The notes under the pieces: generated by a model | Told to the model about the DNA's origin: nothing | The model's input: only the letters and a program-made list of their open reading frames with translations | Database searches by the model: none | Shown here: in pieces, positions 1 through 64,000 of the stretch | How positions within the stretch are numbered: position 1 is the first letter of the stretch | Layout of the letters: each line of letters starts with the position of its first letter | Translations under genes and position numbers: made by a program | Sequence record: LC788709.1 | DNA length: 64,000 bases | Direction: 5' to 3' (one strand) | Source: Escherichia coli phage Shin27

Positions 1-189
1 TTTTTTTTTTTTTTTGAGAGGGTGCAAAACGAACCTCTTGCATTTTGCGTTTTCATATTGTACATAAGAACAGCCTAAGAATCAGCGAACTGTTAACATA
101 ACAGAACACGCGTTGCGTTGCTAGGATAATCAATGTTCAGGCTTGTTTCGCAGCAATATTTTTCAGTGACAGATTGCACTCCACTTATA

Positions 190-3100
190 CTACGGTAGTT
201 CTGTAATTGTTGGAGCATTTCCGTTAAGCATTGATTTTACAAGGTTTTTCAGTTCATATAACTCATTGCGTAATACGTTAATTTCCTCCTGTTGATTATC
301 AATCTTTGCTTTTTGCTCTTTGAATGCGTTAACAAGAAGTGCGACAACACCATTATAGTTAATGCCTTTGATTGCCTCGCCTTTTGGGTCTAGCTGACCA
401 TCGTTATTCAAAGAATGAACCGCTTCCGGCAAAACCCTTTCAACATCTTGTGCGATCAATCCAGCCTCAATACTATAAACGCTGTTTTCATCTTCAATTA
501 GATTGTTGCGCTTGTAGTAAGTATAACCAGTTAGATAATCAATTTTGTCGGATGCCGTTTCGATCTCTTTTAGATGTGCTTTTAATCTAATGTCAGACCT
601 GCTAACCCAATTTGATGCGCTACCATTTCCAGCACTATCAAAAATAAATTCAGCGCCCTTAACATAAAGATGTGTTTCAGCGCTGCCAGAAGTCCACGGA
701 ACAACATCCATGCCAGCTATCCAATCTTTCCCCCAATAAACAGATTTAAATATGGCAACCGCAGAATCAAATCCAGTGTGCTCAACAAGCAATCCAGACG
801 CACGACTACGCCAGTCGGCAAATGCACCACCCTCAACTTGACCAGCAATAAGAGCGTTTGGATCACCGCGCCTAACTCCATTTACATACATACCCCTTGC
901 GTAATCATCAGCATAAGATGATATGACCCTGTAAGTGTTTATTCCTGATGGAGTCCATGCAAATATTCTCGCTGAATCAGCAAACGCGCTTATGTGACCA
1001 TCACGATCCCATTTAAGACCTGAATCATGATCCCCAATTGCTATAGAGTAATCACCAAGAGCCGATTGAGCATCAGGACTTAATAACATCAATTGCTTAT
1101 CAGATCTTGCTATCCTGTACCATCCACCCCAAGAGCCATTATTGCAAATGATACCCCATTTATTGCCATTCATTGTGGTTGCAACAATATTTCCATACTC
1201 AACATGGCCGTTTGCATTTTTACGGTGAACATGCAATTCATACATCCACCAACCAGAGGCTTCAGGTGGTTGATATGTAACAAGTTCTCCGCTTGAGTAA
1301 TAACCGCTTTCTGCGTATGTTGACATAAACCCAAGAATGTTTGAAGTATCCGGGATGACAATTGCTTGACCACCAACAGGAGTGTTTAAGTTCTTTCTTG
1401 CTCCAACATCACTTGTTGCACCAGTGCCGCCCTGTTGAATTCCAAGAGGAACAAACTGTTGCGTTGCAGTATTCCAATAACCCCAGCCATCATTACCAAC
1501 CGTTAGGTATTTAATTGTATCTGGCGACTGAATAAATGTTTCACCATCACCCTGATTAAACCTGTTAACCTGAAAATTAATTCTCGCTTGAGCAACGTTT
1601 TCAGCACCAGTACCGCCAGCATCAATAGAAAGCGCAGATGTGCTGTTATTGTCATTACGCGTAACGCGCCATTCCCCATTGTTAGCGATCCGTAATTCAT
1701 AAGTCCATGCAGGATTACGAAAAGAATTATAAGCGCCAGCATATTGATCTTTTACAGAATTAACAGCCTCAACTTTTAGCGCCTCCCTTGCAAGGTCTTT
1801 GTTTGCAAGATCATTAAGGTTCTGATCCTTCTTTAACGACGCTTGCATAACCTGTTCTGCTGATGCAGCCGCTGTCTCCGCTCTATCTGCTGCACTGGTG
1901 GCATTAGTAGCTTTCTCTCCTGCTATTGTAGCGCTACCAGCGGCCTCCAGGGCCTTGTCTGTTGCTGTCGTTGCAGCAGTAGTGGCGGTATTTTTAAATA
2001 CCTCTGCTTCGTCTCTGTAGCCTTTGGTTGTGGTCATCGCTTGCGTAGCTGTATTCGCACTACCTGATGCACTTTGCTGAGCTAGCTTAGCAGCGTCTTC
2101 ACTAGCTTTTGAGTTAATTTCACTAGTCTTTGTATTAGTTTCTGAGTTTTTTGCTGCTAATGCTGATGTGGAGGCTTGTGCAGCGAATGCTTCTGCTTCA
2201 TCCCTGAATCCTTTGGAGTCAGAAGCAGAGGCAGCGGAATCAGCAGCATTAGTCTCACTAGTTTTTGCTGCTGCATATGCTGCTGCATTAGTCTCACTAG
2301 TTTTTGCATTAATCTCACTAGTTTTTGCATTAATCTCACTAGTTTTTGCTGCAGCTGATGATTCTTCACTAGTTTTTGCTGCTGCATATGCTGCTGCATT
2401 AGTCTCACTAGTTTTTGCATTAATCTCACTAGTTTTTGCATTAATCTCACTAGTTTTTGCTGCAGCTGATGATTCTATAGCAGTAGTTTCACTAATTTTT
2501 GCTGCAGCTGATGATTCTGCAGCTTTAGTAGCGGATGCAGCAGATTGAGAAGCAGAAATAGCAGACTGAGAAGCAGAAGCTTCAGAAGCTTCAGCAGAAA
2601 TAGCAGATTCATTCTCAGAATTCTTAGCATTAAGTTCTGAAGTCTTAGCAGCTATCTCGGAGTCTTTTGCAGTAGTAGCGTATTCTCCCGCCTCTGTAGC
2701 AGAACCAGCAGCAGCAATAGCCTGATTGGTAGATTCAGTAGCAGATGTAGCAGCATTTTGCTCAGAAGTAGCAGCAGCAGTCTTAGCAGCCTCAGCGTCC
2801 TTCTTAGCTTGTTCAGCTAATAGACGACTCTGTTCAGCATTTTGTGCAGCAAGTTCAGCAGAATCACGGAATCCTTTGGATTCCTCAGCTGACGTAGCAG
2901 AGGCATCAGCACTATCTTTAGATAAACCAGCTTGTCTCTCCGCTTCAGTAGCAGAAGCAGCAGATTGAGTTGCAGAAGTTTCTGAAGAGTTAGCGTAAAT
3001 TGCAGCTAGGTTCTCCGAGTCCTTAGCATTTGTTTCAGATTCTTTTGCTGCAATTTCAGAATCTTTTGCTGCCGCAGCAGAAGCAGCAGAGGCCTCAATA

Positions 3101-3240
3101 GCCCCTGTTAGTTCACTAGCAGTAATAGAACTAATAGAAGTACCTAAAACTACCGTATACTTAGGATATTTACTAGCAGTAGTTGTAGTGTCATCTATGT
3201 TCAGAATCTGCTGTACAATAATTTTAGTTTTAAGTGCCAT
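190..3240 (-). CDS. ltf: L-shaped side tail fibre protein (T5 pb1/LtfA-like) with C-terminal intramolecular chaperone/autoproteolysis domain
   Basis: 1016-aa ORF. The N-terminus (KYPKYTVVL) and the Ala/Ser/Glu-rich AKTSExN heptad shaft are typical of T5-family side fibres. The C-terminus (SDIRLK...GINYNGVVALLVNAFKEQ plus coiled coil) matches the endosialidase-type chaperone (S74) signature. Confidence 0.9.
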   Translation of the reverse strand: MALKTKIIVQQILNIDDTTTTASKYPKYTVVLGTSISSITASELTGAIEASAASAAAAKDSEIAAKESETNAKDSENLAAIYANSSETSATQSAASATEAERQAGLSKDSADASATSAEESKGFRDSAELAAQNAEQSRLLAEQAKKDAEAAKTAAATSEQNAATSATESTNQAIAAAGSATEAGEYATTAKDSEIAAKTSELNAKNSENESAISAEASEASASQSAISASQSAASATKAAESSAAAKISETTAIESSAAAKTSEINAKTSEINAKTSETNAAAYAAAKTSEESSAAAKTSEINAKTSEINAKTSETNAAAYAAAKTSETNAADSAASASDSKGFRDEAEAFAAQASTSALAAKNSETNTKTSEINSKASEDAAKLAQQSASGSANTATQAMTTTKGYRDEAEVFKNTATTAATTATDKALEAAGSATIAGEKATNATSAADRAETAAASAEQVMQASLKKDQNLNDLANKDLAREALKVEAVNSVKDQYAGAYNSFRNPAWTYELRIANNGEWRVTRNDNNSTSALSIDAGGTGAENVAQARINFQVNRFNQGDGETFIQSPDTIKYLTVGNDGWGYWNTATQQFVPLGIQQGGTGATSDVGARKNLNTPVGGQAIVIPDTSNILGFMSTYAESGYYSSGELVTYQPPEASGWWMYELHVHRKNANGHVEYGNIVATTMNGNKWGIICNNGSWGGWYRIARSDKQLMLLSPDAQSALGDYSIAIGDHDSGLKWDRDGHISAFADSARIFAWTPSGINTYRVISSYADDYARGMYVNGVRRGDPNALIAGQVEGGAFADWRSRASGLLVEHTGFDSAVAIFKSVYWGKDWIAGMDVVPWTSGSAETHLYVKGAEFIFDSAGNGSASNWVSRSDIRLKAHLKEIETASDKIDYLTGYTYYKRNNLIEDENSVYSIEAGLIAQDVERVLPEAVHSLNNDGQLDPKGEAIKGINYNGVVALLVNAFKEQKAKIDNQQEEINVLRNELYELKNLVKSMLNGNAPTITELP
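2256..2477. repeat. perfect 2 x 111-bp in-frame tandem duplication inside the side-fibre gene
   Basis: 2256-2366 and 2367-2477 are identical at 110/111 positions. Each unit contains nested 21-bp CTCACTAGTTTTTGCATTAAT-type units. Confidence 0.9.
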
Positions 3241-3662
3241 TATTGAGTTACTCCATCGCTGATGTATACTTTACCTTCCATAATACGGAAAGAATTGACT
3301 TCAGAGCCAATTACATCACGAGTCATTAGGATATCATAATAACCAGCAAAACGTTGTCTTGGGTTATACTTATCACGTTCTTTAGATGCTTTTTCACCAA
3401 TATTAGTAGTGTCTGCAATGGAAAGACTAATTGCAGCAGCACCTTGGGCAGCATCAATAATATGAGTTTTAAAATCAGCTAGAACCTCGGCGTTCTCATC
3501 TAAACTAGATTTAATAGTTCCTCGGAGTGAATATCCGGTTAAGTTAACAGGAACTTCTGTTGGTGGATATACACTGTCATCAACATCCATAAACTGCATG
3601 ATAAGACCATAAGGTACTTTCTCATCAACAACAATATCAATAACTCGGTTTTCTGTACTCAT
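3240..3662 (-). CDS. tail collar protein (T5 p132-like slot)
   Basis: 140-aa ORF between the side-fibre and central-fibre genes. Its stop abuts the start of the next gene. The name rests on recalled T5 gene order only. Confidence 0.55.
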
Positions 3663-3667
3663 TATAA

Positions 3668-5725
3668 TTACCTTATATGGATATACCCACTATTTAGGTC
3701 TATCTTCATCTTGTAGTATGCTTCAGGGTTCCCTGATAATGCAGCATTTCTATCGTAGATTATATTAACACCTATTTGTGATAAGAAGGCATTTCCTGCC
3801 ACAATCTTATCAGCAGTTACAGTTCCATTAACAATCATGTTGCCATGAAGAACCATTGCAGGGTTAATCCATCCAGCCCCGTTCCATTGACGGGTAAATG
3901 CTGTTTGTGGAGCATTACTGTTAAATTGTGTTAAGACATCGTATTTAACTGGAGGTTTTCCAAAGTTATTTTGGAAGAATGCATTAGCCTGTCCATCATC
4001 CCAACCACCTAATCCAGGAATACCCATGGAGTACATCCCAGGACCACGCTGTCCATCATGTCCTATAGTACCTTCAGTACCACTCCACTGAACCACATCA
4101 GACCAGCTAGTACCTTCGAGAAGTTTGTTAGTAACTGGATCAAGTGTACCCGTAGTAGCATAGATATTTTGTGTCATATCTGTACGATTAGGTGGAGTTT
4201 TTGACCAACCAGGAGGTGGATAATCTTGTTCTAGCGGTTTAGCTGGTAGAGATGTTGCTAACTTATAAACAAATACTGTTTGTTTACCCTGTAATCCAGT
4301 ACCAATATCTACGTCACCATTTGGTGTTCCAATTACTACACCACTAGAAATACGTAGGGTAGTACCATCATAACGTATCCATTGTGTAGCATTACCAATG
4401 TCTAATTTAGCTTTGGCAGAGGTATTATCCATGCCCATCCAAATACCAGAGTTATTATCTCCCCAAGATTTACCTTGAGTGTAAATTGCTGGATTATCTT
4501 TACCAGACAAGTTAGTCATAATAAAGTTTGCAGCATTAATATCTCTAGTGATTACTTTACCATCAACGTTAACAATACGGTTTATAGGGTCGAAAGAAAT
4601 AGGTGCTTTACCTTCTTCATCTAGCAGACCAATGTTAATAGCACCAGTAGCTGCATCAATTAGGAATGTTTGTCTCCAGATTTCCCCATCTTTCATGCTG
4701 CCTTTAATAAAGGCATAGTTAACATCAATACCCGTCTCATTGACAAAGCTGTTGTCTAGAGGAGTATCTTCATTCAGAATAAATGTTACAGGAACTGACT
4801 CTGTTATATCTTGTTTATTTGGTCCCCAGGCAATTGATGATACCTTAAAAGTATGTTCAACTTTCCATGGGAATGATATAATTGTTGCAGCTCTGGCAGC
4901 ACCCACGTTTATCTTTTGAGCTTTAGCCCATCCGGTTTTAGCATATTCCTCGGAGTTTATGTAAGTAACCAAAAACTCACGAACGTTAGCACCAGCACCA
5001 CGTTCCCAATCCCACTCAATTCTAACATCATATCGTTCTTTACCATCTGCAATTCGTGCAGCTTTAAAAACAATATCGATAGGTGCGGTAGGAGGAACAA
5101 AGTTATAAGCTACAGTTAGAATACTAGGGAATTCATAGTATCCAGAAGAATCAACTGTAACACCATCAGGCATAGTTACTTGACCAGATATTCTGATCTT
5201 ATAATCTCCGATAGGAACTCCACCAAATTTAATAGTAGAACCTAAAGCCCCAATGTAATATTTAGTCCATGGACTGTCTTCAGTGGCTGTACTTTTTAAC
5301 TCAATAGTACAGTAGCTTGCTTCACCAGTTGTTTCCACAACAACTATCGGTGAGCCCACCCCAACATCCACGGGTTCTGACTCAGATCTTGCTGCAACAA
5401 TTATTGGCTTCTCTTTTGTTTTAAAGTTAGTTTCATTAGAGAGGTTAATACCAATTTTTGCATTTAAAAGTTCTGAGTCAATAATTGAGTCATAAAAAGC
5501 TCCCTGAACCTGATAGGTAGTTGAGGGAGTTAAGTTATTGATCATAACAAAGAAAGTGTCGATTCCAGTGAAATCTCTTCTATCCACTTCTTCGCCAAGT
5601 TTAAGCCAAAATGATCTACCGATAACATCGTAGTCGGTATAGATAGAATGCTGGATATACGCCATAGTATATCCAGTCATAATACTATTTAAGACCATCT
5701 TGGCTGGTGCATTATTCGAAATCAT
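3668..5725 (-). CDS. central straight fibre protein (pb4-like)
   Basis: 685-aa beta-rich ORF directly downstream of the hub gene. Size and position match T5 pb4. Confidence 0.75.
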
Positions 5726-8575
5726 TTAAATAGATGCCCAATCCACAGATTGCTCGCCATTATCACCTTCTGCTCTTATACGGAAGCGTAACTTCCTATT
5801 AATACCTAGAGCATCCTCGTTATGAAGAGCATAGTCTGCCTTATTGTATATCAGTAGATAATCGTAGACATACTGATCTTCAATTCGTACACTTCTTAAT
5901 AAACGATCTAGGTTATCGTAGATTTCGAGAGTGTAGAAGATTCCATCAATAATATCTTCTTCTGGAATTCTATCCCAGGCCAACTTAACGTCTGGTCCTA
6001 CAAACTCCGATGCATCTCCTGAAGCTGTGTTAGTAACCCTGAAATTACTAACGACGCTTAAGTTTTTAGCAGAGTTAAGTTCTACCGATAGTGTTACAGG
6101 AGAACTTCGTCTACCATTAATATCTACAGCTCTAATCTCAAAGACTGCTAAACCAGCAGGTTCTCCAATAATTTCTTGGATCATTCGTAGATTTGGATTA
6201 GTTTCTAGTTGCTGTACTATATAAGGATCAGCATGCCCAGAGTGAACGATGGAGTAATAAACAACGTTATTAGTTAAGCTAGGAAGCCAAGATAGCTCAC
6301 CATTCTTACCAATAGATCCTACTTGTCCACCAGGTGTTGGTGTATACATAAAGTCTCTAGGAGGCAGTACGTTATTACTAACATCAGGAATATCATTACC
6401 ACTATTATCTACCTGTTCAGAGTTAATAAATACATCTTCTCCATACTCTTGTAGAGTAATATTAATCTTGCCTTCTCTTGAGTTCTCAACCTCATCTACT
6501 AGGAAGTATTTCTTATTCCACCCATAACGGTCATAAGTAAACGCTACTGGATCGTTGGGTTCAATACCAATGAAATGGTAAGGTAGAGAGAAAGATAGAG
6601 TTCGAGAGTAACGAGACTTTTTAAGTTCTCTATCAGCAAAACTACGTGCAGTGTAGTAGTTAGTAATGTTTGCAAAGGATAATTGCAGCTTTTTATCTAA
6701 TCCTTTATCCTGCTCTTTAAATATAGAGTTAAAGAATGTAATGGAGTTAGTTTTCCAGCTTAATGCGGGATCTAGTATAGAGGCTTGTACTGAGTTAAAC
6801 TTATTTCTACCAGTAGTATCTGATAGCTCCAGATCACCATAGGTATCTAAGAAGTCAATCTCTAATGGGGTGTTTGAGAACTTCTCAACAGTTATTCTAT
6901 ACTGTCCAGATAAGTTGTTGATAGCACCGCCATAAGACTCTATTAATCCCTGCACGTTTTTAAATACTGACTCAGAGGTATCGAGAATAGTATTCATTTG
7001 AACTATTTGTCTATTCTCTCCTACAGCATCAGTCCATCCAACGTATCTCCAGTAGGGCTGCCAAGAAACCTGATAGGATTCATCAATGATATCCAGGATA
7101 GCTGCTTCTTGAATAAGTTGCTGGAGAGGGAACTGATCAATAGTGATATTAGCACCGTAGCGGTCAGAGGTTAGGTAGTCCAGAGTTTGCCAGATACCAT
7201 TTAAGCTAGTCTTATCAGCAGTTACTCTACCATCTGAATGATAGATCTTAATCTTCTTACCTTGAACTTCAGCGCTAACTTCTGGAATTTCTGTTCTGTT
7301 TTCATTAATAGTAAAGCGAACAATAGCATAAGCAGTATCTAACAGTTTATAACGAGTGTCCCAGTATTCCGGTCCATTCTCATTCATGTTCTGTAGATAG
7401 AAACCTTTCTCTTTTGCAATGTTAACTAGAACATCAGCAGCAGATTGATCAGCCTTACCATGATAAGTCCAGATACGGATATCGCCATTACCATCATTAT
7501 ACTTATATTCCTGTCCATGAACAGAAGGTTCAGAGCTTGGTTGACCAGAAGCAATACGTTGCATGGTATCGCCAGCTACTTTCTTAGTACCAAAGCAAGT
7601 ACGAGACTTACTATCATTAGGATCAATACAGATCATTGGTACATCACCAAAGTAAAAATCTAGGAACCCATCAATCTCACCCTCACAGAAAGCGTATACT
7701 ACATATACGATATTAGGATTATGCAGTTCAGTATCTGCAAATACTGGGACTCCAGGAATTTTCTGAACTCCATATACTACTGGCAGGAATTTAGCAGCTA
7801 AGTTAAAATCAAGATCTACTTCCTTAGTTACAGTCTCATAGTATTTCTTTAGGCTATAGCTTCTAGAAAGACCAAATAACTTTTTCTTAGATTGTAACTT
7901 ATAACGTTCTTCCTGAACCTGATACTTAGCAAGAATAGAAATACTCTTGTTAGCATGAAAGAATCCGTAGTCCTCTTGATATTCAGGTCGTTTAGCACCA
8001 TTAGATGGAACTAATTGGCCAGCAACAATCTCAAGTCCCCTATGGTCAGCATCATCTGTGAAACGTCCGTTTACTCTATCAAAGTCATAGAATTGGTTTG
8101 AACAGTTCCATGTAATAACAGATGTACTAACTCCAGAAGTACCAATGTTATCCTTAATACCACCACCAGTGATTTTACCACGGAAGTAAAGTAAAGGACC
8201 ATTAGTATCTGGATCTACAGGAAGAATGTTACCTTCTTCATCAATAACCGCTTGATGGATTGAAATAGATCTATCTAGGAAGGATACACCATTTTGGACT
8301 AGTTTTAATACTTCATCCTCAGCAGTACCTGTGATAGTAAAAGAAAGGCTACCAATGGAAAGTTTTCTATTTTGTTTATGTGTTGTTATAGACTTAACTT
8401 TACCGGATGTGTAAAGAATACCATTATAAATTACATCCCTAAAATAGTCTGTAAGATAAATGTACGCAGAACTTGATCCGGTAGAGCTTGGCAATTCAAG
8501 AGTAATAAGGCATGCAGTTTTTATTTTATTATTGGTTCTTAGATACTCTCTTGCACTGTCAAGAATTTTCTTCAT
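5726..8575 (-). CDS. baseplate hub protein (pb3-like)
   Basis: 949-aa ORF between the pb9-like and pb4-like genes, with a 4-nt overlap with the upstream gene. Size and order are as in T5. Confidence 0.8.
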   Translation of the reverse strand: MKKILDSAREYLRTNNKIKTACLITLELPSSTGSSSAYIYLTDYFRDVIYNGILYTSGKVKSITTHKQNRKLSIGSLSFTITGTAEDEVLKLVQNGVSFLDRSISIHQAVIDEEGNILPVDPDTNGPLLYFRGKITGGGIKDNIGTSGVSTSVITWNCSNQFYDFDRVNGRFTDDADHRGLEIVAGQLVPSNGAKRPEYQEDYGFFHANKSISILAKYQVQEERYKLQSKKKLFGLSRSYSLKKYYETVTKEVDLDFNLAAKFLPVVYGVQKIPGVPVFADTELHNPNIVYVVYAFCEGEIDGFLDFYFGDVPMICIDPNDSKSRTCFGTKKVAGDTMQRIASGQPSSEPSVHGQEYKYNDGNGDIRIWTYHGKADQSAADVLVNIAKEKGFYLQNMNENGPEYWDTRYKLLDTAYAIVRFTINENRTEIPEVSAEVQGKKIKIYHSDGRVTADKTSLNGIWQTLDYLTSDRYGANITIDQFPLQQLIQEAAILDIIDESYQVSWQPYWRYVGWTDAVGENRQIVQMNTILDTSESVFKNVQGLIESYGGAINNLSGQYRITVEKFSNTPLEIDFLDTYGDLELSDTTGRNKFNSVQASILDPALSWKTNSITFFNSIFKEQDKGLDKKLQLSFANITNYYTARSFADRELKKSRYSRTLSFSLPYHFIGIEPNDPVAFTYDRYGWNKKYFLVDEVENSREGKINITLQEYGEDVFINSEQVDNSGNDIPDVSNNVLPPRDFMYTPTPGGQVGSIGKNGELSWLPSLTNNVVYYSIVHSGHADPYIVQQLETNPNLRMIQEIIGEPAGLAVFEIRAVDINGRRSSPVTLSVELNSAKNLSVVSNFRVTNTASGDASEFVGPDVKLAWDRIPEEDIIDGIFYTLEIYDNLDRLLRSVRIEDQYVYDYLLIYNKADYALHNEDALGINRKLRFRIRAEGDNGEQSVDWASI

Positions 8576-9186
8576 AGACTTTCCCTCAAGGAAAGTGAAA
8601 TACCAGTATATGTACCATTACTATTTAACGTAGAGCCAAAACTGTCTCCGTTCATTAATTTAGTTCTAAACAGAATACCATTAAATACCGGTTTCTCACT
8701 ACCCGTAGTAGTAATGAATAGATCAGGATAAACACTTATATTCCAAGTATTTCCTGCTGTGTTGATAGAAGTGATTTTGTACACTTTTGGATGGTTGGAC
8801 AATTTAAATAAATCGCCTGGTTTAGGCAGTCCACGAAGTGTACCTTTAGTGTCCATAATAACTATTGAACCTTTTTGTCCGGCAGGAATATTTACAGCAC
8901 TAGTATCACCACGAACTCGGAAAGCCTCATATTGTGGTAATAACACATCAATATAGCTACCTGTTCTTTTATAATCTAGAATGAATGAGTCTAATTTAGC
9001 AAATTCATCTGGGAATAATTCTGGATAAGAGATATTAATACCCCAATATTGAGCAGACACCTTAACCTCCCTAACTTTACCATTAGGTAATTCATCACGA
9101 ATCATAGGGTCATTGTCTACTAAGTTAACGCTTTCAAAACCTAACCCTGATAGCTCTGGGTTCGTGTATGGGTCTGGTAGTCTCAT
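8572..9186 (-). CDS. distal tail protein (pb9-like)
   Basis: 204-aa ORF immediately after the tape-measure gene and a promoter-like site. The position matches T5 pb9. Confidence 0.75.
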   Translation of the reverse strand: MRLPDPYTNPELSGLGFESVNLVDNDPMIRDELPNGKVREVKVSAQYWGINISYPELFPDEFAKLDSFILDYKRTGSYIDVLLPQYEAFRVRGDTSAVNIPAGQKGSIVIMDTKGTLRGLPKPGDLFKLSNHPKVYKITSINTAGNTWNISVYPDLFITTTGSEKPVFNGILFRTKLMNGDSFGSTLNSNGTYTGISLSLRESL

Positions 9187-9212
9187 AGTTAATTTCTCCT
9201 CTTAATAACAAT

Positions 9213-9241
9213 ATTATAATAGGATTGGAAAATTTTATCAA
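9213..9241 (-). promoter_or_regulatory. sigma70-type promoter upstream of the pb9-like gene
   Basis: Coding strand reads TTGATA, 17 nt, TATAAT. It follows the pb2 terminator. Confidence 0.55.
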
Positions 9242-9258
9242 GAAATTTTTATTTTTCC

Positions 9259-9289
9259 ATAAAGAAAAGGAGGACATAAAGTCCTCCTC
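9259..9289 (-). terminator. Rho-independent terminator after the tape-measure gene
   Basis: Coding strand reads GGAGGAC-TTTAT-GTCCTCC followed by TTTTCTTT. Confidence 0.7.
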
Positions 9290-9294
9290 CAGTA

Positions 9295-12200
9295 TTAAGA
9301 ATTACCAAGTGATTTCAGGGTGGTTCCATTCTCATTAAGAGCCTGTTCTACGGCATCCCTGAAAGCAGCACTGTTGCTCGAAGCAAAGTCTCGGAAGCTA
9401 GCCGCATCCATCGTACTGATGTTCAGCACAATAGGTCTACCCGATGTACCCTTTGAAGATCCTTTGAGTTCATCAGTAGGAGTAGCCTTCATCGGAACCA
9501 TAGGAGTGATTACTTCGGTACCATGTTCACCCATCTGGTAACTAACTCCAGGATACATATTACCACCTTCTGCACGGGGTACGAAAGAGTTAGCATTACC
9601 AATCCCTTGATCTCCTCGAATATAAGAAAGCTCACCTGCGTTAGCCGACATAGAAACGTCTACGTTCTTCTGGCGCTCTCCAAGAGTTAAGTAACCAGCT
9701 GTCTCAGCACCAGAGTCCCCAATAGAAGACATACCAGATGCAGAGGATGCTTGAGCAAGAGCCATAGCACCTGCTAAACCAGCCGCAACCATCAGAGGAA
9801 TAGAGAATGGATACGGAACAGCTGTTGCTGCCTGCATCACCGCTACTGCCGTCTGGATAATGATTTGCTTCTTAGCCGCATCTTGCTGGATCTTGAGCTT
9901 TTCAGCCTCTAACTTCTTGATCTTAGCTTTAGATTGCTCAGATTTACCATCACGTTTCTGTTCTGCTGCAATAGCTGCATCAATAGCACTTACCTGTTGA
10001 CCAACACTATACTGAATCATTGAAGATACAGTTTGCATACCAGCCGCTACTAGAGAAGTGGTATCCAGAGATCCTTGTGAAAACTGGATCATAGCATTAG
10101 TTAGGTTACCCATGCTTTGTGCTACAGCAGTTGCTTCGGAGTTCAGTTCAGACAGCTTAGAAATAGCCTGGTCATAGGATGCCATTCTATTCTGCATATC
10201 CATATTTGCTTTATCATCTCCTTCCAGTCCAGTTGTTGGAGTGTAAACACCACCAACAGAAGAAGTGACTTGCTGCTGCATCTGAGCATCACGTTGCATC
10301 TTAAGCTGTGCTAGAGCTGCCGAAGTTTCTTGGATTTTACGCTTATACTCTTCCTGAGCTTGTGCATTTCCTTTTGTAATTTCCAGTAAACTTTGGTACA
10401 GAGCTTGCTGTTCGGTTAGTCTCTGAGATTCCCCCGTAACGTTTCTGCTAGTCTGTGAAATATTAAGAGCTCTTTCACGTCCAGAAGCCATTTCCCTTTG
10501 CTGATCCTGACGGAATTTCCAGATTTCACGTTCAATTTGTGCCTGAGCTCGTCTTGATTGTTCAGCTTCCTTCTGCTTATCAATCTGCTTGGAGTACCAC
10601 ACATACTTCTCTTTCTCGATAGTCAGTTCAAGGTTCAACTGAGCTAAACGATATTGAGTATCTGTCATAGTACGGTTATTCAGGAGAGCAATTTCACGAT
10701 CAACACCAAGAATCTTATCGGTATAGTCCTTAACCTTCTTCTGAGCTTCCATACCCTGGTTAGTGATCTTGATACGTTCTAGCTGAATCTTAGCTATCTC
10801 ACCTTCGATTGCTTTGTTACCCTTGTTAGTTTCTAGGACACGCTTAAGAGCTGCTTCCTGTTCTTCTAACTGTTGGATTTCCAGACGTCTACCAGCTTCC
10901 TGTGCTTTCTCTTTGTCCTTAGTCTGGCTATACACTTCGGCAATCTTCTGCTGAACTTCTAGCTGATTCTTAGTCTCATTACCAGTTAATTTTACATAAC
11001 CAGCAAGAGCTTGTGAAGCAGTCTTCATCTCACTAAGAGTATTATACCCTAAGTTCAGGCTCTTAACATACTCATCAGCATTTTTACCAGTACCCGCGGA
11101 TAGAGACTCAATAGTCTTAATCGTATCTGATAAGGATGCACTAGTTTTAGCCGCAGTATTAGTATTCTGAGCGATGTTCTGGATATCGTTAGCTAAATCA
11201 CTAGCAGTTTTCTTAGCCTGATCATATGCTTTCTGCTGTTCTGTCAGTCCTTTCAGAGTTGCAGAGTTGAAGTCATAAACCGCATCAGGGTCATTTGCAT
11301 CTTTCTGTAGGTTAATTTGCTTCTGGAATTCTGGATTAGCCTTAGCAGCTGCAGCACCAGCAGCTTGGTATGCCGATTTCCATGCATTAAGATTGCCAGT
11401 TGAATCCTCTACTTCCTTATCAAGACGCTCTACCTGGAGAGCTAATGCAGCAGTATCTGCAATAAATTTCTGGTTTTCTTCAGAAGATCCTATGCGAACT
11501 CCTCCTACTTCAAAACCTCCTGCAGCTAACCCTACCGGTGCACCTTGAGCAACTAAACGAATAGCCCCTGCTGTAGATGCATCTGCTTGCTGCATACGCT
11601 TATCTAGATCAGCTTTTAACTTATTACGCTTTTCTAGAGATTCTTTGTACATATCAAGAGCTTTATTATATCCTTCCTCAGAAGCGGAAAGACTTAAAGC
11701 TACAGCACCAACGTTAGTTGGGTCAATCTGACGGTTAGTTTCTTCCTGTGCTCTAGCAGCAGAGGCCGAGATAGATGCTTGAGAAGTATAGAACACTGCG
11801 TTGATAGAATCAATTACTGGCCCTAAATACTTAGCAGCAGCCTGTTGAACCTTTCTCAGTGCAGCATCAGCATTAGCAGCAAACTGTTCCCAGGGGGTTG
11901 CACGAAGTACATCATCAAGATAGCCGAAACGTTTAGTAGATTCAGCGATAACTGCGTTAGCATATGCTTGTTGCTTCTGGAAAGTAGAGAGACTATTAAC
12001 GTTATATGTAATACCTGTGTTAGCAGCATTTAACTGTTTAACGTAGTCTGCGTAAGCATCGTTAAGACGAATAGTAACACCAAGTTCGTCCAGAAGTTCG
12101 ATTTCTTGTTTAGATACACCCTTGATTACACGGTTAAGTGCATCAGTCATATCAACACCAAGAACAGCAGCAGCACGACGAGCTACTAGACCAAATTTAT

Positions 12201-13002
12201 TAAGTTGTTCAGCATCAAATCCATATGCAGAAGCAGAGGATGCCTGTCTCATTGCTTCTTCGAAGGAGATTGCATAACCAGCAGCCTCTTGTAGAGATCT
12301 AGCTAGAGTTTGTACAGGAGTACCTGTTTGAGTACCAACAATAGTACCAAACTTCTCAAGACGGTTTAACTGATCCCCCATCTTAAGTTGTTCGAAGGCA
12401 GATTGTAGAACGAACACGTTAGATGCGATAGCAGCATACATAAGAGGCAAACTACCGCCCACTTTAGCCATAGCTGCGAAATCACGAGTAGCACCACGTG
12501 CTGAACCAGAAGTATTACCAATTGCACGACTAGCACGTCCTGCGGAGGTAGTTGTATCGTTAAAGCCTCTAGCAGTATTGCCTAGTGCTCGGTTAGTATC
12601 ATATAATCTATCTTGAACTTTTTCGGTTGCAGCAGCTACATCGTTACCCATAGCCTTAACAGATTTACCCACATGTGTAAATCCAGACTCTAGCTTCTCA
12701 GATACTTCGATCATAGCAAGGGCAAGATCATCTAGCTTATCACCAATACCTTCAATGGATTTAGTGATACCAGCCATACCTCTACTAGCCTGCATTTTAG
12801 TTAGACTTTTAGCTGCTCTATCCGCCGCCCTCTCAATGGAGTAAAGAGTTTTGGGCATTTTTCCTAACTGCTCATTAGTCAGTTCGGAAGCGGCAGCAGC
12901 ATTTTCTAACGCATCGGAAACGTTCTCAATAGATTTTGCAGTACTGGTTGCCCCTTTCTGCTTTACATCTATAAGTAGTTCTCGTATTAGCTTATCAGTC
13001 AT
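9295..13002 (-). CDS. tape measure protein (pb2-like)
   Basis: 1235-aa ORF, largely Ala/Gln/Glu/Lys-rich helical or coiled-coil. A hydrophobic segment (IIIQTAVAVMQAATAVPYPFSIPLMVAAGLAGAMALA) lies near the C-terminus. Confidence 0.9.
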   Translation of the reverse strand: MTDKLIRELLIDVKQKGATSTAKSIENVSDALENAAAASELTNEQLGKMPKTLYSIERAADRAAKSLTKMQASRGMAGITKSIEGIGDKLDDLALAMIEVSEKLESGFTHVGKSVKAMGNDVAAATEKVQDRLYDTNRALGNTARGFNDTTTSAGRASRAIGNTSGSARGATRDFAAMAKVGGSLPLMYAAIASNVFVLQSAFEQLKMGDQLNRLEKFGTIVGTQTGTPVQTLARSLQEAAGYAISFEEAMRQASSASAYGFDAEQLNKFGLVARRAAAVLGVDMTDALNRVIKGVSKQEIELLDELGVTIRLNDAYADYVKQLNAANTGITYNVNSLSTFQKQQAYANAVIAESTKRFGYLDDVLRATPWEQFAANADAALRKVQQAAAKYLGPVIDSINAVFYTSQASISASAARAQEETNRQIDPTNVGAVALSLSASEEGYNKALDMYKESLEKRNKLKADLDKRMQQADASTAGAIRLVAQGAPVGLAAGGFEVGGVRIGSSEENQKFIADTAALALQVERLDKEVEDSTGNLNAWKSAYQAAGAAAAKANPEFQKQINLQKDANDPDAVYDFNSATLKGLTEQQKAYDQAKKTASDLANDIQNIAQNTNTAAKTSASLSDTIKTIESLSAGTGKNADEYVKSLNLGYNTLSEMKTASQALAGYVKLTGNETKNQLEVQQKIAEVYSQTKDKEKAQEAGRRLEIQQLEEQEAALKRVLETNKGNKAIEGEIAKIQLERIKITNQGMEAQKKVKDYTDKILGVDREIALLNNRTMTDTQYRLAQLNLELTIEKEKYVWYSKQIDKQKEAEQSRRAQAQIEREIWKFRQDQQREMASGRERALNISQTSRNVTGESQRLTEQQALYQSLLEITKGNAQAQEEYKRKIQETSAALAQLKMQRDAQMQQQVTSSVGGVYTPTTGLEGDDKANMDMQNRMASYDQAISKLSELNSEATAVAQSMGNLTNAMIQFSQGSLDTTSLVAAGMQTVSSMIQYSVGQQVSAIDAAIAAEQKRDGKSEQSKAKIKKLEAEKLKIQQDAAKKQIIIQTAVAVMQAATAVPYPFSIPLMVAAGLAGAMALAQASSASGMSSIGDSGAETAGYLTLGERQKNVDVSMSANAGELSYIRGDQGIGNANSFVPRAEGGNMYPGVSYQMGEHGTEVITPMVPMKATPTDELKGSSKGTSGRPIVLNISTMDAASFRDFASSNSAAFRDAVEQALNENGTTLKSLGNS

Positions 13003-13011
13003 TTATTTTTC

Positions 13012-13047
13012 CCAATAAAAAAGGCTCTGGGCAAATCACCCAGAGCC
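13012..13047 (-). terminator. Rho-independent terminator/attenuator just upstream of the tape-measure start
   Basis: GGCTCTGGG-TGATTTG-CCCAGAGCC followed by TTTTTTATT. Confidence 0.7.
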
Positions 13048-13082
13048 AAGCCTCATCGTGGAACGCCCATTGGAGGAAACTT

Positions 13083-13451
13083 TTACTGAGCTCGAGATCT
13101 AGCATGCGGTTTAATGTTCGGAGTACGACCATTAGGTTTACTATGCTTCTCGGCTCTCTTACGAGCTGCATCTACAGCTTTCGAATCAAATATATTGATG
13201 ATGTGTAGAACAAACTCTTTCTCTATAGGATCAGTAATCCCATAGATATCAAATAAAACACCTAGTGCACTTTTGTCTTTTCCTATAAAGATAGGAAAGT
13301 CACCTGGTATGAAACAGTCAATAAGACTGTTATAAATATTCATACTAGTAGATACAATAGGTGGAAAATCTTCGAGTTCAACAGGCATTGCCTTAGGATC
13401 AGGTTCAATACCTAGTGACTCACAAAGCATTAAATATTGTTGTTTTGTCAT
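13083..13451 (-). CDS. tail assembly chaperone, distal ORF (possible frameshift extension)
   Basis: 122-aa ORF just upstream of the tape-measure gene. No SD precedes its ATG, and its frame stays open 34 codons upstream, 8 of them overlapping the end of the preceding ORF. Confidence 0.5.
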   Translation of the reverse strand: MTKQQYLMLCESLGIEPDPKAMPVELEDFPPIVSTSMNIYNSLIDCFIPGDFPIFIGKDKSALGVLFDIYGITDPIEKEFVLHIINIFDSKAVDAARKRAEKHSKPNGRTPNIKPHARSRAQ

Positions 13452-13512
13452 TTTAGATGCTGAGGATTTAATGCATTTATCTGCAAAATCGGCAACAGCA
13501 TCTAGTAACTGC

Positions 13513-13917
13513 TTACGCTTTTGAGCTACGAAAAGTGTCTAAGTGGAACACTGTCTGGTTGATCCAAGAATCAAACGCAGCAGAGTTCTGCATAAGCATG
13601 ATAGCATTATCGCGGCTAAATGGAACTTCAGTAGTAGGATCAGCTTCAGTTTCGATAAGCATCAGCTTCTCAACATCTCCAATCGTCAAGCCAGTCCAGC
13701 CAGCAATTGCAGTATCAACGAAAGCTTCAATAAACTTATCATCATCCTGAACCTGAATCATAGTACCGTTAACCCACTCATCACGCTTAGCGGAAGAGAT
13801 AACACGCTTAGATGCAGCACGAGACATGTAGTTCAGTTGCAGCTTGAAGTTAGGCATACCTGGGTAAGCCAGCTCAATAGTACGAGTTTCAAGGGTAATA
13901 TCTTTTAAATTGATCAT
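13513..13917 (-). CDS. tail assembly chaperone (G-like)
   Basis: 134-aa acidic ORF in the canonical slot between the tube/initiator genes and the tape-measure gene. Confidence 0.55.
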   Translation of the reverse strand: MINLKDITLETRTIELAYPGMPNFKLQLNYMSRAASKRVISSAKRDEWVNGTMIQVQDDDKFIEAFVDTAIAGWTGLTIGDVEKLMLIETEADPTTEVPFSRDNAIMLMQNSAAFDSWINQTVFHLDTFRSSKA

Positions 13918-14813
13918 TTCTTTATTTCTCCAAAGAAGTCGATTCTTACCGGATCAGAGTCTGCAGTAGGGATTACATCCCATTCAACTCTGTATATATC
14001 CGAGAATTGTAGGCGTTTTGTTATACGTGCTGAAGGAAAATCAATCGAAATATGTTCATTTCGGATGGTTAATGGTATGTCAGTTTCGGGTTCAATATTA
14101 TAAAACATATCACCAGCAAATCGCTTGGTGTAGTAAAATGCAATTGTTGCCGAAGCATTCATTTCATTAACATAAGCTCTCTTATTATTATATATTTTGT
14201 TTATGTCAAATACGCTTTTATCTTCTCTCCAAGAACATTGTTGCTGGAATGACATAGAAGCGGATAAAAGAGCTGGTAAAACATTACTGTTGGTAGATAC
14301 TCTAGGAGGACTATATGACATAACTTTACCCTGAACAATAGAACCAGCAGGAGTAAAAGTAGACACCTCAGAGAACTTACCAGATTCAATTCCTACGTTT
14401 AGGATAGGAACGCTTTTATCTAGAGAAAAGTCTACAGTAGATACATAGCAATTCTCAAAGTATACACAGTTATTATCTTTATTAACTATGTATATATTAA
14501 ACATTGTTGGCTCAATATTTGTACTATAAAGTGGTAGTAAGAATGTGTTACCCTCTCGGTCAAAGCCCATCCATTCAAAGAAGTTAGCTTCAGTAAGGGT
14601 ATTACTAAAATTTATAGCCAGTGATATTGAAGATGGAGTTTGTGCATTAATAATAGAGTCAGCATAGTTGGTTCTACGATGGATAGTCCTACGAAGAGTT
14701 TTAAATTCCTCATAGGACGTATTGATATCGTAATTTGACAGGGCATCAAAATGATAAGCCCTGCCATCATACTCAACTATAACTTTTGACTCCCTCATTA
14801 GAGAGTAGTACAT
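13914..14813 (-). CDS. tail tip/tube-initiator protein (T5 p140-like)
   Basis: 299-aa ORF directly downstream of the tail tube gene with a 4-nt overlap. Named from recalled T5 order. Confidence 0.55.
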   Translation of the reverse strand: MYYSLMRESKVIVEYDGRAYHFDALSNYDINTSYEEFKTLRRTIHRRTNYADSIINAQTPSSISLAINFSNTLTEANFFEWMGFDREGNTFLLPLYSTNIEPTMFNIYIVNKDNNCVYFENCYVSTVDFSLDKSVPILNVGIESGKFSEVSTFTPAGSIVQGKVMSYSPPRVSTNSNVLPALLSASMSFQQQCSWREDKSVFDINKIYNNKRAYVNEMNASATIAFYYTKRFAGDMFYNIEPETDIPLTIRNEHISIDFPSARITKRLQFSDIYRVEWDVIPTADSDPVRIDFFGEIKK

Positions 14814-14817
14814 TTAA

Positions 14818-16227
14818 TTAGCCACCAGAAGCAGTAACTGTAATGCTCTTAGTACCTTCTACACCAGAACCATCTTTAGCTACAGCTTTCACAGTAACTG
14901 CACCAGTCTTAGAAGCATCAGCGGTCAGTAAACCAGAAGTTGCATCAATAGTAGCAGCAGTACCAGAGGAAATAGACCAAGTTACTTCCTTATTAGTAGC
15001 TTCAGCAGGTAAAACGTCTACAGTCATCTGAAGAGTTGCGCTATTCTCAACGGAAGTTGTATCGCCCGCAGATTTAACAGTAATACCTGTTACCTTAACC
15101 GGAGCTGCTTTACCACCGTCACCAGTTGCAATCAGATTTGCAATAGTAGTTTTGGTGTACTTATTAGAGAAACCAAGATAACCTTCATCACCAGTATCCA
15201 GATCAGTAGGAATTGCTTTGAACTCTACAGAAGTACCAAGTACATCGTCAGTCTCAATAGTTGGGATGTTAACGTGAGCTTGCTTAGCAACTAGAACAGC
15301 GGCTGGGCGCTCATCATCATATTCACCGCCAAGTACTAGAGCGATTTCGAAACGGTTAACTACCTTCAGGGTCTTAATCAGATCTTTATACAGATCCATA
15401 GAACCTAGAGCTTTATCGCTAAGATAAGCGGTCAGAGAACCAGTTAATTCGAATGCACCAGTAAATGAACCGATTGGGATGTTAACACGGGACATGACGT
15501 TAGGAGTCAGATAGGTGATGTTGTTGTTAATTGTAAAGCTACCACCAGTGATCGGAATGTCATATGCCTTACCAGTATCCATATCCTTAATTTTGAGGAT
15601 AGTCAGTTTGTTCTTGATGTAAGAACCCTGGATAGTCATGTAAGTTTCATCATCAATACCCACAGTATCAGGATCAAAGGGAGCAGCGTCCAGAGGGATC
15701 AGCTGGTTACCATTACCCGACCAAGTTACACGACCGATATCTTCGATATCAACGTTTACTTCAGCCTGGTTGATCTGACAGGAATCGATGTAGCTCCATG
15801 CTTTATCAGTAAGGATGTAAATATGTAGCATTGCCAGCTCGTGGTATGCGTTATCCTTAAAGTTAACCATGAAGTTAGTTTCGTTAGTGTGAGCACCTGT
15901 ATCACCATCTAGGTTGATAGGCTTACCGCTAGAAAGAGCATGCCACAGCATGTAGTCCGGGACGATCTGCTTACTAGTAGTCTTATCTAAGTAAGGCAGG
16001 ATGTAAGTAGAGAAACTCCACTCAGCTGCGTTCAGGGAGTCGTTGAAACGTTTTGAACCACGAGTTGGACGCGGACCAGCTTCGTTAACAGTAATATCGG
16101 TTGAGTTACTGTCCTGACCCCAAGAAATATCATCTTGAACTAGAATCTCTTGCGTGTTGGTCTTATCGTGACCAGTCTTAACCGTAGACACGAAGATTCG
16201 AGTATTACGTAATAGTTGTAAAGACAT
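14818..16227 (-). CDS. major tail tube protein (pb6-like) with C-terminal Ig-like (Big_2) domain
   Basis: 469-aa ORF. The C-terminus (ITVKSAGDTTSVENSATLQMTVDVLPAEATNKEVTWSISSG...VTVKAVAKDGSG) is a bacterial Ig-like repeat. Confidence 0.85.
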   Translation of the reverse strand: MSLQLLRNTRIFVSTVKTGHDKTNTQEILVQDDISWGQDSNSTDITVNEAGPRPTRGSKRFNDSLNAAEWSFSTYILPYLDKTTSKQIVPDYMLWHALSSGKPINLDGDTGAHTNETNFMVNFKDNAYHELAMLHIYILTDKAWSYIDSCQINQAEVNVDIEDIGRVTWSGNGNQLIPLDAAPFDPDTVGIDDETYMTIQGSYIKNKLTILKIKDMDTGKAYDIPITGGSFTINNNITYLTPNVMSRVNIPIGSFTGAFELTGSLTAYLSDKALGSMDLYKDLIKTLKVVNRFEIALVLGGEYDDERPAAVLVAKQAHVNIPTIETDDVLGTSVEFKAIPTDLDTGDEGYLGFSNKYTKTTIANLIATGDGGKAAPVKVTGITVKSAGDTTSVENSATLQMTVDVLPAEATNKEVTWSISSGTAATIDATSGLLTADASKTGAVTVKAVAKDGSGVEGTKSITVTASGG

Positions 16228-16253
16228 TTATTTATATTCTCCTAATCTGTAAC

Positions 16254-16739
16254 TTATCTGCGAAGTGCCCTACGAGGTGGCTGATACCTCACTGTTACAT
16301 TTATTTCCGCTAAACCATATGGGGCCAGTAGACCCTCATCTGTAGCTACTGAGGTGATGCTCATATCAGTTGCCTCACATGGGAAGGTCGATCCATTAGG
16401 TTTACTAACAGTATATTCTAAATTTCCACCTGTGTCAATGACGGTTTTTATGTCAGCTACGAGTTTTTCAAGTTGCTCTTGAATATCTGTTTTCTCTTTA
16501 TCATACACGAGGATTGGAAGTTCTAAAAACACCCACTGTTGGCCTGAAGGAAGATACTGCCCAGTTTCAGTTCCGATATGGACTGCCACATAAGGAAATT
16601 CTCGGATTTCCTCGAATTTATAAGTTTGACGAGAAACGTTTCCATAAAGGTTATTGAAATACTCGTCAGGTTGTGAACCATCCATTTGTGTGGCGATTCG
16701 GTCAACCACTGCTTGTGCAATACTTGTTCTGTGATCCAT
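16254..16739 (-). CDS. tail terminator protein (p142-like)
   Basis: 161-aa ORF upstream of the tube gene. Called from position in T5 order. Confidence 0.55.
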   Translation of the reverse strand: MDHRTSIAQAVVDRIATQMDGSQPDEYFNNLYGNVSRQTYKFEEIREFPYVAVHIGTETGQYLPSGQQWVFLELPILVYDKEKTDIQEQLEKLVADIKTVIDTGGNLEYTVSKPNGSTFPCEATDMSITSVATDEGLLAPYGLAEINVTVRYQPPRRALRR

Positions 16740-16742
16740 TTA

Positions 16743-17510
16743 TTAGGTTCCTTGATTAACCTTGATTTTATATCTAGAGTGAATCAGGTCTCTTGCAGCT
16801 TTTGCGATTGCTTCCCCAATAAGTTTTTGAGGGTTTCGAGCGCCAGGGTAAGGTCGTAGAGAAAGTCTTCGATATGTAGAAACTGCGGGGTTGAACACAG
16901 AGTAAGGACGAACCATATAGTTATACGTCACATTCAGCTCTGGAGCACCTTTACTAGTTTCTGCATCACGTAGCATAACGTCTTTAATCTTTAAGGAGTT
17001 AGCAAAGCGACCAGTTCTGAACTTCAATGGTGCCCCTGCTTTTTTCATATCCTTGATTAAATATTCCTTAGCAACTATCTCAAGAATAGCACGCATGTTA
17101 CTGTTCGATACGAAACGACCGGAAGCACCTGTTACTGCACCAGAATAGCCATCTTCAGTATCTCTAGGATCTCCAAAGTTTACCTGAACTCTACCGGTAG
17201 AACGTTTTTTACCAACAGCAGAACGTTTACCTGCTGTTGCTTGAATTAAATTCTCTAGAGCGCCTAAATCACCAGAAAGATCTAAATTAGAAGAAACAGC
17301 CTTCAGTATAGATGCTGTCCTAACATTTAATAAGTCTTGAGATACTGGTTTTGAGAATTTGAAAGATACCTGTGCAACTGTACCATCTCTTGTAGGATCT
17401 TTCAAACCTGTCTCAACTGTATACACAACAGTATTCTTATTATTCTCAGATCGTCCTGCAGTATCTAGCTGCTCTTTAATAATTTGTCTAGCTAGATCAG
17501 AAAGAGCCAT
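16743..17510 (-). CDS. tail completion protein (p143-like)
   Basis: 255-aa ORF between the head-completion and tail-terminator genes. Confidence 0.5.
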   Translation of the reverse strand: MALSDLARQIIKEQLDTAGRSENNKNTVVYTVETGLKDPTRDGTVAQVSFKFSKPVSQDLLNVRTASILKAVSSNLDLSGDLGALENLIQATAGKRSAVGKKRSTGRVQVNFGDPRDTEDGYSGAVTGASGRFVSNSNMRAILEIVAKEYLIKDMKKAGAPLKFRTGRFANSLKIKDVMLRDAETSKGAPELNVTYNYMVRPYSVFNPAVSTYRRLSLRPYPGARNPQKLIGEAIAKAARDLIHSRYKIKVNQGT

Positions 17511-18022
17511 TATACTCTCCTGTAGACTTCGATGATTGTACGAATATGCTCTGGAATACCAGACTTAGTATTGTTAAACGTAACTGTCTCACCACCAATA
17601 GTCTTGGCTTGACGATAATCTTGCTTATGCCAGTGGTCTACTAACAGACATGCTGCCAGTTTAAGATCTTCAGGCATTGGATTGAAACCACCTTGAGTAT
17701 ACTCTACATCCATATACCCTTCAGGAGGATTAAACTTAAGAAGAATAACACCATCAGGATACAGTTTAAACTGTTCCGGGTCTATTTCATTCTCGTTAAT
17801 AGTCATCTTTGTAATAGATGTGGCTGAAGGAGAACTCAGGAAATATTTCCTACGGCTAGGTTTTGTGGTAATTAATTGATCTACCGCATCTGCATCATCC
17901 ATACCTAGAAGGCTTGTAATCAGCGTATTGGCAGCTTTAATCATCATCTCAACCTGAGTTTCCATATCAGGACGTTTTAAATTCCCATATAGTTTATAAT
18001 CTTCAACAGTGATGATTTGCAT
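17510..18022 (-). CDS. head completion/head-tail adaptor protein (p144-like)
   Basis: 170-aa ORF, the first gene after the terminator that follows the capsid gene. Confidence 0.55.
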   Translation of the reverse strand: MQIITVEDYKLYGNLKRPDMETQVEMMIKAANTLITSLLGMDDADAVDQLITTKPSRRKYFLSSPSATSITKMTINENEIDPEQFKLYPDGVILLKFNPPEGYMDVEYTQGGFNPMPEDLKLAACLLVDHWHKQDYRQAKTIGGETVTFNNTKSGIPEHIRTIIEVYRRV

Positions 18023-18033
18023 TTATTTTTCCC

Positions 18034-18060
18034 AATAAAAAAGGAGAGCCGAAGCTCTCC
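18034..18060 (-). terminator. Rho-independent terminator after the major capsid gene
   Basis: GGAGAGC-TTCG-GCTCTCC (UUCG tetraloop) followed by TTTTTTATT. Confidence 0.8.
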
Positions 18061-18081
18061 TTATCGGCTGAAAAGCCTGTA

Positions 18082-19458
18082 TTAAGATGCAGCGTAAGCA
18101 CCAGATACAACGCCGTTTTCGAAGTAACGTTGCAGGTTAACACGCTGGGTAACGTAGTATGCATCACGCTGTTTGCCAGCTTGGCGCTCACGTTCAACAG
18201 TAACGGCACGCTGACGCGGCATTACGAAGTTATCTTTATAAACAATAACTGCGAATTCAGCGGAAGCAGCTTTAGCTGGGAAGTACTCAGAAACTACAAC
18301 CGGCAGACCGTAAATACGACCAACCTGACCCTGCAGTTTAACAGCATCGTTACCAACCTGGGCAACATCCTGCCATTCTTCATCTTCCAGCAGATCGTAG
18401 TAAGCATCCATAGATACGATCAGTACCAGTTTGCTTAGTTTCAGACCGTGACGGCCCAGTTTACGACGCAGCTTGGAGATAGTCTTAGCAGTTACCAGAA
18501 CAGAACCGTCAGCTTTAGCTTCGGTAACAACCTTAGCACCATCATCAGCAGCCAGTTTCAGCAGACCCTTAGGCTGACCAGTACCATTACCGGACATGAA
18601 AGCTTCTTCGATAGAAACAGCGTGTGCTTCGATCAGACGCTTACGCAGCAGAGGCAGCAGGGAGAAGATTGCATCTTCTTCAGTTTCATCAGTGATGAAG
18701 GATTTAGCAGCCAGCTTGTAAGTTTTGAAGCTGATTTCAGTCAGTTGACCTTTAACTTCGTCACCAACAGTTTCGTCAGTACCGAATTTGGAAGCATCTA
18801 CCCAAGTAGCACGACCAGCTTCTGGTTCAACGAGCATAGTAAGGATTTTGCTGGACATTGGCAGTTCATCGAACAGTGCACCAACTACCAGTTCCTTCTG
18901 CAGGTCACGGATAATACGGGTAGAGAAGATAGTTTCGTATGCTTCGCTAGACATGGAAACGGAAGAAGAACCGTTAACAGCTTTAACGTGAGCCTTACCA
19001 TGTTCAGTTTCGAATACGTCTTTCTCCATCATATAAGACAGAAGAACCAGTTTCTCAACTTCATCTTCGAAAGCATCCTGAGTGCCATAAAGAGCTTTAG
19101 CTACGCTATCACCAACGAAGGAACGACCTTCACGAGCTGCCAACAGAGACTTGATTTCGTCCTGAAGACCAACGATGGTTTCCTGTTGCTTTTCTACAGT
19201 CTGTGCAAACAGTTCTGCGCTCTTCTTAGACTTCTCATCCAGGTTCTTAACCAGATCCAGAGCTTCTTCCAGACGCTTACGGTCTTCACCAACAGCTTTA
19301 GATACTAGGTCGTTCATACGAGCCAGTTCTTTTTCTTCCTGCTCTTCACGCAGACGCTTAGCTTCCGCAGCTTTCTGAGCAGCAGTCAGACCTTCCAGAG
19401 ATTTAGCCAGATCACCCAGACCAAGTTCTTCCTTCAGCTTATTAATATCAATAGTCAT
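18082..19458 (-). CDS. major capsid protein precursor (pb8-like, HK97 fold with N-terminal scaffolding delta domain)
   Basis: 458-aa ORF. The N-terminal ~150 aa are coiled-coil (LKEELGLGDLAKSLEGLTAAQKAAEAKRLREEQEEKE...). It lies directly downstream of the protease gene and is followed by a strong terminator. Confidence 0.92.
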   Translation of the reverse strand: MTIDINKLKEELGLGDLAKSLEGLTAAQKAAEAKRLREEQEEKELARMNDLVSKAVGEDRKRLEEALDLVKNLDEKSKKSAELFAQTVEKQQETIVGLQDEIKSLLAAREGRSFVGDSVAKALYGTQDAFEDEVEKLVLLSYMMEKDVFETEHGKAHVKAVNGSSSVSMSSEAYETIFSTRIIRDLQKELVVGALFDELPMSSKILTMLVEPEAGRATWVDASKFGTDETVGDEVKGQLTEISFKTYKLAAKSFITDETEEDAIFSLLPLLRKRLIEAHAVSIEEAFMSGNGTGQPKGLLKLAADDGAKVVTEAKADGSVLVTAKTISKLRRKLGRHGLKLSKLVLIVSMDAYYDLLEDEEWQDVAQVGNDAVKLQGQVGRIYGLPVVVSEYFPAKAASAEFAVIVYKDNFVMPRQRAVTVERERQAGKQRDAYYVTQRVNLQRYFENGVVSGAYAAS

Positions 19459-19475
19459 TTTTAAATAATTCTCCG

Positions 19476-20108
19476 TTATTCTTTAACGTAGCCTAAAGCT
19501 ATCGCAAGTTTTTCTAGTTCAGAAAGATTACGTTCTTGAGCTGGGACAGCCTTAGAACTTGTTGCAGTAAAAGATTTGCGCCATTCAGTGTAATCGTGGC
19601 CATTCATACTCTTAGCGAGGTTGAACGTTGAGTCCTGATTACAAGGTACAGAAACTACCGAAACTTCGTATAGTTCTAAATCTTTAATAATAAATATGTC
19701 AGTAGCTTCATCCCATTCTGCGTCTAGGCAGCGGAATCCGATACTGAAGGTTTTCAGTACACCGTTTTTAATTAGTGAGAAGATAGCTGGATCAGAACTT
19801 TCATAAATCTCGCATTCAATTTCGAGACCCATTTCAGTAGGGTTAAGATCAATACACTTGCCGATTGGACGACGATGGTCGTGGCCGAAAAGAATAATCG
19901 GGTTTTTCATGTAGTTAGCAAGTGCATTAGACGTTTTCCATGCCGAAGCAGGAATTACGTCACCAGCGCGATCTTTACTAATTGTATTAGCGAATCCACG
20001 GATTTTTACAACACCCTCTTTGGATTCGCTATCAATAGACTTAATGTAAGCGTCTAAATGAACCGGTGCTGATTTTAACTTGTTATAGTCAATAGCAGCA
20101 TTTGTCAT
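19476..20108 (-). CDS. prohead protease (pb11-like)
   Basis: 210-aa ORF immediately upstream of the capsid gene, the conserved HK97-type arrangement. Confidence 0.8.
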   Translation of the reverse strand: MTNAAIDYNKLKSAPVHLDAYIKSIDSESKEGVVKIRGFANTISKDRAGDVIPASAWKTSNALANYMKNPIILFGHDHRRPIGKCIDLNPTEMGLEIECEIYESSDPAIFSLIKNGVLKTFSIGFRCLDAEWDEATDIFIIKDLELYEVSVVSVPCNQDSTFNLAKSMNGHDYTEWRKSFTATSSKAVPAQERNLSELEKLAIALGYVKE

Positions 20109-20111
20109 TTA

Positions 20112-20594
20112 TTAAGCCTCCGGCGCAGGGTTGATAGTTGTTACACACTCATTAGAAGTAATGGAAGTAGATTTACTATCCGTTACAACAACTTTGTAAG
20201 TACCAGCATCTTCTGCAACAGCTGTAGCTTTGTTGAAATTAGGGCCAGTAACACCACTAAGTGGAGAACCGTCTTTAGTCCAAGCATAAGTATATGGTGC
20301 AGTACCACCAGTAACTGTTACGCCCAGATTAATTGCTGCACCAGTATCAACAGCTAGAGTTTTAGCCAAATTCTTCGTGAAAGCTAGAGCCGGAACAACC
20401 GGAGCAGTAACTTCGTATGCTTCTTTGAACTTATTCCAAACCTTGCGGTTGGTATGTGCAGTGGTCATTCCAAACTCTTTACGTAGAGTAGCGTAGTTTG
20501 GAACGAACTTGTGTGCTGCAACCGTAGCAAAGAAGATATGAGATTCTGGCAGCTTTTCACCAAAAATGGCCTTTAGACCATCATAATCAATCAT
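20112..20594 (-). CDS. capsid decoration protein (pb10-like) with Ig-like domain
   Basis: 160-aa ORF. The C-terminus (VTGGTAPYTYAWTKDGSPL...EDAGTYKVVVTD) is an Ig I-set-like signature. Confidence 0.75.
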   Translation of the reverse strand: MIDYDGLKAIFGEKLPESHIFFATVAAHKFVPNYATLRKEFGMTTAHTNRKVWNKFKEAYEVTAPVVPALAFTKNLAKTLAVDTGAAINLGVTVTGGTAPYTYAWTKDGSPLSGVTGPNFNKATAVAEDAGTYKVVVTDSKSTSITSNECVTTINPAPEA

Positions 20595-21808
20595 TCTTTA
20601 TCCCCATCGGCAGTGCCTTGCGGTCTACCACCTTCTTGACCAGATACACCTGTTGCAGAACCAGCAACGTTAGCAGGAATACGAATCTTATTCATCTGCT
20701 CATCATCTAAAGGTTCAAGGTTAAGCTCTTCACGAGCCTCGTTACCAGTCATGATACCGTTATTAACCAAAGAGGTTAAATGTTTAGCCTCAGCTTCTTT
20801 ATCTGGCGTCAGTGCAGCTACTTCCTTAGTATTAGGAGTAACCTTGTAGCCAAAGAAGAAAGTAAGAGAACTAGTCAGCTTGTTCAGCATAGGAATGACA
20901 GTCATGTAATAGAACAATTCGATGTTTGGTCGAATGTTAGCATTATTACCACCATCAAGTAACACTTGCGGAACACCAAAGGCAAGACAGATGGATTTAT
21001 TAAATCCTTCGATATCTTCCTTGAAGTCTAGATCTTTAAAAGAGGATATTTGGGAGTACGGTTTTGCTTTCATACCACCATCTAGAATCAGGACAGTAGA
21101 CTGACCAGTACTAGGATTATAATCGAGTTGTAATTCTTCTTGTTTACGCTCACGCAATTTCTTGTTCAGGATTTCATCCGTCTCAAGAATAAGACCAATC
21201 ACAGTGCCGTTATCGAGGAACTTCTCTTTAAAGTTAAGCATTTTAGAACGCTTCTCAAGAGAGTCAATAACTGTAGCAACACGAGATTGTCCAGAAATTT
21301 GGGAGTTTGTGCCACACACGTAACTGTTATCCTTTATAAAGATAATCTCATCTACGCGATAGTCTATCTGGTTATTAAATATGAATTTTTTGATAAACTT
21401 ATTGGCATCTGCCTCTACTTGCATTAGTGCAGCAGGGACATGGTAAAGTGCTGTGCCATCCCAATAGATGTATGCACAACCCTCAAAAAGTAGGTCAGTG
21501 ACTACAAGTCTACGGAATGTGCTTATATCCATGAATGGATTAGGTCGTACATTTAAGAGAGTGTCTAGAGTCTTTGCCTTGACGCCATTAGCGTACGTGA
21601 CAATATTATATTTATCTCCGACAGTATAAGAACACTCCGCCGCACTATCGATAACCATGTTAGCAGTTCGGTTGAGAATCTCAATCTTACTGTAGGCTTG
21701 TCCAGTGGTAAATGGCTTACGGTTAGTGCGATGACTAACTGGTTCCATGTCTCTTATAATACGTTGACCCGGATTTAGCTTTTCAGTAATCCAGCTTTTT
21801 AAACCCAT
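20591..21808 (-). CDS. portal protein (pb7-like)
   Basis: 405-aa ORF between the terminase side and the protease/decoration genes. Size and position are typical. Confidence 0.85.
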   Translation of the reverse strand: MGLKSWITEKLNPGQRIIRDMEPVSHRTNRKPFTTGQAYSKIEILNRTANMVIDSAAECSYTVGDKYNIVTYANGVKAKTLDTLLNVRPNPFMDISTFRRLVVTDLLFEGCAYIYWDGTALYHVPAALMQVEADANKFIKKFIFNNQIDYRVDEIIFIKDNSYVCGTNSQISGQSRVATVIDSLEKRSKMLNFKEKFLDNGTVIGLILETDEILNKKLRERKQEELQLDYNPSTGQSTVLILDGGMKAKPYSQISSFKDLDFKEDIEGFNKSICLAFGVPQVLLDGGNNANIRPNIELFYYMTVIPMLNKLTSSLTFFFGYKVTPNTKEVAALTPDKEAEAKHLTSLVNNGIMTGNEAREELNLEPLDDEQMNKIRIPANVAGSATGVSGQEGGRPQGTADGDKE

Positions 21809-22332
21809 TATAAGAACCTTGCGAATCCTGATTTAGTTTCAGTCTTGACTTGTGTCTTTTCTTGAGGATTCTGTAGCTTTTCCTTTTGTTTAAGAACCCA
21901 TGCCTTCTGCTTATTAGCGGAAAAAAGAGGAGGTTCTTTAGTGTACACCTTATGTAATAGTTGGTGATGGTGTACACAAAGGGTAACAGTGTCATCTACT
22001 AGCTCATGCCTATATCTTTCATAGAATGCCGTCCTATTTGAGAGGACTGTTTCTTCGTCAGTGAAATCCAATTGGAGTTCTTTAGCAAATTTTTTGACTA
22101 GTAGAGACACTGTATGGTAATGATGAAGCTCTAATTCTTCACCACAACCACAGATTTCGCAGCGATCGGCTTTTTTATATTGACTTTTTATACCATCTCG
22201 CATGAGTGATATAGCATCACGTTTATATTTTACATTTCCTGCCACAGTATTCTCCTCAACTGTATGAATATAGTATACATAATCATGTCGAATTTGTAAA
22301 GGGGATTTTAAAATGCAGGAATGGGATACCAA
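21808..22332 (-). CDS. HNH-like zinc-finger protein between terminase and portal
   Basis: Contains CEICGC...LELHHYH...TLCVHHHQLLH (paired Cys plus His clusters). The likely true start is the GTG at 22245, preceded by a GAGGAG SD. A 9-bp hairpin at 22321-22348 lies inside the longer ORF version. Confidence 0.5.
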   Translation of the reverse strand: MVSHSCILKSPLQIRHDYVYYIHTVEENTVAGNVKYKRDAISLMRDGIKSQYKKADRCEICGCGEELELHHYHTVSLLVKKFAKELQLDFTDEETVLSNRTAFYERYRHELVDDTVTLCVHHHQLLHKVYTKEPPLFSANKQKAWVLKQKEKLQNPQEKTQVKTETKSGFARFL

Positions 22333-22359
22333 CTGAGTAGTATCCCATCCTATACTTAT

Positions 22360-23676
22360 TTATTTCCCACGGGAAATTGAGTAAATTCCATAACGCAGTG
22401 CGTCACAAAGGTGAGAGTTCGCATCATGACGTGGTTTTTCACGTGATAATTTCTCTTCGCCTTCCTGGAAGTCCCACTTGTAGTTCGCTAGGGCGTGGAT
22501 CAATGAGGTACATGAAGCATCTACGATGATCTTACCTTGCTGGAACAGTGCTTGCAGGCATGCCAAACCATCTAGGACAGATTTCTTAGCAGGTGCAGAA
22601 GCGATTTCATGTTCATAGGCTAAGTCCTGACGGAACTGAGCAGCAGCGGAGTCTACAAATATACGATCAACATTATAACGATCTATGCAGTGTTGGATAT
22701 AAGCAGCGTGTTGAGCTGTAGTCTTTTCAGCTTGCTGATACTCTTCCAGTACGTAGTAAATATCTTCATCGTAGTGATACTTAATAGTAAGAACTGCTGT
22801 AGGATCACGATAACCAACGTCGATACCAAGTAATGTTTCGAATGCTTCATCATCTTTAAAGAAGTGACGCATACCCTTGAGGTCTTTAACATGCTCTATA
22901 GCATTGAAAGTATCAAAGATCTGACCTTCGAATACGGAGAAGTCAGCTTCATATTCTTGGCGGAAGTAGTTTTTACTAACAGTACGACGCGCTTCCTCGA
23001 TATCGTTCAGGTCAGCACGTGGGTTATCACGATATGTACCATGAATGGATACCCAGTTAGGTAACGTTTCGTTAAATCCTTTCTCGTAGAACTCTTTGAA
23101 CCAGTTACCACCACGAGGTGTGGAAATAAATAGAGCTTTAGAGTTTGGCTTATCTAGGGTAGGACGTAACTGAATATCGAAAGCTGCACCACCAACGTCG
23201 GAAATCGCTGCTTCGTCAAAAATGATGAAGTCATATGAACGACCAACCGCGGAGTCAGCCTGAGCCGCAGAAGCTAGTTTAAAGAGAGAACCATTCGCCA
23301 GTTCAATCTCTTTATCTTTGGCATTCTCACGTTCAGTCTGTAGTCCATACTTCTTAATAAGACCACGAATCTGAGACCAACCGATATTAGCTAGGGAGTA
23401 GTTAGGTGCAACTACCAGCACCTTCACATTAGGTTCCAGAAGTTTTAGGAACCCAAGTGTATATGCGATGAATGACTTACCTACACGACGTGATACACAT
23501 GCAGTCACGAAGCGGTGTTTTGGGTCTTCCAGCGCATTAATGATTGCAATCTGAGGGGCATTAGGTGTAATCCCCTCTTGAGCTAAAATGCTAGAGACTG
23601 GCAGACGGAAGAATCGTTTGTCAATACCAAAGTCAATAACATCTGTGGTGTTAATATAGTCTCTAGAGACTTTCAT
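22360..23676 (-). CDS. terL: terminase large subunit
   Basis: 438-aa ORF with Walker A-like VSRRVGKS and Walker B-like YDFIIFDEAA, followed by a nuclease-type C-terminal half. Confidence 0.93.
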   Translation of the reverse strand: MKVSRDYINTTDVIDFGIDKRFFRLPVSSILAQEGITPNAPQIAIINALEDPKHRFVTACVSRRVGKSFIAYTLGFLKLLEPNVKVLVVAPNYSLANIGWSQIRGLIKKYGLQTERENAKDKEIELANGSLFKLASAAQADSAVGRSYDFIIFDEAAISDVGGAAFDIQLRPTLDKPNSKALFISTPRGGNWFKEFYEKGFNETLPNWVSIHGTYRDNPRADLNDIEEARRTVSKNYFRQEYEADFSVFEGQIFDTFNAIEHVKDLKGMRHFFKDDEAFETLLGIDVGYRDPTAVLTIKYHYDEDIYYVLEEYQQAEKTTAQHAAYIQHCIDRYNVDRIFVDSAAAQFRQDLAYEHEIASAPAKKSVLDGLACLQALFQQGKIIVDASCTSLIHALANYKWDFQEGEEKLSREKPRHDANSHLCDALRYGIYSISRGK

Positions 23677-24158
23677 TATCTCTTACCTCCTCCTGCTAGA
23701 GCGGTAATAAGATTCATATAGTTTTCGTCACCACTTCCAGCAATAATATTATTCTGAATATTAGTCTGGTTAGCCGGAGTACGGGCTGCTGCCTTCACTT
23801 TCTCCAGTTCTACCATCATTTTCATTTCTTCCATCTTCATCTTGTGCGCCTTCCAGAGAATATCCATGATATCCTGGTCAGAACCCATGCCAGTTTCTTC
23901 AAGTTCTTCCAGCTTACGCTTGATAACTTCGTCAAGAACTCCGAATAAGCGGTCACGATTACGGAAGCCACTTTCCATAAAGATATCGTTGAGATAGTTT
24001 TTAACTTCCCCACGATTCATTATATCACGGAATGCAATCTCGGACATTCCAAGACTACGAGCGGCGGCAGGAACATCACTACCGCACTGTAAATAGGCTT
24101 CAATAACATCCATGCCTTCGGGAGACATGAGATCGGGAACTAATACATCATTTGCCAT
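23676..24158 (-). CDS. terS: terminase small subunit
   Basis: 160-aa ORF whose stop overlaps the terL start. An N-terminal HTH-like segment ([17 protein letters not shown]) is present. Confidence 0.7.
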
Positions 24159-24168
24159 ATATCCTCCT

Positions 24169-25950
24169 TTAGGTTAGGCGTTGAACTGTTACACGTAGTC
24201 TTGGCAAGAAAACAGCTGCCGCTTCTGCAGCGTGAATGATAACACCCAACTCAACGTTGCCATTACCAAGGTTTTTAATAGTATAAATATATCCGTTCCT
24301 ACGGAAAGCAAACTCATCAGGCCTACTAGCCCAAGTCTGTGTATAACTATAGGAAGTTGTACTGTGATAAGGTACTAGATATCCAGGTGGCAGAGTAAGA
24401 ATCTGGTGGAATACACCATCACCAGCTGTATAACTTTGTTGACGTCTACCTTGTACCTGCCAAGCGCTACCGCCGTAAGTACGCACAGGCATTCCAGCAG
24501 TATTAAGATTACCCATAATAACTTCAGTAGTTAATATAACAGTAGAGTGAGCATTTGGTAATCCCAACCAAACTGTGGCCAAAGGTGTGTAGAAGTCACC
24601 AGCACCAGGGTAGGATGGAGTTATATCGTCCCCTACATAAGTACTTGCAACGTTGCCTGGGAATAACCTGAGTGGTACAGTACTAGGACTCCACACAGGT
24701 CCATGTTCATTACCAATGGAGTTGGTATTAGTATCTACATACCATTGTTTACCTACACCAAATTTATATAAGCTAATTTGAGAAGCTGCACCCCCATAGT
24801 TAACAGGAGACCACAACCCGCCATTACTAGAGCCGATAAATTCACATCGTGCAGTATTATCACCAAAAACTCCGGTATACGCAGCGTTATTACCAACATA
24901 CTCCATATCAGGGCGATAGCCTAAGTTTCCGAAAGCATTCTGGTTAATAAATTTATAGCCTGTATTTGGTAGGCTAACACCTTTAATAGTAAAATTAGAC
25001 GGAGATATTAGGATATCTGAACCGGTAAATGGATTACCAGAAACTCCCATACTACCATTAGAATAGCGCAGATTTAGCACATACCAAATAACCTTAGTTG
25101 GCGTAACGTTATACCAGTCCTGTACATATACCTTTCTAGCAGACTGAGCAGCCATATTAGAAGTAGAACCTCTACAAACATATATTTTTTCTGGGTATGC
25201 AGGAGATTGGTAAAGAACGTTTACGTTATCTGGTAGTACGCCTTTTTTACCTGCGAAGCCACGAATATTAGAACTACAAACATAAAACCAATCATGGCCT
25301 CTACCAGCAGAACCAATAGGCGCCTGCCAGTTAGGTTCCCAATAATCTGCGTTACCACCATCTAAAGGAACAGTAGAGACACCAGTTGGAAAACCCATAA
25401 GACTCCAGGCTCTGGCAATGGCTTCACCAGCAGAAACACCACCAGGTCTAAAGATCTGGAAACCAGAGGACTGTAGTAAACTGCCTCCAGAACCTTGCCT
25501 AGCAATAGATTCCTCATGACCAAGACCACCATTATAGATATAAGTACCATGAGCTAAACTATCACCGATCGCAAAAGCAGATGTTACAGATAATTCAGCA
25601 CCAGCACGTGGTGGGTCTTCAAAGAATGATAAGAACTGGCCAACCTGAGATTGAGTACCATTCAGAAATCCACGATGAGTACCGTTTATCTCAATAGCAG
25701 TTAATATAACTCTACCCGGATCATTGGATTTAATATTTATAATATCCCAAGGCATCTGAGTAACAAAGTATCCATTACCTGCATTACCTAGGGCTGCTTC
25801 ATAAGTCCCATCAACTAGGACAAATGGCATATCTGAGTGGAAGATACTATTAGTATTTGGAGAGTAGTGCTGATTTATATCACCACCATTAGCAGCGTTT
25901 AGAGATAATACAGTTTTACCATCACTAAATTTTCCTGCGAAAAAACTCAT
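24169..25950 (-). CDS. oad: receptor-binding tail protein (pb5/Oad-like)
   Basis: 593-aa beta-rich ORF starting MSFFAGK. It is the last late gene and lies divergent from the Llp-like lipoprotein gene, as in T5. Confidence 0.8.
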
Positions 25951-25975
25951 ACAATCTCCTTCTTTAAAAATGTAT

Positions 25976-26004
25976 TTGCTTAGATCCCTCTATTTTGCTA
26001 TAAT
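25976..26004 (+). promoter_or_regulatory. sigma70 promoter of llp
   Basis: TTGCTT, 17 nt, TATAAT, located 30 nt upstream of the llp ATG. Confidence 0.65.
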
Positions 26005-26033
26005 ATATTTATAAATTAAACAGAGGAACGATT

Positions 26034-26300
26034 ATGAAAAAGTTACTAGCCATCGTAGTTGCAGCAGTAGTGTTGACGGGTTGTGTGCCAGCTCCCGAGC
26101 CATTTTGTAAGGCATATGTGAAGTCTTATGGTCATGTTGGTGAAGAACACTACGCTTTAGATATTCGAGAAGCACGTACTGTGGGCTACCGATTCCCTAA
26201 AACTCAGTTACGCACTAAGTTTGGGTGGTGGGATTTGTCACAGTTTGATCTCAAATATGGTGATTGCAAATTTAAACTAGAACAATCTGGTCACTTGTAA
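26034..26300 (+). CDS. llp: Llp-like superinfection-exclusion lipoprotein
   Basis: 88-aa ORF with a signal peptide and lipobox (MKKLLAIVVAAVVLTGC). It has its own consensus sigma70 promoter and is adjacent to the receptor-binding protein gene. Confidence 0.75.
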   Translation: MKKLLAIVVAAVVLTGCVPAPEPFCKAYVKSYGHVGEEHYALDIREARTVGYRFPKTQLRTKFGWWDLSQFDLKYGDCKFKLEQSGHL

Positions 26301-26629
26301 TTAGTATAAAGTAAAAAGATCTCGAAGTAAACAAAAATTTTTATTTCTGGGATGAGGTACAGGTAGCAAACACAATGCAAGATGAAGAAAAGTCCTTTCA
26401 GGAACCTGTTAACTTTGAAATAAATCCCAGGAATAAAAAGCAATACATGATGCAATTGATGAAATCATTCAAGACGTCATAGAAGATACAATAGAAGACG
26501 TGATGGGAACATCCTTCTTACTAGAAGAATCCGGCTTCGACGAAGTAATGGATCTAATCGGGACAGTCGTAATGGTTCGTGCAATTGCTAGGGTATTCCA
26601 AATACCAAGACTATAGGAGAAGCAAAGAG

Positions 26630-26764
26630 ATGTCAGACGACAACAGAAGAAAGAACAGACGCGGGGAAGTGTACGAAAGTTGGATAAATAGTTTCGGATT
26701 CGGGACTGTGTTATTCTTTATCTTTGTACTCTTTTGGTTAGCAGCTATGGCGGGGTGGTTATAA
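26630..26764 (+). CDS. small single-pass membrane protein
   Basis: This internal ATG of the 26579 ORF has an AGGAG SD. The 44-aa product has a basic N-terminus and one TM segment (FGTVLFFIFVLFWLAAMAGW). Confidence 0.45.
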   Translation: MSDDNRRKNRRGEVYESWINSFGFGTVLFFIFVLFWLAAMAGWL

Positions 26765-26868
26765 TGGAAGTAGTAATTATTACTTTACTAGTTGTGGTAA
26801 TTATAGGGCAGTGTATTTTAGATAACCACTTAGCTCGTATTGAACGTAAGCTGCGGGGAGATAAATAA
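26764..26868 (+). CDS. small single-pass membrane peptide (34 aa)
   Basis: MEVVIITLLVVVIIGQCIL... Its start overlaps the upstream stop (TAATG) and its stop overlaps the next start (TAATG). It is below the ORF-track cutoff. Confidence 0.35.
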   Translation: MEVVIITLLVVVIIGQCILDNHLARIERKLRGDK

Positions 26869-27062
26869 TGGATTGGTTAGGACTTATTACACTTGTAGTA
26901 TGGATTGTCTGGATTGTTGGATACATGACGTCACATCGTAATCGTATACAGAAGCTAGAGGATAAAGTCACCCAACTAAACATTAATATGGATAAGTTAC
27001 TGGACTCCCAACGTAATGATCGGGCGCGTATTCACCAACTTGAGAGGGAATTAGATGTTTAG
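26868..27062 (+). CDS. small single-pass membrane protein
   Basis: 64-aa ORF with an N-terminal TM (LGLITLVVWIVWIVGY) and a charged helical tail. It is translationally coupled on both sides. Confidence 0.5.
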   Translation: MDWLGLITLVVWIVWIVGYMTSHRNRIQKLEDKVTQLNINMDKLLDSQRNDRARIHQLERELDV

Positions 27063-27300
27063 CTTTGTAGCTATCTTCATTATCGGAGTGCTTGCGGGGA
27101 TCTTCGGAACACTCGGGGCGATTAACAAGCATCGTGAATACGTTGCGGGAATATCGCGGGAGCTTTCGGAAAGGGAGCGGAGGTTTGCGGAGAAACGTGC
27201 GGAGTTTGAGCGGGAGTGGTCGGATGGATCTCGGGCGTCGCGGAGGAGATTTCGTATGTCAGAATCAGGAGACAAGCCGGTAGACCGGTGTTCCTCCTAA
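27055..27300 (+). CDS. small single-pass membrane protein
   Basis: 81-aa ORF with an N-terminal TM (FVAIFIIGVLAGIFGTLGAI) and an Arg/Glu-rich tail. A strong terminator follows. Confidence 0.5.
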   Translation: MFSFVAIFIIGVLAGIFGTLGAINKHREYVAGISRELSERERRFAEKRAEFEREWSDGSRASRRRFRMSESGDKPVDRCSS

Positions 27301-27413
27301 GTTAGCGCTAATTACCAATTCTCGAAATCTCATAAGATTACACATGAAGGTGTGCCCAGAGGTTACCTAGATGAGAATGAGTCTCATTACCGCCCCGGTA
27401 CTTAGCAAGCTAA

Positions 27414-27457
27414 TAGTCACACTATGTGATGATAACATAGTGTGACTATTTTATTTT
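27414..27457 (+). terminator. Rho-independent terminator ending the small-membrane-protein operon
   Basis: A perfect 13-bp stem, TAGTCACACTATG/CATAGTGTGACTA, is followed by TTTTATTTTT. It lies tail-to-tail with dmp. Confidence 0.8.
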
Positions 27458-27463
27458 TAATTG

Positions 27464-28198
27464 TTAGGCGACTTTTAATTTATCAATGAATTGTTGCGGG
27501 CTGCAACTATATTCTGCGCGTTCTTCCTCGGTCATACCTTCCCAACACATTTTTAAACGGTCGGCTAGGAATTGATAATCATTATCATCATCTAATGATT
27601 CATCAATAAAGGTTTCACCGATCAATGTTACGCCGATTGATAGGATATCATTAACGGCTTGAGCGTCCAGCGTTTTAAATCCAGCACTTGCCGCCGCCGA
27701 TAATACGCCTTTATGATCATCAATCATCGTAAAATCAGCGTTCGGATATAACTGTTTAAACAGTTCAAAGTAATAGCTTTTGTATACAGCGTCTTTACTA
27801 TGATATATTTCGCTAACCTTATCCGCTTCAAAGTATTTGTGTAATGTATCGCGAGAGAATACGCGGATATTGCTATTTCCGCGCCCTCGCAAGCCTTGTT
27901 TACGCAAATAAAAGTAATCGCTTTTAGACATAAGGCGCGCGGTACAAATAATATTTAAAGTATTTGCATCATTCATACATTGGCGCATATATTCAACCAA
28001 TGGCAATAAAGAATCCTGCATAATTAAATCATGTTTACAGGCTTCGCGTGAATACTTATTTAAATTTAAATTCCCGTTATCATCAAAGCAAGGCGCTACA
28101 CGGTGGAAAGAATTAATGATAGTTCCGTCTAAGTCCCAAATCATAACGCGGGAAATATGCGGGAAAGCGCGGGCAATATTCAAGGTTACTTGATTCAT
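27464..28198 (-). CDS. dmp: 5'-deoxyribonucleotidase (T5 Dmp-like, HAD family)
   Basis: 244-aa ORF with the HAD motif I (IWDLDGTIINS). It sits in the pre-early position next to A1. Confidence 0.8.
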   Translation of the reverse strand: MNQVTLNIARAFPHISRVMIWDLDGTIINSFHRVAPCFDDNGNLNLNKYSREACKHDLIMQDSLLPLVEYMRQCMNDANTLNIICTARLMSKSDYFYLRKQGLRGRGNSNIRVFSRDTLHKYFEADKVSEIYHSKDAVYKSYYFELFKQLYPNADFTMIDDHKGVLSAAASAGFKTLDAQAVNDILSIGVTLIGETFIDESLDDDNDYQFLADRLKMCWEGMTEEERAEYSCSPQQFIDKLKVA

Positions 28199-28285
28199 TT
28201 GTTACATTCTCCATTTAAGGGATTTAGGTTAATTCAATCTTGCCAGCTAATTATATTGGATTAGCTGGCAATGTTCAATTAACTA

Positions 28286-28678
28286 TTAATTAGTGAGGCC
28301 ATACGCTAGCGCGTCACCAATAAAGCTAATATCTTCACCATGTACGCTAGAACGAATCCCCGCGCAAGTGTAAACCATCGCGCTAGCTTCTGGATTGCAG
28401 ACCGGACACGGCTTAACAACTGCAAACGCTAGACCGGATTTAAGCGCATCAATAATAATTGTTTGCACTGTCAAAGTATCAGCGTAAACGCCTTTTGCTT
28501 TCGTATGGCTTGCCACTTTGCCGGTATCATAAGCAAAGGTAGTAACCTGCAAAGCGTCGTTATAATTCAGCAAATCAAAATTAACTTGCCCCGCCTCGAC
28601 GTGATAACGTTCACCATTAGAATAAACTAGAACGATGGAAGAAGTAGCACGATCAAAAGGAATGTTTTGGTTTTTCAT
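28286..28678 (-). CDS. hypothetical pre-early protein
   Basis: 130-aa ORF flanked by GC hairpins. No motif was recognised. Confidence 0.55.
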   Translation of the reverse strand: MKNQNIPFDRATSSIVLVYSNGERYHVEAGQVNFDLLNYNDALQVTTFAYDTGKVASHTKAKGVYADTLTVQTIIIDALKSGLAFAVVKPCPVCNPEASAMVYTCAGIRSSVHGEDISFIGDALAYGLTN

Positions 28679-28710
28679 GTTTATGACTCCAGATTATTTA
28701 ATTACGGGAT

Positions 28711-28989
28711 TTATTGAAAAAATACATTTAAAGATAAATCAGTTTTACGAAAATATGTTTCGTCGCCGTCTTTCCTTTCTTGATTAAGGTAATCGCCTGT
28801 CATTACCTGAATATGATCTTTTTCGAAAAAGATCATATTTTCGCCAATATTACTATCCCATACGGCATACATTCCCGCGTACATTCCACGGGTAACTAAA
28901 TAAACGCAACTATCAAAAGACATTTCAGACCATGCAATATCTTCTAAACAATTGCTATCAGGGATAGATATATTAATTTTACTAGCCAT
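28711..28989 (-). CDS. hypothetical pre-early protein
   Basis: 92-aa ORF between A1 and the 130-aa ORF. Confidence 0.5.
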   Translation of the reverse strand: MASKINISIPDSNCLEDIAWSEMSFDSCVYLVTRGMYAGMYAVWDSNIGENMIFFEKDHIQVMTGDYLNQERKDGDETYFRKTDLSLNVFFQ

Positions 28990-29041
28990 TTAATAAACCT
29001 TTTATTAATGGCGGTATATTTCAACCGCCGATTAAATTTAA

Positions 29042-30706
29042 TTATGCAAAGAATTTACCGTTTTTGAAATCAATCAAAGTACGTTGCCCGTTTGCATAGG
29101 TAATTAAATGCGTTTGCGTCCAGCTTGACGCGCCCACGTTGTAGCCCATATCAAGGGAACCAGCAACGCCAGCGGTATAAACGCCGCCGTAAATGCTAGC
29201 CGTGTGAGTGTGACCAGTGTTAAGGCGTCCCAACTTTTTAAACTGCTTAGGATTGCCCCGACTGCCGTTAATGCCATTGTGACCATGTACGCCGCATTCA
29301 ATGCCAGCGATTTTAAAGGACTGGTCAGTAGTCAAAAAAATGGCGTTAAATTCGCATCCTGCAACGTTTCTAAGCGCATAATCTAACACGTTAAAGGTAT
29401 CATCCTTTTCAGCAATAGCGGCGTAAATCGCAGCGTTTAGACGGTGATACAGTTCCGCGTTTGCGGGATCATCTTTAATGTTTGCGTTACGATCATCTAA
29501 CCAGCGGGATAATGCTAAATCATGGTTAGATTCCACAATGATTGTTTGACTAAAATCACGTTCCATAGATTCTAATACGCGTCCAGTATCGATAAGATCA
29601 TCAATAACTTTATCACGTCCGGCGGCGTATTGTTTCGCAAGGAATACACCACTAGCGCGGTTATGATGGTTACGCGATGTAAAATCATGCACGTCATGAA
29701 TAAATTGATATTTCGGTTTAAGAATATCAAGCAAGCTGTTTTCACTAGCCCATGAAGCGACGGCGCAATCATCATCTAATTTTTCGGCGTGAATATCGCC
29801 ATATTGCAAGCCTAGAACATGATCGGACGTTTCAAAACATCCGGTAGGCATAGCGCAAACATTCAAATCATAGAACATTCCGCTTTCATCCATTGTTTCA
29901 ATCTGGCGAGCATAAAATTCGCCGTCGTCGTCGAACTCTACCAGCAAAGCGCCATAATTATGTAAAGCCTCAGCTTTTTGACCTGCTTTCTGCTGAATGT
30001 AGTTTTTAAGCGTAGCCGTTCCGGTTGAATACATACGGCACACTACTTCACCTTTTAACGCTGGCACACTTTCAGCGGTAATTTTAGCGTGACCAATTGC
30101 CAGACCTTCAATATTTAAAGCCGTGGCGGTTTCTGCGAATCCTGAAAGCGGGTAATCTGCCGTTGGTAAAACGTTAATTTCAGCCATGAAAGCAAAGCGG
30201 CGGTTATTTAAAAATACGTTTTTATCACAAACATATTTATCAAATGCGGGATCGTATTTAATACCGTTTGCCCCTTCCCCGTTCTGAAATCCGTTTTTGT
30301 TGTAAATGAATTTGCTAACAAGTAATTCAGCGCCGCAATATTCAGCGAATTTTTCCAGACTTGCTAAAAAGTTTTTATGCGGGAAAGTATTATTTTGAAT
30401 CGACGTTAGAATAAAACGGCGACCGGACTTAACTTCCCATTGCTCAACGGTGCTAGAAACAATTCCCGCCGCCTCTGGGCGATCATCGTTTTTAATCGCC
30501 TTTTCGGCTTTTGCCGCTTTCGGTTTCGCTGGTTTATTTGCTTCCAGCCAGTCACAAATTGCGGTCGAATGTTTCGGCGTACCATAAACAGCTTTTGAAA
30601 TATCGTCGCAAACTTCCAATTTAGTAGCGCGTAAACGCTTACCGTAGAAGTTAAAATCTGCGGCCATTTTCAAAATTTGAGCTTGTTTTTCTGCGGAAAT
30701 ATTCAT
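29042..30706 (-). CDS. A1: pre-early protein A1 (metallophosphoesterase/Mre11-like fold)
   Basis: 554-aa ORF with calcineurin-like motifs in order: GDIHAE, IHDVHD, ESNHD, GVHGHNG, GHTHT. Size and position match T5 A1. Confidence 0.85.
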   Translation of the reverse strand: MNISAEKQAQILKMAADFNFYGKRLRATKLEVCDDISKAVYGTPKHSTAICDWLEANKPAKPKAAKAEKAIKNDDRPEAAGIVSSTVEQWEVKSGRRFILTSIQNNTFPHKNFLASLEKFAEYCGAELLVSKFIYNKNGFQNGEGANGIKYDPAFDKYVCDKNVFLNNRRFAFMAEINVLPTADYPLSGFAETATALNIEGLAIGHAKITAESVPALKGEVVCRMYSTGTATLKNYIQQKAGQKAEALHNYGALLVEFDDDGEFYARQIETMDESGMFYDLNVCAMPTGCFETSDHVLGLQYGDIHAEKLDDDCAVASWASENSLLDILKPKYQFIHDVHDFTSRNHHNRASGVFLAKQYAAGRDKVIDDLIDTGRVLESMERDFSQTIIVESNHDLALSRWLDDRNANIKDDPANAELYHRLNAAIYAAIAEKDDTFNVLDYALRNVAGCEFNAIFLTTDQSFKIAGIECGVHGHNGINGSRGNPKQFKKLGRLNTGHTHTASIYGGVYTAGVAGSLDMGYNVGASSWTQTHLITYANGQRTLIDFKNGKFFA

Positions 30707-30814
30707 AACTAAATCAACTCCTATAAAGGGATAAATATTAATACTGGCAATATTGCCAAATATAACGCCTTGCCTGAAGTGAGGACAATTTAAAAGGCGT
30801 TATAATTTGCAATA

Positions 30815-31060
30815 TTATTCTAGAATTGGCATAAGACTAGAACTAAAACCGCAACTAATAGCCAGCGTTAAAAATATAATCGCTAGATATTTTTGTTTAT
30901 TAGCTTGACGTTTAAACATATCAGCGGCATAAGCTGAATTAATGCCGATAATAGAGATTATATATTTGCCGTAATTAAATATAAATATAGCGGCAACTAT
31001 AAATAAACCTAAAATAAACGCTTCACTAGGGAAGAAAATCATTTTAATAACTCCGGTCAA
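30815..31060 (-). CDS. small membrane protein
   Basis: 81-aa ORF with two or three hydrophobic segments, located between A2 and A1. Confidence 0.45.
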   Translation of the reverse strand: MTGVIKMIFFPSEAFILGLFIVAAIFIFNYGKYIISIIGINSAYAADMFKRQANKQKYLAIIFLTLAISCGFSSSLMPILE

Positions 31061-31100
31061 AGGGAAATTATAGCGGGGAATATTCCCCGCTAATTAGAAT

Positions 31101-31517
31101 TTATTCACCTGCGGCCTGTTTTACTTCCTCCGCTACGCCTAACAATTGCGCTACGGCGTCCAGCGTTTCCAGTTTAGCACTTTCAAGGCTTGCCAGATCG
31201 TCGGCATCTTTTACGATACCTGAATCAATGGCGTGTTTAGCGATGACGCGCACATAGTGAGCTTTACGAATTGAGCTACCGCCGCCAACTTTGCGAGGTT
31301 TATCGCTTTTCTGATAGGCTTTTGCGCTTGTCAGTTTAGAACGTACAGACACCGGACTAGCAGCACCAACGGCGGCGGCAATTTCTTTCAGGCCGTCACT
31401 GTTAGCAAATTCACTTCCGCTTTTAGCGACCATTTCAGAATACATAGAAACAGCTTTTTCGGTGTTTTCTTCGTTCCAAGAGAATTTTGCGGTTTTTTCG
31501 GTTTTAACGTTAGACAT
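31101..31517 (-). CDS. A2: pre-early protein A2-like (probable DNA-binding)
   Basis: 138-aa ORF immediately upstream of A1 in the transcription direction. Assignment rests on recalled T5 order and size only. Confidence 0.6.
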   Translation of the reverse strand: MSNVKTEKTAKFSWNEENTEKAVSMYSEMVAKSGSEFANSDGLKEIAAAVGAASPVSVRSKLTSAKAYQKSDKPRKVGGGSSIRKAHYVRVIAKHAIDSGIVKDADDLASLESAKLETLDAVAQLLGVAEEVKQAAGE

Positions 31518-31805
31518 AATTTAATACTCCATTCAATTATTAATTAAGGGATTATGATTAACTAAATGTTAATCGCTATATATTCTATTAGCTAGAATAT
31601 ATATAACGGAAACATTTTATTTTTATTTCCAGTTTCAAGCGGTTTATTAATTCCCGAATATATTTATATTCTCACCTTACCCGGCTTGCCAGAGAATTAA
31701 TAAGGCAACATTGTATTTATACGCTGTTTATTATTCCGTTCACGCTAGGAATATTTCGAGTTATCTTTATTGCCTAACTAAGCATGATATGTAAGGCGCA
31801 TTAAT

Positions 31806-32057
31806 TTATGCGATAGCTTGCCATTTATCATCTTTCTGAATGATTTTTACAACGTCGCCAGATTTAACACGGACGTTATAAATAGGCTTGCCGTGGTTAC
31901 TGCGTTCCGTTTCCGCATAGACCGCTTCAATCTTATCAAAGGGATCAAGCGCCGCACCTTTAATACGTTCAGCTTTTCCAGTTAATTCATCCGTTTTAGT
32001 AACGAAAGGAATAAAAACGGATTGACCTACTTTCGGTGCGGTGATAACGTTTTGCAT
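31806..32057 (-). CDS. hypothetical pre-early protein
   Basis: 83-aa ORF with GGAG-type SD context (CCGGAGTATTAAAAATG on the coding strand). Confidence 0.5.
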   Translation of the reverse strand: MQNVITAPKVGQSVFIPFVTKTDELTGKAERIKGAALDPFDKIEAVYAETERSNHGKPIYNVRVKSGDVVKIIQKDDKWQAIA

Positions 32058-32191
32058 TTTTAATACTCCGGTTTATTGGGGGATTATTCCACAATAGCGC
32101 CTCGATACTTTGAAACGCTATTAGATTATAATCCGCTAGGAGTTAGCCTAAACATTACCGTTTTTCCAAATTGTTAAAGAGCAGTTACTAC

Positions 32192-32489
32192 GGGGAACAT
32201 CTTAAAACCTATCGGCTAGCGTGTCAATCGTTTTTTAAACTTTTTTCGATTTGATGGGAGTTATATAAATCAATCATTATATTACGCCACACCATTTCCA
32301 GCCCTTGTTGCTTGCCTTTCTTGTATTGCTTGAATCTGTATTTTACAGATCGTTGCGCTACTGTCAACAAATTTTTTGTTCTGCTATCAAGCGACTTGAT
32401 AGGCTTGCCAGTGATCAAAAGCGTTTGTTTCATATCGTCGATTCCTTATAATATCTAAGTTTACCGCCGATAGGCTTTAAGATGTTCCC
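32192..32489. repeat. 24/25-bp inverted repeat pair flanking a 69-aa ORF
   Basis: GGGGAACATCTTAAAACCTATCGGC (32192-32216) versus GCCGATAGGCTTTAAGATGTTCCC (32466-32489), with one mismatch. Confidence 0.8.
32224..32433 (-). CDS. small basic protein flanked by 24-bp inverted repeats
   Basis: 69-aa Lys/Arg-rich ORF (RSVKYRFKQYKKGKQQ). The inverted repeats lie at 32192-32216 and 32466-32489. Confidence 0.4.
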   Translation of the reverse strand: MKQTLLITGKPIKSLDSRTKNLLTVAQRSVKYRFKQYKKGKQQGLEMVWRNIMIDLYNSHQIEKSLKND

Positions 32490-32840
32490 TAATTTTTAAA
32501 GAGCATGGCAGGGTTTTGAAAGGTCAAACAGACTGTCAATCGCTGTTATCCCCGCCGTGTAGTTCGTCATTGCCGCCCTACGTGATAAATAATAGGAGAA
32601 TACCGAGAAGGGCGCAAGCGTATTTTTGTAAAGAAACGTAAAGAAAACCACTACTCGCAAACGTCCAGCGGCGCATTAAATTTAATGAAACGGGCGCGCG
32701 AATAACACCAAAACAACCATTTTAGCAAGTAATTTTTTTCATTTATATTTGCTTTGCCATACTTGACAAAATCTAAAATCCTCGTGGTGAGGTTTTCTCG
32801 GTGTATCCCTTATGATTGCCTATCCTTTCCTTTGAGGCGC

Positions 32841-32867
32841 TTAGAATGCGTTACAGAGCGTTTTAGA
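32841..32867 (+). repeat. 27-bp perfect direct repeat, copy 1
   Basis: TTAGAATGCGTTACAGAGCGTTTTAGA is also present at 37084-37110. Confidence 0.85.
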
Positions 32868-33246
32868 CCCTGTTAATAACTTATACAAAAAGCAAAAATG
32901 AAATTTAATGAGTTATCCACTTGATTTTTCAAAAAAGTATTTTCTGCTGTTATTTTTCATTGACAAATAAGTTTAGACGTGCATTTATTGGTTAGCAGAC
33001 TAATAATCGCTAGGAGGATAATCACGCTGGTGGATTGTAACAGCCGAAACAGTTAGCGGACTATTAATACTTTAAAAACCTATTAGCCAACTAACTATTT
33101 CATAATATATAATATACACATAAATTAATGAGAAATAATAACTATGAGAAACTATCGGGCTAAGTGAGAACCACTATCATTTAGGTTATGCACAAAGCTA
33201 TCCACAGCACAAAATAACTTGACGCAATAGGCGACGTTTTGGCGAC

Positions 33247-33255
33247 TTATCCACA
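33247..33255 (+). promoter_or_regulatory. DnaA box (perfect TTATCCACA)
   Basis: Exact 9-mer. Near-matches are CTATCCACA at 33198-33206 and TTATCCACT at 32913-32921. Confidence 0.6.
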
Positions 33256-33275
33256 GACTTATATACAGGTTATCC

Positions 33276-33295
33276 TACTGTATAAATATACAGGG
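33276..33295. promoter_or_regulatory. LexA (SOS) box-like palindrome
   Basis: TACTGTATAAATATACAGGG has the CTGT-N8-ACAG core and is AT-rich, adjacent to DnaA boxes. Confidence 0.55.
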
Positions 33296-33543
33296 TAGAA
33301 TGGTAGCAGTAACAACCGCAATCAAATTTAAGCGGCCTAGAACGCGCTACACGGCGTTTTCTCACTGCTACCCTTATTATAATAAAGCCTTGTGTACGCT
33401 TACAGAGAGCTAGAAATAGAAAACGCGCGATTATCATAAAAACGGGCAGTAGGCAAGGAATAAAAAACCTTTTCTTTTTTTCTTGCCCCTAGCGAACAAT
33501 TATCTATATCATTCACTCACCGATTAACGAGGGAGACAAAGAA

Positions 33544-34545
33544 ATGTCTACTGTAAGAATTGCAGTACCAGCAAACGCAACTATTATTAAAGGTAGTTTG
33601 CGCAACCTGCTAGATGGTAGTAGTGCGGCAAGTATTCAGCACACCGCCGCAATGGTTGAAAAAATTCACGAGGATATTTTAGATAATAATGATACTCATT
33701 ATTCAGTCGATGATTTCACGCTATTACTAGACCAGACAAGGGCGCTAGTAATTTTCAACCGTGATTATCACATTTTCCGTAATAGTCAGGGAACTGATAT
33801 TGATTTTATCATTGTTGGTTATAGTGAGTCTCATAGTGGTTACATTGCGCGATTATATAACGTGCAAGAAAAAGAGCAGGTAACAGCAACAAAAGTAAAT
33901 AATATCAGATTGGATAGTGTCGGATCGTTATTAAATAGTATCTGGCGTGAATTATCATCCAGTTATAAAGGTGCTGATAGTGACGCAATCGAAACAACTG
34001 GCGTATTGTGCTTTGAACGCGCTAGCGGTAACATGTTGATCCCTAACGATTATTTAGAGTATGGGAATGAATCAAACGTTGCAAACGCTGGATTTACACT
34101 TTTACCGCTTGACAATGTAGCAAAACAGGCTGTAAACTCTCAAACTTCAAGCGCAAATGCGCAAACTACTGAAAATAAAGGAAATATTATGTCTAAAGTA
34201 TCTTCTATCGTTGCCGCTAATAAATCCGCCGTTGTTAACGCTGCTAAACTGGAAGCGGGTAAAATTGCACTGACTCAAATCACAAAAGTAGCGGCGAAAA
34301 AAGCGCCGTTTATGATTAAAGGTTATATCGATACGCCGATCGGTCGCGTAGTGATCGCTAACCTGTTAAGCGTAGCGGTTGACCAGTACGCCCCGACTAA
34401 TGCGAAAGCGAAAGCGGTAGCAGGCGCGGCAATGGAAGCGGCAATGCTGGAAATGGTACAGAGTTTCAATATTGCGGAAATGATCGATGAAATGGTAAAA
34501 GGTATTGACATTTCTACTTTTACCACTAACACCGAAAGTGAGTAG
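33544..34545 (+). CDS. hypothetical pre-early protein (largest gene of plus-strand cassette)
   Basis: 333-aa ORF with a GAGGGAG SD 8 nt upstream. The C-terminal third is an Ala/Lys-rich amphipathic region. A hairpin follows the stop. Confidence 0.65.
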   Translation: MSTVRIAVPANATIIKGSLRNLLDGSSAASIQHTAAMVEKIHEDILDNNDTHYSVDDFTLLLDQTRALVIFNRDYHIFRNSQGTDIDFIIVGYSESHSGYIARLYNVQEKEQVTATKVNNIRLDSVGSLLNSIWRELSSSYKGADSDAIETTGVLCFERASGNMLIPNDYLEYGNESNVANAGFTLLPLDNVAKQAVNSQTSSANAQTTENKGNIMSKVSSIVAANKSAVVNAAKLEAGKIALTQITKVAAKKAPFMIKGYIDTPIGRVVIANLLSVAVDQYAPTNAKAKAVAGAAMEAAMLEMVQSFNIAEMIDEMVKGIDISTFTTNTESE

Positions 34546-34612
34546 TAATAACTAGCGGGGATTATTTCCCCGCGTTACTATTTCCCTGTTAATTGTTAGG
34601 AGACTACTTATT

Positions 34613-34921
34613 ATGCAACTGAATCAAATCATGTTGACGCAATTAGCCGAAAAAATGCCGAATAGCCCCCATGTTAATTATTCGGACGATCAAAGCAATA
34701 TTCCTATATGGGAAAAACAAGGCCGTCCCTTTTTATGGGAACATGTAGAAAGCGCGAATAATTATCATGCTTTCTTTGATCGTGGTTATGGCTGGCTATG
34801 TATTTTTGTAGACGAAACTTTGCTGGATTATGGAATGGATGAAATAGTCCGTGATGACGTAATTTTCTTAAATAAAGGATTTTACAGTGTAGCAAATTCT
34901 CTTTATTTCCCTGCTAATTAA
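34613..34921 (+). CDS. hypothetical protein
   Basis: 102-aa ORF with a TAGGAG SD. Confidence 0.55.
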   Translation: MQLNQIMLTQLAEKMPNSPHVNYSDDQSNIPIWEKQGRPFLWEHVESANNYHAFFDRGYGWLCIFVDETLLDYGMDEIVRDDVIFLNKGFYSVANSLYFPAN

Positions 34922-34934
34922 TAGGAGGCTAGTT

Positions 34935-35429
34935 ATGTCAGAAGAAAAATATGGCTTTTCACTAGAAAGTGTGAATGAAGCTAAACACGATATGATAGTT
35001 TTAGTTGATTGTCATACTGGCTATTGCGGGGAAGGCTGGACGGAGGAACATTTTGTTCCCGCTGGCTGTGATCTGGACGCTTTCGCAAACGAACACGCAT
35101 ATGATAATGCTTCTCGTTTCGGTAGTGATGGGGAAGAAGATGAAGAAACAGGGGAATGGATTGAAAATGATAATGTTTATGCGAGTATTTATCATTATCA
35201 ATTGAGTAAATCCGGTATTTATGTAAATGGCGGCGATCCTATTAATACCGTTATGAAACTAATTATTAAACACGGTGGCGCGGAAATAATTGGTAACAAG
35301 GCGTTATTATATGCAAATCGATTAAAACAGCTTGTTTATATTCCTGATAATTCCCGTTGGGATGAATATGCCGTTTTACAGAAAGAACTAAAACGCTGTT
35401 TCGGTGTGGAAGCATTAGAAATAGTCTAA
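34935..35429 (+). CDS. hypothetical acidic protein
   Basis: 164-aa ORF with a TAGGAGG SD and an acidic tract (GSDGEEDEETGEWIENDN). A terminator follows. Confidence 0.6.
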   Translation: MSEEKYGFSLESVNEAKHDMIVLVDCHTGYCGEGWTEEHFVPAGCDLDAFANEHAYDNASRFGSDGEEDEETGEWIENDNVYASIYHYQLSKSGIYVNGGDPINTVMKLIIKHGGAEIIGNKALLYANRLKQLVYIPDNSRWDEYAVLQKELKRCFGVEALEIV

Positions 35430-35443
35430 TGTAAAGTTTTGTA

Positions 35444-35472
35444 AAGGTCGCCTATTATGGCGACCTTTTTTG
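35444..35472 (+). terminator. Rho-independent terminator
   Basis: AAGGTCGCC-TATTAT-GGCGACCTT followed by TTTTGTT. Confidence 0.75.
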
Positions 35473-35479
35473 TTATAAT
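35471..35479 (+). promoter_or_regulatory. possible extended -10 promoter
   Basis: TGTTATAAT lies immediately after the terminator at 35444-35472. No good -35 is present. Confidence 0.3.
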
Positions 35480-35536
35480 GCCTTTACACCGAAACGGTGG
35501 GTTGAAAATTTTCCCTGATTTCTAGGAGGCGTTAAA

Positions 35537-35764
35537 ATGGTACATTCATCATCTTCTGCAATTTTTAACGGTATGGAATGGGTATCCGTTCCCGCTATTG
35601 TCAGCGTTATGGTTTCTGAGTTCGGCATAGGTAAAACTTATGTTACCATTCAGGGGCTTTACGACAATGACAAGATTGACCAGCAAACCGCCGGATTTTT
35701 GCTGGATGAATTGAAAGCTAACCATTGCACTAAAAAGCAAGCGGCAAAAATTGTTTTAATGTAA
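35537..35764 (+). CDS. hypothetical protein
   Basis: 75-aa ORF with a TAGGAGG SD. Confidence 0.5.
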   Translation: MVHSSSSAIFNGMEWVSVPAIVSVMVSEFGIGKTYVTIQGLYDNDKIDQQTAGFLLDELKANHCTKKQAAKIVLM

Positions 35765-35810
35765 TTAATAAAGGGGGTATATTATCCCCTAATTTCTAGG
35801 AGCTAATAAA

Positions 35811-35960
35811 ATGGTTATTTTTCGATCTATTCTAGCTAGTATCTTGGGCGCTATTTTATCACTGTTTGTAATAGCTTTCGGCGTTAACGTGGTTATTATT
35901 GGAGCAGGTATCGCTGGGTTTTCTTACTTGTTAGGCTGTATGACTGGTAAAGGGGAATAA
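35811..35960 (+). CDS. small double-pass membrane protein (49 aa)
   Basis: MVIFRSILASILGAILSLFVIAFGVNVVIIGAGIAGFSYLLGC... with a TAGGAG SD. It is below the ORF-track cutoff. Confidence 0.4.
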   Translation: MVIFRSILASILGAILSLFVIAFGVNVVIIGAGIAGFSYLLGCMTGKGE

Positions 35961-35962
35961 AA

Positions 35963-36175
35963 ATGTTAAAGAATGTTTCCCTTGCCCGTTCTAAAGGTTT
36001 TAAGCTGGTGGATGTTAACACGTTCGAGCGTCCAGATTGTAAAATCGAATATGTAGCACGCAACAAAAACGCTTTCCGTGTTACTGAAAAGAAATTTGAC
36101 AAGCGCGGAAATTTGGTAGCCGAAACGGTTAAACACTTTGCTACTTTTTACGCTGCGTTTCGTGGGGTATTATGA
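35963..36175 (+). CDS. hypothetical basic protein
   Basis: 70-aa ORF that starts 2 nt after the preceding stop. Confidence 0.5.
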   Translation: MLKNVSLARSKGFKLVDVNTFERPDCKIEYVARNKNAFRVTEKKFDKRGNLVAETVKHFATFYAAFRGVL

Positions 36176-36273
36176 GATCCTTATATATTGCTCTAGCGTT
36201 TGCTACCGTTGGCGTTGTTTGCTCATTCGCTGCATTTGTTCTAAAAATGTACCTGATATTTTCCCAGCTTTAG
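36172..36273 (+). CDS. small membrane peptide (33 aa)
   Basis: MRSLYIALAFATVGVVCSFAAFVL... It has an ATGA start/stop overlap with the upstream ORF. Confidence 0.3.
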   Translation: MRSLYIALAFATVGVVCSFAAFVLKMYLIFSQL

Positions 36274-36284
36274 GAGCTTGACAA

Positions 36285-36632
36285 ATGGTTATTTATGAGG
36301 GTAATCGCTTTGTTACTAATTGCCGTCCGGCATTATTAGCAAACTATTTAAATCAGCTTTCCCCTGTTTATAAAGGCGTGGTTAACATCTATGAAGGCAA
36401 AGCGCACTATAGAATTAATGCCGTTGTCGCTCGCGAGCTTGCCTTTCAGTTTCTTACTTTTAACTCATGCGATATTCAGGTTATGGGTGAGTCTTTGATT
36501 GCAGAAAATGAAGATGAATTTATTAACATTTTCCGCAAAGTATGTACAGAGCGCCTGATTATGAAAGGCGCATATATTCAATCAACCGCTGATAGTATTG
36601 AAACAGCGTTTCGAAAAATTGTAAATGAATAG
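36285..36632 (+). CDS. hypothetical protein
   Basis: 115-aa ORF with a TAGGAG SD. Confidence 0.55.
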   Translation: MVIYEGNRFVTNCRPALLANYLNQLSPVYKGVVNIYEGKAHYRINAVVARELAFQFLTFNSCDIQVMGESLIAENEDEFINIFRKVCTERLIMKGAYIQSTADSIETAFRKIVNE

Positions 36633-36755
36633 CTGGTGGCGTAAAACGCAATCCCATAAATCTAATAATACCGCTGGGAAACATTCCCAGCGTTTACGAT
36701 TTGGGAACGGCTTCACAATGTTAATAATAATCATTCTCATTCTAGGAGCAATGGC

Positions 36756-36995
36756 ATGGCTGTAAGAATTTTACGATATGTAGAACGTAAAGAAACCGAT
36801 ATTATGCAGCATCATTTAACTGATGGGCAATACGCGCAATTTTTAGAAATGCAGAAAAGCGGAGCTAGTACGGCGGCGCTAGGGGCGTGGATCAATTCAG
36901 TTTCAACGTGTACGCATTTTGATTCATACGGGTATACGCCAGCCGAAACCGTCCAGATCTTTGACGACTACGAGAAGGAATACATAGCAGACTAA
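36756..36995 (+). CDS. hypothetical protein (last gene of cassette)
   Basis: 79-aa ORF with a TAGGAG SD. An AATCATTCTCATT operator-like half-site lies at 36729-36741 and a terminator at 37001-37031. Confidence 0.5.
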   Translation: MAVRILRYVERKETDIMQHHLTDGQYAQFLEMQKSGASTAALGAWINSVSTCTHFDSYGYTPAETVQIFDDYEKEYIAD

Positions 36996-37000
36996 TAATA

Positions 37001-37031
37001 GCGGGGCGCAACTATCGGCCCCGCCTTTTCT
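37001..37031 (+). terminator. Rho-independent terminator at the end of the plus-strand cassette
   Basis: GCGGGGC-N10-GCCCCGC followed by CTTTTCT. Confidence 0.65.
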
Positions 37032-37083
37032 GCCTGCAAACAAATTTCCCCTTATTAAAATACCTCCTCCAAAAATAAACGCG

Positions 37084-37110
37084 TTAGAATGCGTTACAGA
37101 GCGTTTTAGA
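37084..37110 (+). repeat. 27-bp perfect direct repeat, copy 2
   Basis: Identical to 32841-32867. It lies 31 nt upstream of the near-consensus LexA box. Confidence 0.85.
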
Positions 37111-37140
37111 GCTATATTAGAGTTATTCACTACGTAGGAA

Positions 37141-37160
37141 TACTGTATATTTATACAGTA
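37141..37160. promoter_or_regulatory. LexA (SOS) box, near-consensus
   Basis: TACTGTATATTTATACAGTA differs at one position from the E. coli consensus TACTGTATATATATACAGTA. Confidence 0.65.
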
Positions 37161-37168
37161 GAATAACC

Positions 37169-37177
37169 TGTGGATAA
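37169..37177 (-). promoter_or_regulatory. DnaA box (perfect, reverse orientation)
   Basis: The plus strand reads TGTGGATAA. An 8/9 box, AGTGGATAA, lies at 37181-37189. Confidence 0.6.
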
Positions 37178-37241
37178 GTCAGTGGATAACGCCTCAAAAT
37201 CGCTAGGATTTTGTCAAGTCAAATCGTGCTGTTAATAAACC

Positions 37242-37250
37242 TGTGGATAA
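37242..37250 (-). promoter_or_regulatory. DnaA box (perfect, reverse orientation)
   Basis: The plus strand reads TGTGGATAA. Confidence 0.6.
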
Positions 37251-37283
37251 CTTAAATAGCAGTGTTTCTCACTTCGCTTTCTA

Positions 37284-37413
37284 AATGCGAATCATTCTCA
37301 TTATGCGACTCATTCGTATTCAATTCTGTAAATGATAATCATTCCCATTCCACTTTCTAAATGCGAGTAGTTCTCATTCGCATTCAACTTCTCAAATGCG
37401 AATCAATCTCATT
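37284..37413. repeat. five copies of a 19-bp imperfect palindrome (AATGCGAAT-N-ATTCTCATT family)
   Basis: Copies lie at 37284-37302, 37303-37320 (degenerate), 37331-37349, 37360-37378 and 37395-37413. A lone half-site lies at 36729-36741. Confidence 0.75.
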
Positions 37414-37432
37414 ATCAGTTGCATTTCGGCAG

Positions 37433-37463
37433 GCAGGGCATTTTCTATTTGCCCTGCGCTTTT
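37433..37463 (+). terminator. terminator-like hairpin inside the repeat region
   Basis: GCAGGGC-N11-GCCCTGC followed by GCTTTT. Confidence 0.4.
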
Positions 37464-38065
37464 GTGCAAATCCGACATCTGCCCCCACGGATTACGTGCC
37501 AGCGTGCATGTGCGAATCCGACAATTTTTGGTAGTGTGCAAATCCGATGGGAAATATTTTTTATATGTGCGAATCCGACAATGAATTTTCCTAAAAACTC
37601 CAGCAATCCGCAACTGCGATGCAATCCAGCTGGATTTACTAGAGTATGCGCAAATCCGACATGAGTTTATTTGTGCAAAACCGACAAGATTTTTGTGACT
37701 TCGATGAGAGGGTGTGTGATTGTGAGGGTTTGGGGAGAAGTGCGAATCCGATGAGATTTTGGGAGGAACTACGGAAGGAGCAGCGGTGATGGTGCTTTAG
37801 CACCGGTTTGCTGCATTTTTGAGGATAATGCGGGATGTTTTGGCTAGAATTGAGATTAGGGGAGATAAAGCGAAATTTTATTAGCAAAATGGGGCAAAAT
37901 CGCTTGACAAGTGAAAATTCCTGTGGCTCTAAAAAACTCAGGCAAATATGGGCCTTCGGCCCGAAATAATGCTGCTATTTTCAGTGTTCCTAAAAACTTT
38001 GGAGACTCCTATCAATGTGCAAATCCGACCATAAATTTCTAGAAACACAGTGTGCAAATCCGATA
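37464..38065 (+). repeat. iteron-like array: nine same-orientation copies of GTGC(A/G)AATCCGA(C/T)N
   Basis: Copies start at 37464, 37510, 37536, 37567, 37648 (variant), 37673 (variant), 37740, 38017 and 38052. Spacing is irregular and no ORF is supported. Confidence 0.85.
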
Positions 38066-38224
38066 GCAATTTCCAGAAATGTGTTTTGGAAAAATGTCTC
38101 CTAGAAATAACCGCCCTCCCTATAACCGCCCTGTATTAAACCGCCTATTGCTGGAGTTTCTAGGAACATGAAAACCGCCTGAGTTGGCGAGAGTTTTCCT
38201 AGAAACTTAGGAGTCTACTAGAAA
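38036..38224. repeat. six TTCTAGAA-type palindromes interleaved with four (T/A)AACCGCC(C)T direct repeats
   Basis: The TAG-centred sites lie at 38036-45, 38071-80 (degenerate), 38098-107, 38157-66, 38195-205 and 38214-24. The AACCGCC repeats lie at 38108, 38123, 38137 and 38171. Confidence 0.75.
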
Positions 38225-38492
38225 GTGTTGTGCTATCCTAGCAGATGAGCGGCAACAGGTGTATCATCTTGAACATTAATTTATCTATTCAACAGTATTA
38301 GTTTTTATATAAGTATAAGATCCCCAGGGGATTGTGAGAGATGCTCCACCCCTGGGATACGAATTGCGTGAGATGGTACAAAACTTCTGAAGATTTCCCT
38401 AGCCCTCCGACAAGCTACGGGGGAAATAGAAGTTTCCCATCCACCATCCGTATCCGGGTGGATCTCTTTATTCTATGTTATTTCATAGAGTT

Positions 38493-38521
38493 ATTATAAC
38501 ATGCAGAAATCATAACGTCAA
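38493..38521 (-). promoter_or_regulatory. sigma70-type promoter reading into ORF-free hairpin-rich DNA
   Basis: Coding strand reads TTGACG, 17 nt, TATAAT, just downstream of the stop of the 296-aa gene. Confidence 0.5.
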
Positions 38522-38528
38522 GTAGAGT

Positions 38529-39419
38529 TTATTCATCGAACATGAGATTTCCTTTCATCCCCATCTCCGCATACTCCATGAGTTCTCCTAGGGATCTCAC
38601 AGGGTAATCTACTTTACTGAAGTTATCATAGATCTTACATGAACTCTCGTACAACTCGTTAGGTATCTGCAATTTGTTATCAGTTAGCTTCTCATAACGT
38701 GTAGAAGATTTTGTACCTTCAAACAGAACTGCAATAACTGCGGCGATTTGTTTGGTAAGATCATCTGCTCCTAGAATTATTCTATTAATAGCAATCGTTA
38801 CTTCATGCTTAGGTTTCACAGGTGGAAGGATAGGCTTGAGATCCTTAGGTAAAGGTTCTGTTCCTAGGAATCCTTCTTTTGTGCGGAACCAATAATTATC
38901 TAGATCAGATATTGTCTTAGACTTATTCCATATAGTGAAGCAAGGTTTATTTCCTTCACGATCTCTGTATTCACGAACTGGAAGATAATGATCAGGGAAT
39001 GAGTTGAGTGCATCATGCATTGGTGAGCCTGTCTTTTTAAATGACAAACCGTACAACTCATTATAATTCATAACTTCATCTTCATAAACATGGAAATCTT
39101 TATATGCTGGAAGATTAAACCATTCCTGAAGTGAATGAACTGCAAAACGTTGTGCCCAAGCATGCATCACAAGAACTCTGTACTCTTTTACTTCATCTTT
39201 TGGAGAAGTACCTCTAACTGTTCTAGCTGACCGAATACAGAACATCTCAACAACACGTCTCTCGTTTAAAGAAAGCTCAGAGTAACAACGTTCATGGCAA
39301 CCTTCTAGCATTTCTAGAAGTTCACGTAGTTTCTCTACATCGACCGGTGGAAAAGGTCTCTCTTCCACCGCGAATTTACCAACTACACCTTTCGGCTTTC
39401 TATTACTATAAAATCCCAT
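38529..39419 (-). CDS. hypothetical early protein
   Basis: 296-aa ORF, the last gene of the leftward early transcription unit. Confidence 0.6.
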   Translation of the reverse strand: MGFYSNRKPKGVVGKFAVEERPFPPVDVEKLRELLEMLEGCHERCYSELSLNERRVVEMFCIRSARTVRGTSPKDEVKEYRVLVMHAWAQRFAVHSLQEWFNLPAYKDFHVYEDEVMNYNELYGLSFKKTGSPMHDALNSFPDHYLPVREYRDREGNKPCFTIWNKSKTISDLDNYWFRTKEGFLGTEPLPKDLKPILPPVKPKHEVTIAINRIILGADDLTKQIAAVIAVLFEGTKSSTRYEKLTDNKLQIPNELYESSCKIYDNFSKVDYPVRSLGELMEYAEMGMKGNLMFDE

Positions 39420-40030
39420 TAACGACCTCTAGCCTTATCTGCATCAATAGCTTCGAATACTTTCGTTAACATTTCTTCAAGCTCACCTTCTTTGCTAGGA
39501 TTGCTCAAACGAATAGTATATGAGTTCCTAGAAACTCCTGAGTCTTCTTGTGCTCCGCGATCTTTTGCAAAGCCCATCATTGCAACGCCAGCTTTATTCC
39601 ACTCGTCTACGCTAGATGCTTCCCCAAATTTATATGATTGCGTATTGCTTACCACGCCACCACAAGGAACATTGTGCATATCCGGCATTAATCTTTTATC
39701 GGAATTATTCAGCATTGCGATTGGTCCCGACTGCCACGGATCTCGAATAGTCACTGGAGTACTCGGGCGGTTCACTTCAGTCTTCACGAGTTTGTATCCA
39801 GCATCGATTAGTGCATTAATCAGATTATCAGCCGGGATACGAGCCGTGCCAAAGATAGCACGAGCATTCATAAGCTTAGCCTGAAATTCCTTGCAACCTT
39901 GAAGATCAGTGTGCAAAAACGACAGTTGCATAGATTTAAACTGTACTGTAGCAGTCAGATCTTTAAAGCTGTAATCCCATGTGTCGAGTTCATGATCTGC
40001 AACTACTTTAATGGTTTGTTGTGTAAACAT
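39419..40030 (-). CDS. hypothetical early protein
   Basis: 203-aa ORF with start and stop overlapping the neighbouring genes. Confidence 0.6.
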   Translation of the reverse strand: MFTQQTIKVVADHELDTWDYSFKDLTATVQFKSMQLSFLHTDLQGCKEFQAKLMNARAIFGTARIPADNLINALIDAGYKLVKTEVNRPSTPVTIRDPWQSGPIAMLNNSDKRLMPDMHNVPCGGVVSNTQSYKFGEASSVDEWNKAGVAMMGFAKDRGAQEDSGVSRNSYTIRLSNPSKEGELEEMLTKVFEAIDADKARGR

Positions 40031-40215
40031 TATTTATTCTCCAGTTTATCTAACAGCTTACGAGCTGCGATATTGTGTTGTTTAATTTCTCTGTTAAGAA
40101 TCTCGTTCTCACAGTTTAACTCTAGATTCTTAGTATTAAGACGACTGCAAATCAGTATCAAGCCTAGAATAGTTAAGAGTGAACCGCCCAGTAATATAAG
40201 AAGTAATGTTTCCAT
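40030..40215 (-). CDS. small membrane protein
   Basis: 61-aa ORF with an N-terminal TM and a coiled-coil tail. Confidence 0.45.
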   Translation of the reverse strand: METLLLILLGGSLLTILGLILICSRLNTKNLELNCENEILNREIKQHNIAARKLLDKLENK

Positions 40216-40448
40216 TATTTGATTCCCATGTAACGTTTAAGATAAACAATGAAGTCTTCCGGTGCATGCTCTAGGCTACCTTGAGCCACGAATAACTTCA
40301 GAGCTTCACGTTGTAGTTTAAGAGTCGCCACCTCGCCACGTAACTTTGTTAGATCCTCTGCTAATTCTCTGGCTCTACGCATAATAACGAAAGATACAAG
40401 TATTACTATGAATAACATAACTACTAAGACGCTTGCTACAATTTCCAT
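40215..40448 (-). CDS. small membrane protein
   Basis: 77-aa ORF with an N-terminal TM (VASVLVVMLFIVILVSFVIM). Confidence 0.45.
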   Translation of the reverse strand: MEIVASVLVVMLFIVILVSFVIMRRARELAEDLTKLRGEVATLKLQREALKLFVAQGSLEHAPEDFIVYLKRYMGIK

Positions 40449-40735
40449 TAGTTACCCCAAATTAACATCCAACTCTTATCAAAGTTAGATACTCTATTAA
40501 TTAATTCGCCCATAGAAATGTTATTGTTGTCTATGGCTTCTTGTACAAACTCTTTACCGAAATCATCTACTAGGTATTCTGTACCATTTATAATAATCTT
40601 GTAGAGAGCTGGGACTAAAGGATGTTGATGATTAAGAGGACTCTCGTTAACAATTATCTCATTCTTTCCCCACGTCGTCTTGAACAGTTTGTGAGAGAGT
40701 AGAGCTAAGGGGTTTGACCAGACTACGTACTCCAT
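40448..40735 (-). CDS. hypothetical protein
   Basis: 95-aa ORF. It overlaps the upstream 180-aa ORF by 77 nt, so the start is uncertain. Confidence 0.4.
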   Translation of the reverse strand: MEYVVWSNPLALLSHKLFKTTWGKNEIIVNESPLNHQHPLVPALYKIIINGTEYLVDDFGKEFVQEAIDNNNISMGELINRVSNFDKSWMLIWGN

Positions 40736-41201
40736 CTTTCTTTAACTCCTGTTTTAACTTTTGATCTTTATTATACCAAATTATGTGCTCACCGTCAACT
40801 ACAAATTTGTGGAAAGGTGCTGGTACGGTGTACACTCCATATTCTGTTAAGCGTGTCACAACTTTATGTGCACATAATCGGCAACCATGTCCTTCTAAGT
40901 GAGACCGTGCAGTTTGCAAGAAGTAACCATCATGATCTGGACAATAGATCTCAACTTGCTGTTGCATAGTTCTATACTTAACTCTCTCGTATCCAAAGAA
41001 CTTACCATGTGCTTCTACAGCTCTCCTGATAAAGATTAGATTAAGTGCATCTTGCTGGAAGTCTGGATGAAGTTGTTTGAGTTTAATTCTATTAATAGAT
41101 CCATCTGATTTAGTGAATCTATTTATGGGAAACTGTAATGCTTCCTCATAAAGTAATTCGTTTATTTTATCTCTCATAGTATACACGAAAGGCCAGAACA
41201 A
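40659..41201 (-). CDS. hypothetical protein with zinc-ribbon-like motif
   Basis: 180-aa ORF. The segment VEIYCPDHDGYFLQTARSHLEGHGCRLC resembles the Cys/His motif of some phage homing-endonuclease-like proteins. This is a weak call. Confidence 0.5.
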   Translation of the reverse strand: MFWPFVYTMRDKINELLYEEALQFPINRFTKSDGSINRIKLKQLHPDFQQDALNLIFIRRAVEAHGKFFGYERVKYRTMQQQVEIYCPDHDGYFLQTARSHLEGHGCRLCAHKVVTRLTEYGVYTVPAPFHKFVVDGEHIIWYNKDQKLKQELKKDGVRSLVKPLSSTLSQTVQDDVGKE

Positions 41202-41222
41202 TTAAGTCCTGGCCTCTAGAAA

Positions 41223-41645
41223 TTAGGTAGCGTCAATGCTCACTAAATCCGTTATAAATTCACCTGATTCCATAGGGATAGAGATCGCAGGGTCACATTC
41301 ACAGGAGGTTATCCATTCGTCCCATTTACTATCAAGTAAAGAGATAAAGCTATCAGGACTTCCTCTTTCTTTATACCTAGCTAAATATTCTTCTTTTAGC
41401 TCTCGTTCTGGATAAAGCAAAATAAAATCTATTCCAGCAGCATGAAGAGCATCTCGTACTTCTTTATGGCTAGAAACTAAGATCAGTTTACCTTCTTCTA
41501 TAGCTTGTGAAATGTGCTCAATATAGTTTGCTGGAAAGTTATCCTTCGGGAACTTAGAAGAATCCGAATCTAGTACACGTGGAAAACACTTAGTGAAGTA
41601 AGTCTTACCGCACCCTGGAAAAGCAGATATAACATTAAATTGCAT
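41223..41645 (-). CDS. P-loop NTPase/kinase-like protein
   Basis: 140-aa ORF with an N-terminal Walker A (SAFPGCGKTYF). Confidence 0.6.
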   Translation of the reverse strand: MQFNVISAFPGCGKTYFTKCFPRVLDSDSSKFPKDNFPANYIEHISQAIEEGKLILVSSHKEVRDALHAAGIDFILLYPERELKEEYLARYKERGSPDSFISLLDSKWDEWITSCECDPAISIPMESGEFITDLVSIDAT

Positions 41646-41655
41646 AATTATTTCC

Positions 41656-42039
41656 TTAATGAAGTTGCTTGCCGTTTAAGGCCATATCAGCGGTTTCCAG
41701 AAGAGATTCAGTAATCTCACGAGAAACTAGATATTCATCAATTGAGTGGCGGCGTTTGCAGGCATAAGCATTAACAATCAGATCTAGAGCACCAAGAACA
41801 TCATGAATAGTTACTTCTTCATCCTTGTCTAACTCTTCTTTGGTAATCTCAATTAACTGGCCAACTGCCATTAAAAGCCCAAGAATATCTGCTGTTTCGC
41901 CTGCCACCAGCGGATTAGCACATCCTACTGTAAGATCGAAAGCATGATTGACAATTGACTGCCCATCAACGCTTCCTTCCTCAATCTGCTTCTCCAACTG
42001 CTTCATCTGCTCTAGCACTGGATTTTTCTTTTGTGTCAT
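41656..42039 (-). CDS. hypothetical protein
   Basis: Start chosen at the internal Met (MTQKKNPVLEQ) with an AGGAAA SD. The track ORF extends to 42105. Confidence 0.45.
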   Translation of the reverse strand: MTQKKNPVLEQMKQLEKQIEEGSVDGQSIVNHAFDLTVGCANPLVAGETADILGLLMAVGQLIEITKEELDKDEEVTIHDVLGALDLIVNAYACKRRHSIDEYLVSREITESLLETADMALNGKQLH

Positions 42040-42448
42040 GGTAAAGATTTCCTGTATCAGTTGGAAGGAATGCCGATTGTGCCTTCGGCGGATGTTGTTT
42101 AGCAATCCAGTTGAGGATCAGTACACGGCTAGGAACGATATCGGTATTATACCAGAAATCATGAACCCAATGTCGTGCATTTTCAAACTTACCGAACTTA
42201 TACGCTTTCTTGAACAGCTCAAAACCAAAACAGTCAGGTGCAAAATCTACATCACGATAAGGAATTACCTTAGATCCGGTGAGATCTTGAATCGCTGCGT
42301 TAATCTCTGTATGCGAGAACTTCGTTTCATGGAAAGTATTAAAGAAGCGGTAATTAAAACGTCCGTTCGTTTCGACAAACAACTGGATGAATAAATCATT
42401 AAATTGGCCATCAAACCAGTAATTCTGTAATCTTTGCAGTGCTGTCAT
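41981..42448 (-). CDS. hypothetical protein
   Basis: 155-aa ORF. Its 3' end overlaps the next ORF by 59-125 nt. Confidence 0.5.
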   Translation of the reverse strand: MTALQRLQNYWFDGQFNDLFIQLFVETNGRFNYRFFNTFHETKFSHTEINAAIQDLTGSKVIPYRDVDFAPDCFGFELFKKAYKFGKFENARHWVHDFWYNTDIVPSRVLILNWIAKQHPPKAQSAFLPTDTGNLYHDTKEKSSARADEAVGEAD

Positions 42449-42645
42449 TTACGAACCCCATTTATTGCTGCGATAACGCCTTCATACATGAAAGGAAGAA
42501 CTTGTGAAATGTGGAAATCTTGGACTGTCCAACCAGCTTCTTGATACATAATGTTAATGATTGCACAACTTAACATAAAAGCTGGTAGAATTATAAAGTA
42601 ATCCCACGTTGCTTTCTGCAAGTTAGGGTTATAAAAATTAATCAT
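42445..42645 (-). CDS. small membrane protein
   Basis: 66-aa ORF with a hydrophobic core (WDYFIILPAFMLSCAIINIM). Confidence 0.45.
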   Translation of the reverse strand: MINFYNPNLQKATWDYFIILPAFMLSCAIINIMYQEAGWTVQDFHISQVLPFMYEGVIAAINGVRK

Positions 42646-42749
42646 CTGTTTTTAAGTCTCCGTATTACTTTGGCCTGCTCAACGATTATGAAAGCGGCAA
42701 CCACTAAACCGAAGATTAGGATTGCCGTAACAGTTGTTAAATCAATCAA
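42642..42749 (-). CDS. possible small membrane peptide (35 aa, TTG start)
   Basis: It fills an otherwise empty gap. The TTG overlaps the upstream TGA and the stop overlaps the next ATG (ATGA). The core is hydrophobic (AILIFGLVVAAFIIV). Confidence 0.3.
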   Translation of the reverse strand: MIDLTTVTAILIFGLVVAAFIIVEQAKVIRRLKNR

Positions 42750-43078
42750 GGCAGACGCCAAATATAATGGGCTGTCCAAAGTGTTTCTGGTTCATCGTCA
42801 TGATGCATCACTAGGGACTCTGGAGAATAACTATTAGCCAGTTCTTTACGAACCATCTCACGTTCTTCGCCAGTTTCAATATTTTTAACAATCACTTTCA
42901 TATTAAGAGGAGTTAGCTCAGAAAGTGGTCGCCATAAGTCTTCCAGATCTGTTTTAGTTTTATTCTGGATGGATTGCAAGACTTCTAGTGTCTGAGGATC
43001 TACATTAATAAACCCACGTTCAGTAACAAAACCTAGAAACTCGTCCAGCAGGGTTAATTCACTAAAATTAAGCTTCAT
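42746..43078 (-). CDS. hypothetical protein
   Basis: 110-aa ORF. Confidence 0.55.
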   Translation of the reverse strand: MKLNFSELTLLDEFLGFVTERGFINVDPQTLEVLQSIQNKTKTDLEDLWRPLSELTPLNMKVIVKNIETGEEREMVRKELANSYSPESLVMHHDDEPETLWTAHYIWRLP

Positions 43079-43313
43079 CTTTCAGAATATCCTCGATCAT
43101 GTCAGAAGATTGCTGTAGTTCGTCTACAATGCGTTTAACGTCAGTTTTTGTCACTTTACAGGCCAACATCGTGAACAGCATTGCAACGATGATGATAGGA
43201 ACTGGCAGAACAAACAGTGCTACTTTAGCAACGTTCTTCGGGGTCCAGGTATGATACTTAGTAACCAGAACACCAACAATAACCAGATAAAAAGCTAAGA
43301 TAATTAACATCAT
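43068..43313 (-). CDS. small membrane protein
   Basis: 81-aa ORF with two TM segments. Confidence 0.5.
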   Translation of the reverse strand: MMLIILAFYLVIVGVLVTKYHTWTPKNVAKVALFVLPVPIIIVAMLFTMLACKVTKTDVKRIVDELQQSSDMIEDILKDEA

Positions 43314-43591
43314 TTCTTAATCTCCGTGATTACCTGAGCGCGCAGGACTTTAATAGGAAGTTTAGTGTTACCAACAAGAGTTTCAATATTCGTTAGCTTT
43401 TCTTTAAGAAGATCTGAGCGTCTTTGTGCTAATTCGATATCTTCTTCCTGTTCAACGAGACGTTTAACTAGCCCATCATTGGTGAGGCGCATCCTATCCA
43501 TATTTTTATTAGCATTAATAATGCCAATGATTCCACCAATTGCTGCTAAAGTCGTGAGAACCAGTAATCCAATTAAAATTTCTGTTATCAT
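43310..43591 (-). CDS. membrane-anchored coiled-coil protein
   Basis: 93-aa ORF with an N-terminal TM and a helical tail. Confidence 0.5.
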   Translation of the reverse strand: MITEILIGLLVLTTLAAIGGIIGIINANKNMDRMRLTNDGLVKRLVEQEEDIELAQRRSDLLKEKLTNIETLVGNTKLPIKVLRAQVITEIKK

Positions 43592-43995
43592 TTAAATACT
43601 CCATTAGCACACCACATGGATGGTGGGACTTCTTCTACATTTCCATAAAATTTGATCTTAAATAAGACACTACCTTTATTTTGGCAGAAAATCTTTCCTT
43701 CCTCTACCATAATTTTTGCTTGATTTGTGTCACCAGATCTTAAAACATCTATTACTGTAACCCCTGTAAATCTGGAGAATTGTTCATCAGCATATTCACC
43801 TTGTTGACGGTGTCTCTGCTCCATTTCCATGGCTGCTTTCTTTGCCTCTTCCCATTTATCCTTATGCTGGGTTGGGGCTTCCTTAACTTCTACTTTATCA
43901 CGCTGGTTAAGCATGAAATCGGTAACACCGAGTGTGATAGCTAGAGAGACTAGGGCATTCAGCCCTAGTACAAGTAAGAATTTTCCATTAGTCAT
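43588..43995 (-). CDS. membrane-anchored protein
   Basis: 135-aa ORF with an N-terminal TM or signal anchor (FLLVLGLNALVSLAITLGV). Confidence 0.5.
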   Translation of the reverse strand: MTNGKFLLVLGLNALVSLAITLGVTDFMLNQRDKVEVKEAPTQHKDKWEEAKKAAMEMEQRHRQQGEYADEQFSRFTGVTVIDVLRSGDTNQAKIMVEEGKIFCQNKGSVLFKIKFYGNVEEVPPSMWCANGVFK

Positions 43996-44264
43996 TATTT
44001 CTTACCTTTCAGTTGCTTAACTTCACGCTCAAAAGATGCTGCACGACGTTCGGCAGTTGCCTGATGCTCTTTCGCAAAACGTGCTTCTTGTTTCGCAAGG
44101 TTGAATGCCATAGCATTCTTGTTCAGAGAATCATACATCTTTTTCATTGCCGGAATAGACATCTTCATGAGCTGACCTTCAAACCCTTGCATGTCCAACA
44201 GGATAGCCAATACGTTTGCCATTTCAGTTTTAGTCATGTTTTCCATTTGAACTTCCTCTCTCAT
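43995..44264 (-). CDS. hypothetical protein
   Basis: 89-aa ORF, the first gene behind the early promoter at 44279-44307. Confidence 0.55.
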   Translation of the reverse strand: MREEVQMENMTKTEMANVLAILLDMQGFEGQLMKMSIPAMKKMYDSLNKNAMAFNLAKQEARFAKEHQATAERRAASFEREVKQLKGKK

Positions 44265-44278
44265 TAATTTATAAATAT

Positions 44279-44307
44279 ATTATATAAGATTTCTGGACAT
44301 TTAGCAA
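44279..44307 (-). promoter_or_regulatory. T5 early-type sigma70 promoter
   Basis: TTGCTA, 17 nt, TATAAT, then an AT-rich leader ...AATTAATGAGAGAGG SD. Confidence 0.7.
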
Positions 44308-44312
44308 GTAAA

Positions 44313-44843
44313 TTATTTATTTAATTCTTCTAATGCTGGAAGCAACCCGCGAAAGACTTCCTTAACTGCTAGCTCTCCGTGAAGCTCTTCCCTTAGTATA
44401 TTAGCTGCTTCAACAGCTAAATTTAGATCTTGGTATCTAAAGTAGCCACCATGTACTGGAGTACTTTCAGAATTTCTGGCTTGGACTCTCCATTGCTGGA
44501 GATCTTTCTTCCAGCTAACCCCTAGATATCCAGAATTAGATTGTGCGACTTTATTACGATTATTTTCCTGAGATGTGGCATCCTTTAGATTACACCATCT
44601 GTTATCTTTTCTTATATTATTTAAGTGATGAACTAAACCTGGGATATAACCCTCCATATACAGGAAAGCTAATCTATGGGCTGCATATCTTTTTCTGTTT
44701 ATCCCGATAAATATATAACCATCTTTATCGGGACTGCCAGCGATAGCTCCAGCTTTAGCTCTACCCTTACTGACTTTCCTTATAAAGTCTCCTGTATCGG
44801 GATTATATTCAAATAGTTCTTTTAGTAGTTCTTGTGTTATCAT
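44313..44843 (-). CDS. HNH homing endonuclease with AP2-type DNA-binding domain
   Basis: 176-aa ORF with an HNH region (HRLAFLYMEGYIPGLVHHLNNIRKDNRWCNL) and an AP2-like region (YLGVSWKKDLQQWRVQARN). Confidence 0.75.
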   Translation of the reverse strand: MITQELLKELFEYNPDTGDFIRKVSKGRAKAGAIAGSPDKDGYIFIGINRKRYAAHRLAFLYMEGYIPGLVHHLNNIRKDNRWCNLKDATSQENNRNKVAQSNSGYLGVSWKKDLQQWRVQARNSESTPVHGGYFRYQDLNLAVEAANILREELHGELAVKEVFRGLLPALEELNK

Positions 44844-45275
44844 TTACCAATCGTTAACGAAACCTGAGAACTCAGAAGCAAAGACTAACTCAAATTTCTC
44901 AGCAATTTCAGGATGATCTTTACAGATCAGTTCAATGCACTTCTCAGGTTCCATACCATCTTCTTCAGGATCACCGTAATACTTGTCCCAAAGATCATCA
45001 GGAATAACTTGCTCAGCTAGATCTTGGAAGTTCACTAACTGATAGCGTGGAGTATCCTCATTAATAAAGATCTCATGCAATTCCTCAGATACTTCTCCCT
45101 TATAATCGGAAATTAGCAGAGCATTGCAAGCAAAACATTCCCACATCATCAAACGCTCAGAAATCGGGTTCGATTTGTCTTGAACATAGGACTGAAAGAC
45201 TGCCTTAAAAGTAGCTTTAACTTGCTCAAACTTATCTGCTGTTGCGATTAAAAGTGCTTTATCAATCTTTTGCAT
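44844..45275 (-). CDS. hypothetical acidic protein
   Basis: 143-aa Asp/Glu-rich ORF, the first gene behind the promoter at 45306-45334. Confidence 0.55.
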   Translation of the reverse strand: MQKIDKALLIATADKFEQVKATFKAVFQSYVQDKSNPISERLMMWECFACNALLISDYKGEVSEELHEIFINEDTPRYQLVNFQDLAEQVIPDDLWDKYYGDPEEDGMEPEKCIELICKDHPEIAEKFELVFASEFSGFVNDW

Positions 45276-45305
45276 TTTGATTCCTTCTCATCAATTTATA
45301 AAGTA

Positions 45306-45334
45306 ATTATACAGAAAACTAAGCATTTTAGCAA
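45306..45334 (-). promoter_or_regulatory. T5 early-type sigma70 promoter
   Basis: TTGCTA, 17 nt, TATAAT, then leader ...AAATTGATGAGAAGGAA. Confidence 0.7.
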
Positions 45335-45436
45335 ATGAAGTTTTAAAATAAAAGGCCTAAGCCTAGGCCCGTAAAGAAAGAGATAAGAACTACTATCCCT
45401 ATTGCTATAAATATCTCACGAGCCATGCCATCAAAA

Positions 45437-46027
45437 TCAAACATTGATATCTCCCCTCAATACCGCTGCCACATCTTCATCGATTTGGAGTATTTCACCA
45501 GTAGTGCAGTTAACCACTTTATCATAGCTTGTGAACTTGCCAGACACAATATCCTCTAGAGGAATAGGAGTCTTGCTCATCTCAAAAGAGACGTTGATAT
45601 AACGTGGGTCACGCACAGAATTGGTGTGCACATGTCCGTGAATGTTTAGCTTACCACGAAGTTCTGCTTCGTGCAATGGACAATGTGACAGCCAAAACTT
45701 CTTGCCACCACCTGTTTGCTTACCTAGAGCCTGAATATCATCATAAACGTCTACAAGATCTTTAATACGCAGACCCTGACGTTCAGCATCGTGGTTGCCC
45801 ATGATTAATTGGTTAGGCACATTGTAGATAACCGACTTCAATTTAGCCAACCCTTCACGCCCCACGGCAATATCTCCTAGCAATACAAGTTTTGTACGCT
45901 TGCCAATGTGCTTGGACAAAGTATCTAGGATATATTCATCGTGCTCTTTCCTGTTCTTAAACCACGGACGGAAGCGAAGAGTTCCAGGATGGTCTAGGTG
46001 CAAATCCGACCAGAATTTAACTTTCAT
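45437..46027 (-). CDS. metallophosphoesterase
   Basis: 196-aa ORF with motifs SDLHLDH, LLGDI, GNHD and HGHVH. Confidence 0.75.
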   Translation of the reverse strand: MKVKFWSDLHLDHPGTLRFRPWFKNRKEHDEYILDTLSKHIGKRTKLVLLGDIAVGREGLAKLKSVIYNVPNQLIMGNHDAERQGLRIKDLVDVYDDIQALGKQTGGGKKFWLSHCPLHEAELRGKLNIHGHVHTNSVRDPRYINVSFEMSKTPIPLEDIVSGKFTSYDKVVNCTTGEILQIDEDVAAVLRGDINV

Positions 46028-46233
46028 TACTTATTCCTTACACAAGTTGAGGTAATAGTATAACTATCGTAGAATATACCTTTTGTGAGTCCAATTTGGA
46101 TGCTGGAATTATCCAGCTTACCTCCAGCTACGTCACACAAGTGTCTAGTATCTTCTGCGGTGAATCTCATACTATTATCATAAGGATCACATCCAGCTAG
46201 TATTAGTACTGATACTAGTAGTAATCTCTTCAT
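46027..46233 (-). CDS. lipoprotein
   Basis: 68-aa ORF with a signal peptide and lipobox (MKRLLLVSVLILAGC). Confidence 0.6.
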   Translation of the reverse strand: MKRLLLVSVLILAGCDPYDNSMRFTAEDTRHLCDVAGGKLDNSSIQIGLTKGIFYDSYTITSTCVRNK

Positions 46234-46601
46234 TACAGAACTTCCTCCGCATATTTATTCCAACCCTGACAATAACTACTAATACCACGAAGTTTGAATA
46301 TTTCATCATAAACCTCATGGTGCTCTTTTGCTTCTTGATATCCTTTGTCAAGTTCTTCTTGTCGTGCTTGCTCAAAATCAACACGATTCTCTAGCATTTT
46401 CCAGACTTTTTCATACTCTGGCCAGTCATGCTCTACCACAACGGTTTTGAGATCCTCTTTTCCACGTTGTGCTCGACTATACCACAGTTTGGATAAGATA
46501 TGTTCCAAAGTGGTAAAGTTGCTTTGAGTGATATGCCCTAATTCTAGGGCTTTCTCAATATCAGACAACTTTATAACTACATAACGTTCTTCACGTTCCA
46601 T
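46233..46601 (-). CDS. hypothetical protein
   Basis: 122-aa ORF, coupled to its neighbours. Confidence 0.55.
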   Translation of the reverse strand: MEREERYVVIKLSDIEKALELGHITQSNFTTLEHILSKLWYSRAQRGKEDLKTVVVEHDWPEYEKVWKMLENRVDFEQARQEELDKGYQEAKEHHEVYDEIFKLRGISSYCQGWNKYAEEVL

Positions 46602-47464
46602 TATAGAATCCTCTGTACACCACAGCTATCATTTTTATCTGTGGTAAATGTCAAGATCTTACCAGCTTCATCATTAACTTGCGCAACCGTCAACTGCCCG
46701 TTGAAAACACCGCCAGTATCGAGATAAACACGGTTCTTGTACAGAATTGGGTAAGGAACACCAGTGTGGCCATGGAATACGAAATCTACACTTTCAACTT
46801 CTGGCACTTCCACAGTCAGTTCATCTTTAAATCCTGCATAACGCTGGAAATAGGGGTGCTCTGCACCTTGCTTAGACAGATGAAAACCAATTTCCTGAAT
46901 TACATCACGATCCCATAGATATGGCTCAATGTAATAACTAGGATGATCATTAGGATCATTTTCACTTGCAGCGATATGATCAATAATATCATCCCAATTA
47001 GGTGTATGTACATCGAATCCCGCATCTTTATACTGGAATGGTATTCCACCATGAACAACACCATATTTCTTGCCACGATGGAGTACAGTCATGAATACTG
47101 GCATTTTAACTGCCATATCTTCTGCGATACCTTTAATTGTATCGGTATCTAGATCATTCATTGCCCACATTCCACCATTATACATCCAGTTGGCGTAGTC
47201 ACCAGCAATCATAAACTGATCATGGTTGCCACGAACGCTGCGGAAGCGTGGGTTATATAAGAATTTGGCTAGAACCTGTAAGTTCTGCGGGCCACGGTCA
47301 ATTAAGTCGCCAACACAGACAACATAGTCACGCTTCTCTTTATATCCTGCTAGTTTAAGAGCATCTTCCAGCATATCATTACAGCCGTGAATATCTCCTA
47401 CGAAGAACAGGTTAACATCGTCTGGTACTACTAACATTTCATGCAGGTTAAATTCTTTTTTCAT
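46601..47464 (-). CDS. Ser/Thr protein phosphatase (lambda PP/ApaH-like)
   Basis: 287-aa ORF with motifs GDIHGC, GDLIDRGP, RGNHD and HGHTG. Confidence 0.85.
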   Translation of the reverse strand: MKKEFNLHEMLVVPDDVNLFFVGDIHGCNDMLEDALKLAGYKEKRDYVVCVGDLIDRGPQNLQVLAKFLYNPRFRSVRGNHDQFMIAGDYANWMYNGGMWAMNDLDTDTIKGIAEDMAVKMPVFMTVLHRGKKYGVVHGGIPFQYKDAGFDVHTPNWDDIIDHIAASENDPNDHPSYYIEPYLWDRDVIQEIGFHLSKQGAEHPYFQRYAGFKDELTVEVPEVESVDFVFHGHTGVPYPILYKNRVYLDTGGVFNGQLTVAQVNDEAGKILTFTTDKNDSCGVQRIL

Positions 47465-47495
47465 TATCTGGTTCCTTTCTCAAGTTTATAGGTAT

Positions 47496-47524
47496 ATTAT
47501 ATCAAAATTTTAAGCGTTTAGCAA
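47496..47524 (-). promoter_or_regulatory. T5 early-type sigma70 promoter
   Basis: TTGCTA, 17 nt, TATAAT, directly after the terminator at 47527-47559. Confidence 0.7.
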
Positions 47525-47526
47525 AT

Positions 47527-47559
47527 AAAGAAAAACCCAGATCAGCTAAGATCTGGGTT
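47527..47559 (-). terminator. Rho-independent terminator
   Basis: AACCCAGATC-TTAGCT-GATCTGGGTT followed by TTTCTTTATTT. Confidence 0.75.
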
Positions 47560-47566
47560 GGATTTA

Positions 47567-47857
47567 TTAATCTTCTGGATTATCTTCCAGGAAGTTTTTG
47601 ATTGCATCGTGCATAGTTTCCTTACGAAGCTGACGACCAATCAGAATGTGGTTGGCTTCCACACGACCATTCGGTAGACGATCTGCTAGAACTACTACAG
47701 GAACTTGTCTAACACCGAACTTCTGCATAAGTTCTGTATTATCAGTCTCTTTATGAACTTCTAGACTGTAGCCCTGTACTACTTTATCGAATACAGGCTC
47801 GAAAAGTTTACATGGGTTGCAAGTGGAACCTTTTAATAGATATATTAATTTACTCAT
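47567..47857 (-). CDS. thioredoxin/glutaredoxin-like protein
   Basis: 96-aa ORF with a CxxC motif (STCNPCKLF) in a thioredoxin-fold-length protein. Confidence 0.6.
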   Translation of the reverse strand: MSKLIYLLKGSTCNPCKLFEPVFDKVVQGYSLEVHKETDNTELMQKFGVRQVPVVVLADRLPNGRVEANHILIGRQLRKETMHDAIKNFLEDNPED

Positions 47858-48260
47858 GTTTATTAATGGCCTCCAAAAAGCCTTTCATTACCTTGACAGT
47901 TGCAGTGCTAAGATCTAAGGTAGCACCTAAGCACTCGGATACAGCAGCTTGATAAGGGGCTTTTAGCCTGCCTTCCGGTACTTGTACTTTCTTATAGGTT
48001 TTCTTCTTGACTTTATCCAGCATCGTTTCAAGAACATTGAGAGGCAACTTCTGACCTTCAATATTCACGCCAAGCTCTTCCATTAGCATGGTATTTAAGT
48101 CAATACGAGTAAGTTTCTTGCCCTTGCTAGACATACGAATTCCCGCCTTTTTCTCAAGTTTTGCACGCTCTGGTGAATCGAGGTCACGTAATGCGATGTT
48201 CAATTCATACGGAGCCATATTGTAATGGTTAGCCATCTGAGTATAGTAACGATCTGACAT
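47850..48260 (-). CDS. hypothetical protein
   Basis: 136-aa ORF, the first gene behind the promoter at 48294-48322. Confidence 0.55.
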   Translation of the reverse strand: MSDRYYTQMANHYNMAPYELNIALRDLDSPERAKLEKKAGIRMSSKGKKLTRIDLNTMLMEELGVNIEGQKLPLNVLETMLDKVKKKTYKKVQVPEGRLKAPYQAAVSECLGATLDLSTATVKVMKGFLEAINKHE

Positions 48261-48293
48261 TTGTGAAACTCCTCTGATTCAATTTATATAAAT

Positions 48294-48322
48294 ATTATAT
48301 AAAAATTTCAGCGGAAAGTCAA
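48294..48322 (-). promoter_or_regulatory. T5 early-type sigma70 promoter
   Basis: TTGACT, 17 nt, TATAAT, then leader ...AAATTGAATCAGAGGAG. Confidence 0.65.
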
Positions 48323-48335
48323 CTACTTTTTTATA

Positions 48336-48752
48336 TTAGTGTGCTTGATGTGGGAATCTCTTCCTAACTAAGTACATAGTTATTGGATATATTGAATACA
48401 TAAGTATAGGGGAGAAAAGGGTGAAATAAGCCGTGACTCCCCCAGCTAACATTAGTGGTATCAATGCTAGAGTAAGGGCCATAAGAATCATACCGAATGA
48501 GACAGCCAGGGCTACTGTGATGCAGTTCTCTAACTCCATCCAAAGCCAACAATATTTCGTATTCCTCTGGCAGTTGCATTTGCAAACGCCGAATGTGCCC
48601 ATAATTATATACTCTAGCCCATGAACGACTTTCTTTAATGTATCATTTTGGGTAACTAGTGCGACAACAGTGAGAATTATCATTAAGATGAAAATTACTA
48701 GGCTTATTTTCCATATTCCTAGTAATATCATGGTGAATAGTTCTGCAAACAT
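48336..48752 (-). CDS. polytopic membrane protein
   Basis: 138-aa ORF with at least four hydrophobic segments. Confidence 0.5.
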   Translation of the reverse strand: MFAELFTMILLGIWKISLVIFILMIILTVVALVTQNDTLKKVVHGLEYIIMGTFGVCKCNCQRNTKYCWLWMELENCITVALAVSFGMILMALTLALIPLMLAGGVTAYFTLFSPILMYSIYPITMYLVRKRFPHQAH

Positions 48753-48827
48753 GGCTTTCTCCTATCATTAAGTTTTTAAAGCCCCCTTTGCTTTAAAAGG
48801 CGGGAATTACCCCGCCTTGATTTATTA

Positions 48828-49241
48828 TCAGACTAATTCTACGTGACCACCGTCGTAAGTACCACGATCGATCTCATCATGATAATCACCAGAACTATTC
48901 CAGTCGGCACCAAAACGAAGTTTGACACCAAGTTCCTTACCGGCTTGTTCAAAAGCCTTCTTAACAGCCCAAAATGCTTCCAGATCTTTCCAATCAATCT
49001 TTCCATTAATATATGGTGCAAAATCGATAGCGTCTCCAGTTACATGCTTACTCTTGCTAGGGTCTTTCAAAAATGAAGTACCATTAGCAATGTTTTGGGC
49101 ACTTTGTGCTACTGTACGAATACCCTGTACGATTGTGAAATCATATGGAGATAATTCTAAAGCCCTACGAGCTACCTTTTGTAGCTCGGGCTTAACAGTT
49201 GCTAATTGTTTTTCGCTATTTTTACCAAATTTAAAACTCAT
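48828..49241 (-). CDS. lys: endolysin, L-alanyl-D-glutamate peptidase (M15/VanY-like)
   Basis: 137-aa ORF with zinc-ligand motifs SKHVTGDAIDF and YDGGHVE. It overlaps the holin gene by 4 nt. Confidence 0.85.
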   Translation of the reverse strand: MSFKFGKNSEKQLATVKPELQKVARRALELSPYDFTIVQGIRTVAQSAQNIANGTSFLKDPSKSKHVTGDAIDFAPYINGKIDWKDLEAFWAVKKAFEQAGKELGVKLRFGADWNSSGDYHDEIDRGTYDGGHVELV

Positions 49242-49894
49242 ATAGATCTACCTAATGATCTCCGTTGTGGGGAACAGAGCTTTGCTAAGTACTCATTAAA
49301 TTGTTCCGAATCAGCTGTATCTACGGGTTTATCCTTCCATGCAATACCTATGTATCCAGCATAGATATTATTTAGGTTGAAATATGGACAAGTGTAGACG
49401 TAATTAAAAGTAATGTTCTTAAATGCTGGTATATTTGACCCAGTATATTTATTTACTTTTACACTTAAATCCGCAGCGTAGTTAAAGCCTTCCAGGTGAC
49501 GTCTATAAAGTTCAGACGTCTTATTTACTGCTTTATCGGCCAAGTCAGCCCTATCCAATTGCGCATTGCTTTCCCATGCAATAATGTTTGAATAATCATT
49601 TATAGCATCTGGTTTATACTTTACTACAAAAACGGCATCCGCACCAGTCTGGGAGAAAAGAACCATACTCTTTTCTCGTGCTACATTAGGAAAGTTATCT
49701 ATCCTTTGGGTTTGAACATCCTGTAAAACCGAAGACGTGGAGAAAGTCTTTAAAAATGACATCACCTCGCTAGTGTTACTTACAAACAAGAAAATAATGA
49801 CAGCAACTAAGATAGTTAGCAGACGTTTTAGTAGTGAAGCTGGATCTTTCGCTTCTTGTAGCAGTATCGTTAATAGTTGTATAAACTTTTCCAC
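49238..49894 (-). CDS. hol: holin (T5-type)
   Basis: 218-aa ORF with an N-terminal TM (LLTILVAVIIFLFV), directly upstream of and overlapping the endolysin gene. Confidence 0.6.
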   Translation of the reverse strand: MEKFIQLLTILLQEAKDPASLLKRLLTILVAVIIFLFVSNTSEVMSFLKTFSTSSVLQDVQTQRIDNFPNVAREKSMVLFSQTGADAVFVVKYKPDAINDYSNIIAWESNAQLDRADLADKAVNKTSELYRRHLEGFNYAADLSVKVNKYTGSNIPAFKNITFNYVYTCPYFNLNNIYAGYIGIAWKDKPVDTADSEQFNEYLAKLCSPQRRSLGRSI

Positions 49895-49918
49895 TTGTAA
49901 CCTCCTCTAACCACTACC

Positions 49919-49947
49919 ATTATACTAATTCTAGAGTAAAATTACAA
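49919..49947 (-). promoter_or_regulatory. possible sigma70 promoter of the holin-endolysin pair
   Basis: TTGTAA, 17 nt, TATAAT. An AGAGGAGG SD follows. Confidence 0.4.
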
Positions 49948-50009
49948 TGTGTTTTTTAAGATCACTTCTGGAGCACAATTTTTTGTCGTTGTCAAGAAGA
50001 ATTTTAGGC

Positions 50010-50041
50010 AAAAGAAAAGCCAGAGTCGTTAAACTCTGGCT
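50010..50041 (-). terminator. Rho-independent terminator after the ClpP-like gene
   Basis: AGCCAGAG-N8-CTCTGGCT followed by TTTCTTTT. Confidence 0.7.
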
Positions 50042-50050
50042 TAAAACTAC

Positions 50051-50650
50051 TTACACTTCTCCATGTTCTTCTGGATGCGGGGCTTGAGCTTTACTACACT
50101 GCTCTTTACGATAATTCGCCAAAATTTCAATACGCTTATTGATTTCTTTGCTGTTGAGATAGATATTCTTATTCTCTTTTACCATATCCTCGATTTCGTC
50201 GACAGAGAAGAACGGAAAGTAAATATCTAGCATCATATCTTCTACAAACTGGTTGTAGGATTCATAGGCTTTCTTGATTTCTTGACCTTTCTCGCAGAAT
50301 CCGCCAGAGAACGTATGTCCCATAAGCGTAGCATGTGGATGTACAACCCAACCGTGGCAAGACAGGAAGATTGTGCAGTAAGCAGAAGCACTAGGACCGA
50401 GCAGGTGTCCAATAACAGTTCCACGACAGTTAGCGATTAGGTTAGATAGTTGTGCAGCAGTATCAACGTAACCACCCGGCCCATTAATCATCAGATTAAT
50501 TTCATCATCTTCACCAGCCTGCATCAGTATCATGGATAGGTCACGATACTCATCCGGTGAGCCTAATTCTTCATCAAAGAAAAAGGTATATTCGTTAGAT
50601 TGGCGAACAGTGTGAAACAGGTTAGTCTTTTCTTCTTTCTTATTAGTCAT
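50051..50650 (-). CDS. ClpP-like serine protease
   Basis: 199-aa ORF with ClpP/S14-like blocks (INGPGGYV, GPSASAYCTIF, MGHTFSGG). Confidence 0.65.
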   Translation of the reverse strand: MTNKKEEKTNLFHTVRQSNEYTFFFDEELGSPDEYRDLSMILMQAGEDDEINLMINGPGGYVDTAAQLSNLIANCRGTVIGHLLGPSASAYCTIFLSCHGWVVHPHATLMGHTFSGGFCEKGQEIKKAYESYNQFVEDMMLDIYFPFFSVDEIEDMVKENKNIYLNSKEINKRIEILANYRKEQCSKAQAPHPEEHGEV

Positions 50651-50662
50651 AGTGATCCTTAA

Positions 50663-51415
50663 TTATCCAACTAGTGGTTCTAGTTCTAAGTCACAGAAGT
50701 GGTACACATCGGTACGAAGTGCATCAAGTCCGTTGAAGGTATTCTCAAATTTATGAGAAATGTATTTTTCAGGAATACCGCTTTCAGACGGATGATCTGT
50801 CTCGATGCGATACTTATTAGTAATACCAGATTCAACCTTAATAAGCATGGAATCCATATCTAGAGTATTGGTTTCCATGATTAGCTCTCCCTCATTGGGG
50901 AAACGCACATCGGTAACGATTGCGACGTCTGGGTCGTCTTTATCGATGGATTGCTCCAGAATTATGAGCCAAATGCGTTCATGCACCAGCTGCCTTCCTA
51001 ACTCAGTACCTACAAGCTGTAGCATTTTTCTTGGGGAGATAAATACGCTATACAGCGCATCATCAGCTTGCCCAATTAACTGCTGAGGATCAAGGTATTT
51101 TCCTTCAAAAATCGGCCAAACGTACGAGAAGTCCTCAAACTTATCGATACCATACTTAAACCATACGTCTCTAGCTCGCTCCAATTGAGATTGTGTGACC
51201 GTAAACCATTGGTCAATCTCTTTTCCCCTGCGCTCTCCCAGAAACTCTGGAGTTACCCCGAGGATTACGGATGCAAGTTCGTAAACGGGTTTAGCAAAAC
51301 TGTAACGACGGGATAAACACGTTGGGAACGTGTCATTACACCAGTCAATCATTAATTCTGCAACGGTATCTTTTCCCGCACCAGCCTCACCATGTAAACC
51401 GACTAATACTGACAT
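50663..51415 (-). CDS. dnk: deoxynucleoside monophosphate kinase
   Basis: 250-aa ORF with an N-terminal P-loop (GLHGEAGAGKDT). Size and context are as in T5. Confidence 0.75.
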   Translation of the reverse strand: MSVLVGLHGEAGAGKDTVAELMIDWCNDTFPTCLSRRYSFAKPVYELASVILGVTPEFLGERRGKEIDQWFTVTQSQLERARDVWFKYGIDKFEDFSYVWPIFEGKYLDPQQLIGQADDALYSVFISPRKMLQLVGTELGRQLVHERIWLIILEQSIDKDDPDVAIVTDVRFPNEGELIMETNTLDMDSMLIKVESGITNKYRIETDHPSESGIPEKYISHKFENTFNGLDALRTDVYHFCDLELEPLVG

Positions 51416-51768
51416 TAATCTTTCCTATTTGTAATGGGTGGATAGTAAACTAAGCAACGTTTTTCTTGTAAATCTTGACGATAGAAGCAAACCATACCAG
51501 TCAGTCGTGAAATGTAAGAGTAAACTGCTTCCTCGCATTTTGCTTTTGCATTCCAATCTTTGTAAGGTACAACAACTACTACGCCATCTTCGCCATTCGT
51601 AGCTAATTTCTTTTCGAATTTGAAATCAAAGCTACACGGCTGAAGTCCTTTAGGCCAGTCAACATGGGCTTGCTTTAACTCATGTGAAGGCTCTGGTTTT
51701 ATTTCTTCTGCACAGCCTGTGATTGTGATTGCGGCTGCGAGCAGTACTCCAAGTTTCCAGTTAAGCAT
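51415..51768 (-). CDS. outer-membrane spanin lipoprotein (Rz1-like)
   Basis: 117-aa ORF with a lipobox (LLAAAITITGC). Its start is embedded in the 3' end of the i-spanin-like ORF. Confidence 0.55.
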   Translation of the reverse strand: MLNWKLGVLLAAAITITGCAEEIKPEPSHELKQAHVDWPKGLQPCSFDFKFEKKLATNGEDGVVVVVPYKDWNAKAKCEEAVYSYISRLTGMVCFYRQDLQEKRCLVYYPPITNRKD

Positions 51769-52148
51769 GCTAATCTTTCCTCGAACTCCTTACTCTGCTT
51801 TTTAGCAATTAATGTAACCAATCCAGGCTTTGCAGCTATAATGTCTTGACGACTAAGTGCTTTATCAAGCTGACTAATTTTCTTGTCTAGATCTGCTTGG
51901 GAAACATTATTCATTGTGAAATACTGATTCATACGAGTTTCACGAAGTTCACTTTCAGCTTTCACATTATTAAGGGAAGTCTCTAGGGACGTAATCTTTT
52001 TAGTAGCTACTGCAAGATCACCTGCTAGAGTCTCAACCTTATTTACTAAGTGATAAGCACCGAATCCGATACCTATCGCAAGACCAGCTCCCAGGATATA
52101 CCACTTACCTTGCCATATTCCTGAAAGAAGTTTTTGTATCAAATCCAT
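51699..52148 (-). CDS. inner-membrane spanin (Rz-like)
   Basis: 149-aa ORF with an N-terminal TM (WYILGAGLAIGIGFGAY) and a coiled-coil periplasmic part. It overlaps the lipoprotein ORF by 70 nt. Confidence 0.55.
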   Translation of the reverse strand: MDLIQKLLSGIWQGKWYILGAGLAIGIGFGAYHLVNKVETLAGDLAVATKKITSLETSLNNVKAESELRETRMNQYFTMNNVSQADLDKKISQLDKALSRQDIIAAKPGLVTLIAKKQSKEFEERLACLTGNLEYCSQPQSQSQAVQKK

Positions 52149-52803
52149 GTGCTGCTAACCTGTCTTTATCTGATACGGTAATCATATCAGGCTCACCAGT
52201 TCCTAGTACACCGAAGATATACTGTTCGAGAACTTGGTGTAAACGGTATAAGTTACTTTCAATTTCCTGCCACGGAATACCTGACTGGTGGAAACGAATG
52301 TTTGTCTGAATTACGAAGTTACGAACATCATCGTTATCGTTCTTCTTAATACCTTTCACATATGCAATTGGTACGCGCAGTTCAGATAAGATACGTTCTG
52401 CTTTAGGTTTTGCTTCAACCAACATATCTCGCATGGTTTCACGAACATCACCACGATTCTTGTCTAGTAAGTAAGAACGGGCATGTAATCCCATTTCTTC
52501 CATTTTATCAAATACAGCATCGATGTTGAACGTTTTGAAACTGAATGCCGGATGCCAGCAGGACAGCTCATGTAACCAGTAAACTTCACCTGCAATAAAC
52601 AGCGGATTTACTGAGTATTCGAAATCACCACGGAAGGATAAGGAACCTTCACGAAACACCTGACGATTATGAACAATATTCTTTTCTACATCGTCGGTTA
52701 CTTTTACTCGCAGCTCTTCAGTTTTACGCTCCCAGACACGATCTGGATCAAATAAACTATTCTGCAAATCGTATACATCATTGAACTTTGAAATGATTCT
52801 CAT
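52105..52803 (-). CDS. hypothetical protein
   Basis: 232-aa ORF, the first gene behind the promoter at 52835-52863. Confidence 0.6.
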   Translation of the reverse strand: MRIISKFNDVYDLQNSLFDPDRVWERKTEELRVKVTDDVEKNIVHNRQVFREGSLSFRGDFEYSVNPLFIAGEVYWLHELSCWHPAFSFKTFNIDAVFDKMEEMGLHARSYLLDKNRGDVRETMRDMLVEAKPKAERILSELRVPIAYVKGIKKNDNDDVRNFVIQTNIRFHQSGIPWQEIESNLYRLHQVLEQYIFGVLGTGEPDMITVSDKDRLAAHGFDTKTSFRNMAR

Positions 52804-52834
52804 AAATTATCCTTTTGCCTCAATCTATAAACAT

Positions 52835-52863
52835 ATTATACAATACTTGTGGCATCTGAGCAA
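52835..52863 (-). promoter_or_regulatory. T5 early-type sigma70 promoter
   Basis: TTGCTC, 17 nt, TATAAT. Confidence 0.6.
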
Positions 52864-52876
52864 CTGAAATTTTATT

Positions 52877-52913
52877 ACAAAAATAGCCCAGTCGCAAAAT
52901 TGCAGGCTGGGCT
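52877..52913 (-). terminator. Rho-independent terminator
   Basis: AGCCCAG-N15-CTGGGCT followed by ATTTTTGT. Confidence 0.6.
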
Positions 52914-52948
52914 TTGTCATTATTATTCTTGCTAGGAGGTGATTATCA

Positions 52949-53296
52949 TCACTCTTGTTTACTTAATTCTCTAGCACGACGTAGCGATCCAGCGGTTCTC
53001 CATAGTTTAATGTCGTCAACAACTTCTTTGTAGGGAGCAATAGTAAGACCTAGCGGCCCCGCTACCAACAGTCCAAAGAAACCAATTACACGCATGTAAA
53101 GCAAGCATTCTTTGGGAGTCATTGACTGGACAGCCTGTCTTTCCTCAGCACTGTCGAACTCGTGTTCTCGATCGTCTAAACGTAGGTACTTAATAAACCA
53201 TTCAGCAGAATATTCATCCAGATGACGAATAACTGCAATAGCATAGCCTAAACCAATAATAAACCATGCTGCTACAATGAATAAAATAAAGCTCAT
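52949..53296 (-). CDS. membrane protein
   Basis: Start chosen at the Met of MSFILFIVAAWFIIGLGYAIAV, which has a GGAG SD. The track ORF extends to 53338. Confidence 0.5.
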   Translation of the reverse strand: MSFILFIVAAWFIIGLGYAIAVIRHLDEYSAEWFIKYLRLDDREHEFDSAEERQAVQSMTPKECLLYMRVIGFFGLLVAGPLGLTIAPYKEVVDDIKLWRTAGSLRRARELSKQE

Positions 53297-53413
53297 GATA
53301 TCTCCAGTTAAAGTTGAGGTCAGCGACCAACTCACCACTTACCGCACTAAAGGGGCACGACTCCCTTATCCGTAACAGTTGCAGGTGACGCAACTCGGTC
53401 CTACGCGAGTTCT

Positions 53414-53698
53414 TTACTTGCTCTGCATTTCAGCGCGAAACTTTTTCATCTTACGAGTTTTACGGAAGAAGAAGTAAGTAGCTACTGGCCCGAACAAGGT
53501 GTCCATGATAAGCATACCTGACATAATGAATTTGAACATCTTTTCATTGTCAAATTCTGCTAATTCTGGTGGACGATATTTGTTTATAACATAAAGAATA
53601 ACATCTTTATTTTTAGAGATATACAGATCATCAATCAGGCTGTAAATCGCGACAACTGCACCAATAACAAACCACAAAGCAAATGGAGAGATAATCAT
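53414..53698 (-). CDS. membrane protein
   Basis: 94-aa ORF with two TM segments. Confidence 0.5.
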   Translation of the reverse strand: MIISPFALWFVIGAVVAIYSLIDDLYISKNKDVILYVINKYRPPELAEFDNEKMFKFIMSGMLIMDTLFGPVATYFFFRKTRKMKKFRAEMQSK

Positions 53699-53988
53699 TT
53701 AAGATCCTTTTCATCAATTAGAATAGTAACAAACAATGGTACACAACCTGGGCACAAATCTTTACCAAACTTTTCCATCACATCCCAAAGTGGTAAAGTA
53801 ATCACACCATTCTTAACTCTAGGATCTGTATACTCAGCTATTCGTTTATTTGCAAAATCAGTAGCTAAATCTGAGTTATGCTCGTAGCTATAATCAGTCC
53901 AGAATTTAACATGATCCTTTCTAAGATATTCTAGTACAGCATCAGTTGCTGGAATCTGTACTAGACTGTTGAGATTTAGCTCTTTCAC
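53695..53988 (-). CDS. hypothetical protein
   Basis: 97-aa ORF. Confidence 0.5.
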   Translation of the reverse strand: MKELNLNSLVQIPATDAVLEYLRKDHVKFWTDYSYEHNSDLATDFANKRIAEYTDPRVKNGVITLPLWDVMEKFGKDLCPGCVPLFVTILIDEKDLK

Positions 53989-54361
53989 GTTCTTCTCTCC
54001 GACGTTTGCGTTCTTTCATCATGTAAGCTGCTACAACTTCATGATAGTAGTCATTAATGTTATCTTCTGGCAAGAAATGTTTAATTGTTTCTAGCTGACA
54101 GATAACACGGTAAAGATGTTTATTTGGTAGACATAGTTTCATGCCCATAACAAATCCAGAGAAGCCTGGAACACTGAACATGGGTTGGGCTTCTACGTTG
54201 CCCTCTGGATTGATACTAAGTTCAATCGAGATGCCCATTTTCATGCTATAAAGCTGACAGCCTTCACCATTGCCAAATCTTGACCAAACAGTGAAGTCCT
54301 CATCTATCTGATCTTGGATTTCTTCGACTGCATGTTTAATTCTAGGGTCTAAATTACTCAT
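53942..54361 (-). CDS. hypothetical protein
   Basis: Start chosen at the Met of MSNLDPRIKHAVEE, whose ATG overlaps the upstream stop (GATGAGTAA). The track ORF extends to 54439. Confidence 0.5.
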   Translation of the reverse strand: MSNLDPRIKHAVEEIQDQIDEDFTVWSRFGNGEGCQLYSMKMGISIELSINPEGNVEAQPMFSVPGFSGFVMGMKLCLPNKHLYRVICQLETIKHFLPEDNINDYYHEVVAAYMMKERKRRREERERAKSQQSSTDSSN

Positions 54362-54653
54362 CTTCACCTTCAAAGTCGCAGTCATAACGGCAAGTAAAAG
54401 AATCAGAACTATTAGTACGTTGAGTAGTGATTTCACCACGTTTACTAACAGTAACAGCCGGAGTAGAGAAGTTTTTATTAGTATATATTTCTACTTTGCC
54501 ATTACGTTCTTTTACATCACGTACTTTACCATATTCGGTGGTAATGCCATTCTGCTGAACTTTAACATTACCATTTTTCATAGAAACTTTGGTAGATGCC
54601 AGAGAACCGAAACTAACTGCTGAAATTACTAGAGCAATAATAAACTTATTCAT
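54354..54653 (-). CDS. secreted/periplasmic protein
   Basis: 99-aa ORF with a signal peptide (MNKFIIALVISAVSFGSLAS). Confidence 0.55.
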   Translation of the reverse strand: MNKFIIALVISAVSFGSLASTKVSMKNGNVKVQQNGITTEYGKVRDVKERNGKVEIYTNKNFSTPAVTVSKRGEITTQRTNSSDSFTCRYDCDFEGEDE

Positions 54654-54925
54654 TATTCTTCTCCTTCACAATCGGAACAGTAGGAACCTTCTTCAGAACG
54701 ATCATGCTCTGGACACCACCAATTACAGTTACCACACTGGAAGACTTCAGCACTACTACAAGTTTCCATTAGAAGATCTTCAATTTCAGTATCTTCCATA
54801 TGTACGCCTTTCTCGGCTAACATTTCCTGAAATACTATAGCAGACTCGAATAAACTATTGCAACTGCCTTGCATATAGGAAACGATGAATATTCTAGCCA
54901 TTTCATTAATTTCTGCTTCTTTCAT
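54653..54925 (-). CDS. Cys-rich zinc-ribbon protein
   Basis: 90-aa ORF with CGNCNWWCPEH and CSDC. It is the first gene behind the promoter at 54956-54984. Confidence 0.55.
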   Translation of the reverse strand: MKEAEINEMARIFIVSYMQGSCNSLFESAIVFQEMLAEKGVHMEDTEIEDLLMETCSSAEVFQCGNCNWWCPEHDRSEEGSYCSDCEGEE

Positions 54926-54955
54926 TTCAAAGCCCTCTCATCAATTTATATAAAT

Positions 54956-54984
54956 ATTATATCAAAAGGAGAGGGTTTTAGCAA
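54956..54984 (-). promoter_or_regulatory. T5 early-type sigma70 promoter
   Basis: TTGCTA, 17 nt, TATAAT, then leader ATTTATATAAATTGATGAGAGGG. Confidence 0.7.
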
Positions 54985-55001
54985 ATGAATTATTTACGAA
55001 A

Positions 55002-55397
55002 TTAGTCGTAGCACCACCATAACCCACGCTTACGCAGATCATGATCGCGATTATAGTCGTAATTTTCTGGATCTTTCATCACACGATGAAGTTCGCGACG
55101 GTTTCCCTGACGAACCATTTTGTTAGAATGCCACTTAACATTCCTACTAACAGAATCCCACCAGTGCCCATCTTTCTTCTCGTTACGGATGATATTTTCC
55201 TGAATCTCCTTCTCAATTTCATCCCAAGTTTTAGCCCATGCTTCATTGGATCGAACTTGATAATACTTCCACTGCTTACCCTCCCTATCCGTGTAGGTAT
55301 ACGGAATACGGATATTAGTGCTATGAAAATTATAAGTAGAACGATGTGCATCACGCCAGTGACGATCACCAGATTGTTTACGATATGTACGGCTCAT
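55002..55397 (-). CDS. hypothetical basic protein
   Basis: 131-aa Arg/Lys/Trp-rich ORF. Confidence 0.5.
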   Translation of the reverse strand: MSRTYRKQSGDRHWRDAHRSTYNFHSTNIRIPYTYTDREGKQWKYYQVRSNEAWAKTWDEIEKEIQENIIRNEKKDGHWWDSVSRNVKWHSNKMVRQGNRRELHRVMKDPENYDYNRDHDLRKRGLWWCYD

Positions 55398-55455
55398 ATT
55401 ACCTCCATTAAGTCTTTTAAATTAACTTAATGTGGGCGAACTTCAAAATATAACA

Positions 55456-55641
55456 TCAGTAATCTCCGTTGTTGTTGTATACTACCCCACTGCTCGGGAG
55501 TTCTTCTACTATCACATCCTCGAATTCTATAGAACTTCTATGGTTTCTAGTCAGTTCGATTGCTTCTTCTGCAGTTTCTGCAACGACAATAGCTGTACCA
55601 CCTAACCACAGGCCGCTATAGTTCACTTTAAAAATTTTCAT
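55456..55641 (-). CDS. hypothetical protein
   Basis: 61-aa ORF. Confidence 0.4.
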   Translation of the reverse strand: MKIFKVNYSGLWLGGTAIVVAETAEEAIELTRNHRSSIEFEDVIVEELPSSGVVYNNNGDY

Positions 55642-55654
55642 TTCGAAAATCCTA

Positions 55655-55697
55655 CATACAAGAAAACCCCAGACTACCTATTCAATAGCTGGGGTTT
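55655..55697 (-). terminator. Rho-independent terminator
   Basis: AACCCCAG-N16-CTGGGGTT followed by TTCTTGT. Confidence 0.6.
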
Positions 55698-55705
55698 ATT
55701 ATTAA

Positions 55706-56005
55706 TTAGATAATTTCGACAATATCCTGAGTTACAAAACCGTCGAATTCATCAGAGATACCACCTGTAAAGGTGATGCCCATAATCATTGCATCCATCT
55801 TTTTAATCTCCGAGATTTTCATGCCTGCTTTACTATTCTTATAGTATTTGCGAGGATTCCCACACATCCAACAAGAACAGATGCAAGGAGTGGTAGTGAT
55901 AATGCCTAACCGCTTAGGACTTTCTTCATGTGGGAAGACTGTCCAATACTTTTTGCGATTGTTTTTCACACGTTGCCGGTGATGGCGTCTTAATGCTCGA
56001 TCCAC
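55706..56005 (-). CDS. hypothetical basic Cys-rich protein
   Basis: 99-aa ORF with RRHHRQRVKNNRKKY and CICSCWMCGNPRKY. A terminator follows. Confidence 0.5.
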   Translation of the reverse strand: MDRALRRHHRQRVKNNRKKYWTVFPHEESPKRLGIITTTPCICSCWMCGNPRKYYKNSKAGMKISEIKKMDAMIMGITFTGGISDEFDGFVTQDIVEII

Positions 56006-56086
56006 ACATTTCTCCTAAAACTTGGGAGATAAATGGAGTTTGCTCGACTACCTTGCGTAGCTGGGAGAAATCGTATCCAAACCCCA

Positions 56087-56455
56087 TTATATCGCCTGAG
56101 TAAATGTACGACTAATAACGTCGTTCTGTTGTTCACGCGTCAATGCGTTAAATCGAACAGCATAGCCAGAGACACGGATGGTCAACTGAGGATATTTTTC
56201 AGGATGTTTCTGTGCATCCAAAAGCTGATCACGGCTTAACACATTGACATTTAGGTGCTGACCACCCTCGACTTGAGGAACCACTTCCACATCTACAATG
56301 CGAAAGGCCTCAGGGTCAAAGTGAGGTGTGATACCTTCTAGATCTTCGACTAGAACTTTCTGTTTAAGTTCACCATCTTTAGAATATAGTTGAATGATCT
56401 GATTGTTATGAACAATGTTAATTACGCCAGACTTAAGACTTTGATATGCTTTCAT
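56087..56455 (-). CDS. grcA: autonomous glycyl-radical cofactor (GrcA/YfiD-like)
   Basis: 122-aa ORF. The C-terminal ~70 aa are near-identical in pattern to E. coli GrcA as recalled: [12 protein letters not shown]...[32 protein letters not shown]. Confidence 0.85.
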
Positions 56456-56820
56456 TAGATCTCCCTGATGTTAGAATTTGGCTCAGCTTTTTGTTAACCC
56501 AGAAGCAAGATAAAAACTGGAAGGCAGGCTTGCTTATTAAGTGAATACCCGATAATCGCTCGTAGTCCGGCTTGTGGATTGATAGTCCCATTCAGTTTAA
56601 TAAGCACAGGAGCTTTGATTTTAACGTTGCGATCTTCCAGGTCTGTTGCAACTACGTGATTGCTCACGCTAAGACAATGGCTATCTAAAGTCTTAGCTTC
56701 TACATTTATACTCCTGGATAGCATGGAGTTGCAGTCTACTTCCTGCTGTCACGCCCGGCCATTTATAGAATGTGGACTCTCTTCTCAGCAGGATCTGGTA
56801 CAATGACCTGATCCTCTGTT

Positions 56821-56896
56821 TGGTAGTTAGTAGTGGATTTGAACCACTGTAGTCGCTCCGTATGAAGGAGGTGCATAACCACTCTGCCAACTAACT
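56821..56896 (-). tRNA. tRNA, anticodon CAU (Met or Ile2 type)
   Basis: Acceptor AGTTAGT/ACTAACT, T-arm AGTGG-TTCAAAT-CCACT, anticodon loop TTCATAC, A73, CCA encoded. Confidence 0.7.
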
Positions 56897-56902
56897 ATAA
56901 TT

Positions 56903-56978
56903 TGGTACTCCGACTTGGGATCGAACCAAGATTTGACGATTATCGGTCGCCTGTTCTAACCGTTTGAACTATCGGAGC
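56903..56978 (-). tRNA. tRNA-Ile (GAU) with C at position 33
   Basis: Acceptor GCTCCGA/TCGGAGT, anticodon arm GGCGA-CCGATAA-TCGTC, T-arm CTTGG-TTCGATC-CCAAG, CCA encoded. Confidence 0.7.
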
Positions 56979-56979
56979 A

Positions 56980-57273
56980 TTACATCATTTCGTCTAAGTA
57001 AGAAGTATACTGGTATTTAGCTTCTCCAGTTTTATCTACTTCGACTTCTGTTCTAGGTACTTTTCGTACCAGACCGTGAATCATCTTGTACTGAATAGAC
57101 TTAGATGGTTCGTGATCTTTTGGAAATACTTGTTTAACCGTTACTACTTTGAAGCCTTCACGAGGTGTTAGCACAACAACTTGATCACCTTCTTTTATTT
57201 TCCAAGACTCAGGAAATTCGTAAGTGTAGCGTTGACCACCCGTTTGGAACACGACAGAAAGATAACGTTTCAT
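56980..57273 (-). CDS. hypothetical protein
   Basis: 97-aa ORF, the first gene behind the promoter at 57304-57332. tRNAs lie downstream. Confidence 0.55.
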   Translation of the reverse strand: MKRYLSVVFQTGGQRYTYEFPESWKIKEGDQVVVLTPREGFKVVTVKQVFPKDHEPSKSIQYKMIHGLVRKVPRTEVEVDKTGEAKYQYTSYLDEMM

Positions 57274-57303
57274 TTGGTTTCCCTCTCATTAATTTATGTA
57301 AAT

Positions 57304-57332
57304 ATTATAACAAGAAATAAGAGAGAAGGCAA
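57304..57332 (-). promoter_or_regulatory. T5 early-type sigma70 promoter
   Basis: TTGCCT, 17 nt, TATAAT, then leader ...AAATTAATGAGAGGGAA. Confidence 0.6.
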
Positions 57333-57347
57333 ATGAATTTTTAAATT

Positions 57348-57422
57348 TGGTGCTCCCACCAGGAATCGAACCCGGTTCAGATGCTTACAAGGCAACTGCA
57401 TCGCCAGCAATGCTTTAGGAGC
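57348..57422 (-). tRNA. tRNA-Thr (UGU)
   Basis: Acceptor GCTCCTA/TGGGAGC, loop CTTGTAA, T-arm CCGGG-TTCGATT-CCTGG, CCA encoded. Confidence 0.8.
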
Positions 57423-57589
57423 AATAAACCCGTTATTTCAACGGAATTTCTTTTTCAAATACAGGAGACTTATCAGACATTACTGTCATAGCCAACTGCT
57501 GTAGAAATTCGAATGAGAGTTTTAAACGTTCTTCACCCAACTCAACCTCAACACACTTCATTTGCTTATCAACCTTTAGCTTTAGATTA

Positions 57590-57811
57590 TCAGCCCTCTT
57601 CGGGTTCTCTTTGCTCAGCTATTGCTAGCCAGTCTGGTAAAAGAAACTTAGTACGAAATTCTTCATATGTTTCTTCTGGATGAAAGCTATAGCCTTGCTT
57701 TTCATCATTTAATAAAACCGAACCGTCTTCCTGTTCATAAGCTCGGTATGTTTCACCAATAATTAAAACTCGTCTATTGGGGTTTTTATTACGAAACTCA
57801 AAAACGTCCAT
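57590..57811 (-). CDS. hypothetical protein
   Basis: 73-aa ORF between tRNA genes. Confidence 0.5.
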   Translation of the reverse strand: MDVFEFRNKNPNRRVLIIGETYRAYEQEDGSVLLNDEKQGYSFHPEETYEEFRTKFLLPDWLAIAEQREPEEG

Positions 57812-57826
57812 AACGTTTCCTTAAGT

Positions 57827-57901
57827 TGGTGCGGGATACGAGAGTCGAACTCGTGTCTACTGGTTGGAAGCCAGTTATTCTAGCCACTGAACTAATCACG
57901 C
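57827..57901 (-). tRNA. tRNA-Gly (UCC)
   Basis: Acceptor GCGTGAT/ATCCCGC (one mismatch), arm ACTGG-CTTCCAA-CCAGT, T-arm ACGAG-TTCGACT-CTCGT, CCA encoded. Confidence 0.8.
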
Positions 57902-57907
57902 ATAAAT

Positions 57908-57983
57908 TGGCTGGAGAAGGAGGAATCGAACCTACCATTAACGGAGTCAAAGGCCGTTGTGCTAACCGTTACACTACTCTCCA
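57908..57983 (-). tRNA. tRNA-Gln (UUG)
   Basis: Acceptor TGGAGAG/TTCTCCA with U1-A72, G73, loop CTTTGAC, T-loop TTCGATT, CCA encoded. Confidence 0.8.
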
Positions 57984-57989
57984 AGTATT

Positions 57990-58065
57990 TGGCTGGGATG
58001 CCACGGATCGAACGTGGAACCTTCGGAGTCAGAGGCCGACGATCTGCCAATTGATCTACATCCCA
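57990..58065 (-). tRNA. tRNA-Gln (CUG)
   Basis: Acceptor TGGGATG/CATCCCA with U1-A72, G73, loop CTCTGAC, T-arm CCACG-TTCGATC-CGTGG, CCA encoded. Confidence 0.8.
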
Positions 58066-58072
58066 ATAATTT

Positions 58073-58273
58073 TTATTCTACAGGAACCGTGGCAATTGGA
58101 TCTGGTTCTTCTAGACGTTTACCATTATGGTCAACACGAATAATACCACAACCTTCACAGATTACAACAGCACCATAGCCTTCTTTAACTTCGGCTTCTG
58201 TAATCAGACCAGAAAGATCACCAGTATCTTTGCCCCACATATCGATAGAGCATTCTTTGCAGAAATCAGCCAT
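58073..58273 (-). CDS. zinc-ribbon protein
   Basis: 66-aa ORF with CKEC...CEGC, located between tRNA genes. Confidence 0.5.
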   Translation of the reverse strand: MADFCKECSIDMWGKDTGDLSGLITEAEVKEGYGAVVICEGCGIIRVDHNGKRLEEPDPIATVPVE

Positions 58274-58297
58274 ATTTTAGTTCCTGTATAAGTTAAT

Positions 58298-58372
58298 TGG
58301 TGCATCCTCAGGGAATCGAACCCCGATCGTAAAGTTCGTAGCTTTACATTCTTTCCGTTGAAATAAGGACGC
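58298..58372 (-). tRNA. tRNA-Arg (ACG)
   Basis: Acceptor GCGTCCT/AGGATGC, arm TAAAG-CTACGAA-CTTTA, T-arm CGGGG-TTCGATT-CCCTG, CCA encoded. Confidence 0.8.
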
Positions 58373-58377
58373 ATATT

Positions 58378-58454
58378 TGGGGTGGCTAGTGGAATTCGAA
58401 TCCACATAGGCCTGATTCACAATCAGGATCATTAACCAATTATGATATAGCCAC
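58378..58454 (-). tRNA. tRNA-His (GUG)
   Basis: Acceptor GTGGCTA/TAGCCAC, C73, arm CCTGA-TTGTGAA-TCAGG, T-arm GTGGA-TTCGAAT-TCCAC, CCA encoded. Confidence 0.8.
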
Positions 58455-58699
58455 AATTGAATACTATTAGGGGATGATCAGTCCTCCATTTGGCCGTCTA
58501 AGGTACCAAAGTTAGTCATTCTGCGCACAGGTTTTTCTCCTGATTCTTTATTGCGAATGCTCTCTAATAATACTCAATTGTGGCGGCTCTCCGAAACTCT
58601 TCTACTCTAGCCTTAGCAGCTTACTCCCGAACGCATGTCGGGAAAGTCTTACTAAGAACATCAAATAGCACCGTTACACTTTGAGCCATTAATGTATCA

Positions 58700-58830
58700 A
58701 GAAGCAGAAGGACTTGAACCTTCACGAGATAGACCATTTATCTCAGCCTCGTTTTCGGGTATCTTATGAGGAGTGGATGTTCCCCTTACGCCCTTTAGGA
58801 AGCCCCGTCTACCGATTCCGGCATACTTCA
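58700..58830 (-). ncRNA. oversized (~131 nt) tRNA-like element
   Basis: Canonical T-arm GAAGG-TTCAAGT-CCTTC is followed by TGCTTCT, which pairs 6/7 with TGAAGTA at the far end. A D-like CCG-GAATCGGTAGA-CGG is present. No CCA and no ORF. It lies 5 nt from tRNA-Ser. Confidence 0.3.
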
Positions 58831-58835
58831 AGATT

Positions 58836-58925
58836 TGGCAGAAGATAATGGAGTCGAACCATCACCGTATCACTACAGCGGGCCGGTTTTCAAGACCGGT
58901 TACGTACCACTACGTCCTATCTTCT
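58836..58925 (-). tRNA. tRNA-Ser (UGA), long variable arm
   Basis: 90 nt. Acceptor AGAAGAT/ATCTTCT, G73, arm CCGGT-CTTGAAA-ACCGG, T-arm GATGG-TTCGACT-CCATT, CCA encoded. Confidence 0.8.
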
Positions 58926-59152
58926 AGTATTTGTTCTACTTCTTTTCGAAGATCTTCTGGATTATCATGATAGGTTGTTTGCCATACATAAATAACTCCA
59001 GTATCACATGCTTTATCAAATATTTCTCGCTCAGGAAGTTTCATGCCCATTGCGTACTTGATATGAAACTCTAAAGCTTGCTTACTAGGGAATGTATGAC
59101 GCAAGAAAAACTTATCATTAACTAAATCCAACATCATAATCTTGACTTTCAT
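58910..59152 (-). CDS. hypothetical protein
   Basis: 80-aa ORF. Its last 16 nt overlap the 5' end of tRNA-Ser(UGA). Confidence 0.5.
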   Translation of the reverse strand: MKVKIMMLDLVNDKFFLRHTFPSKQALEFHIKYAMGMKLPEREIFDKACDTGVIYVWQTTYHDNPEDLRKEVEQILEDRT

Positions 59153-59173
59153 TTATATTCCCTATTAGTTGTT

Positions 59174-59266
59174 TGGCGGAAGAAGAGAGATTCGAACTCT
59201 CAAGCCTGCTTTAACAAGTCAGCCACTTTCCAAGCGGTTTTCGTCACCTAATCGATTTGCTCTTCC
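59174..59266 (-). tRNA. tRNA-Ser (GGA), long variable arm
   Basis: 93 nt. Acceptor GGAAGAG/TTCTTCC, G73, loop TTGGAAA, T-arm GAGAG-TTCGAAT-CTCTC, CCA encoded. The D-region register is uncertain. Confidence 0.6.
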
Positions 59267-59424
59267 GTAGATCTCAGGATTAAATCATAAACTTCATTAG
59301 CAGATACTGGAAGTATGAGATTATACATCTTTTGGTCATACCTCTGACCATACTCTATAAACACATACTCTTTAGTTAATGTATTAACAGCTAACCAGAT
59401 ATCAGTTATAGGAGTTTTCATCAT
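59248..59424 (-). CDS. possible small protein (58 aa)
   Basis: MMKTPITDIWLAVNTLTKEY... It is below the track cutoff. Its last 19 nt overlap the 5' end of tRNA-Ser(GGA). Confidence 0.3.
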   Translation of the reverse strand: MMKTPITDIWLAVNTLTKEYVFIEYGQRYDQKMYNLILPVSANEVYDLILRSTEEQID

Positions 59425-59440
59425 GAGTTAATCCAATGTT

Positions 59441-59521
59441 TGGTAGGGATGGAGGGACTCGAACCCACACCCGAAGACTAGAACCTAAATCTAGCGCGTC
59501 TGCCAATTTCGCCACATCCCC
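59441..59521 (-). tRNA. tRNA-Leu (UAG)
   Basis: 81 nt. Acceptor GGGGATG/CATCCCT, D region GCG-AAATTGGCAGA-CGC, arm CTAGA-TTTAGGT-TCTAG, T-loop TTCGAGT, CCA encoded. Confidence 0.75.
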
Positions 59522-59528
59522 ATTTTAT

Positions 59529-59747
59529 TTAGTTAGAAATAAATAGTAACCCTGCAACAATGGAACCTATGCCACTGAATACCATTATCAGCATAGCTTC
59601 TAAGCTGATAAAGCGGACGTTATATGGAGCGCCCCAAGAATAATCAGTAAAGAAAGTTTTCTTTTCTTTAGCTAAATCTTTAATAGTTCTAAAATAGATA
59701 GCTAGTGCTAAAGCTACAAGAACTACAGAGGCTGCTAAGAATACCAT
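59529..59747 (-). CDS. small membrane protein
   Basis: 72-aa ORF with two TM segments. Confidence 0.5.
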   Translation of the reverse strand: MVFLAASVVLVALALAIYFRTIKDLAKEKKTFFTDYSWGAPYNVRFISLEAMLIMVFSGIGSIVAGLLFISN

Positions 59748-59766
59748 ATTATTTCCTTAATTTGTT

Positions 59767-59842
59767 TGGTGGAGTCACTCAGAATTGAACTGAGTTCCAC
59801 TGCTTGCAAGGCAGTAAGTTTAACCAAATAACCTATGACCCC
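59767..59842 (-). tRNA. tRNA-Ala (UGC)
   Basis: Acceptor GGGGTCA/TGACTCC with G3-U70, A73, arm ACTGC-CTTGCAA-GCAGT, T-arm CTCAG-TTCAATT-CTGAG, CCA encoded. Confidence 0.8.
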
Positions 59843-59847
59843 GAATT

Positions 59848-59926
59848 TGGTGGAGAATAAGAGATTCGAACTCTTCTGATATCCTCGGTGCAAGCGAGGT
59901 GTCCACTCCAAGCAGACCCATTCCCC
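59848..59926 (-). tRNA. atypical tRNA, anticodon read as UGC (Ala-like)
   Basis: 79 nt. Acceptor GGGGAAT/ATTCTCC with G3-U70, arm CCTCG-CTTGCAC-CGAGG, T-arm AAGAG-TTCGAAT-CTCTT, CCA encoded. It has G at position 8, an enlarged D loop and a longer variable region. Confidence 0.5.
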
Positions 59927-59936
59927 AAAATCTTTA

Positions 59937-60152
59937 AGTTTACTAAGGCTATTAGCTCGGTGTGCGTATTACCCTCAGACATTAGCCAGTAGAGGATAAC
60001 CGCTCTTCACAAACCCGATACACTATTCAGTTGCCGCTGAATCTAGTGGACTAATCTAGAACTTATTGCAAAGTATCCCCCGCCATTAAGGGTCTACTTG
60101 CAATTGTGCTTTTTGGCAGCCAGTCCTAGGTCGAGCTAATACCTTAGTGAAC
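59937..60152 (-). ncRNA. structured leader/stable-RNA candidate downstream of an early promoter
   Basis: A 22-bp closing helix with one bulge forms between 59937-59959 and 60130-60152 and encloses ~170 nt containing at least three hairpins. No ORF. It lies between the promoter at 60189-60217 and two tRNAs. Confidence 0.3.
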
Positions 60153-60188
60153 TTTGATGAGGATTTCTCCTCATCAATTTATATAAAT

Positions 60189-60217
60189 ATTATAACAAGA
60201 AATTAAGCATCAAGCAA
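60189..60217 (-). promoter_or_regulatory. T5 early-type sigma70 promoter driving a non-coding leader plus tRNAs
   Basis: TTGCTT, 17 nt, TATAAT. The downstream leader starts with a perfect 9-bp hairpin, TGATGAGGA-GAAA-TCCTCATCA. Confidence 0.6.
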
Positions 60218-60569
60218 GTACATTTTTAGCGATTTCTTGTATTTCCTTAACGTCACTAACGAAAAGGTAATCAGAGCTTCCAGAGTGCATACTCTGCATA
60301 ACCACACCATCCTCTGGTGCATCTTCTTTCAAAGTAATACCTAACCAGAACTCGGCAAAACTAGGTGTTACCTCACCTTGACTTGCCTTGAATACATCGG
60401 CTTCTGTGATCTCCTGACCAGTAGAGAGTCCCATGTACGGTACGTTCAGATCAATATCTTTGTAAAACTCAGCTAGATCTTGTTCGAAGTCCCAACCTTT
60501 AGAGATAGCGAACTCCATTGTTACATGACCGAAATAGCCTTGAACCTTGCTTGATAATTGCATTTGCAA
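60210..60569 (-). CDS. hypothetical acidic protein
   Basis: 119-aa ORF between tRNA-Val and the promoter at 60189-60217. Confidence 0.55.
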   Translation of the reverse strand: MQMQLSSKVQGYFGHVTMEFAISKGWDFEQDLAEFYKDIDLNVPYMGLSTGQEITEADVFKASQGEVTPSFAEFWLGITLKEDAPEDGVVMQSMHSGSSDYLFVSDVKEIQEIAKNVLA

Positions 60570-60588
60570 TTCCTTATTTTGAGTTAAT

Positions 60589-60662
60589 TGGTACTCGGTG
60601 ATAGAATCGAACTATCGCAACCGCCGTGTAAAGACGGGGTTCTCCCATTAAACTAACCGAGC
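60589..60662 (-). tRNA. tRNA-Val (UAC)
   Basis: Acceptor GCTCGGT/ACCGAGT, arm CCGTC-TTTACAC-GGCGG, T-arm GATAG-TTCGATT-CTATC, CCA encoded. Confidence 0.8.
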
Positions 60663-60666
60663 AATT

Positions 60667-60744
60667 TGGTGGATTGCCTGGGATTCGAACCCAGAACTGA
60701 CGGATTAAAGGTCCGCTACTCTTATCCGGTTGAGCTAGCAATCC
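60667..60744 (-). tRNA. tRNA-Lys (UUU) with C at position 33
   Basis: Perfect acceptor GGATTGC/GCAATCC, arm GCGGA-CCTTTAA-TCCGT, T-arm CTGGG-TTCGAAT-CCCAG, CCA encoded. Confidence 0.75.
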
Positions 60745-61208
60745 AATTTTTCTACTAATAATTTAAAAGCATCTAGTACAGGTACTTCAAACCATTCCCC
60801 GGATACTCTGTAGTCTTTGAGAAGATTATGTAACTCTTTCTCCGTACGTCTTTTATCTGACGAAAATCTGAAATGGTGTAGCTTGTAGTCTCTATTAGGT
60901 GAATAGGTTTGATAACTTGCTAACCTCTCATTTACATCTATAGTCATACCTATTTTATACATGCCTGGCCATGCGGGATTACCGATTACATATACAAAAC
61001 CTTCCGTTATAGGTATTTTATGTTCTCTTTTGTATTTTAAGAGATTTAAAGCTGCCATTCGATAACAGAATTTAAATTCTGAAGTTTTTAACTTACCCTC
61101 TTTACCAGAAATTTCATTATATTTGCTCATATAAGCTCTTATAAGCTTATCATCTATAATAAAATTATCAGGAAGGTTTAAGGCAGCTAAAACTTTATTA
61201 ATTAGCAT
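60735..61208 (-). CDS. T5orf172/GIY-YIG-superfamily domain protein (homing-endonuclease-like)
   Basis: 157-aa ORF. GFVYVIGNP...YKIGMT..VNERLASYQT...EKELHNLL...GEWFEV matches the T5orf172 (MUG113-like) pattern. Confidence 0.7.
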   Translation of the reverse strand: MLINKVLAALNLPDNFIIDDKLIRAYMSKYNEISGKEGKLKTSEFKFCYRMAALNLLKYKREHKIPITEGFVYVIGNPAWPGMYKIGMTIDVNERLASYQTYSPNRDYKLHHFRFSSDKRRTEKELHNLLKDYRVSGEWFEVPVLDAFKLLVEKLDC

Positions 61209-61362
61209 AAACTTCCTTAATAGAGTAGACTTTCAAGTAAGGATGATTAATACCAAATTCCGCCATTACTTCATTTTCATCTTTACCATAATGGGCTAGT
61301 GGATACTTCTTACGATCTTTACTAGAACGTAAATCACTTACTTTTAAACGAAATAATTTCAT
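61198..61362 (-). CDS. possible small protein (54 aa)
   Basis: MKLFRLKVSDLRSSKDRKKY... Its 3' end overlaps the ATG of the T5orf172 gene. It is below the track cutoff. Confidence 0.3.
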   Translation of the reverse strand: MKLFRLKVSDLRSSKDRKKYPLAHYGKDENEVMAEFGINHPYLKVYSIKEVYAN

Positions 61363-61383
61363 TTCGAAATCCTTCTATTAAAT

Positions 61384-61461
61384 TGGAAGCGGGTGCAGGA
61401 ATCGAACCTACCTCTTTCTAGCTTATGAGACTAGCGATCTCTACCAGAGATCTAACCCGCA
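61384..61461 (-). tRNA. tRNA-Met type (CAU) with 1-72 mismatch
   Basis: Acceptor TGCGGGT/ACCCGCT, arm CTAGT-CTCATAA-GCTAG, T-arm GTAGG-TTCGATT-CCTGC. The 3' end reads TCCA. Confidence 0.65.
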
Positions 61462-61467
61462 ATTGTT

Positions 61468-61545
61468 TGGTCTCCGTGGGAGGATTTGAACCCCCGACCC
61501 TATCGCCCCAAACGAAACGCTCTGGCCAAACTGAGCTACACGGAG
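61468..61545 (-). tRNA. tRNA-Pro (UGG)
   Basis: Acceptor CTCCGTG/CACGGAG with C1-G72, loop TTTGGGG (G37), T-arm GGGGG-TTCAAAT-CCTCC, CCA encoded. Confidence 0.8.
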
Positions 61546-61577
61546 AATATTCTTTGTTAACTCACTTTATAAAATAT

Positions 61578-61606
61578 ATTATACAGAGAATTAAGCTAAA
61601 TAGCAA
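61578..61606 (-). promoter_or_regulatory. T5 early-type sigma70 promoter directly upstream of tRNA-Pro/tRNA-Met
   Basis: TTGCTA, 17 nt, TATAAT. The tRNA-Pro 5' end lies ~26 nt downstream of the predicted start. Confidence 0.65.
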
Positions 61607-61623
61607 CTACATTTTTTAATAAA

Positions 61624-61745
61624 TTTACTTATTGCGTAGGCCACCTGGAGGGTTCAAGCCCCACGGCTGACAAAGAAGTTTGCGAGACTTCTCTTAAACG
61701 CCAGAATAGACCCGCCGATCTATCGGAACCTACTCAATAAGTAAA
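61624..61745. ncRNA. structured ORF-free element closed by a 17-bp helix
   Basis: TTTACTTATTGCGTAGG (61624-61640) pairs 16/17 with CCTACTCAATAAGTAAA (61729-61745). Inside are a 6-bp stem with a 7-nt loop (AGAAGT-TTGCGAG-ACTTCT) and a GGTTCAAGCC T-loop-like motif. Confidence 0.3.
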
Positions 61746-61860
61746 CTTTCGTTTACCTACACCTACCTGGTCGGGAGGATTTTCAGCGACTAGAACCGGC
61801 CGGAAACTCATCGCCTTGTTTATCTAGGAGTCCGTTCTCTAGGAAGCAGAAACCTAAATT

Positions 61861-61934
61861 TGGTGCGGTCGGAGGGAATCGAACCCTCAACTTCTGGTTG
61901 GCAACCAAAAATTATACCTTTTAACTACGAACGC
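61861..61934 (-). tRNA. tRNA-Gly (GCC)
   Basis: Acceptor GCGTTCG/CGACCGC (one mismatch), arm TTTGG-TTGCCAA-CCAGA, T-arm GAGGG-TTCGATT-CCCTC, CCA encoded. Confidence 0.75.
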
Positions 61935-61943
61935 ATAATAAGT

Positions 61944-62065
61944 CAATCTAGGCAGGACTTGAACCTGCTATCACTTGTGCGGATTTACGAGAACCATTCT
62001 TTCACTCGAATCGAACGAGCTTCTACCCTCGGCAAGCTGGTGTCCCCTCTCCACCACGCTAGAAT
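61944..62065 (-). ncRNA. oversized (~122 nt) tRNA-like element
   Basis: Canonical T-arm GCAGG-TTCAAGT-CCTGC is followed by CTAGATT, which pairs 6/7 with ATTCTAG at the far end. Internal hairpins are TGGTG-N9-CACCA and CTCG-TTCGATT-CGAG. No CCA and no credible ORF. Confidence 0.3.
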
Positions 62066-62147
62066 GATAATTAGTGCCTGCTCCTTTGAATCAAGAAGTC
62101 CACCCCGGACTTTGGGTCTTTGCAGTACATCACGCTGCTCTGATGTT

Positions 62148-62224
62148 TGGTACACCCACTAGGACTTGAACCTAGAACCTACCGCTTAAGAGGCGGTAGC
62201 TCTAACCAATTGAGCTATGGATGT
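62148..62224 (-). tRNA. tRNA-Lys (CUU)
   Basis: Acceptor ACATCCA/TGGGTGT, arm ACCGC-CTCTTAA-GCGGT, T-arm CTAGG-TTCAAGT-CCTAG, CCA encoded. Confidence 0.8.
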
Positions 62225-62230
62225 ATAATT

Positions 62231-62305
62231 TGGCGGTACTAAGGGTAATCGAAACCCTACCTCTCCCGTGACAGGGGAGTATCCTAACCGTTAGACTATA
62301 GTACC
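62231..62305 (-). tRNA. tRNA-Asp (GUC)
   Basis: Perfect acceptor GGTACTA/TAGTACC, G73, arm CTCCC-CTGTCAC-GGGAG, T-arm AGGGT-TTCGATT-ACCCT, CCA encoded. Confidence 0.85.
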
Positions 62306-62877
62306 TTTAACTTTTTAAGTTCTTTAGGATTGCCTCCTAAAGAAGTGTATCTTTTACGCAACCCATTATCTGAATAACTTAACTTTCTCCCTGCACCTGA
62401 CCAGCCTAGCTCTCTTACTGTAACCTCGATTATTTCTTTAGTTATAGAGATATCTTTTGGTTTATGTGAAGAGCACTCCTGACATTTTTCAGCTTTTAAA
62501 GAAATAGCTTTACCACAATCCTTACAACAATTATCATGGTTTAGTTTACTAAATCCTTTATCTTTTAAAGTCTTTTCTAGATGCTGCTCTTTTGTGAGCA
62601 CTTGTAAGTTATTAAGACCCCAATAAGTAATGTCTGTGTTAATATGGTCAACTTCTAGTTCAGAGTCTAGACTTGGTAATTTCTTAAATGCACATGCTAA
62701 AATCCTATGTACACCGGTATTTCTCTGTTGACCATTTTTATGGAGACGTATAGATAAGTATCCGTAATTACTGGTTATTTGGGTTAGTATTTTGTTTGAT
62801 TTGATACTAAATACTAACCCATCCAAACTTACTAAGTACTCCTCAAACCCTGGAATGGGTAAGGATATTCCGTGCAT
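62296..62877 (-). CDS. HNH homing endonuclease
   Basis: 193-aa ORF with an HNH region (HRILACAF...EVDHINTDITYWGLNNLQVLTKEQHLEKT) and a Cys4 region (CCKDCGK...CQEC). Confidence 0.75.
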   Translation of the reverse strand: MHGISLPIPGFEEYLVSLDGLVFSIKSNKILTQITSNYGYLSIRLHKNGQQRNTGVHRILACAFKKLPSLDSELEVDHINTDITYWGLNNLQVLTKEQHLEKTLKDKGFSKLNHDNCCKDCGKAISLKAEKCQECSSHKPKDISITKEIIEVTVRELGWSGAGRKLSYSDNGLRKRYTSLGGNPKELKKLKVL

Positions 62878-62880
62878 AAT

Positions 62881-63066
62881 TTACTCAGTTTTGAGTTTTT
62901 CGATAGCTTCCTCAACCTCTTTTAGAGCTTCACGACGCTCTACTTGACCTTGAAGTTCTTCAAGAAGTTCAGCTTTCAGAGCCTTAATAATATTACCACG
63001 AACCTTAATATTATTAATCAGATTATCACGATCAGCTTCTAGTCGAGCAATTGCACGAGTTGTCAT
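62881..63066 (-). CDS. small coiled-coil protein
   Basis: 61-aa ORF, all helical with heptad character. Confidence 0.45.
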   Translation of the reverse strand: MTTRAIARLEADRDNLINNIKVRGNIIKALKAELLEELQGQVERREALKEVEEAIEKLKTE

Positions 63067-63169
63067 ATCTATTTCCTCAGTTGTTAATGAAAAATGGTAT
63101 CTGTGACTGAATTCGATATCAGCAATGATAGCTGGTTGGCTACCGGTTTACTTAACTCTACACAGAATA

Positions 63170-63252
63170 TGGCGGGCCGTGTAGGATTCGAACCTACGTT
63201 GTCTTTCGACATGGATTAACAGTCCACCGCCAAACCGCTTGGCTAACGACCC
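63170..63252 (-). tRNA. tRNA with Asn anticodon (GUU) and a 13-nt hairpin variable arm
   Basis: 83 nt. Acceptor GGGTCGT/ACGGCCC, D-stem GCCA/TGGC, arm GTGGA-CTGTTAA-TCCAT, variable GTC-GAAA-GAC-AAC, T-arm GTAGG-TTCGAAT-CCTAC, CCA encoded. Confidence 0.7.
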
Positions 63253-63259
63253 TAAAATT

Positions 63260-63335
63260 TGGACGACCGCATGAGATTCGAACTCACATAAGGAGGTTTT
63301 GCAGGCCTCCGCCTAAGCCATTCAGCCAACGGTCG
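63260..63335 (-). tRNA. tRNA-Cys (GCA)
   Basis: Acceptor CGACCGT/GCGGTCG, U73, loop CTGCAAA, T-arm GTGAG-TTCGAAT-CTCAT, CCA encoded. Confidence 0.8.
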
Positions 63336-63513
63336 ATTTATCTTGCTTTTCGAGATTAGTAAACTCTAGATCTTTAGAATGTCCTATAGATCTAGCATAA
63401 TAGCCATCTCCAGCATCGTAGCCTGATTTACCGCACTCACACATCTTAAACTCTCTATAATGAGTGAAAATATGTTCAGAACCACAACACTTAAATTTAA
63501 CTAACATTTTCAT
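63322..63513 (-). CDS. zinc-ribbon protein
   Basis: 63-aa ORF with CCGSEH...CECG. Its last 14 nt overlap the 5' end of tRNA-Cys. Confidence 0.5.
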   Translation of the reverse strand: MKMLVKFKCCGSEHIFTHYREFKMCECGKSGYDAGDGYYARSIGHSKDLEFTNLEKQDKSTVG

Positions 63514-63752
63514 TTAACACGCTCCGGTAAATCTTCGAGTTTATATTGAGTAGCCACATTAGCAGCATCTAGTAACAAACCCATATGTTTAAGAATCCTA
63601 GTGATAGCCTCGCCTTCTGCTTCTTCTACAAAAGTGCGTAGTTGAATGAAGTCAATACCCCCATCCATACCAGAGAAAATGTTTAGTAAGCGAAGCATTA
63701 CCAGCTTACGTTCTTTCAATTCTTGTTCTGTCATGTTGCTTCTCCAGTTCAA
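63510..63752 (-). CDS. hypothetical protein
   Basis: 80-aa ORF, the first gene behind the promoter at 63764-63792. Confidence 0.5.
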   Translation of the reverse strand: MNWRSNMTEQELKERKLVMLRLLNIFSGMDGGIDFIQLRTFVEEAEGEAITRILKHMGLLLDAANVATQYKLEDLPERVK

Positions 63753-63763
63753 TTTATGTAATA

Positions 63764-63792
63764 ATTATACAGAACTTTAAGCGGTTAAGCAA
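63764..63792 (-). promoter_or_regulatory. T5 early-type sigma70 promoter
   Basis: TTGCTT, 17 nt, TATAAT. It overlaps the stop of the truncated upstream CDS. Confidence 0.6.
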
Positions 63793-64000
63793 CTACATTT
63801 TTTAAGAATTTGATGCCTTTCTTTTTCTTCTTATATTTCCACGTTAACGGGTTCTGTCGATTATGAACGCTTGAGATCTTTGTCTCGTCAAAGTTCTTCA
63901 AAACCATGTAATCACAGGCCAACTGTTCTAGTGGGATGTGATCTCCATCAAAAGCATAAACATAAGGCTGTTGACTAGCACGATAATGATAGACTTTGTT
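63785..64000 (-). CDS. 3' end of a CDS truncated by the window edge
   Basis: An open frame runs from the window end to the TAA at 63785-63787 (...SSVHNRQNPLTWKYKKKKKGIKFLKNVVA*). It is not in the track because no start lies in the window. Confidence 0.45.
   Translation of the reverse strand, partial: NKVYHYRASQQPYVYAFDGDHIPLEQLACDYMVLKNFDETKISSVHNRQNPLTWKYKKKKKGIKFLKNVVA

What the first reader, a model, noticed from the sequence alone, without database searches (positions are those of the whole stretch)
37284..37413. Array of five 19-bp palindromic operator-like sites
Seen: the sites are AATGCGAATCATTCTCATT (37284), a degenerate copy (37303), AATGATAATCATTCCCATT (37331), AATGCGAGTAGTTCTCATT (37360) and AATGCGAATCAATCTCATT (37395). 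Each has an AATG(C/A)GAAT arm mirrored as ATTC(T/C)CATT. Two are preceded by CTTTCTAA. A lone AATCATTCTCATT lies at 36729-36741 just before the RBS of the last cassette gene, and ATGAGAA half-sites recur at 33126-33155. Inference: these are binding sites for a dimeric DNA-binding protein (phage A2-like or host). Five in a row could build a nucleoprotein block at the injection-stop region.
Basis: seen in the sequence. Interest (0 to 1): 0.55.

Follow-up and report, generated by a model that had tools for sequence, protein, structure and literature searches.

The report
Fur-box array in T5-like injection-stop region
The five palindromes are real, lie in the DNA injection-stop region of a T5-like phage, are conserved across the phage family, and closely match binding sites of the host iron regulator Fur, which gives a testable host factor for an old question about T5 DNA entry.

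Summary
Four good copies and one degenerate copy of a 19-bp palindrome sit at 37284-37413 (the degenerate copy is in register at 37302, not 37303).

The window is a T5-like (Epseptimavirus-like) phage. The array lies in the untranslated "Repeat Region 3" / injection stop signal (iss) of the terminal repeat. This corresponds to the DRC/DRE/pal repeats already described in T5, whose function is called unknown.

New here: the palindrome (AATGAGAAT-C-ATTCTCATT) is by sequence a Fur box.
- A matrix built only from phage sites ranks known Fur operators first in 253 kb of E. coli DNA (fecI, fecA, fhuA, fhuF, exbB, ent/fep, ryhB, feoA).
- A matrix built only from E. coli operators puts its 13 best hits in the 64-kb window inside the terminal repeat.
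- The array scores 11-18.6 bits; genuine operators score 10-21.6.

The array follows a near-consensus LexA box and DnaA boxes. This layout is conserved in Pantoea, Proteus and Aeromonas phages, but the array is replaced in a Vibrio phage.

Best reading: pre-existing host Fur dimers load onto the boundary of the first-step-transfer DNA. A role in transfer arrest is only inferred. Binding by phage protein A2 is the main rival. No binding experiment exists.

The parts
37284..37302 (.). Palindrome 1, AATGCGAATCATTCTCATT (Fur-box-like, single-dimer 19-bp register)
   Evidence: E. coli Fur matrix gives 13.6 and 14.5 bits at 37281 and 37287.
37302..37320 (.). Palindrome 2, degenerate, TATGCGACTCATTCGTATT
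   Evidence: 5 mismatches to consensus. E. coli Fur matrix gives 8.7 bits at 37299. Conserved as TATGCRACTCATTCGYATT in the closest relatives.
37331..37349 (.). Palindrome 3, AATGATAATCATTCCCATT, containing the canonical Fur core AATGATAATCATT
   Evidence: 18.6 bits at 37328 with the E. coli-only matrix.
37360..37378 (.). Palindrome 4, AATGCGAGTAGTTCTCATT (weak)
   Evidence: 8.9 bits at 37363.
37395..37413 (.). Palindrome 5, AATGCGAATCAATCTCATT
   Evidence: 11.0 and 15.1 bits at 37392 and 37398.
36723..36741 (.). Lone Fur-box-like site AATAATAATCATTCTCATT, just upstream of the RBS of the last rightward pre-early ORF (36756-36995)
   Evidence: 19.9 bits. Identical over 19 of 19 bases to the E. 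coli ryhB promoter site found.
37141..37160 (.). LexA (SOS) box TACTGTATATTTATACAGTA, 1 mismatch to the 20-bp consensus. Part of the same conserved module.
   Evidence: 2 matches in the window against 0.01 expected. Conserved in relatives.
37169..37250 (-). DnaA boxes: TGTGGATAA 37169-37177, AGTGGATAA 37181-37189, TGTTAATAA 37230-37238, TGTGGATAA 37242-37250. This is the IRD'-spacer-IRC' element of T5.
   Evidence: Read. Described for T5-like phages by Davison.
37433..37459 (.). Hairpin GCAGGGCA...TGCCCTGC followed by GCGC. Equivalent of the T5 site of the major 7.9% single-strand interruption.
   Evidence: T5 nick annotated at AY543070 9748-9749, at the homologous GCGC.
37464..38064 (+). Nine direct repeats GTGCRAATCCGAY (DRD of T5), downstream neighbour of the array
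27370..27394 (.). Related palindrome GATGAGAATGAGTCTCATTACCGCC, about 17 nt from the inferred left physical end of the genome
   Evidence: (18.6 bits).
27568..27592 (.). Two overlapping strong Fur-matrix hits (GGAATTGATAATCATTATCATCATC) inside the dmp-like gene
   Evidence: 21.6 and 18.1 bits. Conserved in T5 at 228-252.
33685..33703 (.). Fur-matrix hit AATAATGATACTCATTATT inside ORF 33544-34545
   Evidence: 21.0 bits.
33126..33295 (.). Mirror-image module in Repeat Region 2: ATGAGAA/GTGAGAA half-sites, DnaA boxes, and a second LexA-like box at 33276-33295
27353..37929 (.). Inferred terminal repeat (first-step-transfer DNA plus about 0.5 kb). Fur-matrix hits are enriched throughout.
   Evidence: Boundaries. 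Enrichment.

Best explanation
The array is a cluster of binding sites for the host ferric uptake regulator Fur. Each 19-bp palindrome corresponds to one Fur-dimer site: a 7-1-7 core TGAGAAT-N-ATTCTCA with conserved AA/TT at positions 8 and 9 on each side.

The array forms the right-hand part of a conserved non-coding module at the end of the first-step-transfer DNA of T5-like phages. The order is: terminator, LexA box, two pairs of DnaA boxes, Fur-box array, hairpin with nick site, GTGCRAATCCGAC repeats.

Proposed mechanism (inferred). Fur, LexA and DnaA are abundant proteins already present in the uninfected cell. They can therefore load onto this module as soon as it enters, without new protein synthesis. 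Metal-bound Fur dimers would occupy the 5-12 sites and could polymerise between them. This would build a large, stiff nucleoprotein complex exactly where DNA transfer pauses.

Shown here: sequence identity with Fur operators, conservation of the array, and its position. Inferred: that Fur actually binds in vivo. More weakly inferred: that the complex contributes to the pause, to anchoring or to insulation of the first-step DNA.
For: 1. Phage to host. A palindromic matrix built from 10 phage sites only, scanned over 205 kb of E. coli K-12, puts 13 of its top 16 hits in about 3 kb of known Fur-regulated intergenic DNA (fecI, fecA, fhuA, fhuF, exbB, fepB-entC, oppA, fepD-entS, fepA-fes). In a held-out 48-kb window the top five hits of the 87-site matrix (four of the top five with the 10-site matrix) are the ryhB and feoA promoter regions.
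2. Host to phage. A matrix built only from 11 E. coli promoters places its 13 best hits in the 64-kb window inside 27373-37413.
3. Score range. The six array hits of 11 bits or more score 11.0-18.6 bits; the two weak palindromes (37302, 37360) reach only 8.7 and 8.9. Leave-one-out scores of genuine operators are 10.0-21.6, median 14.1.
4. Matrix similarity. Frequency matrices of 87 unique phage sites and 13 E. coli operators correlate at r=0.92 (0 of 5000 column permutations). The main deviation (G for T at position 4 on each side) is at the least constrained position of E. coli operators.
5. Information profile. Conservation peaks at AAT..AAT.ATT..ATT with 6-bp periodicity and drops in the flanks. 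Overlapping sites offset by exactly 6 bp occur in most relatives. That spacing is the published signature of Fur site clusters (PMC2189734).
6. Statistics. The array has 6 hits against 0.05 expected. The terminal repeat without the array has 9 against 1.6. The flanking 27 kb and 26.5 kb are at expectation. Nine related genomes give 0.80 hits per kb inside the repeat against 0.14 per kb outside.
7. Conservation. 5-12 sites per phage in 30 non-redundant loci. The same module is present in Pantoea phage AAS21, Proteus phage Stubb and Aeromonas phage TS3, where flanking DNA is unalignable.
8. Context. The neighbouring motifs are consensus sites of two other host proteins, LexA and DnaA.
9. Position. 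Davison places the calculated shear point of first-step DNA (about 9618 in T5) within these repeats. The T5 array spans 9552-9722.
10. No terminal-repeat ORF has a Fur-family domain.
Against: - No binding data exist. Everything here is sequence inference.
- The array is not at a recognisable promoter. The sigma-70 scan finds 4 sites against 4.0 expected, none convincing. It is therefore not a classical Fur operator in function.
- In this window four of five left arms read AATGCGAAT, with C at position -5, where E. coli operators have A in 24 of 26 half-sites. Several sites are therefore only mid-range, and two are weak (8.7 and 8.9 bits).
- Vibrio phage Cody keeps the LexA boxes, DnaA boxes and the downstream repeats but has unrelated palindromic repeats at the array position. 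Vibrio Fur boxes are expected to be the same. Fur is thus not a universal requirement of the module.
- From general knowledge (not tested here), fur mutants of E. coli remain T5-sensitive, so Fur cannot be essential for infection.
- The spacer sequence between palindromes (CTTTCTAAATG) is also fairly conserved. The repeat unit may therefore carry more than a Fur site.
Confidence: 0.55

Rival explanations
1. The palindromes are operators of a phage-encoded dimeric DNA-binding protein. The obvious candidate is the pre-early protein A2 (31101-31517, minus strand), which is needed for second-step transfer. On this reading the resemblance to Fur boxes is coincidental, or serves to compete with Fur.
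For: - A2 is a dsDNA-binding dimer required for second-step transfer (Davison preprint).
- It is encoded in the same terminal repeat.
- It is conserved (37-43% identity) in Proteus, Vibrio and Aeromonas relatives, with a conserved helix SVRSKL..Y.K.
- Enrichment of the motif over the whole first-step DNA would also suit a pre-early regulator.
Against: - A phage protein would have to share Fur's specificity closely enough that a phage-only matrix retrieves E. coli Fur operators as top hits (r=0.92).
- Vibrio phage Cody has A2 (41% identical) but no such array. The GTGCAAATCCGAC repeats are conserved exactly there and drift in Aeromonas phage TS3, where A2 is most divergent. Those direct repeats are therefore the better A2 candidate.
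- The A2 model shows an N-terminal three-helix bundle with only weak Myb, homeodomain or IS-HTH resemblance and no Fur-like fold (low confidence).
Confidence: 0.2
2. Fur does bind, but the purpose is transcriptional rather than mechanical. The array would act as an iron-responsive roadblock or insulator. It would stop read-through from the rightward pre-early operon into DNA not yet transferred, and later stop read-through from the convergent early genes. Alternatively it would tune pre-early expression to the host iron state. This rival is nested within the Fur identification.
For: - The array sits between a terminator (about 37003-37030, read) and convergent minus-strand early genes starting at 38529.
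- Additional Fur-matrix hits lie within or just before pre-early genes (27568, 33685, 35103, 35163, 36723).
- 36723-36741 is identical to the ryhB operator and sits immediately upstream of a gene.
Against: - No promoter is predicted to overlap the array.
- Five to twelve sites are far more than a roadblock needs.
- The extra sites in the rightward operon are lineage-specific and absent from T5 between 6.2 and 9.2 kb.
Confidence: 0.2
3. The repeats act as DNA structure with no specific protein. Hairpins, cruciforms or intrinsic bends would jam or slow the DNA in the tail or envelope channel. This is the classical view of the iss.
For: - The single strand of 37270-37470 folds better than shuffles (-27.6 against -15.3 kcal/mol, z=-4.4).
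- The literature describes the iss as rich in repeats and palindromes thought to form secondary structures.
- The major nick site is 46 bp to the right of the array.
Against: - Most of the folding energy comes from the separate hairpin at 37433-37457 and from pairing between repeats, not from the 19-bp palindromes.
- Conservation is base-specific, in the Fur pattern AAT..AAT.ATT..ATT. It does not take the form of compensatory changes that preserve a stem.
- In vitro, T5 ejects its whole genome through FhuA (Davison preprint), so the DNA alone does not stop transfer.
Confidence: 0.08
4. The palindromes are recognition elements for genome-end formation or packaging, for example terminase or another end-binding protein.
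For: - A related palindrome lies about 17 nt from the left physical end in five independently deposited genomes and at 27370-27394 here.
- In Proteus phage Stubb the strongest site is 20-35 bp inside the predicted right boundary of the terminal repeat.
Against: - In T5 and eight other genomes the repeat ends about 500 bp beyond the array.
- T5 and Stubb keep only the right half of the terminal element.
- Small terminase subunits usually recognise direct repeats, which fits the neighbouring GTGCRAATCCGAC repeats better.
Confidence: 0.07

Closest known systems
E. coli Fur operators and Fur-binding-site clusters (for example ryhB, feoA, fecI, fhuA, fhuF, entC/fepB; Chen et al. 2007, PMC2189734)
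   Same: - Same 19-bp inverted repeat with a 7-1-7 core.
- Same conserved AA/TT at positions 8 and 9 on each side.
- Same 6-bp phasing of overlapping sites.
- Matrix correlation r=0.92, and each matrix retrieves the other's sites.
- One phage site (36723-36741) is identical to the ryhB operator.
   Different: - Not placed over a promoter.
- 5-12 sites spread over 130-330 bp, instead of 2-3 overlapping sites.
- G preferred over T at position 4 on each side, and frequent C at position 5.
- Located in a lytic phage's non-coding injection-stop region.
T5 injection stop signal, Repeat Region 3: repeats DRC 1-4, DRE1/2 and palindromes palE, G, H, I, J (Heusterspreute 1987; Wang 2005; Davison 2015 and 2020)
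   Same: This is the homologous element. It has the same position after the last pre-early gene and the same order of LexA-box palindrome, DnaA boxes, array, hairpin with nick site and DRD repeats. It aligns with T5 9552-9722.
   Different: The copy number and spacing differ from T5. The published descriptions accessible here give no binding protein and call the function impossible to guess. The Fur assignment is added here.
Davison's DnaA-box model of T5 injection stop (bioRxiv 10.1101/866236)
   Same: Both use a pre-existing host DNA-binding protein that captures the iss region as it enters. Both rest on sequence comparison of T5-like phages alone.
   Different: Davison's model concerns only the DnaA boxes to the left of the array. 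It treats the palindromes as possible restriction-like cleavage sites for A1/A2. Here the palindromes are assigned to Fur, and palD to LexA.
Phage-borne Fur boxes at promoters (stx1 of Shiga-toxin prophages; Calderwood and Mekalanos, in the reference list of PMC2189734)
   Same: A phage genome carries functional-looking sites for host Fur.
   Different: There a single operator controls one promoter in a temperate phage. Here a multi-site array with no promoter lies at a DNA-transfer boundary of a virulent phage.

Membership tests
Fur box / Fur operator | 19-bp inverted repeat matching the Fur consensus (7-1-7 core TGATAAT-N-ATTATCA; classical GATAATGATAATCATTATC) | tested here: met
   The phage consensus AATGAGAATCATTCTCATT compares with the E. 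coli consensus AATGATAATCATTATCATT derived here from 13 operators. Matrix r=0.92, with 0 of 5000 permutations reaching it.
Fur box / Fur operator | Scores within the range of experimentally supported operators under a matrix trained without the candidate sites | tested here: met
   The six array hits of 11 bits or more score 11.0-18.6 bits, against leave-one-out operator scores of 10.0-21.6 (median 14.1). Two of the five palindromes are weak, at 8.7 and 8.9 bits.
Fur box / Fur operator | A model of the candidate sites retrieves known Fur operators specifically | tested here: met
   13 of the top 16 hits in 205 kb of E. coli DNA. The ryhB and feoA promoters supply the top five hits of the 87-site matrix, and four of the top five with the 10-site matrix, in a held-out 48 kb.
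Fur box / Fur operator | Clustered sites overlapping at 6-bp (or 3-bp) offsets | tested here: met
   Centre-to-centre spacing of 6 bp occurs in most of the 30 phages. In this window only a weak overlapping partner exists, at 37401.
Fur box / Fur operator | Overlaps the -35/-10 region of an iron-regulated promoter | tested here: not met
   No promoter signal above background in 36900-38600 (4 found, 4.0 expected). The array lies between convergent transcription units.
Fur box / Fur operator | Metal-dependent binding of Fur shown by EMSA, footprinting or ChIP | not testable with these tools
   No experimental data were found in the searchable literature.
T5 iss Repeat Region 3 (DRC/DRE/pal repeats) | Untranslated region at the right end of the terminal repeat, after the last pre-early gene and left of the repeat boundary | tested here: met
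   The array at 37284-37413 follows ORF 36756-36995. The repeat ends at about 37929. The T5 iss is annotated at 9140-10149.
T5 iss Repeat Region 3 (DRC/DRE/pal repeats) | Collinear with T5: palD, DnaA-box pairs with a spacer, repeats, hairpin with nick site, DRD repeats | tested here: met
   Alignment of 30 loci including T5. T5 sequence.
Operator of phage protein A2 | Co-occurrence of the motif with A2 across the phage family | tested here: not met
   Vibrio phage Cody encodes A2 (41% identity) but lacks the array.
LexA (SOS) box (neighbouring element) | CTGT-N8-ACAG within the 20-bp consensus TACTGTATATATATACAGTA | tested here: met
   37141-37160 has 1 mismatch and 33276-33295 has 3, against 0.01 expected. 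The consensus was taken from general knowledge.

The most novel reading that the evidence does not exclude
The injection stop signal of T5-like phages is a host-state checkpoint. A single non-coding module collects consensus sites for three global host sensors: LexA (DNA damage), DnaA (replication and energy state) and Fur (iron state). Occupancy of these sites by pre-existing host proteins sets whether, and for how long, DNA transfer pauses after the first 8%. On this reading the long-sought host factor for the pause is a redundant trio, not one protein. That redundancy would explain why no single host mutant has revealed it.
Probability: 0.12. Interest if true: 0.85.

Novelty: new variant of a known kind. 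Interest (0 to 1): 0.62.

Why it matters
What stops T5 DNA after 8% has entered the cell has been an open question since the 1960s. The iss is known only as a tangle of repeats "whose function is impossible to guess", and a 2023 paper still notes that experimental studies of these sites are lacking.

Assigning the most repeated palindrome to Fur, and the adjacent palindrome to LexA, turns an anonymous repeat region into a short list of purified, well-understood host proteins with ready mutants, chelators and binding assays. If Fur binds, it would also be an unusual use of an iron regulator's operator: not to control a promoter, but to decorate the boundary of incoming viral DNA.

If Fur does not bind, the result still shows that the palindromes have a base-specific conservation pattern. 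It also shows that the downstream direct repeats track the conserved phage protein A2 better than the palindromes do.

Tried and rejected
- **Known RNA families.** The Rfam scan of 36800-38600 found nothing meaningful; the best E-value was 0.45, far below gathering scores.
- **Promoter or terminator reading of the array.** There is no excess of promoter-like sites.
- **Fur-like protein encoded by the phage.** No Pfam hit for a Fur family in 10 ORFs of the terminal repeat. PHROGs identifies dmp, A1 and A2 only.
- **A2 structure.**
  - There is no solved homologue.
  - The single-sequence AlphaFold model has pLDDT 61.
  - The Foldseek search of the PDB gives nothing below E=0.5, only weak Myb, homeodomain or IS-HTH hints.
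- This is inconclusive.
- **Zur box and ARG box as alternatives.** These were compared from memory only. The Zur box GAAATGTTATAWTATAACATTTC shares the outer AAATG/CATTT but differs in the inner five bases. The ARG box has a different half-site spacing. I rejected both informally and did not scan for them.
- **Source of the window.** The A1 protein is 100% identical to E. coli phage Wa28, but the iss region is only 95% identical to that record. The window is therefore a related mosaic Epseptimavirus-like phage, not Wa28 itself. The Wa28 record annotates nothing over this region.
- **Distant metagenomic A1 homologues** (35-47% identity, L051-L064). They show no Fur-site cluster. Their hosts and terminal-repeat boundaries are unknown, so this is uninformative.
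- **Literature.**
  - Three full-text searches and a term search inside the Davison preprint found no mention of Fur or LexA in connection with the T5 iss.
  - Davison 2015 (PMC4743489) is not held.
  - Heusterspreute 1987 and Wang 2005 were not looked up, so prior mention there cannot be excluded.

Full report
**1. What is there**

Four are clear copies of a 19-bp palindrome with consensus AATGAGAAT-C-ATTCTCATT. The fifth is degenerate and is in register at 37302, not 37303.

The lone copy before the last pre-early ORF is a full 19-mer, 36723-36741. The ATGAGAA half-sites near 33130-33170 are also present.

The pattern occurs 13 times in the window (up to 2 mismatches, both strands), against 0.30 expected.

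**2. Where it is**

The window is a T5-like phage of the Demerecviridae. The region is 93% identical to Salmonella Epseptimavirus phages and matches 517 phage records.

The array lies in the untranslated stretch between the last rightward pre-early gene (36756-36995) and the convergent early genes (from 38529). This is T5's Repeat Region 3, annotated in AY543070 as the injection stop signal, 9140-10149.

I located the terminal repeat at about 27353-37929. This rests on comparison with genomes deposited with both ends and on the genes dmp (27464-28198), A1 (29042-30706) and A2 (31101-31517).

Davison's preprint names the homologous T5 elements DRC 1-4, DRE1/2 and palE, G, H, I, J. It notes their conservation in 25 phages, places the calculated first-step shear point (about 9618) among them, and says their function is "impossible to guess". 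The array as a sequence feature is therefore already known.

**3. What the motif is**

The palindrome has the form of a Fur box. Its inner 15 bp, TGAGAAT-N-ATTCTCA, differ from the 7-1-7 Fur core TGATAAT-N-ATTATCA only at the symmetric position 4. I tested this identification in both directions, keeping training and test data separate.

(a) Phage to host.
- I built a matrix from 10 phage sites only and scanned 205 kb of E. coli K-12.
- 13 of the top 16 hits fell in about 3 kb of Fur-regulated intergenic DNA: fecI, fecA, fhuA, fhuF, exbB, fepB-entC, oppA, fepD-entS and fepA-fes.
- In a 48-kb window fetched afterwards, the top hits were the ryhB and feoA promoter regions: all of the top five with the 87-site matrix, four of five with the 10-site matrix.
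- The ryhB site is identical over 19 of 19 bases to window 36723-36741.

(b) Host to phage.
- I built a matrix from 11 E. coli promoters only, seeded with the classical consensus.
- All 13 of its best hits in the 64-kb window lie within 27373-37413.

(c) Score range. The six array hits of 11 bits or more score 11.0-18.6 bits, and two weaker hits score 8.7 and 8.9. Leave-one-out scores of the genuine operators are 10.0-21.6, median 14.1.

(d) Matrix similarity.
- The frequency matrices of 87 unique phage sites and 13 E. coli operators correlate at r=0.92. The best of 5000 column permutations reaches 0.67.
- The phage's preferred G at position 4 falls on the least constrained position of E. coli operators.
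- Its frequent C at position 5 does not: E. coli has A there in 24 of 26 half-sites. This is a real weakness for this window's left arms (AATGCGAAT).

(e) Information profile. Across 184 extended sites, conservation peaks at AAT..AAT.ATT..ATT and at the AA/TT of positions 8 and 9, then falls in the flanks. Chen et al. describe exactly this extent for the single-dimer E. coli model. They also describe Fur sites clustering at 6-bp offsets. Such 6-bp overlaps occur in most relatives.

**4. Statistics with composition control**

All comparisons use first-order Markov simulations of each segment.

| Segment | Threshold | Observed hits | Expected | Simulations reaching observed |
|---|---|---|---|---|
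| Array | 11 bits or more | 6 | 0.05 | 0 of 5000 |
| Terminal repeat without the array | 12 bits or more | 9 | 1.6 | 0 of 300 |
| 27 kb to the left | 12 bits or more | 2 | 2.0 | 63 of 100 |
| 26.5 kb to the right | 12 bits or more | 1 | 2.6 | 91 of 100 |

The enrichment therefore covers the first-step-transfer DNA as a whole. It recurs in nine related genomes: 0.80 hits per kb inside the repeat (array excluded) against 0.14 per kb outside.

**5. Conservation and context**

All Markadamsvirinae-type loci found through A1 that reach far enough upstream carry a dense cluster 4.5-9.5 kb upstream of A1 (L013 stops short of it). So do loci with only 67-69% A1 identity. There are 5-12 sites per phage, and copy number varies by insertions and deletions of repeat units.

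The order of elements is constant:
1. terminator
2. a near-perfect LexA box (37141-37160, one mismatch to the 20-bp consensus)
3. two pairs of DnaA boxes
4. the array
5. a hairpin ending in GCGC, which in T5 is the annotated 7.9% nick site
6. nine GTGCRAATCCGAY direct repeats

The same module is recognisable where the flanking DNA no longer aligns:
- Pantoea phage AAS21 has 9 sites.
- Proteus phage Stubb has 3 sites, one strong.
- Aeromonas phage TS3 has two LexA/DnaA clusters, each with 2-3 Fur-like sites including AATGATTATCATT.

A partial mirror copy exists in this window at 33126-33295.

Vibrio phage Cody keeps the LexA box, the DnaA boxes and exact GTGCAAATCCGAC repeats. At the array position, however, it has unrelated palindromic repeats.

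**6. Host Fur or phage A2?**

A2 is a dsDNA-binding dimer needed for second-step transfer. It is conserved at 37-43% identity in the distant relatives, so conservation of the motif alone does not exclude it.

Three observations favour Fur:
- The specificity is that of Fur to the point of mutual retrieval (section 3).
- The neighbouring motifs are host-protein sites.
- The array is lost in a phage that keeps A2. Meanwhile the direct repeats follow A2: exact in Cody, diverged in TS3 where A2 is most divergent.

The A2 model is of low confidence. It shows an N-terminal three-helix bundle with no significant structural match.

My estimates are:

| Claim | Probability |
|---|---|
| Fur binds these sites in vitro | about 0.8-0.85 |
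| Fur binding is the selected function | about 0.55 |
| A phage protein is the true ligand | about 0.2 |

**7. How it may work**

Shown: a conserved, multi-copy set of Fur-type sites lies at the boundary of the first-step DNA, next to LexA and DnaA sites.

Inferred: these three proteins pre-exist in the cell, so they can bind without protein synthesis. This matches the classical finding that the pause needs no new proteins. Fur is known to bind as dimers and to polymerise on DNA. Together the proteins could form a large complex at or just inside the entry point.

I cannot say from sequence whether that complex brakes transfer, anchors the DNA, blocks transcription from running into untransferred DNA, or reports iron status.

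Several points argue against an essential role:
- There is no promoter context.
- The array is replaced in the Vibrio phage.
- From general knowledge, fur mutants remain T5-sensitive.

Redundancy among the three host factors would reconcile these points, but that is speculation.

**8. Novelty**

The array is a known feature of T5. Fur boxes are a known kind of site. The combination is what is new: a promoter-less array of Fur-type sites, with a LexA box, in the injection stop signal of a virulent phage.

I did not find this combination in the searchable literature. Two recent papers still describe the region only as repeats, palindromes and DnaA boxes without functional data. Davison 2015 was not held, and I did not look up Heusterspreute 1987 or Wang 2005, so none of these older papers was checked.

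I class the finding as a new variant of a known kind. It is of moderate to high interest, because it makes an old open question directly testable.

Noticed in passing
window 37141-37160 and 33276-33295: There are two LexA (SOS) boxes. The first, TACTGTATATTTATACAGTA, is one mismatch from the 20-bp consensus. Each sits beside DnaA boxes. The pairing is conserved in Pantoea, Proteus, Aeromonas and Vibrio relatives. It is not mentioned in the Davison preprint, where this element is called palD.
   Followed up: partly
window 37464-38064 (also 45998-46010): Nine same-strand copies of GTGCRAATCCGAY (DRD repeats) occur; the pattern gives 12 matches in the whole window against 0.28 expected. They are exact in Vibrio phage Cody and diverged to GTACTAAAYCGAYA in Aeromonas phage TS3. 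They track the conserved phage protein A2 better than the palindromes do. They are a candidate binding site for A2 or terminase.
   Followed up: partly
window 27370-27394: GATGAGAATGAGTCTCATTACCGCC is a 2-mismatch copy of the array palindrome. It lies about 17 nt from the inferred left physical end of the genome (about 27353). The same element starts at about nt 17 in five genomes deposited from their physical end. T5 and Proteus phage Stubb keep only the right half.
   Followed up: partly
window 27353-37929 (sites at 27568, 33685, 34748, 35103, 35163, 36723): Fur-matrix hits are enriched over the whole terminal repeat, not only in the array. The window has 9 against 1.6 expected. Nine related genomes have 0.80 hits per kb inside the repeat against 0.14 per kb outside. 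Several hits lie inside coding sequence. The one in dmp is conserved in T5.
   Followed up: partly
L069 (Vibrio phage Cody NC_055849) about 10700-10900, reverse strand: At the position of the array this phage has different palindromic repeats (GGGATCACTAATATAGTGATCCC; GTAGGTCATGCTAAT twice). The LexA box, DnaA boxes and GTGCAAATCCGAC repeats are retained. The binding factor is unknown.
   Followed up: no
window 37433-37459: A hairpin GCAGGGCA...TGCCCTGC is followed by GCGC TTTT. The homologous GCGC in T5 is the annotated major single-strand interruption at 7.9% (AY543070 9748-9749). The nick site therefore lies 46 bp to the right of the last palindrome.
   Followed up: partly
window 37211-37238: The highly conserved spacer TTGTCAAGTCAAATCGTGCTGTTAATAA lies between the two DnaA-box pairs. 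It resembles a sigma-70 promoter (TTGTCA, 16 nt, TAATAA) pointing into the array. The scan tool did not call it.
   Followed up: no
window 24169-26300: A receptor-binding tail protein gene (593 aa) and a Cor-like superinfection-exclusion gene lie just outside the left end of the terminal repeat. The receptor type (FhuA, BtuB or FepA) was not determined, so no link between receptor and the Fur sites could be assessed.
   Followed up: no

What the first reader, a model, noticed from the sequence alone, without database searches (positions are those of the whole stretch)
37464..38065. Nine same-orientation copies of a 14-bp iteron (GTGCRAATCCGAYN) in 600 bp of ORF-free DNA
Seen: copies start at 37464, 37510, 37536, 37567, 37648, 37673, 37740, 38017 and 38052, all on the plus strand, with spacings of 26-277 bp. 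Two copies are slight variants (GCGCAAATCCGACA and GTGCAAAACCGACA). The ORFs in the track here (37392-37887) are repeat-driven and lack RBSs. Inference: directional iterons suggest cooperative binding of one protein. This could act as an origin-like element, a partition- or packaging-type site, or the directional stop/restart signal for two-step DNA transfer. It is not CRISPR, because the repeats are too short, the spacing is irregular and there are no cas genes.
Basis: seen in the sequence. Interest (0 to 1): 0.65.

Follow-up and report, generated by a model that had tools for sequence, protein, structure and literature searches.

The report
Known T5 "direct repeat D" array
The nine repeats are real, but they are the "direct repeat D" array already annotated at the end of phage T5's terminal repeat, a conserved row of protein-docking sites whose binding protein and role are still unproven.

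Summary
Nine plus-strand copies of GTGCRAATCCGAY lie at the stated coordinates, against 0.17 expected by chance in the window. A tenth copy at 45998 sits inside a gene.

The window is a T5-like phage (Demerecviridae, close to Epseptimavirus). The array is the "direct repeat D" (DRD) set already annotated in the T5 GenBank record AY587007 and described by Davison as part of "Repeat Region 3". That is the non-coding injection-stop region at the right end of the left terminal repeat. The feature itself is therefore not new.

What the tools added:
- The array starts 4 nt after the homologue of T5's 7.9% nick site.
- It straddles the right boundary of the terminal repeat (predicted at window 37929). 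Seven copies lie inside the repeat and two lie outside it.
- This layout recurs in Klebsiella, Pantoea and Vibrio phages whose spacers no longer align.
- The motif drifts by lineage, which suggests that a protein reads it.

Its function is still unknown in the literature up to 2026. My best guess (0.35) is that the copies are docking sites for the pre-early DNA-binding protein A2, used to restart DNA transfer. A terminase recognition site flanking the packaging cut is nearly as likely (0.30). An origin, a partition site, CRISPR and DnaA boxes are all unlikely.

The parts
37464..37476 (+). DRD copy 1 (GTGCAAATCCGAC). It starts 4 nt after the nick-site homologue.
   Evidence: homologous to T5 'direct repeat D copy 1'
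37510..37522 (+). DRD copy 2
37536..37548 (+). DRD copy 3
37567..37579 (+). DRD copy 4
37648..37660 (+). DRD copy 5 (variant GCGCAAATCCGAC)
37673..37685 (+). DRD copy 6 (variant GTGCAAAACCGAC). With its preceding T it is the only copy that fits the DnaA-box consensus.
37740..37752 (+). DRD copy 7, the last copy inside the terminal repeat. It is present in Epseptimavirus-type relatives and absent from T5.
38017..38029 (+). DRD copy 8, the first copy outside the terminal repeat (+87 in the window from the repeat end; +86 in nearly all relatives)
38052..38064 (+). DRD copy 9, outside the terminal repeat (+122 in the window; +121 in nearly all relatives)
37451..37459 (+). GCCCTGCGC, the homologue of T5's 'major single-stranded nick 1, 7.9%'. 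CTGCGC followed by N4 and then DRD copy 1 is kept in the Escherichia, Klebsiella, Pantoea, Vibrio and Proteus phages examined, and in variant form in one of the two Aeromonas phages.
37902..37929 (+). The most conserved block of the region (TTGACA at 37905-37910). It ends at the predicted right end of the terminal repeat, which is the virion's right terminus (...CCTGTGGCTC | TAAAAAAC).
   Evidence: The repeat ends of T5 (10139), BF23 (9743) and Sw2 (9816) fall at the same homologous base, and GZ8's (9949) appears to by coordinate correspondence. At least 8 deposited genomes end there. This is one of two blocks with at least 95% identity.
31101..31517 (-). A2 gene (138 aa). It is a pre-early DNA-binding protein and the leading candidate reader of the array.
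   Evidence: phrog_1725; PF26822 Phage_T5_A2; helix-turn-helix model; conserved recognition helix
23676..24158 (-). Small terminase subunit (160 aa; the T5 homologue is annotated 'SciB'). It is the rival candidate reader.
   Evidence: phrog_3802; PF26823; T5 annotation; structure model
45998..46010 (+). Tenth exact copy, isolated, inside a minus-strand metallophosphatase-like ORF (codons WSDLHL).
   Evidence: not conserved in T5

Best explanation
The array is the 'direct repeat D' (DRD) element of the T5-type injection-stop region, known as Repeat Region 3. It lies at the junction between the left terminal repeat and the unique genome. The copies work as a row of same-orientation docking sites of about 15 bp, (T)ATGTGCRAATCCGAY(A), for one sequence-specific DNA-binding protein encoded by the phage.

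My preferred reader is A2. A2 is the essential pre-early protein, described as a DNA-binding dimer and modelled here with a helix-turn-helix (HTH) domain. The proposed sequence of events is as follows. After first-step transfer (FST), DNA entry stalls at about 7.9% of the genome. A2 is made from the DNA that has already entered. Together with A1, it captures the DRD sites, which are the first DNA to the right of the stall point, and so re-engages or pulls in the rest of the genome (second-step transfer, SST).

Shown here:
- the identity of the array with T5 DRD;
- its position relative to the nick site and the terminal-repeat end;
- conservation of the motif across the family, with drift by lineage.

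Inferred, not shown: that a protein binds the sites, that the protein is A2, and the restart mechanism.
For: - T5 record AY587007 annotates 'direct repeat D copy 1-9' at 9672-10409, in the same order and with nearly the same spacing as the window.
- Davison lists 'nine DRD repeats' in Repeat Region 3.
- The motif has sharp edges, with information content of 1.0-2.0 bits across the 13 core positions and much lower values in the flanks.
- It persists in Klebsiella Sugarland and GZ8, Pantoea AAS21 and Vibrio Cody, River4 and pVp-1, whose spacers do not align.
- Among 21 close relatives, DRD columns are 0.82 identical against 0.70 for neighbouring non-DRD columns (p = 5e-4).
- The motif changes by lineage. 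Vibrio 70E37.1 and VspSw_1 keep GTGCRAA but change the 3' half. Aeromonas phages have GTACTWAWYCGAY-like copies. Proteus Stubb keeps one copy plus inverted CTGCAAATCC-like copies.
- A2's predicted recognition helix (residues 55-64, VRSKL) is 87-100% conserved over V58-L62 and 'RKxH[YF]VR' at 81-100% over its fixed residues. VRSKL is kept even in Vibrio phages with only 38-40% overall A2 identity. It differs in Stubb (VRTKL) and Aeromonas (VRQKL), and the RK..VR segment differs in 70E37.1, VspSw_1, Stubb and Aeromonas.
- By contrast, the small terminase's predicted recognition helix (residues 40-47) is only 19-68% conserved among close relatives.
- The A2 model shows an HTH domain, a disordered Gly-rich linker of about 20 residues and a helical C-terminal domain. 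That layout could tolerate irregular site spacing.
- The literature describes A2 as an essential DNA-binding protein required for SST, with no known target.
- Copy 1 sits 4 nt from the 7.9% nick that marks the FST boundary.
Against: - The co-variation rests on about three independent lineage changes. A phage whose A2 has VRGKL still carries the canonical motif.
- The model does not explain why the array always straddles the terminal-repeat end, or why two to six copies, depending on lineage, lie outside the repeat.
- Davison places the shear point (about 9618 in T5) to the left of DRD copy 1. The sites may therefore still be outside the cytoplasm when A2 has to act.
- A2 is reported to be a dimer, and the nearby palindromes would suit a dimer better than an asymmetric site.
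- Foldseek found no significant structural relative for A2.
- No binding data exist.
Confidence: 0.35

Rival explanations
1. The array is a terminase recognition site, a bipartite pac-like or cosB-like element. In this reading, small terminase (TerS) oligomers bind the left cluster (copies 1-7) and the right cluster (copies 8-9). The two clusters flank the conserved core where the concatemer is cut to make the virion's right end. Packaging would then start there and run leftward.
For: - The predicted terminal-repeat end (37929) lies in the gap between the two clusters.
- The same base is the repeat end in T5, BF23 and Sw2, and apparently in GZ8. At least 8 deposited genomes terminate there.
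- The layout 'cluster, then G-rich tract with TTGACA and the end, then cluster' recurs in Sugarland, AAS21, Cody, pVp-1 and L118.
- The block next to the cut is the most conserved part of the region.
- No recognition site for T5 terminase turned up in my literature searches, and no DRD copy lies near the left repeat boundary.
- From general knowledge, P1 pac (4+3 hexamers), SPP1 pacL/pacR and lambda cosB all place repeated TerS sites beside the cut.
- Because the left end is ejected first, the right end should be packaged first (inference).
Against: - TerS's predicted HTH recognition helix is poorly conserved. It reads SEIAFRDIM in the window, EEPKFREIM in Sugarland, SQEDFVAIY in AAS21 and PVAEVEAQL in Cody, although all four carry the same motif.
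- The TerS model has low confidence overall (pLDDT 57).
- Extra exact copies occur in T5 at about 12074 and 79035, far from any cut.
- The first copy tracks the nick and FST boundary rather than the cut.
Confidence: 0.3
2. The array is part of the stop signal itself. A pre-existing host or virion protein binds the DRD copies and blocks DNA passage until A1 and A2 remove it.
For: - From general knowledge of T5 biology, the stop does not need new phage proteins; the papers read here state only that A1 and A2 are needed to resume transfer.
- The motif class follows host group: enterics have the canonical form, Vibrio phages a relaxed 3' half, and Aeromonas phages a variant.
- Host-factor sites lie just upstream: consensus DnaA boxes at 37169 and 37242, and Fur-box-like palindromes at 37286-37411.
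- In T5 the array spans about 740 bp. That is roughly the length of DNA held in a 250-nm tail (tail length; the comparison is my inference).
Against: - No known host factor has this consensus (checked from memory only).
- No array of the motif exists in any Escherichia, Salmonella, Klebsiella or Vibrio chromosome among 185,579 species genomes.
Confidence: 0.12
3. The copies are weak DnaA boxes that extend the DnaA-binding platform Davison proposed for the stop signal.
For: - TGTGCAAAT matches the reversed DnaA consensus TGTGNAWAA at 8 of 9 positions.
- Two consensus boxes lie 215-295 bp upstream in the same orientation.
- Davison's model invokes membrane-bound DnaA.
Against: - Only copy 6 fits the consensus exactly.
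- The 3' half, TCCGAY, is as conserved as the 5' half, and DnaA would not explain that.
- Vibrio phages have GGTGC and Aeromonas phages GTAC at the core, while keeping perfect DnaA boxes nearby.
- From general knowledge, low-affinity DnaA sites in oriC are closely and regularly spaced; the 25-277 bp spacing here is not like that.
Confidence: 0.04
4. The array is a replication-origin iteron set or a partition (centromere-like) site.
For: The copies are direct repeats with DnaA boxes nearby.
Against: - Spacing is irregular.
- No Rep or Par gene is adjacent.
- Davison cites origin mapping near the centre of T5 DNA, and replication genes are not yet in the cell during FST.
- From general knowledge, a virulent phage with a linear genome has no obvious need for partition.
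Confidence: 0.04

Closest known systems
T5 'direct repeat D' (DRD copies 1-9) in Repeat Region 3, the injection-stop region (GenBank AY587007; attributed by Davison 2020, as read here, to a 1987 sequencing study and the T5 genome paper)
   Same: It has the same 13-15 bp motif, strand and order: DnaA boxes, then palindromes, then the nick site, then DRD, then the repeat end, then DRD. Spacing is nearly identical, at -466, -420, -394, -363, -282 and -257 on one side of the repeat end and +86 and +121 on the other.
   Different: The window's phage has a seventh inside-repeat copy at -190, as Sw2 does. It lacks T5's copy at +258 and T5's copies at about 12074 and 79020/79035. It has its own stray copy at 45998.
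Terminase recognition sites with repeats beside the cut: P1 pac (4+3 hexamers), SPP1 pacL/pacC/pacR, lambda cosB R sites
   Same: Short repeated motifs sit in two clusters that flank the point where the virion end is made. Bent or T-rich DNA follows many copies. The comparison itself comes from general knowledge.
   Different: No binding or cutting data exist for T5. All DRD copies point the same way, whereas lambda R3 is inverted. The array spans about 600 bp rather than 100-200 bp. The TerS recognition helix is not conserved.
Adenovirus packaging domain (A repeats A1-A7)
   Same: About seven same-orientation short repeats lie within a few hundred bp of one genome end (general knowledge; the abstract of PMC5033970 mentions a packaging domain near the left end).
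   Different: It is a eukaryotic virus with unrelated proteins and a different motif. This is an analogy only.
Plasmid and phage replication iterons
   Same: Direct repeats of one motif lie near DnaA boxes.
   Different: From general knowledge, iterons are 17-22 bp, regularly spaced and next to their rep gene and an AT-rich unwinding element. Here spacing runs from 25 to 277 bp and there is no rep gene.

Membership tests
T5 DRD repeats (Repeat Region 3 / injection-stop region) | Motif identical to the T5 DRD sequence (GTGCRAATCCGAY) | tested here: met
   The nine copies in the T5 array read GTGCRAATCCGAY, the same as in the window.
T5 DRD repeats (Repeat Region 3 / injection-stop region) | Located in the non-coding gap between the last pre-early ORF and the first early gene, at the right end of the terminal repeat | tested here: met
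   The window gap runs from 36995 to 38529. The homologous T5 gap is 8657-10856, with the repeat end at 10139. The region is 84-94% identical to the best-matching T5-like phages listed.
T5 DRD repeats (Repeat Region 3 / injection-stop region) | Same order of neighbours: palindrome D with paired DnaA boxes, DRC palindromes, the 7.9% nick site, then DRD | tested here: met
   In the window, DnaA boxes lie at 37169 and 37242, palindromes at 37286-37411, GCCCTGCGC at 37451 and DRD from 37464.
Terminase recognition (pac / cosB-type) site | Lies immediately beside the terminase cut that creates a virion end | tested here: met
   The repeat end, known by homology in four phages, and the deposited record ends both fall between the two DRD clusters. 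The end was not measured for this phage.
Terminase recognition (pac / cosB-type) site | Bound by the small terminase subunit and required for packaging | not testable with these tools
   Only indirect evidence is available. The TerS recognition helix is poorly conserved although the motif is invariant.
Replication iterons | Regularly spaced tandem repeats next to a cognate rep gene and an AT-rich unwinding element | tested here: not met
   Spacings are 46, 26, 31, 81, 25, 67, 277 and 35 bp. No rep gene is adjacent. GC content is 0.39-0.48 across the array, with no AT-rich dip.
DnaA boxes | 9-mer TTWTNCACA (reverse complement TGTGNAWAA) | tested here: not met
   Only copy 6 fits. The conserved 3' half is unexplained, and the core differs in Vibrio and Aeromonas phages.
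CRISPR array | Repeats of about 28-37 bp with regular unique spacers and cas genes | tested here: not met
   The core is 13-15 bp, spacing is irregular, and the homologous T5 annotation of this region shows no cas genes.
Structured RNA or tRNA-derived element | Match to an Rfam family or a tRNA model | tested here: not met
   There were no Rfam hits better than E = 0.6 and ARAGORN found nothing. The motif resembles a tRNA T-arm (GTTCRAATCC) only at 2 mismatches.

The most novel reading that the evidence does not exclude
The DRD array is the long-sought cis-acting target of A2. In this reading, A2 dimers have their HTH domains on flexible linkers and dock on the co-oriented sites just beyond the stall point. 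That binding is what restarts and directs second-step DNA transfer. The motif and the A2 recognition helix would co-evolve across the Demerecviridae. The position astride the terminal-repeat end could then mean that the same element also marks the packaging cut.
Probability: 0.3. Interest if true: 0.6.

Novelty: already known. Interest (0 to 1): 0.3.

Why it matters
How T5 stops DNA entry at 8% and then restarts it has been unsolved for decades. Papers from 2026 still call the mechanism unknown. The DRD array is a conserved, repeated and clearly non-coding signal sitting at the stop/restart point and at the packaging cut.

Showing which protein reads it, A2 or the small terminase, would give the first defined protein-DNA contact for either process. 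The finding itself adds nothing new, because the array has been annotated in the T5 GenBank record and described in print for years. What this work adds is a sharper and cheap test: gel-shift assays with two small proteins on one 650-bp fragment.

Tried and rejected
- **Rfam and tRNA scans of the region:** nothing found.
- **RNA fold of the DNA just right of the repeat end:** not better than shuffles, z = -0.84.
- **Promoter scan:** no more sites than chance on the plus strand. The conserved TTGACA at 37905 has no good -10 element.
- **Scan of one genome per 185,579 bacterial species for two adjacent copies:** 9 hits. Two are short MAG contigs carrying T5-like sequence. The rest are unrelated tandem repeats in cyanobacteria, Myxococcota, Bacteroidales and others. 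None comes from a host genus, so this gives no support for a host regulon.
- **The same scan of IMG/VR:** 47 stretches, mostly from contigs of 100-125 kb, the size of T5-like genomes; three come from shorter contigs of 47-96 kb.
- **Co-variation of A2 Ser60 with the GTGC half-site:** weakened, because a phage with VRGKL keeps the canonical motif.
- **Foldseek of the A2 model against the PDB:** no significant match. The best hit was E = 0.97, to a transposase HTH and to Myb domains.
- **TerS model:** low confidence (pLDDT 57), so I used it only to place the HTH helices.
- **Link between DRD and nick sites in general:** rejected. T5 nicks 2-4 share GCCCTGCGC and a downstream TTAC but have no adjacent DRD copy.
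- **Terminal-repeat ends of Sugarland and Stubb:** the PhageTerm ends fall at the CTGCGC nick site, not at the TTGACA...CTC site. I treat these as probable nick artefacts.
- **CRP, LexA, IHF and Fis consensus comparisons:** done by eye only, and none fits.
- **Davison 2015 paper:** could not be retrieved.

Full report
**1. Observation**

A pattern search for GTGCRAATCCGAY with up to one mismatch found ten matches in the 64-kb window. The tenth is an exact copy at 45998. Shuffles gave a mean of 0.17 matches, and none reached 10.

The repeat finder recovered the same nine-member family. Start-to-start spacings are 46, 26, 31, 81, 25, 67, 277 and 35 bp. The two variant copies are as described.

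The region holds only short overlapping mechanical ORFs, no tRNA and no Rfam family.

**2. What the window is**

The 1.6-kb region matches 518 phage records, nearly all T5-like phages of Salmonella, Escherichia and Klebsiella. The best matches are 92-94% identical, for example Escherichia phage Wa28 and Salmonella phages INF11 and S132. The A1 protein encoded at 29042-30706 (-) is 100% identical to that of Wa28.

In genomes deposited in the conventional orientation, the match lies at about 9-11 kb, which is the right end of the left terminal repeat. The window is a permuted assembly in which the terminal repeat appears once.

**3. The array is already annotated**

GenBank record AY587007 (phage T5) annotates 'direct repeat D copy 1' to 'copy 9' at 9672-10409. 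Immediately before copy 1 it annotates 'major single-stranded nick 1, 7.9%' at 9661-9668. The left terminal repeat ends at 10139, between copies 6 and 7. The T5 sequence shows the same motif in the same order as the window.

[quoted passage not shown] This is the untranslated region thought to hold the injection stop signal, and he states that it is conserved among T5-like phages. [quoted passage not shown]

Two papers from 2026 still describe the stop signal and the restart mechanism as poorly understood.

**4. Anatomy relative to the terminal repeat**

The annotated repeat ends of T5 (10139), BF23 (9743, by PhageTerm) and Salmonella phage Sw2 (9816, by PhageTerm) all fall at the same homologous base...CCTGTGG(A/C)TC | TAAAAA. 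Klebsiella phage GZ8's annotated end (9949) appears to fall there too, judged by coordinate correspondence with Sugarland rather than from its own sequence. At least eight deposited genomes that carry both repeats end with ...TTGACAAGTGAAAATT(T/C)(C/T)TGTGGCTC.

By homology, the window's repeat ends at 37929. Copies 1-7 are therefore inside the repeat and present at both ends of the virion DNA. Copies 8-9 lie 87 and 122 bp outside it and are present once.

By homology to T5 position 1, the left repeat boundary is near 27351. That gives a repeat of about 10.6 kb, but this boundary is less certain.

In 19 Tequintavirus and Epseptimavirus sequences, copy positions relative to the repeat end are almost fixed. 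They are -466, -420, -394, -363, -282, -257 and sometimes -190 on one side, and +86, +121 and sometimes +258 on the other.

**5. Conservation beyond close relatives**

Klebsiella phage Sugarland shares only about 80 alignable bases with this region, around the repeat end. It nevertheless has six copies to the left of the TTGACA...CCTGTGGCTC core and four tandem copies to the right.

Pantoea phage AAS21 has eight copies.

Vibrio phages Cody and River4 have A1 proteins only about 31% identical to the window's. They carry eight to nine copies in the same orientation relative to A1 and A2, again split by the deposited repeat boundary.

In four of the five lineages aligned (window, T5, AAS21 and Cody), and at Sugarland's first strong copy, the first copy follows CTGCGC by exactly 4 nt. 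The same arrangement is seen in Proteus phage Stubb, Vibrio phages pVp-1 and VspSw_1, and, in variant form, Aeromonas phage AhSzw-1.

A matrix of 44 sites gives 1.0-2.0 bits per position (mostly 1.5-2.0) over GTGCRAATCCGAY, with much lower values in the flanks. The preferred flanks are (T)AT upstream and A downstream.

Among 21 close relatives, DRD columns are more conserved than neighbouring non-DRD columns, 0.82 against 0.70 (Mann-Whitney p = 5e-4). The two best-conserved blocks are 37902-37919, just left of the repeat end, and 37958-37975.

**6. The motif drifts by lineage**

- Vibrio phages 70E37.1 and VspSw_1 keep GTGCRAA but change the 3' half to WYCTAK or TTCAAY.
- pVp-1 and Cody mix canonical and relaxed copies.
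- Aeromonas phages AhSzw-1 and TS3 have GTACTWAWYCGAY-like and GTAGAAATTCGAC-like copies.
- Proteus phage Stubb keeps one copy after the nick site, plus three or four inverted CTGCAAATCC-like copies.

Sharp motif edges, retention across unalignable spacers, uniform orientation and drift by lineage together point to a row of sites for one sequence-specific protein. That protein is most simply a phage protein, although the motif classes also follow host groups.

**7.

In the T5 sequence examined (positions 1-111,500: the left repeat plus the unique region), exact copies outside the array occur at about 12074 (inside ORF019) and about 79035. The second has a one-mismatch neighbour 15 bp upstream, and both lie inside the D13/exo2 gene. 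All are on the plus strand. The T5 record already lists these as DRD copies 10-12.

My calculated chance expectation for an exact match in that much sequence is about 0.013, so these stray copies are not random. Their meaning is unknown.

The window's stray copy at 45998 encodes WSDLHL in a metallophosphatase-like ORF and has no counterpart in T5.

Two-copy scans found the array only on large phage-type contigs in IMG/VR, most of them the size of T5-like genomes. Among bacterial genomes, it appeared only on two short T5-like contigs inside MAGs, plus unrelated tandem repeats.

**8. Which protein reads it?**

*A2.* A2 (31101-31517, -) belongs to phrog_1725 'DNA binding protein' and Pfam Phage_T5_A2. 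AlphaFold (pLDDT 84) gives three parts: an N-terminal helical domain with a helix-turn-helix whose recognition helix is residues 55-64 (PVSVRSKLTS), a disordered Gly-rich linker at 65-84, and a four-helix C-terminal domain. No solved structure matches significantly.

Over 31 homologues, V58, R59, K61 and L62 are 97-100% conserved and S60 is 87% conserved. R84, K85, H87, V89 and R90 are 97-100% conserved. VRSKL is kept in all the Vibrio phages examined, at only 38-40% overall identity. RKxH[YF]VR is kept in Cody and pVp-1.

VRSKL becomes VRTKL in Stubb and VRQKL in the Aeromonas phages. The RK..VR segment is altered in 70E37.1, VspSw_1, Stubb and the Aeromonas phages. These are the lineages whose DRD differs.

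This is suggestive only. It rests on about three independent changes, and a phage whose A2 has VRGKL still carries the canonical motif.

*The small terminase.* TerS (23676-24158, -) belongs to phrog_3802, and its T5 homologue is annotated 'SciB'. Its model places an HTH at helices 29-35 and 40-47 (overall pLDDT is only 57, but 74-81 in this part). Residues 40-47 are 19-68% conserved among relatives that are 52-95% identical. The helix differs completely between the window, Sugarland, AAS21 and Cody, although all four share the same motif.

On this criterion A2 fits an invariant 13-bp site better than TerS does.

**9. Geometry argues the other way**

The array always flanks the point where the virion's right end is made. 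A conserved core sits between the clusters, consisting of a G-rich tract, TTGACA and the repeat end. From general knowledge, this is the layout of P1 pac, SPP1 pacL/pacC/pacR and, loosely, lambda cosB.

The left end is ejected first, so the right end should be packaged first. The start of packaging would then lie at this cut (inference). One paper states the opposite for T5, so the direction needs checking. No DRD copy lies near the left repeat boundary.

The A2 model does not explain why copies lie outside the repeat.

**10. Verdict on mechanism**

With high confidence (about 0.9), this is an array of protein-docking sites and the same element as T5 DRD.

| Explanation | Probability |
|---|---|
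| A2, restart of second-step transfer | 0.35 |
| Small terminase, packaging recognition | 0.30 |
| Host or virion roadblock factor | 0.12 |
| Weak DnaA boxes | 0.04 |
| Origin or partition site | 0.04 |

The remainder covers an unidentified phage protein or no function.

The DnaA idea fails for three reasons. Only copy 6 fits the consensus. The 3' half is equally conserved. Vibrio and Aeromonas phages alter the TGTG core while keeping perfect DnaA boxes nearby.

**11. Novelty and score**

The array is already annotated and published, and its conservation among T5-like phages is already stated in print. The following points may be new, but they are incremental and computational:

- its reach into Vibrio and Aeromonas phages in variant forms;
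- its constant position astride the repeat end;
- the contrast between the A2 and TerS recognition helices.

Interest is 0.3. The element is a known feature with an unknown function that touches an old open question.

Noticed in passing
window 45998-46010 (+); T5 AY587007 at about 12074 and 79020/79035: Isolated exact DRD copies lie inside coding regions, all on the plus strand. In T5 the chance expectation is about 0.013, yet two exact copies occur outside the array, plus one copy with a single mismatch. The T5 record lists them as DRD copies 10-12. The positions are not shared between T5 and the window.
   Followed up: partly
window 37286-37300, 37333-37347, 37397-37411; also 27372-27386 and 27573-27587: The palindromes just left of the nick site (T5 'direct repeat C / palindromes E-I') fit TGAnAATnATTnTCA, which is close to the Fur-box core TGATAATCATTATCA. 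The pattern is enriched in the window, with 22 matches against 7.4 expected. One copy lies about 20-35 nt inside the predicted left end of the terminal repeat, and 27573 is a perfect match. Similar palindromes occur in all the Demerecviridae lineages I read.
   Followed up: partly
window 37690-37900: A strongly G-rich, C-poor tract (GC skew up to 0.58) has TTTGGGG, TTTTGGG and GGGAGG runs on the strand that ends 3' at the virion's right terminus. It looks telomere-like. Equivalent G-rich tracts sit between the DRD clusters in Sugarland, Cody, pVp-1 and the Aeromonas phages.
   Followed up: partly
window 37905-37962: TTGACA is conserved at this spot in every lineage examined but has no convincing -10 element. 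Just right of the repeat end is a hairpin, GGGCC-TTCG-GCCC. Locus L118 has ATGGCC-TTCG-GGCCAT, a change on both sides of the stem that keeps the pairing.
   Followed up: partly
window 38107-38180; also 27388-27394 and T5 positions 33-39: AACCGCC(CT) is repeated three or four times about 180-250 bp right of the repeat end (3 matches against 0.26 expected). It is also seen at the homologous spot in T5, Sugarland, Stubb and the Aeromonas phages. An ACCGCC also sits about 35 nt inside the left genome end.
   Followed up: partly
window 37585-37607 and 38147-38169: A 23-nt inverted repeat, 91% complementary (ATTTTCCTAAAAACTCCAGCAAT / ATTGCTGGAGTTTCTAGGAACAT), brackets the repeat end and the inner DRD copies. 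It is also visible in the T5 sequence.
   Followed up: no
window 38521-38493 (-) and 38332-38320 (-): A near-consensus sigma-70-type promoter-like site (TTGACG, 17 nt, TATAAT, with an extended TG) points leftward into the non-coding region. A terminator-like hairpin lies about 160 nt downstream, so a small untranslated transcript is possible.
   Followed up: no
L005 (Sugarland) 1522; L008 (Stubb) 2362: The PhageTerm-derived terminal-repeat ends deposited for Sugarland and Stubb fall exactly at the CTGCGC nick site, not at the TTGACA...CTC site used by T5, BF23, Sw2 and GZ8. The natural nick probably produced a false terminus call.
   Followed up: partly
L012, L019 (MAG contigs SABI01000336.1, RZZU01000077.1); L014, L015, L017, L018, L020: Two short contigs binned into Spirochaetia and Clostridia MAGs carry T5-like DRD sequence, which is likely mis-binned phage DNA. 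Unrelated tandem repeats in cyanobacteria, a Myxococcota MAG and a Bacteroidales MAG happen to contain the same 13-mer.
   Followed up: partly
T5 tRNA genes (about 29193, 33511, 41362 in AY587007): The DRD core differs by only two bases from the tRNA T-arm sequence GTTCRAATCC. tRNA genes are the only near-matches on the minus strand.
   Followed up: no
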